43,266 nucleotides of DNA, from IMG/VR virus record IMGVR_UViG_3300042814_000014, positions 1 through 43,266 of that record; one strand, given 5' to 3'. Origin of the DNA: a virus (lineage: Duplodnaviria > Caudoviricetes). Every line of letters begins with the position of its first letter. Positions within the stretch are counted from its first letter, which is position 1. The notes under the pieces are model-generated. The model did no database searches and was not told the origin of the DNA. It saw only the letters and a program-made list of their open reading frames with translations. Made by a program: the position numbers and the translations under genes. Below are positions 1 to 43,266 of the stretch, piece after piece.

Positions 1-1
1 G

Positions 2-136
2 ACCAGGGGGAGACTGGCCAGCATCAGGGTCGGTTACTCGCAGCGCATCGTCGTCAACCCGGACCTCGAGGGACGGCTCAGTCAGCGGCCAGACCTCAAA
101 GCAGCAGAACGCTATGGCCCGCCGGCAGACACGTAA
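2..136 (+). CDS. 3' fragment of a possible excisionase-like HTH protein (5' truncated)
   Basis: Own translation of frame 2: ...GRLASIRVGYSQRIVV...*, resembling the wing motif G-x-L-x-x-x-R-V-G...R-I of Xis/HTH_17 proteins. Confidence 0.35.
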   Translation, partial: TRGRLASIRVGYSQRIVVNPDLEGRLSQRPDLKAAERYGPPADT

Positions 137-692
137 ACGGAAACCGGCCAAGCGGTCGGTCGTTGCCTCTCAGGATAGGGGCGTGACACCGGCGGGCCTT
201 CGCGCGCTCAGCGCCACCGATCGATCGTTCGTCCTCGAATACGACACGAACGGCAACAACGGGACGCGCGCCTATCTGACCGTGTTCCCTGGCGTCAAGG
301 TGACAACCGCGGCGACGGAAGCTTGGCGCCTACTGAGAAACCCTGAGATCCGGGCCTACCTCGAGAGCGTGCAGACGGAGCGATTCAAGCGATTGCAGAT
401 GAGCGGCGATCACGCGCTCGCGCTCACGGGCCAGCGGGCGAATCCAGACATCCGGCAAGCCTACGACGCGGAGGGCAAGCTCCTGCCGGTCCACCTGTGG
501 CCGGACAGCCTGGTCGTCTGCGTTAAGGGCATCAAGCCGGGCCCGTTCGGCGACAGCCTGGTCCTGGTCGACCCGCACGCGGCCAGCCGCACAGTCCTCG
601 AGGTCACGGGCAAACTGAAGAATCCTGGCGCCGCGCTGGGCGCCACGTTGGCGGAGCTGCTCACGGGCACGCCGGCGCCGGACAGCGATTAG
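114..692 (+). CDS. terS: Terminase small subunit
   Basis: N-terminal motif FVLEY...NGTRAY...AATEAWRLLRNPEIRAYL typical of TerS HTH; two genes upstream of TerL. Confidence 0.85.
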   Translation: MARRQTRKRKPAKRSVVASQDRGVTPAGLRALSATDRSFVLEYDTNGNNGTRAYLTVFPGVKVTTAATEAWRLLRNPEIRAYLESVQTERFKRLQMSGDHALALTGQRANPDIRQAYDAEGKLLPVHLWPDSLVVCVKGIKPGPFGDSLVLVDPHAASRTVLEVTGKLKNPGAALGATLAELLTGTPAPDSD

Positions 693-702
693 GAGGAGAG
701 CA

Positions 703-1488
703 ATGGAAGGCATCGATCTGAACAAGGTCAAAGTCGAAGGCTCGGATCCGGCATGTTTGGCGTTTCCCGTTCAAGCGTCCTTCGATGCGTTCGGACTGGT
801 CCCTGGCAGCATGACCGTCCGGACGACTGGAACCGCGCACTGGCCGGCCGTGTCGATTGACGGCGGGCCGCCATCGCAGTCAGGAACGCTGTGGGTCTTT
901 CTGAAGATCGCCGGCCAGTGGTATGCGACGGGCGCGGAGCGGCTCCGTCCGGCGCAGGTCGATGGCGTCAAGCCGGAAGGCTCGCCGACTGATCTGATCG
1001 GGACGGGCTGGCTCTACGCGGCTGATCGCTGGCCGCATATGAGCGGCTACAACCCCGCGCCCGGCGAGCTGGTCGGCCTGTGCGTCGTCGCCGGCTCGAC
1101 GCGCTCCGACAACCAGACGCCCTATAAAGCGCGGACCGACGTCATCCTGGTCCCGTGGCCAGGCGCAGAGGGCCGGTATCCCTGCCCGATTGTCTGGTCG
1201 GAGACGGGCGTCATTCCGCCGGCGCCGCCTGGGCCCGAACCCCCGCCCCCGGCATCCTGCTGGGAGCCGTATGTCGGAGACGATCGCTTCGACCTGGTCG
1301 GCGCGATTCTAGTCAGCGACTACGCGGAAGCCGGGCGCGTGCTCGACGGCCAGAGCGGGCGATGGTTCGGCCGCGTCGTCTGGGATAACGTCGTCGGCGA
1401 CGAGAACCAGCACAAGCTGAGCATGGACGATTCCGTTGCCAAACATCGCGGCGAGTGGCGCGCGGCGCTCGGCCTGCCGCCTCTGTGA
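703..1488 (+). CDS. Hypothetical two-domain protein with Pro-rich linker (possibly cell-envelope or lysis related)
   Basis: Strong SD AGGAGGAG; beta-rich Trp-containing N-domain, PPAPPGPEPPPP linker, helical C-domain ending KHRGEWRAALGL; function not recognised. Confidence 0.75.
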   Translation: MEGIDLNKVKVEGSDPACLAFPVQASFDAFGLVPGSMTVRTTGTAHWPAVSIDGGPPSQSGTLWVFLKIAGQWYATGAERLRPAQVDGVKPEGSPTDLIGTGWLYAADRWPHMSGYNPAPGELVGLCVVAGSTRSDNQTPYKARTDVILVPWPGAEGRYPCPIVWSETGVIPPAPPGPEPPPPASCWEPYVGDDRFDLVGAILVSDYAEAGRVLDGQSGRWFGRVVWDNVVGDENQHKLSMDDSVAKHRGEWRAALGLPPL

Positions 1489-3011
1489 GCACGGTCCTCA
1501 GTCGCGAAGACACGGCCGCGCAGAAGATGCTGCTGACGTGGAAGGCGGACCCGATCCGGATGGTTCGGGAAGCCTTCCACGTCGAGCCGGACGCCTGGCA
1601 GCAGGACGCGCTGATGGCCTATGCGGCGCATCAGCGCGTCGCGATGAAAGCCTGCAAGGGGCCGGGCAAGACGGCCGTGCTCGCATGGATGGGCCTGAAC
1701 TTCCTGGCCTGCTACACCTATCCGAAGATCGGCGCGACGTCGATCACCGAAGACAACATCGACAACAACCTGTGGCCAGAGTTCGACAAGTGGATGCGAG
1801 AAAGCGCGTTCTTTATGCGGACGTTCCGCTGGACGAAGACGCGGATCTTCAACATCGCGAACCCGGAAAACTGGTTCATCGGCAAACGGACCTGGCCGAA
1901 GAAGGCGAACGCGGAGGAGCAGGCGAACACGCTCGCCGGCCTGCACGCGGACAATGTGATGTGGATCGGCGATGAAACTGGCGGCATGCCGCAAGCCGTC
2001 ATGGTCGCGATGGAACAAATCTTTTCGAGCTGCGTCGTCGGCAAGGTGGTCCAGTCCGGCAACCCGACGCACACGACGGGCCCGCTCTATCGGGCCTGCA
2101 CGATCGACCGGGACATCTGGCAGGTCATTCAAATCAGCGGCGATCCCGACAACCCGAAGCGGTCGCCGCGCATCAGCATCGAACACGCTCGGCAGCAGAT
2201 TAAGAGCTATGGCCGCGATAACCCTTGGGTCATGGTCAACATTCTTGGCGAGTTCCCGCCGTCGTCGCTGAACACGCTGCTCGGCGTCGAGGACGTCGAG
2301 CGGGCGATGAACCGGCATCTGACCGAGTCGCAGTATTCGCACATGCAGAAGCGCATCGGCGTCGACGTCGCGCGGTTCGGCGACGATCGTACGGTCATCT
2401 TCCCGCGGCAGGGCCTCGCCAGCTTCCGCCCGATCATCATGCGCGGGGCCAGGACGACGGAGATCGCGGCGCGCGTCGCGCATGCCTCGAATCGCTGGGG
2501 CGCTCGAGGCGGCCAAGTGGAACAGATTTTCGTCGACGATACGGGGCATTGGGGTCACGGCGTCATCGACAACCTGATCACGGCGGGCTATCCGGTCATT
2601 CCAGTCGTCTACCACGCGAAGGCGATCGACCCACGCTACAACAACCGGCGGACGGAGATGTGGCTCCGCGGGGCGGACGCCATCAAGGCCGGCGCCGCGC
2701 TACCGTTGATTCCGGAGATGGTCGCGGAGCTGACCGAACCGACCTACACGTTCGTCAATGGCGTCTTCATGCTCGAGAGCAAGGACCAGATCAAGGAGCG
2801 GCTCCAGTTTTCCCCGGACCTGGCGGACGCCTACTTCGAGACGTATAGCCTCGAGGACATGCCGGGCGAGATGCTGCAGCGCGTCCGCGGGCAGACGAAG
2901 GCCCGCACAGAGTTCGATCCGTATCGCAGCGCCGCCGACGGCCGCGGGCCTGAGATCGGAGACGGCGAGAATGGCCGGGCCCTGATAGACTTCGACCCGA
3001 ATCGGTTGTAA
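1485..3011 (+). CDS. terL: Terminase large subunit
   Basis: Walker A-like ACKGPGKT, Walker B WIGDE, motif SGNPT, RuvC-like IGVDVARFGDD and SPDLADA; GTG start overlaps upstream stop (GTGA 1485-1488). Confidence 0.95.
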   Translation: MSTVLSREDTAAQKMLLTWKADPIRMVREAFHVEPDAWQQDALMAYAAHQRVAMKACKGPGKTAVLAWMGLNFLACYTYPKIGATSITEDNIDNNLWPEFDKWMRESAFFMRTFRWTKTRIFNIANPENWFIGKRTWPKKANAEEQANTLAGLHADNVMWIGDETGGMPQAVMVAMEQIFSSCVVGKVVQSGNPTHTTGPLYRACTIDRDIWQVIQISGDPDNPKRSPRISIEHARQQIKSYGRDNPWVMVNILGEFPPSSLNTLLGVEDVERAMNRHLTESQYSHMQKRIGVDVARFGDDRTVIFPRQGLASFRPIIMRGARTTEIAARVAHASNRWGARGGQVEQIFVDDTGHWGHGVIDNLITAGYPVIPVVYHAKAIDPRYNNRRTEMWLRGADAIKAGAALPLIPEMVAELTEPTYTFVNGVFMLESKDQIKERLQFSPDLADAYFETYSLEDMPGEMLQRVRGQTKARTEFDPYRSAADGRGPEIGDGENGRALIDFDPNRL

Positions 3012-3024
3012 ACGGAGGGACACC

Positions 3025-3162
3025 ATGCTGAAGAAGGGATCGAGCCGCGCGACAATCTCGAGCAACATCCGGGAGCTGGAACACTCCAAGACGAAGGCCG
3101 GCAAGGGCCGGAGCCACAAGCAGAACGTCGCCATCGCGCTGAAGCAGGCCCGCAAGTCTTGA
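3025..3162 (+). CDS. Small basic 45-aa phage protein (LKKG...NIRE...QxVAIAL type), absent from the ORF track
   Basis: SD GGAGGGA; own translation MLKKGSSRATISSNIRELEHSKTKAGKGRSHKQNVAIALKQARKS*; stop overlaps next start (TTGA). Confidence 0.8.
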   Translation: MLKKGSSRATISSNIRELEHSKTKAGKGRSHKQNVAIALKQARKS

Positions 3163-3614
3163 AACTCCGCGCGGCCGCGAGCCTCGAGGACCATCTGGCC
3201 GTGCGACGCATGGGCCGGGCGTTCCTCGAGGCGACACCTTACGGTCCGCTGCTCGAGACGACTGCCGACGACATCGACAACCTGATCGCGATCGTCGACG
3301 CACATCGCGAGCGCGGCCTACTCCTGCTGGCGGTCGACGACCAGGATCAGGCGTTCGGAATGATCGCCATGTTGATGCTGCCGAACCCGTTCAACCGGCG
3401 CCTGGTCGCCGATGAAATCGTGTGGTGGGTCGACACCGATCATCGGGGCGCGCTCCGGGCCGGACCGGCCCTGCTGGACGCCGCTGAGAATTGGGCTCGC
3501 GCTCAAGGGGCTTATCTGGTTAAGATGGTCGCGCCGTTCGGCTCGAAGGTTGCACGCTACTACGATCGCCGCGGCTACTCACCAATCGAGACGACACACG
3601 CGAAGGTGCTTTGA
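3159..3614 (+). CDS. GNAT-fold acetyltransferase-like protein
   Basis: EIVWWVDTDHRG...GPALLDAAENWARAQGA and YYDRRGY match GNAT motifs A and B. Confidence 0.8.
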   Translation: MKLRAAASLEDHLAVRRMGRAFLEATPYGPLLETTADDIDNLIAIVDAHRERGLLLLAVDDQDQAFGMIAMLMLPNPFNRRLVADEIVWWVDTDHRGALRAGPALLDAAENWARAQGAYLVKMVAPFGSKVARYYDRRGYSPIETTHAKVL

Positions 3615-3955
3615 TGGCTGCATTTACGACGGCACTGCTGATCGGCCTGGCGGCCAGCGGCGCGTTCACAGCCGGCTCGAAGCTCGGGGCGAAGAAGCAA
3701 GCGAACGCGGATCAGCAGGCCGCGGACGCGCAGGCGCAACAGGCCACGGGCCCGAACCCGACCGCGAACCAGGTGCCGACGCCACCGCCGTCCACGCCGG
3801 CAGCCGCTTCGAAAGCGTCAGCCTCGGCGACGACGGTCGCGCAGCGGCAACGGAAGCGCGCATCTGCCGGCAACACCATCCTGACCGGGCCGATCGCGTC
3901 GCCGGGTAAAGGGCCCTGGTCGGAAGCCAGGCCGAAGACACTGCTGGGCGCCTGA
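3614..3955 (+). CDS. Small virion/assembly protein preceding portal
   Basis: Hydrophobic N-terminus, QRQRKRA...TILTG and C-terminal KTLLG typical of pre-portal genes in T7/BPP-1-like podoviruses; TGATG coupling at both ends. Confidence 0.7.
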   Translation: MAAFTTALLIGLAASGAFTAGSKLGAKKQANADQQAADAQAQQATGPNPTANQVPTPPPSTPAAASKASASATTVAQRQRKRASAGNTILTGPIASPGKGPWSEARPKTLLGA

Positions 3956-5712
3956 TGGCGAATCCCGACGATTACCTCGACGAACGCGACAAGCGGACGC
4001 GCTACGAGACGCTCGCCGCGGCGCTCTGGACGGAGCGGGCATCCTTCGATTCTCATTGGCGCGAGCTGGGCGATTACTTCATGCCGCGGCGGACGCGGTT
4101 CTGGTCCGGCGATCGCAACCGCGGCGACAAGCGCAACCAGAACATCATCGACAGCACGGCGCGATTCTCCGCGCGCACGCTCTCGAGCGGGCTGCATTCG
4201 GGCCTGACGTCGCCAGCCCGGCCCTGGCTCAAGCTCACTACGCCGGACCAGTCGCTCGCGGAGCTGCCACACGTCAAGGTGTGGCTCGACCTAGTGACAA
4301 AGCGGATCCTGACGCTGTTCGCGACGACGAACCTCTACAACGTCCTGCCGCTGGTGTATCTCGATATGGGCATCTTCGGCACGGCCGCCATGTCGATGGT
4401 TAGTGACACGAAGGATCTCTTTCGCTGCTACTCCTACCCGATCGGCAGCTACGCGCTCGGCATGGATGAGCGCGGCCTGGTCGCGACGTTCGTGCGTCGT
4501 TACGAGATGACCGTCCGTCAGATCGTCAAACAATTCGGCGTGAAGGAAGACGGTCGAACGATCGACTGGTCGCGAATCTCGAGGACCGTCAAAGACTGCT
4601 GGGCGCGCGGCGACTACGAAACGGCGGTCGAAGTGACTTGGCTGGTCAAGCCGAATGACTACCAGGACCGCGGGCGCCTTGAGTCACGCTATGCGATGCC
4701 GTTCGTGTCCTGTTACTGGGAATGGTCCAACGACCATCAGACCTTTTTACGAGAGAGCGGATTCGAGACGTTCCCGATCATGGCTCCGCGCTGGGACATC
4801 ACCGGCGAGGACACCTACGGGACGGACTGCCCTGGCATGACGGCGCTGCCCGACAACAAGCAACTGCAGATCATGCAGAAGCGAAAAGGCCAGGCGATCG
4901 AGAAGCAGGTCAATCCCCCGTTGAGCGGGCCGTCGTCGCTGCGGACGCAGAAGACCAGCCTGCTGCCTGGCGATGTGACCTACGTCGACGTCCGGGAGGG
5001 CATGCAGGGCTTGCGGCCGATTCATGAGGTCGCGATCAACCTGGCGGACATGACGAACGACATGGCACAGGTGCAGTATCGGATTCAGCGGGCGTTCTAC
5101 GAAGACCTGTTCCTGATGCTCGCGCGCTCCGATGAGATGCGCGGCACGCAGCCGCCGACCGCTCGCGAGATCGACGAACGTCATGAGGAGAAGCTGCTGG
5201 CGCTCGGCCCGGTCCTCGAGCGCACGAACGACGAGCTGCTCGACCCGATCGTCGATCGGTCGTATCACCTAATGGAAGCGGCCGGGCTGTTCCCCCCGCC
5301 CCCGCAGGAGCTGCAGGGCGTTCGGCTCAAGGTCGAATACATCAGCATCCTGGCGCAAGCGCAGAAGCTGGTCGGCGTCGTCGGCCAGGACCGTCTGCTA
5401 CAAACAGGCGCCGTGCTCGCGCAGACGTTTGGGCCGGCCGTCGTCGACAAGTTCAATGTGAACCGCATCATCGACAACTACGGCGATATGCTGGGCACCG
5501 ACCCGCAGATCATCCGAAGCGACGAAGAAGCTGACGCCCTGGGCGCGCAGCGGGCCCGCCAGCAACAGATGCAGGCCGGCGCGGAAAACGCGGCGCTGGC
5601 CGCGAAGGCCGCGAAGGATGCCAGCCAGGCGCCGATGACCGGCGATAGCGTGCTCAACCAGGTCGTCGCCGGCGCCGCGCAGCCAGGCGCCGCGGTTCCG
5701 ACCGGAGCGTAG
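3955..5712 (+). CDS. Portal (head-to-tail connector, T7 gp8/BPP-1 type)
   Basis: GLTSPARPW, FGTA, PRW...YG...PG, TAREIDERHEEKLLALGPVLER, VEYIS.LAQAQ motifs. Confidence 0.95.
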   Translation: MANPDDYLDERDKRTRYETLAAALWTERASFDSHWRELGDYFMPRRTRFWSGDRNRGDKRNQNIIDSTARFSARTLSSGLHSGLTSPARPWLKLTTPDQSLAELPHVKVWLDLVTKRILTLFATTNLYNVLPLVYLDMGIFGTAAMSMVSDTKDLFRCYSYPIGSYALGMDERGLVATFVRRYEMTVRQIVKQFGVKEDGRTIDWSRISRTVKDCWARGDYETAVEVTWLVKPNDYQDRGRLESRYAMPFVSCYWEWSNDHQTFLRESGFETFPIMAPRWDITGEDTYGTDCPGMTALPDNKQLQIMQKRKGQAIEKQVNPPLSGPSSLRTQKTSLLPGDVTYVDVREGMQGLRPIHEVAINLADMTNDMAQVQYRIQRAFYEDLFLMLARSDEMRGTQPPTAREIDERHEEKLLALGPVLERTNDELLDPIVDRSYHLMEAAGLFPPPPQELQGVRLKVEYISILAQAQKLVGVVGQDRLLQTGAVLAQTFGPAVVDKFNVNRIIDNYGDMLGTDPQIIRSDEEADALGAQRARQQQMQAGAENAALAAKAAKDASQAPMTGDSVLNQVVAGAAQPGAAVPTGA

Positions 5713-5715
5713 GAC

Positions 5716-6105
5716 ATGGCTGAAGTGCGCGCTGCCGTCAAGAACGCCGCTGACCCGAAGCAAGTCGCACGGGCCGATCGCAAGACGCGCGACGCGCGCC
5801 TCGAGCATCTGGCGAACATCAAGGCCGTCATGAGCACGGTCTACGGGCGCGCGGTCATGTGGCAATGCCTGACGGACGCCGGCGTCTATCGGTCGGTCTG
5901 GGTGCCCAGCGCGGAGATCCACTATCGCGCAGGCCGGCAGGACTTCGGGCATGAGCTGATGGCGACGCTGCTCGAGGCGGACGAGGTCAGCTACGAACAG
6001 ATGGAGCGGGAAGCTCGAGCGCGAGCGAAGCGAGAGAACGACGCCACCGACGCGACGCACATCAAGAGCGCCGCGGACACCGTAGAGGAGCAGACGCAAT
6101 CATGA
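5716..6105 (+). CDS. Conserved post-portal protein (Bbp19-like)
   Basis: VMSTVYGRAVMWQCL..AGVY...GRQDFG..L pattern and position between portal and scaffold. Confidence 0.7.
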   Translation: MAEVRAAVKNAADPKQVARADRKTRDARLEHLANIKAVMSTVYGRAVMWQCLTDAGVYRSVWVPSAEIHYRAGRQDFGHELMATLLEADEVSYEQMEREARARAKRENDATDATHIKSAADTVEEQTQS

Positions 6106-6770
6106 CGCCAGAAGCAGCGACGCCAGCGGCACCGGCCACACCCCAAGCCGCAGCAGCGACCACCCCGGCAGCGCCAGCGGCAGGGGCCGCGGCACCGGCA
6201 GCGACACCGACGCCGGCAGCGGCGGCGGTGGTCCCAGCGGCGGCAGCGACGCCAGCAGCAGCAGGACCCGCGGGCACGGACGGAGCGGCAGCAGCCGCGA
6301 AGAAGGCCCCCGACACCTACGCGCTGACGATCCCAGACGTCGCCAAGGACATCCTCGATCCGGCCGACCTGACGCGCATCGAAAAAGTTGCGCGGGAGGG
6401 CAACCTCAGCAACGAGGAAGCGCAGAGCCTGGTCGAGACGCAGGCGACCATCATCGTTGAGGAGCTGGCGGCGCTCCGCAAGGTGACGGAAGCCGACAAG
6501 GACTACGGCGGCGACAAGCTGGTCGAGACGGAACGCCTCTCGAAGCTGGTCATCGACAAGGTCCGCCCACAAGGGCACGCGCGCCGGGAGGCATTCAACG
6601 CGATGCTCCGGCGTTCGGGCTACGGCAATCACATCGAGGTCGTTTCATTCCTGGCCGACCTCGGCAAACTGATGCGCGAAGATTCTCCGGCGATGGCGGC
6701 GAGCGGCGCCGGCGGGACGTCCAACGTGGATATCGCCGACAAGCTCTACGACAAAACGCCGAAGCAGTAG
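6102..6770 (+). CDS. Capsid scaffolding protein
   Basis: Ala/Pro low-complexity N-terminus, APDTY, GYGNH.EVV..L..LGK.M.ED, C-terminal ADKLY; directly upstream of MCP. Confidence 0.85.
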   Translation: MTPEAATPAAPATPQAAAATTPAAPAAGAAAPAATPTPAAAAVVPAAAATPAAAGPAGTDGAAAAAKKAPDTYALTIPDVAKDILDPADLTRIEKVAREGNLSNEEAQSLVETQATIIVEELAALRKVTEADKDYGGDKLVETERLSKLVIDKVRPQGHARREAFNAMLRRSGYGNHIEVVSFLADLGKLMREDSPAMAASGAGGTSNVDIADKLYDKTPKQ

Positions 6771-6791
6771 GCGCGCAGGGAGCGATAGATC

Positions 6792-7928
6792 ATGAAGTTT
6801 CTTCAGTGGTGTGTGTTCGTCGCGCTGGCGGTCCTGATTCTCGGGACTGATCTCAGCGCGCTGTCAGTCGCCGGCGCCGGGGCGCACGTCCCGGACTGGT
6901 TCAGTCACCTGGCGCTGCCGATCTGCTTCGGCATGGCGGCACTCGGGACCTCGAACCTGAACCTGCTGGATTGGGCGAAACGGCTCGACCCCGAAGGCAA
7001 GACGGCGGTCATCGTCGAGCTGCTCAACCAGAGCAATGAAGTGCTGATGGATATGACATGGCGCGAGGGCAATCTGCCGACCGGCCACCGGACGACCGTC
7101 CGAACCGGCCTGCCGACTGTCGCCTGGCGTCTGCTCAACCAGGGCATCACTCCCAGCAAGTCGACGACCGCGCAGATCGATGAACAGTGCGGCATGCTCG
7201 AGGCGTGGAGCGAGGTCGACAAGGACCTGGCGCTGCTCAACGGGAACCTGCCGTCCTTCCGTCTGTCCGAAGCGCGGGCGTTCATCGAGGCCATGAACCA
7301 GGAGATGACGCGCGTCCTGTTCTACGGCAACGGCGGCGTCAACCCGGAACAGTTCACGGGCCTGTCGGTCCGCTACGGCTCGAGCACGGCCGGCAACGGC
7401 GCGAACGTCATCAAGTGTGGCGGCGCCGGCGCGGACAACGCGAGCATCTGGTTGGTCTGTTGGGGCGACGAAACCATCAGCGGCATCTTCCCGAAGGGCT
7501 CGAAGGCCGGCCTGATTCACGATGACTTCGGCGAAGTGACCGCGGAGGTCACGGCCGGACTGCCGGGCTCGAGGATGCGCGTGTTCCAGGAGCGGTTCCA
7601 GTGGAAGGCCGGGATCGCGCTGAAGGACTGGCGCTACGTCGTTCGCCTCGCGAACATCGACATCAGCGACACCGACGCGGCGAACATCAAGACCATCATC
7701 ACGAACATGGAGACGGCGCTCGAGACGGTCCCGAACCGCCTGGGCAAGCCGGTCTTCTACATGAACCGCACGATGCGGCGCCTGCTCCGACGTGAGGCGC
7801 GCGAGTCGGTCGGTTCCGGCGGCGGCCTGACCTACGAGAACTTCGACGGCAAGCGGATCCTGGTGTTCGGCGACACCCCGGTCCGGCTGGTCGACCAGTT
7901 GATCAACAGCGAGGCGCTGGTCCCGTAG
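6792..7928 (+). CDS. Major capsid protein (BPP-1 Bbp17 / epsilon15 gp7 family) with hydrophobic N-terminal extension
   Basis: HRTTVRTGLP..AWR.LNQG, GMLEA.SEVDK.LA.LNGN...FRLSE.RAFIE, IFPKGSKAGL, DWRYVVR.ANID; family-like core starts at Met48 (6933). Confidence 0.95.
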   Translation: MKFLQWCVFVALAVLILGTDLSALSVAGAGAHVPDWFSHLALPICFGMAALGTSNLNLLDWAKRLDPEGKTAVIVELLNQSNEVLMDMTWREGNLPTGHRTTVRTGLPTVAWRLLNQGITPSKSTTAQIDEQCGMLEAWSEVDKDLALLNGNLPSFRLSEARAFIEAMNQEMTRVLFYGNGGVNPEQFTGLSVRYGSSTAGNGANVIKCGGAGADNASIWLVCWGDETISGIFPKGSKAGLIHDDFGEVTAEVTAGLPGSRMRVFQERFQWKAGIALKDWRYVVRLANIDISDTDAANIKTIITNMETALETVPNRLGKPVFYMNRTMRRLLRREARESVGSGGGLTYENFDGKRILVFGDTPVRLVDQLINSEALVP

Positions 7929-7997
7929 GGTTCTCGAGCGGTTCACTTTCGATCCGGTCCTGGTCGCTTCGGCGGCCGTTTGAAAGGGAGTTCAGCA

Positions 7998-8456
7998 ATG
8001 TATATCGACAGCCTTCTGAGGGTCTGCAGCTCGCAGGCTTTTACGGCCGTCGCCGTGTCCGCCAGCTCGATCGATCTCGGGCTGCCCGGCGGAGTCGGCA
8101 CGCCGACCAAGCGAGAGGTCGCCACGGGCGAACCGATCGGCTACGGGCTCAACGTCAACGTCGCCGCGTCGAGCACGACCGTCCTGGTCGAGCTGATTCA
8201 GGCGACGGATGCCGCGCTGACCGCGGGCATCATCGTCCATTCACAGCGCACGTTCCTGTCGGCGGACATGCCGCTGGGGGCCCTGATCTTCATGCCGCTG
8301 CCGCAGGGCGCGGAGGTCGCGGGCTGGCTGCAGTTCCAGGGCATCAGGGTCACGCCGGCCGGTGGCGCGGCGACCGTGACGTTGTCGGCCTGGCTGACGG
8401 CGCATTCGCTGTTCAGCGTCCTGGCGCGGAGCTACGCCAAGAACTACCTGACGTAG
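7998..8456 (+). CDS. Capsid cement/decoration protein (Bbp16-like)
   Basis: SD AAGGGAG; MYIDSLL...SQA.TA.A.S...IDLG start and ..T.SAWLT end; follows MCP. Confidence 0.75.
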   Translation: MYIDSLLRVCSSQAFTAVAVSASSIDLGLPGGVGTPTKREVATGEPIGYGLNVNVAASSTTVLVELIQATDAALTAGIIVHSQRTFLSADMPLGALIFMPLPQGAEVAGWLQFQGIRVTPAGGAATVTLSAWLTAHSLFSVLARSYAKNYLT

Positions 8457-8478
8457 TCGACGCGCTCGCTCGCATCTG

Positions 8479-8510
8479 GCCGGGCGTCCATTCGGGCGCC
8501 CGGCTCTTTT
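8479..8510 (+). terminator. Intrinsic terminator after capsid genes
   Basis: GCCGGGCGTCC-ATTC-GGGCGCCCGGC stem followed by TCTTTT. Confidence 0.75.
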
Positions 8511-8525
8511 CACATAGGAGCCATC

Positions 8526-8918
8526 ATGGTGAAGAAGGCAGCGAGAAAGAAATCAGTGGCCAAGCCGGCGAGCGCGCGATCCGCGGCGCCGGCGTCGCGC
8601 AAGGCCGTCGAGCCGCTCAAGGTCCGGGCCACGGGCGACGGCTACTACGAGGACGTCTACCGGCGTGCCGGCGACGTGTTCACCATTCCATCCGAACCGC
8701 GCAACCGGAAGACGGGCCTGCCGGCCCTGTTCGGCAAGTGGATGGAGTTCGTCGATCCGAAGACTCCGGACCGGCTGATGAGCCTGGGCAACGCGGCGCT
8801 CCGTCAGGAGAGTTCGCGCGTGCTCGAGGAGAAGGCCGCGCAGAAAGCCGCGGGCGGCGCCGTCGCGACGGGCGTCGACAACCCGGACGACGGCCTGAAC
8901 CCGCTCGGCGCCGAATAG
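8526..8918 (+). CDS. Hypothetical head-associated protein
   Basis: SD TAGGAG; basic N-terminus; KVRA...GYY...RR.GDVF...WME small beta domain often seen after capsid genes. Confidence 0.7.
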   Translation: MVKKAARKKSVAKPASARSAAPASRKAVEPLKVRATGDGYYEDVYRRAGDVFTIPSEPRNRKTGLPALFGKWMEFVDPKTPDRLMSLGNAALRQESSRVLEEKAAQKAAGGAVATGVDNPDDGLNPLGAE

Positions 8919-8934
8919 CCAGCTCGAGGAGACG

Positions 8935-11900
8935 ATGGCTCACAAAGACGAATACCTGCCCTATACGATTCACCTGAACGACCTGAATTACTACAATTCC
9001 AGGTTTATCACGCCGGCGAATCCAGGGGCAGAGGTCGAGGCCGATCCGCCGAACGATAAGCTGTTCCGGTCCCCGCAGGACGCGGCGAACACTTACGGCG
9101 CCGATCTCGCTTTGTTGGGCGCATCCGTCTGGCCCGGCGGCGCGCTCCCGATCCAGTTCGACCCGCGCGATGCGTTCAGTTCGCCATCCGTGCGGTCGAC
9201 CTGGTTCGGCTCGAGCGCGCCATCGACCGAAGATCAATTCCCGCTCGATCAAGTGACCTTTGTCCGTAAGTCGGGCGGCTGGTTCGGGATCTCCTGGCTG
9301 TTCGGCACGAAGACCACGTATCACTGGGTCGGCCGATTCGAGTATTCGCCGAAGGTCGGCGCCGGCGTGCCTGGGACGGTCGTCGCGCTGCCAATGCCAC
9401 GGCGGCGCTGGATTGACGGCGGCGAGCTGCCGCTGCAGGGAGAGGGCGGCTCGAGCGCGACGGCGGACGTCTCTCGGCGCGCCTCGAGGAGCGCGCAGGG
9501 TTACGGCTACACGTTTGACAGCACGCTCGGGACGAAGCTCCACGATCACACGGAGAGCGGCGCGGCAGCGTCGCCGTCTGCCTGGGAACGGATCTATGTG
9601 CGCCTGGTCCGCTTCCCCGATAACCCGACGCGCATCTGGCGCGTGAGCAGCACGATCTCAGCCGCGGGACCGATGATCACGATCACGGCTGGCGGCGCGC
9701 TGACGCTCAATGATTTCGATGGCGTGAGCACGGCGACGCCGATCGGATCGATGGGCACGTTGCTGGTCAATGTCTGGTATAAGCTCGACCTGGTCTACAG
9801 CTTCGGCGCGCTGGGCGCGTCGCTCCCCTACTTCAAGGCGTATCTGAACGGGACGAAGGTCATCGACGTCGTCGGCGCCGCGCTGCCAGGCATGCAGGGC
9901 GGCACGAAAAATTGCTCACAGTCGATCATCGGGGGCGGCACGCCGGCCGGCGGCGCGAATAACGCGATCTGGCATGCGGACGACTGGATCGGTTCGGACG
10001 TCCCGGCAGTCGGTTACGAGATCGGCACGCAGAACGATTTCATCGTCGGTTCACACGTCGCCGTTCTGGGCGCGAATGCCTTCGCGAGTGACTCCGCCTC
10101 ATGGACGGGCGACTGGCGTCTGACGCGGCAGCGGCCAGTCACGACGGGCGTCGCGCAGCAGCTCACGTCAAGCGTCAGCGGCGCCATCCTCGGCGTCGTC
10201 GCCGATGCCGCGGTCGAGGTCGACGGGCAGAGTAATCAGCAGGGCGTCGTCGCGATCTGTGTGGGGCTGTTCAGCGACAAGGGCGGCGCCGGCGCGAACG
10301 GCGATCTCGGCTGGAAACTCCCCGGAGGCGCGAATGACTTCGCGGCCGTCGTCCAAACGGCAGGATCGTTCTCATGGACGAGTCGGCTGTATCGACCGGC
10401 GGGCCTGGTCACGCCGCTGACGCCGCTCGAGGGGCTCGAGCTAAAGCATCGCAAGGGAGCCAGCGTCGACCCGGCGAAGGTCCAGGCCCTGATGGCCGTC
10501 GCAGAAATCATCGGCGTCTTCGGCGACGAGGACGTCTACCCGCAGAGTGCGCTCGGCACGCCGATCGCGCAGCCGGCCGCCAGCGTGCAAACCCATTTCG
10601 GGATTCACAACGCGCCCTATCCTCATACCCCGTGGTGTAAGGACATGAGCACGGCGCCGCAGGGCATCGTGGTCGTCAAGACGGGCCAGTATGTCGGGAC
10701 CGGGACGTTTCTCGATCTGAAGTTCCGCGCGCCCGTGCATTTCCTGTGGATTCGACCGGAGTCGGGCGGCAGCGGCGGCCTGATCTGGTTCTCGAGCATG
10801 AACGCCGCGCATCGGCACGGGACGCGGGCCTACATGCCGGAGGGGCTGCTCGAGGTCCTGATCGATCCGACCTTCGTCCAGGGCGACGGCGTCGAGACAG
10901 ACATGACGCTGCCAGAGGCGCCGGACAACCTCGAGGAAGCCATTGCACTGTCGAATCAACTCGCGTTTGGATTCCACAAGAACGACGCCAGCTATATCGG
11001 CTGGGCGCCTTACCTTGACGATCCGGTCTACTTTTTCGGGCGCATGCTCGGCAGCGGGAGCGAAGGCGGGCCGGATGAAGCGGTCGCCGGCTTGTATGCC
11101 GTGCCGCCGACGCCCTGGCTCTCGACGCAGCAGCAGCAGACGATCATCCGGCTGGCCGGCAACGATGCCGACGTCAACGCGGCCGGCGTCAACTACAACT
11201 ATCTGGCGTTCTGCGATCCGTCGATGGCTTACAGCCAGGCCGGCGCGCTCGCGGCGTATGCCTTCAACGGCGACATCCTGAGCGATCTTGACGTCGAGTC
11301 CTTCGTGCCGGAAGCCGTGTTGCTACAGCAGGAGCAGGACGGCGCCAGCTCCGCGCAGACCTTCATGGTGAAGGGCAGCGGCAGCGCCGCGAACGCCATC
11401 AGCGTCCCGACACTCGCGGAGATCGCCAGCGGCCTGGCCATGACGGGCGGCGTGCTGACCTATAAAAACGGGCTGCTCCTGGCCGGCGCGAATCAACACG
11501 CTTACATCGCATTCCGGCGCGCGGCCTACGGCCAGAGCACAGCGACCAATCGGCCGATCGTCCTGGCGTCCTATACCGGAGACGGCGGCGGGACGAAGAT
11601 CATCCCGCTCACGCCGACCGGCAAGCGGCCGATGTGGGTCCTGATCGTTGGCCACAACGGGACGACGTTCATGCGCGATCCGTTTCACACGGGCACCAAC
11701 AGCCTGGCGTTCCCCAGCACGAACAACGCAGCGACCGGCATCACGGCCGGAGCGGTCGATTCGATCACGGTGGGGTCGGCCGCCAACACGAACGGCATCA
11801 TCTTCGATGTGATTGCCTTCATGGGCTGCAGCGCCGGCGTGGGAAATAACGGCTGGGGCGAGATCGGCGAATGTATTCCGGACGATCCCGAATCGCCGCC

Positions 11901-13596
11901 AGAACCGCCCTGGGATCCCCCGCCGGAGCCGCCGGTCGAACCGCCTGAACCCCCGTTCGATCCCGGTCCGGCGGCCGATGACTTCGGCAACCAGTGCATC
12001 GCCGCGTCGACGCGCATCATTAACCAGGCGCTGAGCCGCATCGGCGTCTCGAAGCAGATCGGGAACATCGTCACCGAACAGAGCAACGAGGCGAACGTCG
12101 CCAGGCTGCACTACAGCGACGACGTCGACCAGACGCTCCGCGATTTCCCGTGGCCGTTCGCGACGCACTACGCGACGCTGGCGCGTATCGCGGGCCCGTC
12201 ACCCGTCGCGTCGCCGGACTGGCTCTACAGCTATCGCCGGCCGTCTGACTGTGTGTTCGAGCGACGCATCTGCCTGCCGCGGCAGCTCGCGGTCGACCCA
12301 ACGCCCCCGCCGTTCCAGCTCTCAAACGATCCGGACGTCATGAGCATCGTCGTCGCGCTCAATCTGACGGGCAACAGTGCGGCGAATCCGACCGTCTTCA
12401 CCGTCGCCGTCGCGCACGGGTTTGTCACGGGCCAGGTCGTCACGATCGCCGGCGTGGTCGGTTCGGTCCCGGATGTGAACGGGGCCGCGCAGGTCACGGT
12501 TATCGATCCGACGCATTTCTCGATCCCGGTCACGGTCAGCAACCCCGGCGTCGGCGGCACGGTCACGCCGCAGGCGGTTCTCCTGGCGGCCGGCGGCGGG
12601 CTGATTCTCACCAACCAGGCGAACGCCGTGCTGGAATACACGCACCGGCCCGTCTGTGCGGCCGGGCGCGGCGATCCGTTGTTCCGGGACGCCTTGACCT
12701 GGCGGCACGCGGCGAGCCTGGCGTCGTCGCTCTCGAGGATGACCGACGTCCAAGCCAATTGCCTGAAGATGTATCAGGCGTGCATCGACCTGGCGCATGC
12801 CGTGTTCCGTCCGGGCAATCCAGGCCGGCCGGCGACAACGGCGTCGACGTTGGACACGACGGCCGCGCAGCTCGCGGCGAATACGGCGGTCATCAATCGC
12901 GGCCTGCTCCGCATCGGCGCGCAGACCGTTACGGCGATCGAGTCCGACCAGTCGCGCGAGGCGACGGCCGTCCGGGCCATCTTCGAGGACGAGCTGCTCG
13001 CGACGCTTCGCGATCACTCCTGGGCGTTCGCGACGGCCTACGCCGACCTGGCGCTGGTCGGCGGCACGGTCAGCGTGCCGGTGAATGCCGACTGGCAATA
13101 CAGCTATCGGCTGCCGACCGACTACGCGAAGGCTCGCCGGCTGGTCAACGAGGTCACGCGGCGCGCGTTCGATGAGAACCCCGTGCCGTTCCGCATCGGC
13201 GGCGACGCGGCCGGCGGCCTGCTGTTCACCAACCAGGAAGCGACGACCGACGAGCCGGTCACGCTCGAATACACGGCACGGTTCACGGGCCTGGTATCCA
13301 GATCGGACGCGCTGTTCCGCGATGCCTTCGCCTGGCGCCTGGCTGCCGCGCTGGCGCCAGCCATCGCGAACGTCGACCCGGAGCGCGTCGAGCAGCACGG
13401 CCGCGGCGCAGAGGACCCGCGCGAGGTCCAGGGCAAGACGCCGCGAGCCGATCGTCGGATGCAGCTCCGCATGCAGACCGCGCAATACGCGCTCCGTATG
13501 TATGCCGCGGTCATCCGGATTGCGGAGGCCGACAACAGCCAGGAGCAACAGCAGGAGAAGCCTGGCGACGCGGAATGGACGAACGGGCGTAACTGA
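8935..13596 (+). CDS. 1553-aa fusion: about 1000-aa beta-rich spike-like region plus two tandem head-tail adaptor (tail tubular protein A / T7 gp11-like) domains
   Basis: Two copies of IN.AL.RIG...S.EA...LRD..W.FAT...DW.YSYR.P.D...LEYT...LFRDA..WR.AA.LA at about 12000-12800 and 12880-13596; ConA-like and SYTG.G-type fibre motifs upstream; immediately precedes the nozzle. Confidence 0.85.
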   Translation: MAHKDEYLPYTIHLNDLNYYNSRFITPANPGAEVEADPPNDKLFRSPQDAANTYGADLALLGASVWPGGALPIQFDPRDAFSSPSVRSTWFGSSAPSTEDQFPLDQVTFVRKSGGWFGISWLFGTKTTYHWVGRFEYSPKVGAGVPGTVVALPMPRRRWIDGGELPLQGEGGSSATADVSRRASRSAQGYGYTFDSTLGTKLHDHTESGAAASPSAWERIYVRLVRFPDNPTRIWRVSSTISAAGPMITITAGGALTLNDFDGVSTATPIGSMGTLLVNVWYKLDLVYSFGALGASLPYFKAYLNGTKVIDVVGAALPGMQGGTKNCSQSIIGGGTPAGGANNAIWHADDWIGSDVPAVGYEIGTQNDFIVGSHVAVLGANAFASDSASWTGDWRLTRQRPVTTGVAQQLTSSVSGAILGVVADAAVEVDGQSNQQGVVAICVGLFSDKGGAGANGDLGWKLPGGANDFAAVVQTAGSFSWTSRLYRPAGLVTPLTPLEGLELKHRKGASVDPAKVQALMAVAEIIGVFGDEDVYPQSALGTPIAQPAASVQTHFGIHNAPYPHTPWCKDMSTAPQGIVVVKTGQYVGTGTFLDLKFRAPVHFLWIRPESGGSGGLIWFSSMNAAHRHGTRAYMPEGLLEVLIDPTFVQGDGVETDMTLPEAPDNLEEAIALSNQLAFGFHKNDASYIGWAPYLDDPVYFFGRMLGSGSEGGPDEAVAGLYAVPPTPWLSTQQQQTIIRLAGNDADVNAAGVNYNYLAFCDPSMAYSQAGALAAYAFNGDILSDLDVESFVPEAVLLQQEQDGASSAQTFMVKGSGSAANAISVPTLAEIASGLAMTGGVLTYKNGLLLAGANQHAYIAFRRAAYGQSTATNRPIVLASYTGDGGGTKIIPLTPTGKRPMWVLIVGHNGTTFMRDPFHTGTNSLAFPSTNNAATGITAGAVDSITVGSAANTNGIIFDVIAFMGCSAGVGNNGWGEIGECIPDDPESPPEPPWDPPPEPPVEPPEPPFDPGPAADDFGNQCIAASTRIINQALSRIGVSKQIGNIVTEQSNEANVARLHYSDDVDQTLRDFPWPFATHYATLARIAGPSPVASPDWLYSYRRPSDCVFERRICLPRQLAVDPTPPPFQLSNDPDVMSIVVALNLTGNSAANPTVFTVAVAHGFVTGQVVTIAGVVGSVPDVNGAAQVTVIDPTHFSIPVTVSNPGVGGTVTPQAVLLAAGGGLILTNQANAVLEYTHRPVCAAGRGDPLFRDALTWRHAASLASSLSRMTDVQANCLKMYQACIDLAHAVFRPGNPGRPATTASTLDTTAAQLAANTAVINRGLLRIGAQTVTAIESDQSREATAVRAIFEDELLATLRDHSWAFATAYADLALVGGTVSVPVNADWQYSYRLPTDYAKARRLVNEVTRRAFDENPVPFRIGGDAAGGLLFTNQEATTDEPVTLEYTARFTGLVSRSDALFRDAFAWRLAAALAPAIANVDPERVEQHGRGAEDPREVQGKTPRADRRMQLRMQTAQYALRMYAAVIRIAEADNSQEQQQEKPGDAEWTNGRN

Positions 13597-15839
13597 TGCC
13601 GAACCCGGCCAGCACGTTCCAACGATCCTTTGCCGGCGGCGAGCTGGCGCCGGCACTCTCCGCTCGCGCGGACCAGGCCAAGTATCAGATGGGCCTGCGA
13701 ACCTGCCGTAACTTCATCGTGCAGCGGCAGGGCGGCGTCGCGAATCGGGCCGGCTTGCGCTTCGTCGGCGAGGCTAAGGGCGGCGGCAGCACGGCGAACT
13801 TTCTCCTGCGCTATGTCGCGGAGGTCGCCGGCGACAGTGTCCTGATCGAAGCGGGCCCGAACTATCTGCGGTTCTACAAGAACGGCGGCCTGGTCACGCT
13901 CGCCGGCGTCGTCGCGTGGAACGCCGGAACGAACTACCAGATCGGCGACATCGCGCTCAGCGGCGGCGTCAACTACTACTGCATCCAGGCGCACATCAAC
14001 CAGGTTCCGCCCAACGCCGCTTTCTGGTATGCGATGCCGTCCAACGTGCTCGAGCTGCCGACTGGCTTCGGCACGGCCGGGTTCAAATGGAAGCAGAACG
14101 GCAACACGATCACGCTAACCGGGCAATTGCACCAGCCGCAGGAGCTGATCTACGTGGCCCTGACGCAGTGGGTCATCCGGAATATCAACACGGCGCCGGC
14201 GATCGATCCGCCGACCGCGCTAGGCGCCGTCGGCGGCGGCGTGGCCGGAGTCCTGAGCTATGTCTACGTGGTCACGGCCGCGGCAGCCGACACCTTCGAG
14301 GAGTCGATCGCCAGCGCGCCGTTCCAGCTCACGCCGATCGGCGTGCCGACCGTCGACCAGCCGAACGTCCTGACGTGGACGCCACCGGCGCAAGCCGCTG
14401 AGGAGTATTACATCTACTGCGATCCCTACGGCAACGGGACCTATGGGTTCATCGGCACGGCCACCGGCGCGACGACGTTCAATGATGTGGGCTTCACGCC
14501 GGACTTCACGCTCACGCCCCCGCTGCCGCGCGTGCTGTTCAACGCGACGGGCGACTATCCCGGTTGCTCGGCCACCTACCAACAGCGTCGGCTGTTCGCG
14601 CGCTCCATCAACAACCCGGACGCGATCTTCGGATCGCGCACGGGCTTCCCCAGCAACTTCAATATCTCGAGTCCGCTGCAGGACGACGATGCGATCACGT
14701 TCCGTATCGCCGGCAACCAACACAACCCGGTCCGCGACATGGTTGGCCTGAAGGCTGGCCTGATCGTGCTGACCGATGGCGGCGAGTGGACGGTCGTCGG
14801 CGGCACGACGAAGGTCCTGTCTCCAAACAGCATCGACGGGGAACAGGAAACCTACGCCGGCGTCGCGGATATCCCGGCCGTCGTTGTGGGGAACGCGATC
14901 ATCTACATCCAGGCCCGCGGATCAATCATGCGAGAGCTGCGATTCGACCAGCAGGTCGAGGGGCTGGCCGGCAAGGATCTGACCCTGTTCGCGGCACACC
15001 TGTTCGACGGGTTCACTGTGACCGCGATGGATTTCCAGCAGACGCCGAATAGCGTCGTCTGGGTCTGTCGCAGCGACGGGAAGCTGCTCGGCCTGACTTA
15101 CATCCCGGAACAAGAAATATGGGGCTGGCATCGGCATGACACGGGCGCCTCGGGGTTCTTCCAATCGGTCTGCACGGTCCCGGAGCCGGGCGAGGATGCC
15201 GTCTACGTCATGATTCGCCGGTCGATCAACGGCGGCTTTCACCGCTACATCGAACGTCTCGAGCGCCGGACGATCCAGAACTTCGCCGCAGACAGTTTTT
15301 TCGTCGACAGCGGCCTGACCTACTCGGGCGCGCCGGCGACGGCCATTGGCGGCCTGACGCATCTGATCGGCGAGGTCGTCGCGGTCGTCGCGGACGGCGT
15401 CGTCATCTTCGACGGCGACCCAACGAAGTCGGACGCGGTCAACTACACGGTCGACGGCGCTGGCAATATTCCGCACGTCCTAACGGTGCCGGCGTCCGTG
15501 ATTCATGCCGGCCTGCCGATTCGGTTCGCGGAGATCGAGCTACTCGACCTCGACGTCGAAGGCGCCGCGGTCCGCGACAAGGAGAAGCGCGTCGGATCGA
15601 TCTCGCTCCTGCTCGACGCCAGCGTGCGAACGTTCCAGGCCGGGCCGTCGACGACGCGGCTCCTAAAGGTCAAGCTGGCGCCGGCGGAGATCGGGCTCGA
15701 GGGCGCGCCGTTCACGGGCCAGGAGGAGATCAGTCTGTCGAGCGATTACAATCGCTATGGTCGCGTCGTCATCCGGCAGACCGACCCGCTGCCGCTGACC
15801 ATCCTGGGCGTTCTGCCCAATCTGGTCGTAGGAGGTTAG
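13596..15839 (+). CDS. Tail nozzle (tail tubular protein B / T7 gp12-like)
   Basis: QRSFAGGEL.P.L.AR.D..KY..GL..CRNF, YP....YQQR, EQE.WGWHRH, FVDSGL.Y, Q.DPLPLTIL motifs. Confidence 0.92.
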   Translation: MPNPASTFQRSFAGGELAPALSARADQAKYQMGLRTCRNFIVQRQGGVANRAGLRFVGEAKGGGSTANFLLRYVAEVAGDSVLIEAGPNYLRFYKNGGLVTLAGVVAWNAGTNYQIGDIALSGGVNYYCIQAHINQVPPNAAFWYAMPSNVLELPTGFGTAGFKWKQNGNTITLTGQLHQPQELIYVALTQWVIRNINTAPAIDPPTALGAVGGGVAGVLSYVYVVTAAAADTFEESIASAPFQLTPIGVPTVDQPNVLTWTPPAQAAEEYYIYCDPYGNGTYGFIGTATGATTFNDVGFTPDFTLTPPLPRVLFNATGDYPGCSATYQQRRLFARSINNPDAIFGSRTGFPSNFNISSPLQDDDAITFRIAGNQHNPVRDMVGLKAGLIVLTDGGEWTVVGGTTKVLSPNSIDGEQETYAGVADIPAVVVGNAIIYIQARGSIMRELRFDQQVEGLAGKDLTLFAAHLFDGFTVTAMDFQQTPNSVVWVCRSDGKLLGLTYIPEQEIWGWHRHDTGASGFFQSVCTVPEPGEDAVYVMIRRSINGGFHRYIERLERRTIQNFAADSFFVDSGLTYSGAPATAIGGLTHLIGEVVAVVADGVVIFDGDPTKSDAVNYTVDGAGNIPHVLTVPASVIHAGLPIRFAEIELLDLDVEGAAVRDKEKRVGSISLLLDASVRTFQAGPSTTRLLKVKLAPAEIGLEGAPFTGQEEISLSSDYNRYGRVVIRQTDPLPLTILGVLPNLVVGG

Positions 15840-15842
15840 AAC

Positions 15843-16178
15843 GTGGCGAAACTGGTCAGCATGAAAATCTCGGCCGACGAGCGCGCGAAGCGCATGCAGC
15901 CGACCATCGCGGAGGGCGACGCGCCGGCGTATCCCTACGGGCTCAGCGTCTCACTGGACAAGGACGCGCTCGAGAAGCTCGGCCTGAGCGACGATCTGCC
16001 AGACGTCGACGAGGACTACCTGCTGATCGCGAAGGTGACTGTGACCGGCGTCAACAGCGCGAAGGGCGGCAGTGGCTACAGCAGCCAGCGCGTCGAGCTG
16101 CAGATTACGGACCTCTGCCTCGAGGAGAGCGGCAGCGCGAAGGATGCCGCGGCGGAACTTTACGGCGGGGACACCTAA
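15843..16178 (+). CDS. Capsid staple-like protein (epsilon15 gp10-like)
   Basis: YPYGL.VSL....LEKLGL...LP.V and VELQITD motifs; SD AGGAGG with GTG start. Confidence 0.75.
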   Translation: MAKLVSMKISADERAKRMQPTIAEGDAPAYPYGLSVSLDKDALEKLGLSDDLPDVDEDYLLIAKVTVTGVNSAKGGSGYSSQRVELQITDLCLEESGSAKDAAAELYGGDT

Positions 16179-16181
16179 GTC

Positions 16182-16742
16182 ATGGCCGCGCTGACGGCGC
16201 TCTCGATCGGGCTGGCCGTCGCCGGCATGGGCATCCAAGCCTATGGTCAGCACAAGGCCGGCCAGGCGGCGAAGGAAGCCGGCAAAGCCGAGAAGGCCGC
16301 ATCCGAGAGCCAGGCGGAGCTGGCAGACTTCAACGCCAGCGTCGCCGCCCTGCAGAGCACGGACGCGGTTGAGCGCGGCGAGGAGCAGGCGAACCGGCTC
16401 CGGAGCCAGGTCCGCGGGGCCATCGGCGCGCAGCGGGCCGGGATCGCCGCCGGCAACATCGACGTGGGTTTTGGATCCGCGGTCGACGTCCAGGCCGACG
16501 CGGCCTACCTGGGCGAGCTGGACGCGCTGACCATTCGTACGAACGCGGCGCGCGAAGCCTGGGGCTACCAGGTCCAGGCCACCGACCTGCGTCGGCGCGC
16601 AGAGATCGCGCGCAAGACGGGCGTCTACCAGGAAGCGGCGGGCCAGCAGGCGGCGCGTAACGCGAACATCGCGGCGCTCGGCACGATCGCCACCGGCGCC
16701 GGCAGCCTGGCCATGACGCGCTACGGATTCGGGAGCCGCTGA
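16182..16742 (+). CDS. Internal virion (ejection) protein, T7 gp14-like
   Basis: Hydrophobic N-terminus, G.QRA..AA.NID...GSA.D...D......ELDALTIR.NA.REAWG motif. Confidence 0.85.
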   Translation: MAALTALSIGLAVAGMGIQAYGQHKAGQAAKEAGKAEKAASESQAELADFNASVAALQSTDAVERGEEQANRLRSQVRGAIGAQRAGIAAGNIDVGFGSAVDVQADAAYLGELDALTIRTNAAREAWGYQVQATDLRRRAEIARKTGVYQEAAGQQAARNANIAALGTIATGAGSLAMTRYGFGSR

Positions 16743-16743
16743 G

Positions 16744-18474
16744 ATGCCGACAGTCGCCACCTACGGCCCGCGCAAAGTCGGCACGGCGGCCATCCCTGGC
16801 GCGCGGCTCACGGCCGCGGAGACGCCGGAGTCTGAAGGGATCGGGCTCGCTCGCGCGAATGAGCAGCTCGGCCAGACGCTTGGCCAGATCGGCGGCCAGG
16901 TCTTCGGCATGGGCGCGCGGAGCTACGCGGAGGCGGTCCAACAGGAGCGCGATCGGGCGGACAGCGTCGCGCTCCTAAACGCCAACAACCAGCTCGCGAA
17001 GTGGGAGAACCAGCGGATCTATGACCCGCAGAGCGGCGCGCTCACGGTCAAGGGCAATAACAGCTTCGGCCTGCCGGAAACGATCAACGCGGAATACGAC
17101 AAGGTCGCGAGTGACATCGAGGCGACGCTCTCGACGGACAAGCAGCGGCAGCAATTCGCGCGGGCCAGGCTCGACCGCGGCGCACAGCTCGACCTCACGC
17201 TTCGGCGGCACGTCTACGGCGAGATGCAACGCTACGAGGGCCAGGAGCTGAATAGCCTGATCGAGAATAGCCAGCAGGCCGCGATCGCGAACGCGACGGA
17301 TATCCGACGTGTCGGCGTCGAGCTGAACCGCCAGGTCGACGCGATCACCACGCACGCGCCGCGGCTGGGTATGGGCCCGGAAGAAGTGACCAAGCAGATC
17401 AACGCGACGCGCTCAGCAACGCACGTCGGCGTCCTGCAGAACCTGCTCGCGAAGGACCAGCAGCAGACGGCTCAGATTTATTACGACGAAACCAAAAGCC
17501 AGATCAATGGCGACCAGATCGCGCGCATCGAGAAGTCGCTGAACGAGGGCAAGGTCCGCGGCGAATCGCAGAAGCAGGTCGACGCCATCGTCGCCGCCGG
17601 CGGCACGTTCACGGACCAGCTCGCGAAGGCTCGCGCGATCGAGGACCCGGAGGTTCGGGACGCGACGGAGACACGCCTCGAGCAGCGCAAGGCCGTCAAC
17701 GACCGGCTCGAGCGCGAGGCCAACGAGACAGCCTCAAAGACCGCCTACAACATCATCGACCAGACCGGCGACGTGTATCGGATTCCGCCATCGGCCTGGC
17801 AGTCCTTCACCGGCGGCGAGCGGTCGGCCATGATCTCGTATGCGGGCTCGAGGGCGAAAGGCGTCGCGGTCGAGACGGACATCCCGACCTACTACACACT
17901 GATGCAGAAGGCGAGCGCCGACCCGGAAGCGTTCTCGCAGGACAACCTGCTCCGCTATCGCGCGAAGCTCGGAGACACGGAGTTCAAGCAGCTCGCCGGC
18001 CTGCAGAACAGTATTCGGAACGGCGATCGGGAGAAGGCGGAGAAGGACCTCGGGCCGGCCCGGCTGCAGGAAGGCGTCATCGACGACAGTCTGACGCTCT
18101 ACGGCATCGACCCGAAGGCAAAGCCGGACACCACAGAGGGGAAGGCCATCGCGCAGCTCCGCGGCATGTTGCGCTCGCGCGTGGAGGCGCAGCAGGCGCT
18201 CACGGGCAAGCCGGTCAACGACGTGGACGTCCGGGCTATGTCGGACGCCATCCTCTCGCAGTCGTCGACGGTCAAAGGCTCCTGGTGGAACATCTTCCCC
18301 GGCGGCAAACCGTTCTTTGATACACAGAAGCGTCTGATCGATTTGACCATCGGCGACGTGCCAGCCGAAGACCGCTCGCAGATCGAACGCGCGCTCAAGC
18401 TCCGCAACCGACCGATCTCGGACGCGACCGTGCTGGACCTCTACCTCGAGACGCGGGCCCGGACGGGCAAGTAG
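16744..18474 (+). CDS. Internal virion (ejection) protein, gp15-like
   Basis: MPTV.TY start, helical Q/A-rich composition, position between gp14-like and giant gp16-like genes. Confidence 0.75.
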   Translation: MPTVATYGPRKVGTAAIPGARLTAAETPESEGIGLARANEQLGQTLGQIGGQVFGMGARSYAEAVQQERDRADSVALLNANNQLAKWENQRIYDPQSGALTVKGNNSFGLPETINAEYDKVASDIEATLSTDKQRQQFARARLDRGAQLDLTLRRHVYGEMQRYEGQELNSLIENSQQAAIANATDIRRVGVELNRQVDAITTHAPRLGMGPEEVTKQINATRSATHVGVLQNLLAKDQQQTAQIYYDETKSQINGDQIARIEKSLNEGKVRGESQKQVDAIVAAGGTFTDQLAKARAIEDPEVRDATETRLEQRKAVNDRLEREANETASKTAYNIIDQTGDVYRIPPSAWQSFTGGERSAMISYAGSRAKGVAVETDIPTYYTLMQKASADPEAFSQDNLLRYRAKLGDTEFKQLAGLQNSIRNGDREKAEKDLGPARLQEGVIDDSLTLYGIDPKAKPDTTEGKAIAQLRGMLRSRVEAQQALTGKPVNDVDVRAMSDAILSQSSTVKGSWWNIFPGGKPFFDTQKRLIDLTIGDVPAEDRSQIERALKLRNRPISDATVLDLYLETRARTGK

Positions 18475-21400
18475 ATGGCGGACATCCTCGAGGAGCAGCA
18501 GGGCATCGATCCCGCGGCGCCGGCCGCGGCCGGAACGTCGGCGCCGTCGCCCTACGATGAGACGCTGGCCATTCAGGACAGCCAGCGGCAGCAGAAGCTC
18601 CGCACGTCGCTGGTCCAAGCCGACAGCCAGACGCCGGACCGGGCGGCTGACGTGCAGCGCCTGGCCACGCAGACCGGCATCCCGTCCCAGATCATCGACC
18701 GCGATTACGACACCTACGCGAAGCGCGCGAAGTTTGTCAGCACGCCGTTCAACCAGATCGTCAAAGAGTCGCCGGCGCTGGCCACCTGGGCGAGCGAACC
18801 GCAACACGCGGCCGTCGCGCATGACGACATGGAGCAGCTCGGCGCGCTCGAGTGGATTCTCAAGACGCCGTCTCGCGCGGTCAGCCAGCAGCTCAACGCG
18901 CAGGGCTACGGCGCGCTCCGCACTAAATCGCTGTTCGGCGAGCTGACGCAGGAGGAGCACGACCAGCTCGAGAGCTACCGCGTTCACATGAACGACGGCG
19001 GCGAGCTGGGCGCTGGAAATTCCTGGTTCCGTGGCGCGGTCACGGGCAGCCTGAAGCTCCTGACGCAGCTCGCGAGCACGGTCCCGGTCTACGGCCTGGC
19101 CGGCGCGGCCGGCGGTGCGATCATCGGTGGAGCGGGCGGGACGTTAGTGGAGCCAGGCGGCGGGACCATCGTCGGCGCCGTCGCCGGCGCGCGGACCGGC
19201 TTCGCCGCGGGAAACCTCTACGGCAACGCTAAGATGGCCTTTCAGCTCGAGGCCGGCGGCGCGTATGACGAATACCTGGGGCTCCGCGACGAGTTCGGGC
19301 ATCCGATGGATCCGCAGGCCGCGAAGGTCGCCGCGCTGGCGACGGGCGCGATCAATGCCGGGCTGATGACCATCGGCGGCAGTGTCGTTCGGGCCGGGCT
19401 CGGCAAGGGCGCGGAGAAGCTGCTGGCCGGCGCGTTCACGCGGGACGCCATCACGGCCGCGCTCCGGCAGCCGACCGTCCGCGCCGCGCTCACCAACGCC
19501 CTGACCGAATACGGGAAGACGCTCGCCGAAGGCGACGCCATCGTCGTCGCGATGCGCGGCGTCAACATCCTGGCCGGCGAGATCGCGCGCTCGCAATCGA
19601 AGACACAGATGGCGCCCGGCCAGGTCGAGCAGGGCAACATCGATCTGTTCAAGCAGCCGGAAGTTCACAACGCGGACGGCTCGACGTCGACGGTCGACAC
19701 GGTCGGCGTCAACATCAACGGCAAGGAATACGTCTTGCCGACCGTCACGCCGGACGGCCGCCACCTGAAGACGGCCGACGAAGCGATCGCAGAGTTCCAA
19801 CGGACCGGCAAACACCTGGGCGCGTTCGAGACGCCCGACGCCGGCACGGCATTCGCGCAGCAGGTTCACGAAGATTTCGCCGCCGGCAAATACAAAAAGC
19901 CGGACGTCGGACAAGAGCTGCTCCACGCGGCAGCGTCCGGGCTGCAGACGTTCGCGATCGTCGGCGCACTGGGGCCCGCGATGGGCCTGGCGCACGACGC
20001 GCAACGCGCCATCCGGGCAGAACAGAACGCGAACGTGTTCAAGGCACTGGGCGAGGGCGCGAAAAACTCGAAGACTATCGCGCGCATGCCGGAGGCCGCG
20101 CAGCGGTTCCTCGAGACGGCCACCAAGGACGGCCCGGTCGAAACGATCTACGCGCCGGTCGAGACGTGGAACCAATACTGGCAATCCAAAGGCATCGACC
20201 CGGCACAGGTCGCCAGCGATGTCATCGGCTCACGAGACGCCTACATTCACGCCTCACAGCAGGGCGGCGACCTGGCCATCCCAACCGCGCGCTACGCGAC
20301 GAAGCTGGCGGCCACGGAGCATCATGCGTTTTTCGTCAACGAGCTGAGGCTCGGCCCGGACGAGATGAATGCGCGCGAGGGCAAGGCGTTCGCGGACCAG
20401 CTCGCCGCCAGCCAGGCCGCCGGCCAGGTTCAGGCGCCGGCCGAATCGCCGGTCCGTGGCGCCGTGCTCGAGCAGCTCACGGCTGCCGGCATCCCCACGG
20501 ATACCGCCCAACACTACGCCGACCTCTACGAATCGACCGTCTCCAGCTTGGCCGAACGGGCGGGCATCGACCCAACCGCCCTATATGAGCGGTATGGCCT
20601 GAAGGTCACACGGCCCGACCTCGAGGCGGCCGGCGCGGAGGGCCCGGCGAAGGCCCCAGCGGCGGCCGTGGCGGCCACGCCAGGCGAGACGGCGGAGCTG
20701 GCCGGCCTGCTGGGGCCTGGCGGATTCGCGGGCCCTGAGCGGCGCCAGACGGCCGGCGCGGCGCCTGGGGGCGTCGAGCGGCGTCAGGACCAGCCGCTCG
20801 ACCTGACCGACGTCGGCGCTGCCGCGGCCAGGATGCGGGCGGAGAACCCCAACATCGACAAGGAGGCGGCCAATCTCCGGGCCAGGGCTGCCGCGTCAAG
20901 GGCGCCGGCACCGCCTCGGACGCCCAAAGTAGGCGAATCAGCGCCCGGAGAGGTAGGATTTCACAATGCCGGACGACCCACAGAACCAGGGCCCGCCGAA
21001 GCTCGGCCAGGCTCCGCCTCTCAAGAAGGGCCGGGAGCTGGCGGTCGTCCTCGAGAACAGCCGCAAGCTGGTCAAAGCGGGATGGAGCAAGGAGCAGGCG
21101 CTGGCCACGTCGCTGAACCTGGCCGGCTACCGTCCCTCATCGACGCCGGTAGTCCCAGCGACATCTTCCAGCGAAGTAGTTCACTAGACGCCAGCAAGGC
21201 GCGCCTGACGCCGGAAGTCACGCGCGAGCTGCAGCGGATCGTCGACGAGCTGGAAACCTTCCCCCACACCGCCCGAACATGGACCTGGCTCACAGAGGAG
21301 CATGGGCTCCGCGGGAACGCGGCCGGCGGCCACGCGAACATCGTCGAGGGGTCGCCGGTGGCCGACGTCTATCACGACATCCTGAGCGTCTCGCCGCTGA

Positions 21401-24400
21401 ACCGGAAGGCCAAGAGCTTCATGCGCTCGAAGGCCCGCGGCACGACGATGCAGGTCCTGAACGCCGCGCGGCAGCTCCTGGCCACGGGCGAGGTCCACAA
21501 CAATCTGGCGGAGGGCGCGCTCCGCGTCGCCGAACATCGCAACGCCGGAGACTATGAGTTCCTGACCGGGCCGATGTTGCCGCCAACCTGGGGCGAGGAG
21601 CTGCCGGCGCACGTCGAGGCGCAGATGCGCCAGGCGCTCGAGGACTCGACCGCGCCGGGCGTCGACCTGCTGAACCCGGACAGCATCGGCAGTGAGGCGG
21701 AGATCCTCAACCCGCAGGGCCCGGTCGATACCAGCTTCAACATCAACGAGTTCAATCAATCGCTGTTCGACGAGGTCAAGCCGGTCGATCCGATCGTCGA
21801 CGAGCTGGCCACCGGCGAGCTGCAGCCGCGGCTCCCTGGCGCCGGCGATGTGCGCGGACAAGAGAACCCGACGCCGGCCGTCGCAGAGGCGCCGTTCGCC
21901 CTGACGCCGGAGATTCTGAAGCCACGAGCGGGCAAGCAGACGGAGCTGTTCCAGAGCGTCTATCACGGCACGCCGCACCGCTTCGAGGAGTTCAGTCTGC
22001 AGGCCATCGGCAGCGGCGAAGGCTACCAGGCATACGGCTGGGGGCTCTACTTCGCCGGCAACCGGGAGGTCGCTGAGTTCTATCGCGAGAAGCTGGCCGG
22101 TCCGGAGACGATGAAGCAGGCCGTCTATGACGGCACGCCGCTCTTTGACCGGGAGATTGGGCTCTACTATCACGCGCTCGACGAAAACGGATTCCCGTCG
22201 ACGAAGGCGCAGGATCCGCAGCTCGCCCGCGGCATCATGGAGGTCCACACCCGATCGCACTGGGAACCGCCCGGCAAGGACTGGGTTCCCCGCATGAAGG
22301 ACGCGCTCGAGCGCAGCGTCATCAACGTCGAGGCGCGTCTCGCCGAAGGCGGCACGTTCAGCGGAGACGTCAATCGCGATCGCTACGACCTGCAGAATTA
22401 CAAGGACGCGATCCGCGCGCTCGAGGTCTACGGCGACAAGCTCGAGATCCTGCCGCCGGAGAAGCCGGGCCATCTGCTCACGGTCGACGTCCCGGACGAC
22501 CAGCACTACCTCGATTACGACCGCCTGATCTCGCAGCAGTCGCCCGAAGTGCAGGCGAAGCTGCAAGCGATGGGCATCGACCTGGGCGAGCCGACGCACA
22601 TCCCGACCGCGGCCGAAGGGCTCGAAATATTCAACACGTCCGACCACGTTCGAGATATGTGGATGGAGGACATCGGGATCCGGGAGTCGCTGAAGGAGGG
22701 CCTGCACTACGCCCGCGAAGGCGACGATCGGCTGTTCGGACTCTGGTATGAGAAAAATATCAACTTCATGCGCGAGGAGGGCCGGACCGAAGATACCGGC
22801 TCCCAGCTCTACGACAGCCTGCAGCGTGATTGGCAGGCAAAGAACCGCCACAGCTCGATCGCCGAATCGGCCAAAGCCGCCAGCCTGACGCTCGCGTCGG
22901 CCGGCATCGCGGGGATCAAATACCTCGACGGCAACAGCCGGCGGAAGCTCGAGGGCTCGACGAATTACGTGCTGTTCGACCCGCGGCTGGCGAAGATCAC
23001 CGAATACAACCAGTCGCTGCCAGAGCTGACAGAGGACAACGTCCGGGCCTGGACGAAAGAGGTCAAGCAGAAGGCCGGCGCCGACCTGCAAGGCTTCAGC
23101 ATCGAGCTGCAGCCGAACGGCGATCTATTCCTCGAGTCGCTGATTGTCGACCGCGGCGCACAGCGGACCGGCATCGGCACGGCGGCCATGCAGGAGCTGA
23201 CGCGGTTCGCGGATCTGAACGGGCGCCGCATCACCCTGACGCCCGCGCACCGCAACGAGATCGGCCAGGGCGAACCGACATCGACCGGCCGGCTGGTCAA
23301 GTTCTACAAGCGATTCGGATTCGTCGAGAACGCCGGCCGCAACCGGAACATGGATCTGACGGCGGGCATGTATCGCGAGCCGACGCTCCCCGGCCCGCCG
23401 GACCCGACGGCGCCGGACGGCGGCAGTCTGATCGTGCAGCACAACCTCACGGCCGCGAACCTACTGCACGCGGAGAAGATGGGCGGCCTGGCCGTCCCGT
23501 CCCTGGCCGTCGCGAAGGCGCATGACAGCCTGGTCAACTTCGGCGAGATCACGCTGCTGGGCCCGAAGGATCTGGCCGACCCGAAGCAGGGCGCGAAGGT
23601 GTTCGGCGCCGACGTCTACAGTCCGCGGTATCCGACCGTCCATTACAAAATTCCCGCGGCCGGAGAGAAGCGGCTCGCGGCACTGTTTCGAGAGCAGAAG
23701 GCCGTCAGCGGCCAGAGCTACATCGATCTCGATTCGCTCCAAAAAGAGGGCGCGAAATATCTCGAGCAGTCGCCGGCCGTCCTGGCCGCGTTCCTGGCCA
23801 GCCAGGACATCACGGTCAAGCCGACGCTGAACAAAAACGGCAGCGTCGACCAGTTCGACACCCGCTACGAAATGCAGAAGGTTGTCGACGAGGGCGGCCA
23901 CGGACCGGCGTTCAAAGCCTACGCGGCGGACCTGTTCAAATCGCTCGACGCGACGGAGCGGATTTATAAAGGGTTCACAAACGCCGGCAACTACCGCTAT
24001 GAACCGCACACGCTCGAGCGCGTCGTCAAGACGCTGAAGAAGGATCTGCGCGGCGGCGAGTCGCAAGCGAACATCTACGGGGTTGGTCAGCTCCGATCGC
24101 AGTTTGCGCCGAAGTTCCGCAGTCTCGAGGGCGTCCGTAAGGCCGCCGATCGGATCGTGTCGGACGCGGACTTCGAAGTCGTCAAGGCGGAGGTCGAGGC
24201 GGACCTATTCACCATCAGCGACGCGCTCAAGAGCAGCTATACCCACGGCGACGCGAATCGGTTCGGATTCGTCGACACCGTCATGGCCGTCATGGCGGAC
24301 GCGCCGAAGCGGGGGCTCGAGAAGGCGCTGAAAGACTACGGGTTCGAGGACGTTCCGGCGGAGACGAAGAAGGCGATCGGCGACTACATCAACAAACTCC

Positions 24401-27400
24401 GCGATCTGCCAACTGAATACTTCGAGGTCAAACATCCTCGAGCGATGGCCGTCGACGAGTTCAGGGCCGCGGCGGTCCCAGAGGATATTAACCCGGAGGC
24501 ACGAGCCGCGCTCGAGCGCCGCGGGCTCGAGGTTGCCACGTATAGGCCGGGCGACCTGGCGGACCGGAAACGGGTCGTGCAGGAGCTGGCCACCAACAAC
24601 GATCTGTTGTTCCAGGACCAGGGCGGCACGAAGCGGGGATCGATTCGGTTCGGCCCTGATCGTCAATTCGAGATCCGGCTGCTCGAGCAGGCCGACCTAT
24701 CGACCTTCCTGCATGAGTCCGGGCATTTCTTCCTCGAGATCCTGGGCGACCTCAACGACACGCTGGGCCAGGTCGACCCGGAGAAGCTGACGCCGCAGCA
24801 GAAGCGGCTCCTGAGCGACTACGGCGGCACGCTGCAGGCGCTGGGCGTCGAGGGCCGGGATCAGATCGGCACGGCGCATCATGAGCAGTTCGCGAAGATG
24901 TTCGAGGCGTATCTCATGGAGGGCCGGGCGCCGACGCTCGAGCTACAGGGCGCGTTCTCTCGGTTCCGGGCCTGGCTGGTCAGCATCTATCGCTCGCTCT
25001 CGAATCTGAACGTCAAGCTGACGCCGGAGGTCCGCGGCGTGCTCGACCGCCTGGTCGCCAGCGATCGCGCGATTCAGGACGCCGAAGCGCGCCGCGGCGT
25101 TCCGCAGATGTTCCTGACGCCAGAACAGGCCGGCATGTCGCCGGCGGAGTTTGCGCTCTACCGCAACACGATCGAAGACGCCTCGAGGACGGCGCGCGAG
25201 GAGCTGGACAAGAAGCTGCTGGGAGAGGTCCAGCGGGAACAAACGCGCGTCTGGAAAGAGCAGCGCGCCGATGTGCAGCAGCGCGTCGAAGCGGACGTCT
25301 ACACCCGGCCGGAGTATCGGGCCCTGGCGGCCATTCAGCGCGGCACGCATCCGAACGGCGAGCCGTTGGTCGAGGGGCTCGAGACGCCGCCGATGCGTCT
25401 CTCGCGGGCGACACTGGTTGAGCGGTTCGGCCCGGAGCGCCTGAAGCGGCTGCCGCCATTTGTCTACTCGCGCGAGGGCGGGCTCGACCCGGAGACGGTC
25501 GCCGGCTTGTTCGGCTACTCGAGCGGCGACGAGTTACTGACCGCGCTCGAGAAGGCTGGGCCGATGCGCGCGGTCATCGAAGCGGAAACCTCGAGGACGA
25601 TGATCGCGGAACACGGCAGCCTGCTGCTCGACGGCACGCTGCACGAAGCCGCGCAGGGCGCGATCGCGAATGAGGACCGGGAGTTCGTCATCCGGAAGGA
25701 GCTGAAGGCCCTGGCACAGCTCCGCCGGACCGTGACGCCGTTCCAGCAATTCGAGCGTGCTCAGGGCCAGGATGCGCTGGCGGCCGAACAGGCAGAGCGG
25801 GCGTATGAACGCCGGTGGATGGACGCGGAGCACAAGCTCAACGTCGCGATGGCAGAGGGCCGGAAGCAGGTCGAGATCGACGCGCTGCAGGACGAAGTCA
25901 GCAACCTGAAGCGGAAGGCCCGCGGCGGCGCTGCGCAGATCAATGCGGCGATCCCGCCGGCGGCCGTGCTGAAGGAGAACGCAGAGGCGCGGATCGCCGG
26001 CCTGCCGATCCGGGGCATCAAGGCCGAAGCGTTTTGGTCTGCCTCGAGGCGCGCGGCGCAGCAGGCGATCGACCGTGCGGCGCGTCAGGACTTCGACGGC
26101 GCCATCATCGCGAAGCAGCAAGAGCTGATCAATCTGGCGCTCTACCGGGCCGCGGAGCGCGTCCAGGAAGACCTCGAGGACCGCGTCCGCTACGCGCAGG
26201 GCCTGAGTCAGACGCCGGCGCGCAAGCGGCTGGGGCTCGCCGGCGCGAACTACCTCGAACAGATCGACGGCATCCTCGATCGGTTCGAGTTTGCGCGTAT
26301 CAGCCAGAAGCAGCTCGACAAGCGGGCCAACATTCGGGCGTTCGCCGATGGGCTTGAGAGCCAGGGCTACACCGTCGAGATTCCGGAGTCGGTCCTCGAC
26401 GAAGCTCGGCGGAAGAATTACCAGGAGCTGACGGTCGAGGAGTTCATGGGCGTCACGGACGCCCTGAAGCAGATCGAACATCTGGCCACGCTGAAGAATC
26501 GGCTCCTGAAAGCGGCCGACGCGCGAGAGTTCGCCGTCGTCCGGGACGCCGTCGTCTCAGTGATCCGAGAGAAGAATCCGGCGAACCCGCTCCCGCTCGA
26601 GTTCCGACCCGGCGACGAGCGCATGCGGCACGTCAGCGACTGGTTCGCGTCGCATCGCAAGATGAGCGACATCGCGCAGCAGCTCGACGGCTACGCGGAC
26701 GGCGGGCCCGTCTGGGAGGCGTTCATCCGGCCGATCAACGAGGCGGCCGACGTGCAGGCCGCGCGGTTTGCGGACAGCGGCGGCAAGCTGCAGGACATCC
26801 TCGAGCGCGCCTACCCAAAGGGCGAGCTGGGCACGCTCCACGAAAAGCTGCACATTCCCGCGATCGGCGGATCACTCTCGAAAGAGGCGCGCCTGGCCGT
26901 CGCGCTCAATTGGGGCAACGAGACGAGTCGGCAGCGGCTGACCTCAGACCCGGTCCGGCGCTGGAACCAGCAGCAGGTCGAGGCGATCCTCGAGACGCTC
27001 GACCGTCGCGATTGGGCTTTCGTGCAAGACGTGTGGAAATTTGTCGATAGCTTTTGGCCGGAGATTGCAGCGAAGCAGGAGCGCGTCGTCGGCGTGCCGC
27101 CGGAGAAGGTCGAGGGCATCCCCGTCCGGACGAAGTTTGGTGAGATCCAGGGCGCCTACTATCCGCTCAAATACGACAGCCGGCTCTCGCAGCGCGCCGC
27201 GCAGAACGAGGCGGCCAGCCAGGCGAAGCTCGGCACGCAGGCGGCGTATGTGCGCTCGACGACGAAGCGCGGCCATACGGAGACGCGGCTGCAGAACGTC
27301 AAGCTGCCGGTCCGCCTTGAGCTGGGCGTCATGTTCGAGCACGTCGAGCAGGTCGTTCACGATCTCACGCATCACGAGATGCTGATCGACACGACGCGCC

Positions 27401-28605
27401 TGGTCCGCGATCCAGCGATCGCGAAGGCGATCCTCGAGACGCGCGGCGACCTGGTCTACCAGCAGCTCACCCGCGGCCTGCAGGACGTCGCCATCGGCTC
27501 GACGCCGCCCGCGCGTAACGTGCTCGACAAGGCCGCGAACTACATGCGGACCGGCACGCAGATCGCGATGCTGGGGTTCAACCTCTGGACGGGCGCGCAG
27601 CAGCCGCTTGGGATTTTCAACGGCATGGCGCGCGTCGGTCCGAAGTGGGTCATCAAGGGCATGCTCCGCTGGGGCCGGGACGCGACCGGGTTCGAGAATA
27701 CGAGCCGCTGGATCACGGACGTCTCGCCGCTGATGAAGGGGCGCAGCGACACGGCCACGCAGGACCTGCATGATCTCCGCGTCGCGTTCCGAACAACGGG
27801 CTCCTGGTTCGACACGATGGTTCGGAAGCTCTCGAGCGACATCGTCACGCAGCAGACGATCACCGATTCATTCCTCTGGCACATCGGGCTCATGCAGCGC
27901 GTCGCCGATATTCCGACCTGGCTGGGCCAATACGAGAAGTCGATGGCGGCCGGCGAGCCGGAGACGCGCGCCTACCGCCTGGCCGACCAGGCCGTCCTCG
28001 ATGCGCAAGGCGGCGGCCAGGTGAAAGATCTGGCGCAAGTGCAGCGCGGCGGGCCGGTCGCCCGGCTGTTCATGACGTTCTACAGCTACGGCAATACGAT
28101 CTTCAACGCGACATCACGCGAGGTCGGTCTGCTCGCGTCGCAGAAAACGCCGGCGGCGCTCGGCACGTTCCTGGGCCATCTGTCGCTGCTCTACATCGCG
28201 CCGGCGCTGGCGACGGTCACGCTGGGCCATCTGTTCGGCAAGACGAGCGCGCAGGACACTGCAGAGGACTGGCTGAAGGAGATTGGCAAGGAGTCCCTGA
28301 GCACGGCGCTGAACACGATGGTCCTGGTTCGCGAGCTGGGGGGCCTGGTCCAGTCAACGACGCGCGGCTACGCAGGCCCGGCCGGCGCGCGGACAATTCA
28401 ACTGTTCTACGACCTCGGCCGCGAAGTCAGCCAGGGCAAGGCGGACGAAGGGCTCGAGAAGGCGCTGAACGCGGTCGCCGGCGTGCTGTTCCGGTATCCG
28501 GCCGCGCAGGTCCAGCGGACCATCGACGGCTACACGGCGCTCGAGGAGGGCCGGACGACGAACCCCGGCGTCCTGCTCACGGGCCCGCCCCCGAAGAAGA
28601 AGTAA
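18475..28605 (+). CDS. Giant 3376-aa DNA ejection / polyvalent protein (gp16-like) with ART-like, GNAT and zincin metallopeptidase domains
   Basis: YHGTPH.F..F....IGSGEG.QAYGWGLYF ART-like motif (21952), GNAT QRTGIGT...FYKRFGF (about 23140-23330), STFLHESGH...HEQFA..FEAY..EG.AP zincin (24700-24930), conserved-type C-terminus G.YYP.KYD and LFMTFYSY. Confidence 0.9.
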   Translation: MADILEEQQGIDPAAPAAAGTSAPSPYDETLAIQDSQRQQKLRTSLVQADSQTPDRAADVQRLATQTGIPSQIIDRDYDTYAKRAKFVSTPFNQIVKESPALATWASEPQHAAVAHDDMEQLGALEWILKTPSRAVSQQLNAQGYGALRTKSLFGELTQEEHDQLESYRVHMNDGGELGAGNSWFRGAVTGSLKLLTQLASTVPVYGLAGAAGGAIIGGAGGTLVEPGGGTIVGAVAGARTGFAAGNLYGNAKMAFQLEAGGAYDEYLGLRDEFGHPMDPQAAKVAALATGAINAGLMTIGGSVVRAGLGKGAEKLLAGAFTRDAITAALRQPTVRAALTNALTEYGKTLAEGDAIVVAMRGVNILAGEIARSQSKTQMAPGQVEQGNIDLFKQPEVHNADGSTSTVDTVGVNINGKEYVLPTVTPDGRHLKTADEAIAEFQRTGKHLGAFETPDAGTAFAQQVHEDFAAGKYKKPDVGQELLHAAASGLQTFAIVGALGPAMGLAHDAQRAIRAEQNANVFKALGEGAKNSKTIARMPEAAQRFLETATKDGPVETIYAPVETWNQYWQSKGIDPAQVASDVIGSRDAYIHASQQGGDLAIPTARYATKLAATEHHAFFVNELRLGPDEMNAREGKAFADQLAASQAAGQVQAPAESPVRGAVLEQLTAAGIPTDTAQHYADLYESTVSSLAERAGIDPTALYERYGLKVTRPDLEAAGAEGPAKAPAAAVAATPGETAELAGLLGPGGFAGPERRQTAGAAPGGVERRQDQPLDLTDVGAAAARMRAENPNIDKEAANLRARAAASRAPAPPRTPKVGESAPGEVGFHNAGRPTEPGPAEARPGSASQEGPGAGGRPREQPQAGQSGMEQGAGAGHVAEPGRLPSLIDAGSPSDIFQRSSSLDASKARLTPEVTRELQRIVDELETFPHTARTWTWLTEEHGLRGNAAGGHANIVEGSPVADVYHDILSVSPLNRKAKSFMRSKARGTTMQVLNAARQLLATGEVHNNLAEGALRVAEHRNAGDYEFLTGPMLPPTWGEELPAHVEAQMRQALEDSTAPGVDLLNPDSIGSEAEILNPQGPVDTSFNINEFNQSLFDEVKPVDPIVDELATGELQPRLPGAGDVRGQENPTPAVAEAPFALTPEILKPRAGKQTELFQSVYHGTPHRFEEFSLQAIGSGEGYQAYGWGLYFAGNREVAEFYREKLAGPETMKQAVYDGTPLFDREIGLYYHALDENGFPSTKAQDPQLARGIMEVHTRSHWEPPGKDWVPRMKDALERSVINVEARLAEGGTFSGDVNRDRYDLQNYKDAIRALEVYGDKLEILPPEKPGHLLTVDVPDDQHYLDYDRLISQQSPEVQAKLQAMGIDLGEPTHIPTAAEGLEIFNTSDHVRDMWMEDIGIRESLKEGLHYAREGDDRLFGLWYEKNINFMREEGRTEDTGSQLYDSLQRDWQAKNRHSSIAESAKAASLTLASAGIAGIKYLDGNSRRKLEGSTNYVLFDPRLAKITEYNQSLPELTEDNVRAWTKEVKQKAGADLQGFSIELQPNGDLFLESLIVDRGAQRTGIGTAAMQELTRFADLNGRRITLTPAHRNEIGQGEPTSTGRLVKFYKRFGFVENAGRNRNMDLTAGMYREPTLPGPPDPTAPDGGSLIVQHNLTAANLLHAEKMGGLAVPSLAVAKAHDSLVNFGEITLLGPKDLADPKQGAKVFGADVYSPRYPTVHYKIPAAGEKRLAALFREQKAVSGQSYIDLDSLQKEGAKYLEQSPAVLAAFLASQDITVKPTLNKNGSVDQFDTRYEMQKVVDEGGHGPAFKAYAADLFKSLDATERIYKGFTNAGNYRYEPHTLERVVKTLKKDLRGGESQANIYGVGQLRSQFAPKFRSLEGVRKAADRIVSDADFEVVKAEVEADLFTISDALKSSYTHGDANRFGFVDTVMAVMADAPKRGLEKALKDYGFEDVPAETKKAIGDYINKLRDLPTEYFEVKHPRAMAVDEFRAAAVPEDINPEARAALERRGLEVATYRPGDLADRKRVVQELATNNDLLFQDQGGTKRGSIRFGPDRQFEIRLLEQADLSTFLHESGHFFLEILGDLNDTLGQVDPEKLTPQQKRLLSDYGGTLQALGVEGRDQIGTAHHEQFAKMFEAYLMEGRAPTLELQGAFSRFRAWLVSIYRSLSNLNVKLTPEVRGVLDRLVASDRAIQDAEARRGVPQMFLTPEQAGMSPAEFALYRNTIEDASRTAREELDKKLLGEVQREQTRVWKEQRADVQQRVEADVYTRPEYRALAAIQRGTHPNGEPLVEGLETPPMRLSRATLVERFGPERLKRLPPFVYSREGGLDPETVAGLFGYSSGDELLTALEKAGPMRAVIEAETSRTMIAEHGSLLLDGTLHEAAQGAIANEDREFVIRKELKALAQLRRTVTPFQQFERAQGQDALAAEQAERAYERRWMDAEHKLNVAMAEGRKQVEIDALQDEVSNLKRKARGGAAQINAAIPPAAVLKENAEARIAGLPIRGIKAEAFWSASRRAAQQAIDRAARQDFDGAIIAKQQELINLALYRAAERVQEDLEDRVRYAQGLSQTPARKRLGLAGANYLEQIDGILDRFEFARISQKQLDKRANIRAFADGLESQGYTVEIPESVLDEARRKNYQELTVEEFMGVTDALKQIEHLATLKNRLLKAADAREFAVVRDAVVSVIREKNPANPLPLEFRPGDERMRHVSDWFASHRKMSDIAQQLDGYADGGPVWEAFIRPINEAADVQAARFADSGGKLQDILERAYPKGELGTLHEKLHIPAIGGSLSKEARLAVALNWGNETSRQRLTSDPVRRWNQQQVEAILETLDRRDWAFVQDVWKFVDSFWPEIAAKQERVVGVPPEKVEGIPVRTKFGEIQGAYYPLKYDSRLSQRAAQNEAASQAKLGTQAAYVRSTTKRGHTETRLQNVKLPVRLELGVMFEHVEQVVHDLTHHEMLIDTTRLVRDPAIAKAILETRGDLVYQQLTRGLQDVAIGSTPPARNVLDKAANYMRTGTQIAMLGFNLWTGAQQPLGIFNGMARVGPKWVIKGMLRWGRDATGFENTSRWITDVSPLMKGRSDTATQDLHDLRVAFRTTGSWFDTMVRKLSSDIVTQQTITDSFLWHIGLMQRVADIPTWLGQYEKSMAAGEPETRAYRLADQAVLDAQGGGQVKDLAQVQRGGPVARLFMTFYSYGNTIFNATSREVGLLASQKTPAALGTFLGHLSLLYIAPALATVTLGHLFGKTSAQDTAEDWLKEIGKESLSTALNTMVLVRELGGLVQSTTRGYAGPAGARTIQLFYDLGREVSQGKADEGLEKALNAVAGVLFRYPAAQVQRTIDGYTALEEGRTTNPGVLLTGPPPKKK
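20966..21187 (+). CDS. Nested +1-frame gene inside the ejection gene; paralog of 3025-3162
   Basis: PLKKGRELAVVLENSRKLVKAGWSKEQALATSL resembles LKKGSSRATISSNIREL...KAG...KQNVAIAL; GC3-rich codons in this frame; TAGGAT 6 nt before the ATG and GGAGAGG further upstream. Confidence 0.7.
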   Translation: MPDDPQNQGPPKLGQAPPLKKGRELAVVLENSRKLVKAGWSKEQALATSLNLAGYRPSSTPVVPATSSSEVVH

Positions 28606-29889
28606 ATGCCGCGGCCGAAACCTCAACCCCCGCTGACGCCAGGCGAACGCGCTCGCGCGAATGTCCCGCTGATCCAGCAGGACAATCGATCGGCGGCGGT
28701 CACGCTGGCCGGCATACCCGGCCCGCCTGGTATCCCTGGGCCAACTGGCCCAACCGGCCCGCCTGGCGCCTCTGTGCCGGGACCGGACGGTCCGGAGGGA
28801 GACGAGGGCCCGCCTGGGCCGCCAGGCCCGCCTGGGGCCACCGGGCTCGCTGGAACCGGCGCCGCGGGCGCGCCTGGCGTCATGGGCCCCCCTGGGCTGG
28901 ATGGGAACGACGGCGATCCAGGGGAACCCGGCCCGGCCGGTCAATCAGGGAACGCCGGCGCCGCTGGCGCGACGGGTCAGGCCGGGCTGATGGGAGCGCC
29001 TGGGTTCGATGGCTACGACGGCGAGCAGGGCGATCCAGGACAGCAGGGCCCGCCAGGCCCGCCCGGTCGCATCGGCGGCAACTACGCGCAGCTCACCCCG
29101 GCCGACGCCTCAGTGTCACACAACACGGGCATCTTGATGGCGGGATTCAGCGCGGGTATCCCGACCATCGCGCCGCAGGCCAGCGGCGTGTTCCTGGTCA
29201 CGATTACAGGCATCTGGCGCACCGATGCGACCGGTGGGAGCCGCGTGCTGCAGCTCCGCTACGGCACGGGCAACGGCCCGGCGAACGGCGCGGCGAACCA
29301 GGGCACGCTGATCGGCGCAGAGCTGCGATCGTCGTTCATCCACTCAATCGGTGAAGGCGACTGGTTCAGCATGGCCGGGCTGATTCTCAGCGCGACGATC
29401 GGCGATAGCTTGTGGGTGGATCTCGCATTCGGCGCGACCGGCGCAGGCGGCGGCACGATGAGCGTCGAGGACGTCACGATCAGCGTGGTCGAGCATGCCG
29501 GGCTCGGCATCGCGACGTATCCCTACGGCGTGCCAGGCAACGACGGAGAGGACGGGGCAGACGGCGCGCCTGGTCCACAAGGGCCAGTGGGGCCAGCCGG
29601 CGCGGTTGGCGCCGCAGTCATGACGGCGTTCACGAAAGACCTGGGCGCCGCGCGCCGATCGGGCACATTCGATATCACGGGGCTCGCCGGGCTCACGGCT
29701 GACAAGGTCGTCACGATTGTTCAAACGGCCGCGCAGGTGGCCAGCAAGGGCAACGCACGAGACGAGCCGCAGATGGATCAAATTCAACTTACGGGCTACG
29801 TCGTTGACGCGGCGACCATTCGCGCGCACTGGTGGGCGCCGGCTGTCGTCGTCGGAACCTACGCATTCGCGTATGCTGTAAACGGTTAA
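28606..29889 (+). CDS. Collagen-like tail fibre/spike protein
   Basis: Long Gly-X-Y tracts (about 28711-29067 and 29527-29610) flanking a beta-sandwich-like domain. Confidence 0.85.
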
Positions 29890-29897
29890 GGAGCGAG

Positions 29898-30566
29898 ATG
29901 GCTGTTATCAACGATGCAAACGTCGCCGCGAACATCGCGCAGGTCGCGCCGGTCAGCACGCTGACGGTCCAGTTCCCGTTGCGCGCGATGCTCTCGGCCA
30001 TCCCACACGGAAACCTCGGGCATTACCGCGTTTCGCATCGGTGCCTACTGGCAGCCGCGCAGGCGGCTGGTTCTCGGATCTTCGAGTTCCGAAACACGCA
30101 CGCGAGCAATATCATCGTGCCGACGCGCCTGGTGGTTCGGTGGATTCAGTCAGCGGCCGGCACCGCGCAGGACAACGGGCTCGACATTTTCCGAGACACA
30201 GCGTTCAGCGCGGTTGATACGACCAACACGGTTACACCCACGGTGATCCCGAAACGCAGCGGCATGGCCGCGGCGCCGGGCGGGGCCGCGGTTCGCGGCG
30301 TCACATCGACCGGCGTCGCCGCTGGCATGACGGGCGGCACGCGCACGCCTGACGCGACGCCGTTCTGCCAGGTGCCGCTGGCCGTGCTCGCCGCGGCGCA
30401 GTCGGTTGTCAACATGGTCGATTGTCTCGACGACGTCAACGGCACGCATCCCTTCGGCTGGACGCAGAACGAAGGGCTGGAAATTCAAAACCGAGTGCTC
30501 AACGTCACCAGCTACGGGATCATGGTCTACGTCGATATGTCTTGGGCAGAGGTCACGCTCTACTAA
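29898..30566 (+). CDS. Putative virion/fibre-associated protein
   Basis: SD AAGGAG before ATG 29898; beta-rich with C-terminal WAEV; follows the fibre gene. Confidence 0.7.
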   Translation: MAVINDANVAANIAQVAPVSTLTVQFPLRAMLSAIPHGNLGHYRVSHRCLLAAAQAAGSRIFEFRNTHASNIIVPTRLVVRWIQSAAGTAQDNGLDIFRDTAFSAVDTTNTVTPTVIPKRSGMAAAPGGAAVRGVTSTGVAAGMTGGTRTPDATPFCQVPLAVLAAAQSVVNMVDCLDDVNGTHPFGWTQNEGLEIQNRVLNVTSYGIMVYVDMSWAEVTLY

Positions 30567-30585
30567 GCGCGAAGGAGTCAGCACA

Positions 30586-30924
30586 ATGCCACGCACACCT
30601 AAACGCCTTTGGGGTCCGGCGCTGGTCGCCACAGGGCCCGCGACGGTCTACACGGCGCCGGCTGGACAAAAGACGCGGCTCCGGTTTCTGTGGATTAACA
30701 ATCCCAGCGCGAGCATCGTCACGCTCTCGCTCTCGATCGGCGCGGACGCCGCGGCGACGCGCATGTTCGAGACTTACAACATCCCCGCGAAAGGCCCCGG
30801 CATCACGGACTCGAATCGTCCGCTGTTCGTCGACATCACGCTCGAGGCCGGGGAGATCATCCAGCTCTCGGCCGGGACCAACAACGTGCTGACCTGCATG
30901 GGCAGCGGAGAAGAAGGGGTATAA
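30586..30924 (+). CDS. Small jelly-roll-like virion protein
   Basis: SD AAGGAG; TVYTAPAG..T.....I.N and L.AGE.IQ.SA...V.T...G.E pattern common in podovirus tail regions. Confidence 0.7.
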   Translation: MPRTPKRLWGPALVATGPATVYTAPAGQKTRLRFLWINNPSASIVTLSLSIGADAAATRMFETYNIPAKGPGITDSNRPLFVDITLEAGEIIQLSAGTNNVLTCMGSGEEGV

Positions 30925-31001
30925 ACCCCGTGCAAGCACACACCGCAGCGCGCTCGGGCTCGGGTAGAATACCCGTGCTTCCATCTGGCTGGTTTCCAAC
31001 C

Positions 31002-31334
31002 ATGCTGACCCTGACCCTGAGCGCCAATCTGTTCGCTACGATGCTCGAGCCGTCGACGAGCGGCGCCGTCGAGCCGGACATCCTGCGCTATGCCATCACG
31101 CAGGGCGGGCTCCTGGCCGTCGTCCTGGTGTTGATCTGGCTCCGGCAGCAGGAGCAGAAGCAGGCCGCACGCGCCGCGGAGCAGAAGCACGAGGACAATC
31201 TCACCCGGATTTCCATCCTGACCGATATCGCCTCGAGGTCGGCCACGGCGAGCGAGTCGAGCGCCGCGGCTAGCCGGGAGAACGCGAGCGCCATTCAACG
31301 CCTCGCGTCCGCCGTCGAGCGATTCACCAAATAG
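31002..31334 (+). CDS. Holin-like membrane protein (start uncertain, 31002 or 31040)
   Basis: Hydrophobic segment GGLLAVVLVLIWL followed by a coiled coil; last gene of the late module. Confidence 0.5.
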   Translation: MLTLTLSANLFATMLEPSTSGAVEPDILRYAITQGGLLAVVLVLIWLRQQEQKQAARAAEQKHEDNLTRISILTDIASRSATASESSAAASRENASAIQRLASAVERFTK

Positions 31335-31349
31335 CCCGCCAGCGACTAA

Positions 31350-31378
31350 TTGACACAAGGACCCCATGCCGCTAGGAT
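31350..31378 (+). promoter_or_regulatory. Sigma70-type promoter, probably leaderless
   Basis: TTGACA (31350-55), 17 nt, TAGGAT (31373-78); ATG at 31386 with no SD. Confidence 0.8.
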
Positions 31379-31385
31379 CGGCGGC

Positions 31386-31655
31386 ATGGGACACACGACA
31401 GGCACCAAGCCGCGGCCGAAGGGCCTGGCTCCGATTGGGCAGCCGTCGATCTTCGGCAAGAAGGCCGGAGGCGACCGGCTGCAGGGCAACGTCACGGCGA
31501 TCGGCAGCACGGCATTCGAGCAGGCCAGGGCCCGGCTCGCGAAGCTGGTTGGCTGGGACGTCGAGCGCGTCAGTGACGGCGACACGATCGAATTTCTGGC
31601 GCGCGGCGAGACGGCGACGCGGAAGTATCTGATCGCGGCTGGCTGGAATTTATAA
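31386..31655 (+). CDS. Small putative DNA-binding regulator (ribbon-helix-helix-like, inferred)
   Basis: 89 aa; strand RLQGNVT, helix FEQARARLAKL, second helix SDGDTIEFLAR; first gene after the promoter. Confidence 0.55.
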   Translation: MGHTTGTKPRPKGLAPIGQPSIFGKKAGGDRLQGNVTAIGSTAFEQARARLAKLVGWDVERVSDGDTIEFLARGETATRKYLIAAGWNL

Positions 31656-31662
31656 AACACGA

Positions 31663-31697
31663 ACGGCCGGCCCGTGTGGCGAACACGAACCGGCCGT
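31663..31697. terminator. GC-rich hairpin, probable terminator of a minus-strand RNA
   Basis: ACGGCCGG...CGTGT-GGCGA-ACACG...CCGGCCGT; on the minus strand followed by TCGTGTTTTAT. Confidence 0.55.
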
Positions 31698-31731
31698 CAA
31701 TGTGAGGAGGAGATCCGCTGTGACAGCGATC

Positions 31732-31760
31732 ATCCTACCTCGGAAGGACTCCAATGGCAA
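31732..31760 (-). promoter_or_regulatory. Antisense sigma70-type promoter
   Basis: Minus strand TTGCCA (31760-55), 17 nt, TAGGAT (31737-32). Confidence 0.6.
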
Positions 31761-32644
31761 AAGCATCGGGGAAGACCAAGCGCGGGAGCACTACGCTTAT
31801 GCGGCGCACGGCCGCGGCGCTCGACCAGGCCGGCAGCGCGATCAACGTCTTCGAGCGCCTGGCGCGCGATCCGAAATGCACGGTTGAGAAGCTCGAGAAA
31901 CTGATCGAGCTGAAGGAGCGCGTCGACCTGGCGACGGCGAAGGCGGCCTATCAACGGGACTTCGCCGCCATGCAGCCGCGCATCCCAGAGATCGATGAAC
32001 GCGGGCGCATCGTCACGGAGAATCAGGGAAGTCGGAGCTACGCCAAAAACGAGGACATTCAGAAGGTTCTCAAGCCGATCCTGGCTGAGTTCGGGTTCGG
32101 TCTGGGATTTCGGTCGGAGTTCCCCGGCGAGAATCGGATCCGGATTATCGGCGCGCTCCGACATCGCGAGGGCTGGGCCGAAGAAAGCACGTTCGAGAGC
32201 CTGCCGGACAACAGCGGCAAGAAGCAGCCGATTCAGATGATCGCGTCGACGATCGCCTACGGTCATCGGCTGACCACGAAAGACCTATGTAACATCACCA
32301 GCCGCGGCGAAGACGTCGACGGCGACCGGACGGCCGCGGCCACCCGGCAGGCCGCGCCGTCCGAAGGCGGGCAGCCGCGGACCTATCCAAAACCGGATCC
32401 AACCGACAACCGACCGATCTCGGAGGCGCAAGCGAAGCGGCTCTGGGTCATCGCGCGGCACTGCCAGCGCAGTGACCAGGAGGTCAAGGACTTCCTGTTC
32501 GACGTCTACAAGCTGACGACCTCGAAGAAGATCCGACGCGGCGACTACGATCCGATCTGCACGGCGCTCGAGAGCAAGGGCCCGCTACCGAAGAAGATTC
32601 ACACGGGCGAGGTTCTCGATCGTGAACCAGGCCAGGAGGGGTAA
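31754..32644 (+). CDS. erf: ERF-family single-strand annealing protein
   Basis: YAK.EDI...KPIL...GF, L.H..G, LPD.SG.K...Q...S...YG.R, GEDVDG motifs; C-terminal ISEAQ.KRL module. Confidence 0.85.
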   Translation: MAKASGKTKRGSTTLMRRTAAALDQAGSAINVFERLARDPKCTVEKLEKLIELKERVDLATAKAAYQRDFAAMQPRIPEIDERGRIVTENQGSRSYAKNEDIQKVLKPILAEFGFGLGFRSEFPGENRIRIIGALRHREGWAEESTFESLPDNSGKKQPIQMIASTIAYGHRLTTKDLCNITSRGEDVDGDRTAAATRQAAPSEGGQPRTYPKPDPTDNRPISEAQAKRLWVIARHCQRSDQEVKDFLFDVYKLTTSKKIRRGDYDPICTALESKGPLPKKIHTGEVLDREPGQEG

Positions 32645-33073
32645 ATGTCTGACAACAACGGCGCGCCGGAGAAAACGACAACCAGGGCGGTCAGCATCAA
32701 CCGGCTCGACATGACCAGCCGCGTCGACGAGCTGGCGCAGGATCTGCGGGAGTTTATTCAAACTTACTACGACCTGCCCGACGCGCCGCTGCTGGCGGAC
32801 CAGCGCGGCCGGGAGCCGATCATCCTGACAGAAGTCGAAGCCGTGCAGCGCATGGCGGACGTCGGTATCGGCTGGCCGTTGGCGCTCTCGATGGTCGCCG
32901 GCGAACTACTGGCCACGGTCGCGCACCAAGCCGGCAGTGCCGGGCCTGGCGCGATGGCCCTGGCGGAGCGGTCCGTCGAGATGCTCGAGAGCACGGTCGA
33001 GCGCGGCTACGCCGGCGTGCTCCGCAACTGTAAAATCGGCGAGGAAATCAAGCGGCGCCGCGGAGGTCACTGA
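32645..33073 (+). CDS. Hypothetical protein
   Basis: SD GGAGGG, typical codon use, abuts both neighbours. Confidence 0.7.
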   Translation: MSDNNGAPEKTTTRAVSINRLDMTSRVDELAQDLREFIQTYYDLPDAPLLADQRGREPIILTEVEAVQRMADVGIGWPLALSMVAGELLATVAHQAGSAGPGAMALAERSVEMLESTVERGYAGVLRNCKIGEEIKRRRGGH

Positions 33074-33261
33074 TGGCGGAGTTCATCGTCGTCTTCAAGG
33101 AAGAACACATCACGTATCGGACCGTGCGATTCAGAGCGGCGACGGAGCGCGACGCGCAGCAGCAGGCGCTCGAGTTCCTGGGATCGAAGGAGTTCTATCG
33201 TGTGACGCCAAGCGCCATCAAGGATCAGCAGGGCATCGACGTCATTCGACGTCAGGAGTGA
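33073..33261 (+). CDS. Small hypothetical protein
   Basis: SD GGAGG, TGATG coupling, F.A..E.DA...A pattern. Confidence 0.65.
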   Translation: MAEFIVVFKEEHITYRTVRFRAATERDAQQQALEFLGSKEFYRVTPSAIKDQQGIDVIRRQE

Positions 33262-33295
33262 CCCATGCAGACCGACCGTTTCGCCGGAGACGCTG

Positions 33296-33898
33296 ATGCG
33301 AGCTGCTGAGTCGCTGCCGTTTGCGTTCGACCCGATCGAGCATGAATATATCGACACGGCCAGCGGCGACGTCCTGCCGCACATCACGGGCATGCTGAAC
33401 GTGACGGGCCACATGGATGACCGTTGGTTCACAGAGGAGAGCAGCGCACGCGGGACGCGCGTCCACGACCTGACCGCGAAGTATGACCTGGGCGCGCTCG
33501 AGCTGGACGAGGTATCAATCGATCATCCGGGCTACGCGGAGCGGGCCTATCTGCTGGCGCACGCGGAAGTCATGCGAATGACCCCACACGACTACGTCGA
33601 GATCGAGGTCGCTCGCGTGCATCCCCGCTACCGCTACGGCGGCCGGCCCGATCGGTTCGGCACGGTCCGCGGCCTGACGGCCATCCTCGAGATCAAGAGC
33701 GGCGACTACGCGAAGGGCCACCAGATTCAGACGGCGCTGCAGGCGATCCTGGTGGCCACCGACGCCAACCTCTACGCGGACATGATCGCCCGGTTCTGCC
33801 TTTACTTGAGGCCGAACGGCAAGGGCACGCTCGAGCAGCACAAGGACCGCAGTGACTTCGACCGGGCCTACGAGGTCATCAAACGATGTTGCGGTTGA
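33296..33898 (+). CDS. PD-(D/E)XK exonuclease-like protein
   Basis: H.Y......LP.IT..L, RGT.VH, YGG.PDR, EIKSG, Q.A.Q; near the ERF gene. Confidence 0.85.
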   Translation: MRAAESLPFAFDPIEHEYIDTASGDVLPHITGMLNVTGHMDDRWFTEESSARGTRVHDLTAKYDLGALELDEVSIDHPGYAERAYLLAHAEVMRMTPHDYVEIEVARVHPRYRYGGRPDRFGTVRGLTAILEIKSGDYAKGHQIQTALQAILVATDANLYADMIARFCLYLRPNGKGTLEQHKDRSDFDRAYEVIKRCCG

Positions 33899-33996
33899 TC
33901 GGCCGCCTGGTCGCCTGGCTGTTCCGGCCGCGCACGCCGAAGGGTATGGGCCGGCGCTATCTCGACGAGCGGATCATCAATCGACGGAGGGACTGA
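33886..33996 (+). CDS. Possible 36-aa amphipathic peptide (absent from the ORF track)
   Basis: Own translation MLRLIGRLVAWLFRPRTPKGMGRRYLDERIINRRRD*; GAGGT upstream; fills the gap between two genes. Confidence 0.4.
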   Translation: MLRLIGRLVAWLFRPRTPKGMGRRYLDERIINRRRD

Positions 33997-33997
33997 G

Positions 33998-34492
33998 ATG
34001 CTGACCACGATGTTCAAGCAGCCGCTGGCGGCGAAGATTCGCCGCGGGCTGAAGCGCGAGGCGCGGGACCAGCGCGAGCGCAATCACAAGACGGAAGTCC
34101 GGCGTCGCGATCGCTACTGCCGATTTCCGCTCTGCGGCTGCCGGCGGTTCAAGCTGCCGACTCACGCCAGCCACGGGAAGCACAAAGGTATGGGCGGCAA
34201 CCCGAAGGAAGACCGATCGCGGCCGGAGGACATGCTGCTGGTCTGCAGCGCCAGGCATCAGGACAACCGCGTCGCGATCCATCGTGGCACGCTGAAGATC
34301 CAGCCGCTCGACGGCCGGGACTACGGCGGGCCGTGCAAGTGGATCGTCGACCTGCGCGCGATGGGCGACAGTCCCCTCTACATGATCCCGAAGTGGTTCG
34401 AGGTCGCCAGGGAGAAGGCCCGCCATGAGTTCGAGGCGTTCACGCCGCAGCAGCGGGCGGTCCTCGAGGAGCTGAGGGAGATGCTCAGTTAG
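33998..34492 (+). CDS. HNH-type endonuclease-like protein
   Basis: V..RD.YC..P.C, H..H...KGMGG, L..VC...H zinc/HNH signature; SD GGAGGG. Confidence 0.7.
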   Translation: MLTTMFKQPLAAKIRRGLKREARDQRERNHKTEVRRRDRYCRFPLCGCRRFKLPTHASHGKHKGMGGNPKEDRSRPEDMLLVCSARHQDNRVAIHRGTLKIQPLDGRDYGGPCKWIVDLRAMGDSPLYMIPKWFEVAREKARHEFEAFTPQQRAVLEELREMLS

Positions 34493-34497
34493 GGGAC

Positions 34498-34526
34498 TTG
34501 ACAAGTAGTCCCGCCAGCTTTACACT
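34498..34526 (+). promoter_or_regulatory. Sigma70-type promoter with overlapping inverted repeat
   Basis: TTGACA, 17 nt, TACACT; GGGACT-N8-AGTCCC inverted repeat over the -35; SD AGGAGG downstream. Confidence 0.8.
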
Positions 34527-34543
34527 CCCGTTCCAGGAGGAGT

Positions 34544-35557
34544 ATGAAGATGGCGAAGAAAACCGCACGCATCGCGCCGGCCGTCGAGGCGCCCGTCGCC
34601 CTGGTTCATCCGGACCAGGCACTCATCACCGAAGCCGGCCAGCAGATCATTTCATTCCTGGCTGGTGTCGCCGCGTTCTTCAATCGAGCGAAGCAGCTCG
34701 AGGACGCGGCGCTTGAGCTGCAGGCCAGGGCAAAGGCTCTGCCGGCGCCGAAGACAGTCGAGGAGGACGTCGCCCGGCAGGAGCTGGTGAAGGGCGCCGC
34801 GGCCGACATCAAAGTCGCCGAAGCGCATTGGAACCCAATCACGTCAACGATCTCTCAGTTCCACAAACGCATGACGGGCCGGCGCGCGATCACGATCGAC
34901 GCGCTCGAGGGCGTCAAAGAGATCGGCAACAGCCAACACAACACTTTCAAGCAAGAGGCGGAACGGCAGGCTCGGCTCGAGACGGAGCGCATCCGGCGCG
35001 AGCAGGAGGAGAAGCTCCGCCAGGAGCGGGACGCGGAAGCGGCGCGCCTCGAGGCAGAGGCGGAGCGGCAAGAGGAGCTGAGCATAGAGCTGTCGCCGAA
35101 GGAAATCCTATTCGTCGAGCGGTATGCGCTGCCGGGCCCGTGCATGGGCGACGCGGTCCGGGCCGCGATGTCAGTCGGCTATAAGGATCCTGGCACCTAC
35201 GCGGCGAAGTTGATCGCTCGCGACAAGATCCGCGCGGCCATCGCGGGCAAGCAGAAGGCCGTCGCGATGCAGCGCCAGGCTCAGGCCGTGCGCGAGCAGC
35301 CGCTCGAGCCGGCGCCGGTCCAGAAGGTCAAGGCGAACGTCATGCGCGCGGCCGGCGCTACGGACCGGACGACCTGGTCCGCCGAAGTGTTCGACGAAGC
35401 GGCGTTCATCGCGGCCGTCTGCAGCGGCGCCTACGGCATCAACCAGGACGTCCTGACGTTCAAGCAGTCGAGCGTCAACAGCCTGGCCGTGTCGCTGCAT
35501 GAGGCGCTCGACCGCGTCCCTGGGATTCGGGCGGTCAAAAAGACGGGGGTCATCTGA
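34544..35557 (+). CDS. Coiled-coil phage early protein containing a TerS-like HTH
   Basis: SD AGGAGG; E/R/Q-rich coiled coil; LSPKE..FVERY...GDAVRAAM.VGY...AAKLI; C-terminal TTW.AEV.D...VPG.R. Confidence 0.75.
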   Translation: MKMAKKTARIAPAVEAPVALVHPDQALITEAGQQIISFLAGVAAFFNRAKQLEDAALELQARAKALPAPKTVEEDVARQELVKGAAADIKVAEAHWNPITSTISQFHKRMTGRRAITIDALEGVKEIGNSQHNTFKQEAERQARLETERIRREQEEKLRQERDAEAARLEAEAERQEELSIELSPKEILFVERYALPGPCMGDAVRAAMSVGYKDPGTYAAKLIARDKIRAAIAGKQKAVAMQRQAQAVREQPLEPAPVQKVKANVMRAAGATDRTTWSAEVFDEAAFIAAVCSGAYGINQDVLTFKQSSVNSLAVSLHEALDRVPGIRAVKKTGVI

Positions 35558-35646
35558 TGACCGCGCGCATCTGGCTCGCCGCTTACCTGACGATTGTGGC
35601 CGCCGGGATTTTCCTGGCCGGCGTGCTGTGGGGGCTGATCTCATGA
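35557..35646 (+). CDS. 29-aa single-pass membrane peptide (absent from the ORF track)
   Basis: Own translation MTARIWLAAYLTIVAAGIFLAGVLWGLIS*; TGATG and ATGA overlaps at its ends. Confidence 0.6.
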   Translation: MTARIWLAAYLTIVAAGIFLAGVLWGLIS

Positions 35647-35909
35647 AACGGCCGCCAGTCGAGGGCCTACCGACGCCACGGCCGACCTGCGTCTGGTGTC
35701 ACAAGCCGCTGAAATTCTGGACCGATGACACACACCAGCGCGGCAGCGATCTGTCGGCGAGCCAGGGGAACCCGGTTGTCCGGCGCCAGTTCAGACGCTG
35801 GGACGGTTACGGGCGCCGGCGTGACGACGTCCCGCGGTTCGACCGGCTGCAGTGCGCGCTCGAGTTCGCGGTCGCCGCTGAGGCGGCCGGCTACAGGAGG
35901 GCAGAATGA
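35643..35909 (+). CDS. Small Cys-containing hypothetical protein (zinc-ribbon-like)
   Basis: CVWC.KPL and F....CA..FA; ATGA overlaps at both ends. Confidence 0.65.
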   Translation: MKRPPVEGLPTPRPTCVWCHKPLKFWTDDTHQRGSDLSASQGNPVVRRQFRRWDGYGRRRDDVPRFDRLQCALEFAVAAEAAGYRRAE

Positions 35910-36271
35910 GCATCACCGACAACCCGATGGCGTTTCTCGAGGACGACTACGCGAAGGTCCAGGCCCGCTTGGCCGCACATCCGGAGCACGTCGCGTCACT
36001 CGGCCGCGTCGTCGAGCTGACGACGTTCCTGGGCCATACGGAGACGTGGATCGTGAAGACGATCCGCCTCGAGGGCGGCGATACGGTTCTGCTGCAGCGC
36101 GTCGGTTCGGACGGCGGCGAGCGGTTCGTCCTGCCGGCAGAGGTTACAGCCGCGATCGCCAGCCAACGCGATTACGTTATTGGTAAAGTCCGGGAGCAGG
36201 GGGCAAAGCGCGGCGTCGCCACCAAACGGGCCGGCGGAGGGCCTGGCCGGGCCCTGGGGCGGCGCAAGTGA
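35906..36271 (+). CDS. Hypothetical protein
   Basis: SD AGGAGG, typical codon use, coupled to the helicase gene. Confidence 0.7.
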   Translation: MSITDNPMAFLEDDYAKVQARLAAHPEHVASLGRVVELTTFLGHTETWIVKTIRLEGGDTVLLQRVGSDGGERFVLPAEVTAAIASQRDYVIGKVREQGAKRGVATKRAGGGPGRALGRRK

Positions 36272-38100
36272 ACCCGGCGCCTACCCTTCGGCCCTACCAG
36301 GTCGACGCCCTGACAGCCGTGGAGACGGCCAGGGCGGCCGGCCTGACGCGCATCCTGGTCAAGAAGCCAACCGGGACCGGGAAGACGGTCATGTTCGCCG
36401 CCATGCCGCAGTGGGGCGGCCTGGCGGCCTGGCTGGGCACCTTCCCCGTCAACCAGCGGCGCATGCTGGTCATCGCGCACCGGGAGGAGCTACTCGACCA
36501 GGCGCGCGAGAAGATCCAGGCCGCCAACCCTGGGCTGATCGTCATGGTCGAACAGGCCGACCGCCACGCCTCGAGACACTCGGACGTCATCGTCGCGTCG
36601 ATTCAGACCCTGGCCGCCAGCAAGTTCAAGCGGCTGAAGCTGCTACTGCAGACGATGACGTTCCGCCTGGTCATCGTCGACGAAGCGCATCACGCCGCGG
36701 CGTCGACCTACCGCACGGCGCTGGTTCACTTGGGTTTCCTACCGGCCGCGGACGCCAGCGACAAGCACAACATCGAAGCGATCGATCACGACGACGTCGC
36801 CGTCATGGAGCAGGCGCTCGAGGGCTGGGACAAGATTGCGCCGCGGGACCGGCTCCTGGTCGGCGTTACGGCCACGCCGAACCGTTCCGATTCGATCGGC
36901 CTGGGCTGCGTGTTCCAGTCGATTGCCTACAGCTACGCGCTCCGCCAGGCCATCGCGGACGAGTGGCTGGTCCCGATCTCGGCTTGGGTTGTCGAGACGC
37001 GCTCGAGCCTCGACGACGTCCGGACGTCACACGGCGATTTCAATCAAAAGGAGCTGGGCGAGACGGTCAACAACCCGGAGCGGAACAAGCTCGCGGTCGC
37101 CGCCTGGCAGGAGCACGCGGCCGGGCTTTCGACGCTGGCGTTCACTGTGACCGTCGCGCACGCGCACGCGCTCGCGCAGGCGTTCACCGACGCCGGCATC
37201 CCAGCCGCGGCCATCAGCGGCGAGACGCCGAAGGATGAACGGCGCGAGACGCTGGCGGCCTACACCCGCGGCGAGATCCTGGTCCTAACGAATTGCATGG
37301 TTCTGACGGAGGGGACCGACCTGCCGCGGACCGGCTGCATCCTGCACGCGAAGCCAACCAAGTCGGCGACGTTGTATGAGCAGATGACCGGCCGCGGCCT
37401 TCGGCTGTTCCCCAACAAAACGGAGTGCGTCGTCATCGATCTGGTCGACATCGCGCGGCGGCATTCGCTGCAGTCGTCGCCCGTGCTCTACGGCCTGCCG
37501 CCGTCGATGCTGGCGAACGGCGAGAAGCTCGAGCAGCTCGCGGACGTGTGGGACGAGCTGCTCGAGAAGCATCCCAACCTCGAGATGAACCGACGCATGA
37601 CGCTCGGCGAGCTGAGAGCCTACGCGGAGAAGCTGGACATCTGGGCCGTGCCGTCCCTGGGCGCGTTCGGCTCCGGCCGCGCGATGGACTGGATCAAGAT
37701 GGCCGACGAGGACTATCGGCTGCAATACCCGTGGTCGGACGGGACGGAGACGATGACTGTCTCGAAGAACATGCTGGGGCGCTGGGACCTGACGATTACG
37801 CTTCGGCCGAAGCATGTTCAGGGCGAGGCGCCGAAGCCGGGGCGTCAGCGCACGCTCGCGAAGGATCTCGAGAGTGCGGTCCTCTGCGCGGACCTTGGCG
37901 AACAGTTCGTCCTGCAGGAGCGTCGGTCAGTCATGCGCCTGGCCGGCAAAGATGAACCGTGGCGATCGGCGCCGGCGTCAGGTAAGCAGCTCGCGGCGCT
38001 GAGCAAGATGCGCGTGCCGTTCAAGTCCGGCATCACGAAAGGCGAGGCGAGCAACCTGCTCGACATCGCAATCGCTCGACGCTCAGGAGGGAGGCGCTGA
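36268..38100 (+). CDS. SF2 DEAH-box helicase (Irc3/ResIII-like)
   Basis: LRPYQ, PTGTGKT, IAHREEL, DEAHH, TATPNR, LTEG.D.P, QM.GRGLR motifs. Confidence 0.95.
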   Translation: MNPAPTLRPYQVDALTAVETARAAGLTRILVKKPTGTGKTVMFAAMPQWGGLAAWLGTFPVNQRRMLVIAHREELLDQAREKIQAANPGLIVMVEQADRHASRHSDVIVASIQTLAASKFKRLKLLLQTMTFRLVIVDEAHHAAASTYRTALVHLGFLPAADASDKHNIEAIDHDDVAVMEQALEGWDKIAPRDRLLVGVTATPNRSDSIGLGCVFQSIAYSYALRQAIADEWLVPISAWVVETRSSLDDVRTSHGDFNQKELGETVNNPERNKLAVAAWQEHAAGLSTLAFTVTVAHAHALAQAFTDAGIPAAAISGETPKDERRETLAAYTRGEILVLTNCMVLTEGTDLPRTGCILHAKPTKSATLYEQMTGRGLRLFPNKTECVVIDLVDIARRHSLQSSPVLYGLPPSMLANGEKLEQLADVWDELLEKHPNLEMNRRMTLGELRAYAEKLDIWAVPSLGAFGSGRAMDWIKMADEDYRLQYPWSDGTETMTVSKNMLGRWDLTITLRPKHVQGEAPKPGRQRTLAKDLESAVLCADLGEQFVLQERRSVMRLAGKDEPWRSAPASGKQLAALSKMRVPFKSGITKGEASNLLDIAIARRSGGRR

Positions 38101-38101
38101 A

Positions 38102-38344
38102 ATGGAAACGTGGATGATTCTCACGCCGCGGCAGGCAGAGCTGATCGAATGTCAGACGCCGCGGGCCACCGACAACGGCGCGCTGCTAGCCAGCATCAAG
38201 ACGAAGCTAGTCCGCGGCGCGCTCGACGTCGAGCTGACCCTGTCGGATCATGAGCTGAACCAGGTCAAAGCCGCGGCGCGCAACTGGAAGGGCGGCCACT
38301 CGGAGGCGTTCAAAGGCATCCTAAACGCGGCCGGAGTCTCATAG
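38102..38344 (+). CDS. Hypothetical protein
   Basis: SD GGAGG, 80 aa, typical codon use. Confidence 0.65.
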   Translation: METWMILTPRQAELIECQTPRATDNGALLASIKTKLVRGALDVELTLSDHELNQVKAAARNWKGGHSEAFKGILNAAGVS

Positions 38345-38380
38345 GGTTCGCCGTTGGATCGCCGCTACCGCTTGGGGTTG

Positions 38381-38410
38381 TTGACGGCCGGCAGCAGATG
38401 GCCGTATAAA
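38381..38410 (+). promoter_or_regulatory. Possible sigma70-type promoter
   Basis: TTGACG, 18 nt, TATAAA at the start of a long intergenic region. Confidence 0.45.
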
Positions 38411-38830
38411 ACGCGCTCGGCCGGTCCAGGAGCTAAACCCTGGCCGGCCGATTCCGCAGTCGCTGGGCTGAAGCAGCGAGGCGGCAGGGCCATTCTACTC
38501 CTGCCTCTCGGCCAATCCCAACAACCGCGGCGCGCCTTGGTCGGCCGCCATACGACGCCACTAGGACCAGCGCGACGATCCCCGGCTACTAGGAGCTGCC
38601 AAGCCGGGCCAGTGGAGCCGAACGCTCAGAGCTGGGCAGGGGACGGCGCGCGACGCCGGCGAAAGTCTGAGCCATCGACCGGGACGTCGTCGCGTTCCCG
38701 GCCGGCCTGCGACGGGGGCATCGGCTATACCGGATGCAACATCGTTTCAGGCAGCGGCTGCCCCTAACTAGGGGAGCCTCTGCCTGCTCAGGGAAGCAAG
38801 CGGCAACCCGGATCTCAGGCGGAGGAGCTG
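38411..38830 (+). ncRNA. Candidate structured non-coding RNA/leader or replication origin region
   Basis: About eight consecutive inverted repeats in 420 nt with no convincing ORF. Confidence 0.45.
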
Positions 38831-38836
38831 ATTGAT

Positions 38837-39136
38837 ATGGCTTTTACAATGCCCTTTGGTAAGCACAAGGGTAAGAGTTTGCAGCAGGTCCCGAAGCAAT
38901 ATCTGGACTGGCTGATCGGGAATGGCGATCTGCGCGAACCCATGAAGGGGTTCCTTGAGCGTGAGGTCGCCAGGCGGGAGAACAGCGGCGAGGCGGACCA
39001 GACGCCGGCGACTGAGCACGGGTCGGTCAGCCGCGGCGAGCCGGCCAGCGACGCGGCCGTTCGGCGCATCATCCGGCAGGAGCTGGGTCTATTGTTTCAC
39101 CGGCTCGGCGACGCGCTCGAGAAGGGAAGGGGCTGA
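38837..39136 (+). CDS. DUF3820 / exonuclease-X C-terminal-like small protein
   Basis: MPFGKHKG..L..VP..YL.WL motif; SD GGAGGAG. Confidence 0.8.
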   Translation: MAFTMPFGKHKGKSLQQVPKQYLDWLIGNGDLREPMKGFLEREVARRENSGEADQTPATEHGSVSRGEPASDAAVRRIIRQELGLLFHRLGDALEKGRG

Positions 39137-39615
39137 TGGCGGACACAGACAACGAGTTCAGGAAAAAGCTGGCCGCGAAGTTTCGCGAGCTACGCACGCA
39201 CCAGGCGAAGGAATACGAGCTGACGGAGGGCATCATCGCAATGCTCGAGGGCAACCCCACGGTCGGCGATACCGTCCGGCGCCTGATGCTGGTCTGGTCG
39301 TCGAAGTGGGAAGTGGCCTACAAAGATCGCTATCGCTACATTGGCCCGATGGAGGTCAACGGGTTCAAGAAGCTCCTGAAGACCACGGACCCAGATGAGA
39401 TCGAGCGCCGCATGGCCGTCTACCTACGTCGCTCCGACCTGTTCTACCAAAAGGCCAGGCACGGGCTCAGTGTGTTCTTCAAATCGTTCAACGAGTTCGG
39501 CGCCGGCCAGGCGGACGCCAAGCTCGAGGCGCCCGTCGTCGGCTGTCAGCATCGGCCGCCGTGTGGGACCGACCAGGAGCACACGAAGCGCCGCATGGCG
39601 GAGATGCGGACCTGA
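39136..39615 (+). CDS. Hypothetical protein upstream of dnaB (possible initiator or loader)
   Basis: Coupled to both neighbours by TGATG; H....F....N.F helix pattern and C.H.P.C....H tail; role inferred from position. Confidence 0.6.
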   Translation: MADTDNEFRKKLAAKFRELRTHQAKEYELTEGIIAMLEGNPTVGDTVRRLMLVWSSKWEVAYKDRYRYIGPMEVNGFKKLLKTTDPDEIERRMAVYLRRSDLFYQKARHGLSVFFKSFNEFGAGQADAKLEAPVVGCQHRPPCGTDQEHTKRRMAEMRT

Positions 39616-41051
39616 TGGCCACACGTCCCGACCGTCAAGACGGCGAGCGCATCCTACCGCACAACCTCGAGGCAGAGCGCAGCGTGCTGGGCGCCATCCT
39701 GCTCTACAACGAGAACCTCGAGCTGATCGCTCACGGCATCAAGCCGGCAAGTTTCTTTCGGAAGGCACACGCGATCATCTACGCCGCGATGCTGAAGCTG
39801 TCAGAGCAGCGCGCAGCGATCGATCTGGTCACGATGAAGGACGCCCTGGCTCGCGCCGGCGATCTCGACGAGGTCGGCGGGCCGGCGTATATCTCGGCCC
39901 TGGTCGACGGCGTCCCGCGGTCGTTGAATATTGGCCATTACGCCGGCATCGTTCACGAGCTGGCCATCTACCGGGCCCTGGTCACAGTCGGCAATAAGAT
40001 GGTCGAGGGTGCCTACCAGGCCGACACGCCGGCAACGGAGATCCTCGAGACAGCAGAGAGCAAGCTGCTCGAGCTGCAGGGCGGGCACATCGACGGCACG
40101 ATGGCGACGCTGGCCGAAAGCAACGGCGAGCTGATCAAGACGCTCGACTACCGCATCGAACATAAGGGCGAGCTGACCGGCGTCCCGTCCGGGTTCGGCA
40201 ACATCGACGGCGTCACGATGGGCTGGCAATGCGGCGACATGGTCATTCTAGCGGCCAGGCCGTCGATTGGAAAAACCGCCTTCGCGGTCAACGCCGCGAT
40301 CGCCGCGGCGCAAGCGGGCGTCCGCTGCCTGATCTTTTCGCTCGAGATGACGCGCGAGAGCCTCGAGCTTCGGATGCTGTCCGCGCTGAGCGGCGTCGAT
40401 CTGACGCGCATCCTAACCGGCTACATCCGGGACAACGAGCTGCCGGCGATCACGGAGGCGCTAACCGTCATGAACGGCCTGCCGATCTCGATCGACGACG
40501 GGCGCAACCGGAGCATTCAAGAGATTCGATCGCTCTCGAGGCGCGAGCGCGCGAAGCATGGAGCCATCGGCCTGGTCATGGTCGATTACATTCAGCTCAT
40601 GCGCGGGACGCTCGATCGCCGCGGCATCACGCGCAACGAGGAGATGACCGACATCAGCCGGCGCCTGAAGGCCCTGGCCGGCGAGCTGGGCGTCCCGCTG
40701 CTGGTTCTCTCGCAGCTCAACCGCGGCGCCGAAGGGCGGAGCGATCCGCGGCCACGCCTGGCGGATCTGCGGGAGTCTGGCGCGCTCGAGCAGGACGCTG
40801 ATATGGTCTGCTTCCTACACCGTAAGAACCATCGCGAGGGCGGGCTGACCAACTTCATCATCGACAAGCAACGGACCGGGCCCGGCGGCACGGTCAACCT
40901 GATGCTCGACCGGGACCGGACGATGTTCACGCCGGCGACGGAGGCGGACGAAGCCGCGGCGGCGCCGAAGCTCGCGGCAGAGGACGCGGAGGCGCAGCAG
41001 GCCGCGAAAACCAAGAGCATCATCGCGCGCCGGGCCGGCCGTCGTCGTTGA
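39615..41051 (+). CDS. dnaB: Replicative DNA helicase DnaB
   Basis: PHNLEAERSVLG, AARPSIGKT, FSLEM, VDYIQL, LSQLNR, DLRESGALEQDAD, KQR.GP.G. Confidence 0.97.
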   Translation: MATRPDRQDGERILPHNLEAERSVLGAILLYNENLELIAHGIKPASFFRKAHAIIYAAMLKLSEQRAAIDLVTMKDALARAGDLDEVGGPAYISALVDGVPRSLNIGHYAGIVHELAIYRALVTVGNKMVEGAYQADTPATEILETAESKLLELQGGHIDGTMATLAESNGELIKTLDYRIEHKGELTGVPSGFGNIDGVTMGWQCGDMVILAARPSIGKTAFAVNAAIAAAQAGVRCLIFSLEMTRESLELRMLSALSGVDLTRILTGYIRDNELPAITEALTVMNGLPISIDDGRNRSIQEIRSLSRRERAKHGAIGLVMVDYIQLMRGTLDRRGITRNEEMTDISRRLKALAGELGVPLLVLSQLNRGAEGRSDPRPRLADLRESGALEQDADMVCFLHRKNHREGGLTNFIIDKQRTGPGGTVNLMLDRDRTMFTPATEADEAAAAPKLAAEDAEAQQAAKTKSIIARRAGRRR

Positions 41052-41076
41052 CAACGGGGGACTTGTGGTCAAGAAT
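41048..41076 (+). promoter_or_regulatory. Possible sigma70-type promoter overlapping the dnaB stop
   Basis: TTGACA, 17 nt, AAGAAT; CGTTG-A-CAACG palindrome over the -35. Confidence 0.55.
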
Positions 41077-41148
41077 GGCAACCTTTCACGGTTAGACCGT
41101 TTCATCGAGCGGCTGGGCATCGAGGTCCAGCCGTGGCAAAGGAGGACT

Positions 41149-41376
41149 ATGAACGCTGTGGATCTCGAGAAGGCGATCACCGAGAGCGGCGAGCGCATGC
41201 TGCCCTACTTCCGTTTCGGGCATCTACCGGCGCCGCTACAGCTCTACTCCGAACCGTTCGCCGGCGTCGCGCTGGCGATCGTCGACATGCTGCCAGGGAG
41301 CGCAGAGCGGACGGTCTGCCTGCGGAAGCTGCTCGAGGCGAAGGACTGCGCGGTTCGCGCGGCGCTCGACAAGTGA
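41149..41376 (+). CDS. Small helical-hairpin phage protein (candidate Acb2/Tad1-like)
   Basis: SD AAGGAGGA; F...HLP..LQ..S.PF...A......LP...E....LRKLLEAKD.AVRA. Confidence 0.7.
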   Translation: MNAVDLEKAITESGERMLPYFRFGHLPAPLQLYSEPFAGVALAIVDMLPGSAERTVCLRKLLEAKDCAVRAALDK

Positions 41377-42017
41377 GGATCTACCTCGGCATCGATCCCG
41401 GCAAGACGGGCGCGATCGCCGTGCTGAACGAGGACGGCGCGCTGGTCTGCACACATGCGATGCCGAACACGGTCGCGGACCTGGTTCATCTGCTCAGGCC
41501 CTACGGCGACGAGGAGGCGCGGGCCGTGCTTGAGCGCGTTCAGGTCTGGGCCGGCAACCAGATGGGGAAAGGATCCTGCTTCGAGTTCGGCCGCGGCTAT
41601 GGGCGTCTCGAGGCGGCGCTGGCCGCGGCGTTCATCCCGTTCGACCTGGTCCAGCCGGCGAAGTGGCAGGGCGTCCTGAGCTGCCTCTCCAAAGGCAACA
41701 AGAACATCACGAAGGCGCGAGCGCAAGGGTTGTTCCCGCGCGCAACGGTCACGCATGCGATCGCCGACGCGCTGCTGATCGCGGAGTATTGTCGTCGGCT
41801 ACACAGAGGGAAGCATGTCCAAGAAGAAGCCGGGCACCCGTCCACGGAAACCGGCCAGACGTCCGACCGTTCGACCGGGCCAGCTCAAGCAGGCCGGTCG
41901 GAAACCACGCGATCCGCGTCGCCGCGTCGGCGTCGCGCCGACACCAAAGACGCGCACCAAGGGCAAGACGCCTCGGCAGCAGACACTCGGCAAAGAGTTC
42001 GAGCAGGTCGTCAATAA
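41373..42017 (+). CDS. RuvC-like Holliday junction resolvase
   Basis: GTGA-coupled start; YLGIDPG..GA.A, LE.V, F.FG..YG, V.P.KW, ADALLIA. Confidence 0.9.
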   Translation: MRIYLGIDPGKTGAIAVLNEDGALVCTHAMPNTVADLVHLLRPYGDEEARAVLERVQVWAGNQMGKGSCFEFGRGYGRLEAALAAAFIPFDLVQPAKWQGVLSCLSKGNKNITKARAQGLFPRATVTHAIADALLIAEYCRRLHRGKHVQEEAGHPSTETGQTSDRSTGPAQAGRSETTRSASPRRRRADTKDAHQGQDASAADTRQRVRAGRQ

Positions 42018-42327
42018 GAAACTCGATCGGCTCTGCGCCTCGATCGGCGAAGGCCGCGATGACATGAACCGAATCCGCAAGGAGGAGGTCGGCGACAAGC
42101 GGGCGGCGCTGCAGGAGATGCACGACCAGGGCGTCACGTCCTACCGTCACGCCGGCGTCGAGCTGGTGCGCGTGCCTGGCGAGGAAGTGCTCCGCGTCCG
42201 GAAATCGAAGGAAGACGCGACGGCTGCCAGCCCGGCCAAGCCGGCGCCGGAAAATCCAGGCGGCGACATAGAGCCGGCCGGCCAGGTGGATACCGACGAC
42301 GGCGACAGCGGCGAAGCAGGCGACTGA
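41815..42327 (+). CDS. Hypothetical protein with basic N-terminus and acidic C-terminus
   Basis: SD-like GAGGGA; M...G..SY...GV.L core; TGATG coupling to the MTase. Confidence 0.65.
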   Translation: MSKKKPGTRPRKPARRPTVRPGQLKQAGRKPRDPRRRVGVAPTPKTRTKGKTPRQQTLGKEFEQVVNKKLDRLCASIGEGRDDMNRIRKEEVGDKRAALQEMHDQGVTSYRHAGVELVRVPGEEVLRVRKSKEDATAASPAKPAPENPGGDIEPAGQVDTDDGDSGEAGD

Positions 42328-43266
42328 TGGCCAAGCGGCGGCTGATGCGGGGCGAGATCGCGAAGAATCTCGTTCTGTTCGAGCACTACACGCTAACGGC
42401 GACCGGCCTCGAGGTTCGGGGCCGGCCGTCCTTCGAGCAAAACGAAGGCGTCGGAGATTTCATCAAACGGGCGCACGGCGCTAGCGGGTTCTGGTTAGCG
42501 GACTGGCTCCGTTATACCGAGAGCCGCGTCGACTGGACGGAGCGGCTCAGCCAGGCGATCGACATGACGGGCCTGGCCATCAAAACCCTGAAGAACATCC
42601 GGGCGGTCGGCGCCATCGAGCCGGACGTCCGACACGCTGGGCTCGAGCTGGGCATCCATGAGGTCGTTGCCGCGCTGCCACGGGCCGAACAAATCGAATG
42701 GCTCGAGCGCGCCGAAACAGAGGGCTGGGGCGTTCGCGATCTGCGGCGCAACATCCGGGCGCACAAACGGACGAAGATCCTCGAGGGTCAGGCCGTCCTC
42801 GAGGGGCTCTACCGTGTCGTCTACGCGGATCCGCCCTGGCTGTATGGCGACAGCGGGCCGACCATCGACGGCTCGCTGGGCAAGGCCGCGCGGTCGTTCG
42901 AGGGCATGCCGATCGCGGAGCTGTGCAAGCTCCCGATCGCCGCGCACTGTCATCAGGACGCGGTCCTGTTCTGCTGGGTCACGGCGCCGATGCTCTACGA
43001 GAACCCTGGGGCGCGGGAGGTAATCGAAGCCCGGGGATTCAAACCGAAGACGGGCATGGTCTGGGACAAGGTCCTGCACAATTGGGGGCACTACGTTGGG
43101 ATCCATCACGAACATCTAATCATCGCGACGCGCGGATCGTGCATGCCGGACGTGCCGACGCCGATGCCGGATTCGGTCCAGGTCGTTCGCCGGCCCGATG
43201 ACTTCGAGCATTCGCAAAAGCCGGAGGAGTTCCGGAAGATCATCGAGAAGCTCTACACCCGCGGGC
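42327..43266 (+). CDS. LmbU-like HTH fused to MT-A70 family N6-adenine methyltransferase (3' truncated; absent from the ORF track)
   Basis: Own translation: FWLADWLRY...TGL..KTL.N...HEVVA.LP..EQ..WL..AE..GW.VRDLR, then YRVVYADPPWLY, LFCWVT.P, VWDK, HEHL.IATRG, HSQKPE. Confidence 0.9.
   Translation, partial: MAKRRLMRGEIAKNLVLFEHYTLTATGLEVRGRPSFEQNEGVGDFIKRAHGASGFWLADWLRYTESRVDWTERLSQAIDMTGLAIKTLKNIRAVGAIEPDVRHAGLELGIHEVVAALPRAEQIEWLERAETEGWGVRDLRRNIRAHKRTKILEGQAVLEGLYRVVYADPPWLYGDSGPTIDGSLGKAARSFEGMPIAELCKLPIAAHCHQDAVLFCWVTAPMLYENPGAREVIEARGFKPKTGMVWDKVLHNWGHYVGIHHEHLIIATRGSCMPDVPTPMPDSVQVVRRPDDFEHSQKPEEFRKIIEKLYTRG

Follow-up and report, generated by a model that had tools for sequence, protein, structure and literature searches.

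Comparative evidence for a translated, optional hydrophobic leader on the major capsid protein of BPP-1/epsilon15-like podoviruses

The major capsid protein of an uncultured tailed phage carries a hydrophobic N-terminal leader of 47 residues ahead of its HK97-fold core. Comparative evidence argues that this leader is real, translated, widespread and optional, and we consider it a probable cleavable pro-peptide. In our preferred reading, to which we give an even chance, a membrane hairpin, trimmed after Ala23 on the outer side, would keep the capsid protein bound to the inner membrane until it is cut after Gly47 by a host protease. HK97-fold capsid proteins of tailed phages are generally regarded as soluble and cytoplasmic. 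The stretch of DNA analysed here, called the window throughout, is a virus record of 43,266 bases that is 94% complete.

Results

Head genes of the window

Judged by its head genes, the window is an uncultured short-tailed podovirus of the BPP-1/epsilon15 type. Genes for the small terminase, the portal, a Bbp19-like protein, the scaffold-position protein, the major capsid protein and a Bbp16-like cement protein follow one another (Table 1), and BPP-1 has the identical head order, its succession of portal, bbp19, bbp18, capsid and bbp16 cement recurring in the window. The capsid core matched PF20911 with an E-value of 1e-121 and 406 bits (curated cut-off 27) and NF045672 with 329 bits (curated cut-off 75). 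By profile the protein belongs to the epsilon15 gp7 / BPP-1 Bbp17 family, but it does not have the mature length from its start, as it carries 47 extra residues: the capsid frame is open from 6792 to 7928 and starts 47 codons 5' of the family's usual start. Alignments of the BPP-1, epsilon15 and 8cjz capsid structures to the window protein begin at residue 48-49, which bears out the initial annotation, where capsids of this type had been said to begin at the equivalent of Met48.

Table 1. Positions of the head genes and of the segments of the capsid leader in the window
Feature	Position	Strand	Basis
Portal (head-tail connector)	3955..5712	+	PF12236
Scaffold-position gene, BPP-1 bbp18-like, no leader	6102..6770	+	Profile matches, homologue comparison
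Shine-Dalgarno-like GGGAG, 9 nt 5' of ATG 6792	6778..6782	+	Sequence; same placement in 59/64 intact leader loci
Major capsid gene, 378 aa including leader	6792..7928	+	Open frame
Leader helix 1: Met-Lys tip and strong hydrophobic core, aa 1-17	6792..6842	+	Hydropathy, AlphaFold helix 2-18
G-T-D-L-S-A, predicted signal peptidase I site after Ala23	6843..6860	+	Ala23 near-invariant; cleavage predicted
Loop of polar, variable sequence (aa 24-35), predicted on the periplasmic side	6861..6896	+	Charge counts
Second, weaker hydrophobic stretch, aa 36-47, ending C-F-G	6897..6932	+	Hydropathy, motif counts, low-confidence AlphaFold helix
HK97-fold major capsid core, epsilon15 gp7 / BPP-1 Bbp17 family	6933..7928	+	PF20911, phrog_212, NF045672, PDB 3j4u, 8cjz, 3j40
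Bbp16-like cement protein, no leader in the window	7998..8456	+	Profile match

Elsewhere in the window, a 261-aa gene without annotation (703-1488) sits between the terminase genes. A 1553-aa protein 3' of the cement gene (8935-13596) is almost without family match, and a tail-tube-like segment seems to be repeated in its C-terminal part. A second small coat-like gene (15843-16178; PF21628, Gp10-like) lies distant from the capsid gene, similar genes being present in 15 of 53 loci, and 18475-28605 encodes a 3376-aa polyvalent protein with LPD22, ART-PolyVal, GNAT and PBECR5 matches, at the place of ejected internal virion proteins. A scan of 6600-8600 for promoters and terminators found none. 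Among the relatives, Limnohabitans phage DC33 (L266, PQ492659.1) is classed in the Inoviridae despite its 39 kb and its gp7-type capsid protein.

Initiation of translation at the leader ATG

The scaffold gene ends with the stop codon TAG at 6768-6770, and GGGAG and ATG 6792 follow. The initial annotation had rested the upstream start on this Shine-Dalgarno (SD)-like motif and on the lack of one before Met48 (6933); the motif is indeed present with a spacing of nine bases, and the SD scan of the window found no match of at least four bases before Met48. The possibility that the extension is open but untranslated, the protein starting at Met48, draws on the presence of that Met in the window and on a predicted hairpin that spans the capsid gene's SD and ATG (6765-6830, z -2.7) in this genome alone. 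The hairpin is, however, unconserved, a conserved RNA element at the capsid start having been rejected with a mean z of 0.14 over 57 loci. Furthermore, 111 of 117 homologous leaders do not have a Met at this position. Among 118 distinct leaders, drawn both from loci and from protein sets, the junction glycine is followed by Ala in 78, Val in 28, Met in 6, Thr in 3, and Leu and Phe in one each; most leaders cannot start internally because only 6 of 117 have Met there. An ATG near the core start was found in 3 of 59 leader loci as opposed to 79 of 80 leaderless loci.

The signatures of initiation lie likewise at the upstream ATG. In GC-rich loci, third-position G+C in core codons 2-6 was 0.92 with a leader (57 loci) versus 0.44 without (35 loci), the control codons 21-60 gave 0.86 in either class, and the leader's own codons 2-6 gave 0.51; mRNA folding gave -16.3 kcal/mol around the ATG of leaders, -15.4 around that of leaderless genes and -26.7 where leader and core meet within leader genes, all these loci being related by descent and not independent samples. 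The G+C of the leader by codon position, 0.62/0.45/0.84, is coding-like. By these comparisons the SD, the A/T-rich first codons and the weak mRNA folding all shift to the leader ATG. Contig joints skipping the leader were not seen, a result that carries no weight either way. Translation from 6792, as first proposed, is thus supported by the SD, by the codon and folding signatures and by the 111 of 117 leaders without a junction Met, and a start at 6933 or stops within the leaders of close relatives, which would have spoken against it, do not hold for the leader-bearing kin. We regard the untranslated extension as largely refuted for the family by sequence comparison, and for the window itself as extremely improbable.

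Anatomy of the leader

The leaders are about 48 residues long (range 30-58), and residues 1-47 of the window protein agree with the sequence given in the initial annotation. Lys or Arg occurs within the first five residues of 112 of 117, and hydropathy of helix 1 over 15 residues is 2.64 in the window with a median of 2.72 and at least 1.6 in 116 of 117, compared with a maximum of 1.05 in the capsid core. A basic n-region followed by a hydrophobic h-region, as in Sec/signal peptidase I substrates, is therefore present, and so are small residues at -3 and -1 of the first site, where Ala23 is near-invariant and absent in few leaders (e.g. L086). D-x-x-A ends at residues 20-26 in 78 of 117 leaders, with mostly L, V or I at -3; a looser -3/-1 pattern fits 116 of 117 but is easily satisfied by composition. 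The charged n-region, hydrophobic h-region and Sec-like L-S-A site claimed initially are in this way supported for the first half of the leader. As a description of the whole, the signal-peptide reading is incomplete, since a second hydrophobic stretch at residues 36-47 ends in a near-invariant glycine.

The loop between the two sites is net acidic (54 Lys/Arg versus 184 Asp/Glu in 2922 loop residues) and its length, counted between the Ala and Gly sites, ranges over about 20-36 residues. Hydropathy of the second stretch is 1.69 in the window and at least 1.6 in 73 of 117 leaders, and three loci (L172, L207, L210) have just 4-6 uncharged residues ahead of the junction glycine. This glycine occurs in 117 of 118 leaders when either of two adjacent positions is accepted. 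The residue before it is F, L, V or I in 115 of 117 (leader background 0.41), the one before that is V or A in 93 of 117 (background 0.30), and G or P stands at -6 from the cut point in 67 of 117 (background 0.10). Gly47 is hence the predicted last residue of the leader. After the glycine, the consensus runs uncharged for about 11 residues, then Asp and then Lys-Arg, with no Lys or Arg for about 14 residues; the basic residues directly after the second helix that a procoat-like hairpin would have are not found. AlphaFold, with an alignment of 72 rows, placed helices at 2-18 (pLDDT 73-79), 21-28 and 36-50 (pLDDT about 51-56) and was confident only for the first. The leaders of L207, L210, L172, P0020 and P0081 are unlike the main type, with no D-x-x-A and a short second stretch, which suggests independent origins converging on a junction that is either hydrophobic-Gly or hydrophobic-Ala.

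Leaders on two head proteins of one phage

A phage contig in a Burkholderiaceae bin (L086:5974-7691) carries hydrophobic, Gly-ending leaders on the Bbp16-like cement protein as well as on the major capsid protein. That of the capsid protein has I-G-I-L-G at its end and is followed by Ala, and the cement leader ends L-I-V-G and is followed by Ala-Ile-Leu-Asp where leaderless cement proteins read Met-Ile-Leu-Asp. The two differ in sequence, yet both run from hydrophobic residues into Gly and then into an Ala that replaces the usual Met. Because the Ala of the cement protein stands in for the start Met of the leaderless proteins, we place the leader boundary after the glycine. Both leaders have a short loop and lack an A-x-A site, which argues that hairpin and glycine form the common core and the signal-peptidase site does not. 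Among the downstream genes inspected, a cement leader was seen in this contig only, and no leader was seen on a scaffold protein.

These observations bear on a reading in which no second cut takes place, the 24 residues after Ala23 staying on the N-arm, where they would tether procapsids to the membrane until lysis or provide a hydrophobic virion coat near the cement dimers. The leader on this cement protein would be in keeping with it, as would the absence of a protease fitting the glycine site (see below) and BPP-1's capsid protein, which is described as untruncated, with an N-arm that contacts the auxiliary protein (PMC5701804). A near-invariant glycine exactly at the boundary where leaderless proteins start, in two proteins, is nevertheless better explained by a cut, and a loop whose length ranges over about 20-36 residues also stands against retention. 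We consider this alternative quite unlikely.

Distribution and exchange of the leader

The best 120 of 7,997 capsid homologues were mostly of two sizes, about 331 and 372-388 residues. We compared 145 distinct loci from viral, metagenome and genome collections, from which loci near contig ends and duplicates had been removed and which include the window's own sequence and some close strains: an intact hydrophobic leader in frame is present in 64, 80 are leaderless and one (L192) is frameshifted. The alignment of homologues suggested in the initial annotation thus did turn up such extensions. Fifty-nine of the 64 show the ATG and SD pattern and five have no SD match, the class of 59 being itself defined by SD and ATG and its count therefore circular. 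In the leaderless class, one row of which (L215) is mis-anchored, a stop occurs at most 37 codons upstream, 79 loci have ATG at the core start and 74 have an SD. The frameshifted locus has a single frameshift in the leader near 8700 and no downstream Met, and is probably an assembly error. Among phage relatives in GenBank, 59 of the 60 listed from 103 matches align only from residue 45-58; one listed match that aligns from residue 27 is annotated as leaderless.

Leaderless genes lack the entire leader and retain no remnant ORF, and the spacing from scaffold stop to ATG is similar in both classes. Two loci (L116, L184) are leaderless although up to 87% identical to the window in the capsid core, and leaderless sisters reach 87-89% core identity. 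In 53 loci, head-gene content was equal with and without leader and no leader-linked gene was found within 10 kb. Because close leaderless relatives have the same head genes, the leader cannot be an obligatory assembly step, which qualifies the initial idea of an unusual assembly route. To judge from these genes, the leader is an optional module on an ordinary scaffold-driven route.

For a tree we used 59 capsid cores, verified on DNA and sharing at least 66% identity with the window; 41 of them have a leader and 18 do not. Leader state changes 12 times on this tree (9-12 across 200 bootstrap trees; shuffled mean 15.6, minimum 10), counts that do not separate gain from loss, so that by this phylogeny the leader has been switched on or off at least nine times. 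A single clade of leaderless capsids was rejected (p-AU 5e-50). Compared with P0012, the window is 79% identical in the leader and just 76% in the core, whereas the six cores closest to it (85-89%) carry leaders that are merely 26-43% identical. Because leader and core identities disagree in this manner, recombination appears to have swapped the leader, exchanging it between lineages. It is weakly conserved, with a mean pairwise identity of 0.33 versus 0.21 after shuffling. In the closest informative pairs synonymous changes exceed replacements (6:2 and 10:4), in distant pairs replacements are as many as synonymous changes, and constraint is weaker than on the core.

Searches for the leader elsewhere

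A leader profile run against all ORFs of the 145 loci and the window retrieved capsids only, profile searches being weak for such divergent sequence and having missed the L086 cement leader among the ORFs. A word-indexed search for a stand-alone leader gave one capsid fragment of 83 aa and eight longer proteins, each of them PF20911, and a scan of 1.84 billion representatives gave three matches, two capsid fragments and one repeat protein that matched helix 1 only. Against 81 genomes of the order to which the host hint below points, the best E-value was 0.002; by appearance, nine of 11 host-order loci inspected were ordinary N-terminal signal peptides and two were internal membrane segments. 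A stand-alone leader gene or a host protein with the same leader was rejected, none having been found in the profile and word searches. The ESM Atlas gave no usable match for residues 1-60, Foldseek against viral models returned capsids only and nothing on the leader, and 26 leaders gave no inovirus coat match in Pfam at E up to 1. Our literature search, at the level of abstracts and openly accessible text, found no description of a membrane-type leader on a tailed-phage capsid.

Candidate proteases and host

Profile searches found no peptidase among the window ORFs. Models for rhomboid, S26, A24, CPBP, Prp and S78 peptidases, with positive controls, matched none of five leader-bearing virus records that are 94-100% complete, and PF04586, the one prohead protease family searched for individually and the type expected with a delta-domain like that of HK97, was found in none of the five. 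The bbp18-like gene is labelled 'protease' in PHROGs (PHROG 458) and, for BPP-1, in GenBank. Among 52 homologues, no position with Ser, Cys, His or Lys reaches 85% conservation, and the gene occurs with and without leader. From its sequence, the product looks like a scaffold and the 'protease' label may be wrong.

Prp was found in none of 41 genomes of the hinted host order and none of the five phage records, with a positive control in 3 of 14. The short L27-like motif, Phe|Ala cut and additional leader on the scaffold that mark Prp substrates are not seen here, where the junction is Phe-Gly and leaders measure 30-58 aa. This result weighs on a further alternative, a soluble pro-peptide or passenger peptide cut at Gly47 so early that the capsid body is not, or not yet, stably tethered, in the manner of Prp in phage 80alpha. 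Its benefit would be help in folding or the released peptide, for example a hydrophobic peptide made in capsid-level amounts that acts on the host membrane or Sec machinery. The junction motif is sharp also in leaders with a second stretch not long enough to cross a membrane, and cleavage of the 80alpha capsid leader is described as dispensable (PMC5744158), as this leader is over evolution; both speak for it. Apart from the missing Prp, such a route has against it that helix 1, being strongly signal-like, would be expected to be taken up by SRP/Sec beforehand, and that no stand-alone gene for the leader turned up in the searches of loci and protein sets. We judge it unlikely, if the least so of the alternatives.

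Rhomboid proteases are described as preferring a small P1, a large hydrophobic P4 and a hydrophobic P2' residue, in a motif near the N-terminal (outer) end of a membrane helix or upstream of the helix (PMC2941825). The junction has Gly at P1 in 117, A, T or V at P2' in 117 and L, V, I or F at P4 in 67 of 117 (background 0.41). The geometry does not fit, for the glycine lies at the C-terminal end of the second stretch. Signal peptidase I follows the -3/-1 rule and cuts at the outer face of the membrane. No known protease fits cleanly: the glycine site suits both the -3/-1 rule of signal peptidase and P1/P2' of rhomboids, which are outer-face enzymes, and a cut at a glycine on the cytoplasmic face matches the geometry of none of the bacterial enzymes compared.

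If the second stretch did not stop transfer and signal peptidase I itself cut after Gly47, a capsid protein would reach the periplasm, as a decoy or for extracytoplasmic assembly. The junction agrees with the -3/-1 rule (V, A, S, C, T or I in 105 of 117, Gly in 117 of 117, G or P at -6 in 67 of 117), and an HK97-fold encapsulin with a signal peptide is reported from anammox bacteria (PMC11664910). True export is very improbable all the same, as neither scaffold nor portal carries a signal, DNA is packaged in the cytoplasm, an internal start that could supply a cytoplasmic pool is missing from most leader genes, and leaderless sisters are 87-89% identical in the core.

Genome-bin labels as to the host conflict, naming Conexibacter, Burkholderiaceae and Steroidobacteraceae for leader forms and Vicinamibacterales, Steroidobacteraceae and others for leaderless forms. 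In the order of the Vicinamibacterales bin, 18 of 101 genomes have chromosomal genes, frequently more than one in a genome, that match the N-terminal domain of the 703-1488 gene, and the gene was found in 0 of 101 genomes of the Conexibacter bin's order; we take this as a hint to a host in Vicinamibacterales. A prophage search of the hinted order found the capsid in 1 of 401 genomes, the seed genome itself.

Discussion

The evidence presented here covers the translation of an optional leader, and the membrane and cleavage steps are what we infer beyond it. In the preferred hairpin model, every capsid copy is made with the leader, as the sequence comparison shows. Helix 1 would act as a Sec/SRP signal, the acidic loop would be exported, and signal peptidase I would trim after Ala23 in most members. 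The second hydrophobic stretch would then halt transfer and leave the folded capsid domain tethered inside, which is the weakest step. With no signal on scaffold or portal, and with internal starts missing from most leader genes, the cytoplasm must be where the capsid body ends up. A host protease cutting after the glycine would free the N-terminus Ala-Ala-Leu-Gly, in the window preceded by Met, that leaderless relatives obtain directly.

Against this model stand the poor fit of the proteases compared, the weak conservation of the leader, the balance of replacements and synonymous changes in distant pairs and the frameshift in L192. Features of the sequence also speak against the hairpin. The second stretch is by its hydropathy a marginal membrane helix, often too short or too polar, and it is followed not by basic residues but first by Asp, contrary to the positive-inside rule that marks the cytoplasmic side of membrane helices.

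By the comparisons above, the leader is evolutionarily dispensable and appears to be exchanged as a module, and its benefit is for this reason probably conditional. It may keep subunits apart until scaffold and portal are ready, concentrate them at the membrane, or shield the most abundant phage protein from cytoplasmic defence sensors. We put forward tentatively, and with more doubt than confidence, a procoat-like pathway in which each capsid subunit is an inner-membrane protein cut by a host protease at a glycine on the cytoplasmic face, the leader serving as a mobile on/off cassette traded by recombination to time assembly or to hide the capsid from sensors.

A membrane-targeted capsid precursor, if true, adds a membrane step to head assembly and points to a host protease activity without an assigned enzyme. 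The leader is common in uncultured soil and sediment podoviruses, and the cultured relatives that were checked did not show it. Since alleles with and without leader occur naturally at up to 89% core identity, the proposal can be tested without culturing the phage. For annotation, leader-bearing capsids are easily mis-started or labelled secreted proteins.

The closest known systems are BPP-1 Bbp17 (PDB 3j4u) and epsilon15 gp7 (PDB 3j40), which belong to the same family and share the gene order bbp19-bbp18-capsid-bbp16, core identity to BPP-1 being 47%. Their capsids begin at the equivalent of Met48, whereas the window protein carries the 47-aa leader, and BPP-1's capsid protein is, as noted, untruncated. 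In the Staphylococcus phage 80alpha, Prp is described as cleaving leaders of 13-14 residues with an L27 motif from capsid and scaffold proteins at Phe|Ala (PMC5744158). In common with the 80alpha capsid leader, as that source presents it, are an N-terminal extension of an HK97-fold protein, a hydrophobic-then-small junction, dispensability and a host protease, here putative. The present leader differs in its about 48 residues, its membrane-type helix, its absence from the scaffold and in that Prp was not found in 41 genomes of the hinted order.

The procoat pVIII of the filamentous phages (f1/M13) has the layout of a membrane hairpin. In those phages the coat itself consists of the membrane helix and virions leave by extrusion, whereas the window leader precedes an HK97 domain of 331 residues and would need removal. 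Membrane-associated assembly is also known from jumbo phages. Heads of tailed phages are reported to start at the inner membrane in phage T4 (PMC3185693), where the anchor, in the account given there, is a connector-associated membrane factor as opposed to a leader on each capsid subunit. The cytochrome-fused encapsulin of anammox bacteria is an HK97-fold shell protein with an N-terminal signal peptide (PMC11664910); it forms a compartment of the cell for which transfer into the anammoxosome is presumed, packages no DNA, and in the portion of that source drawn on here is described with no second hydrophobic stretch. By analogy, the leader would work like a procoat or like a host-cleaved capsid propeptide and belongs to neither family.
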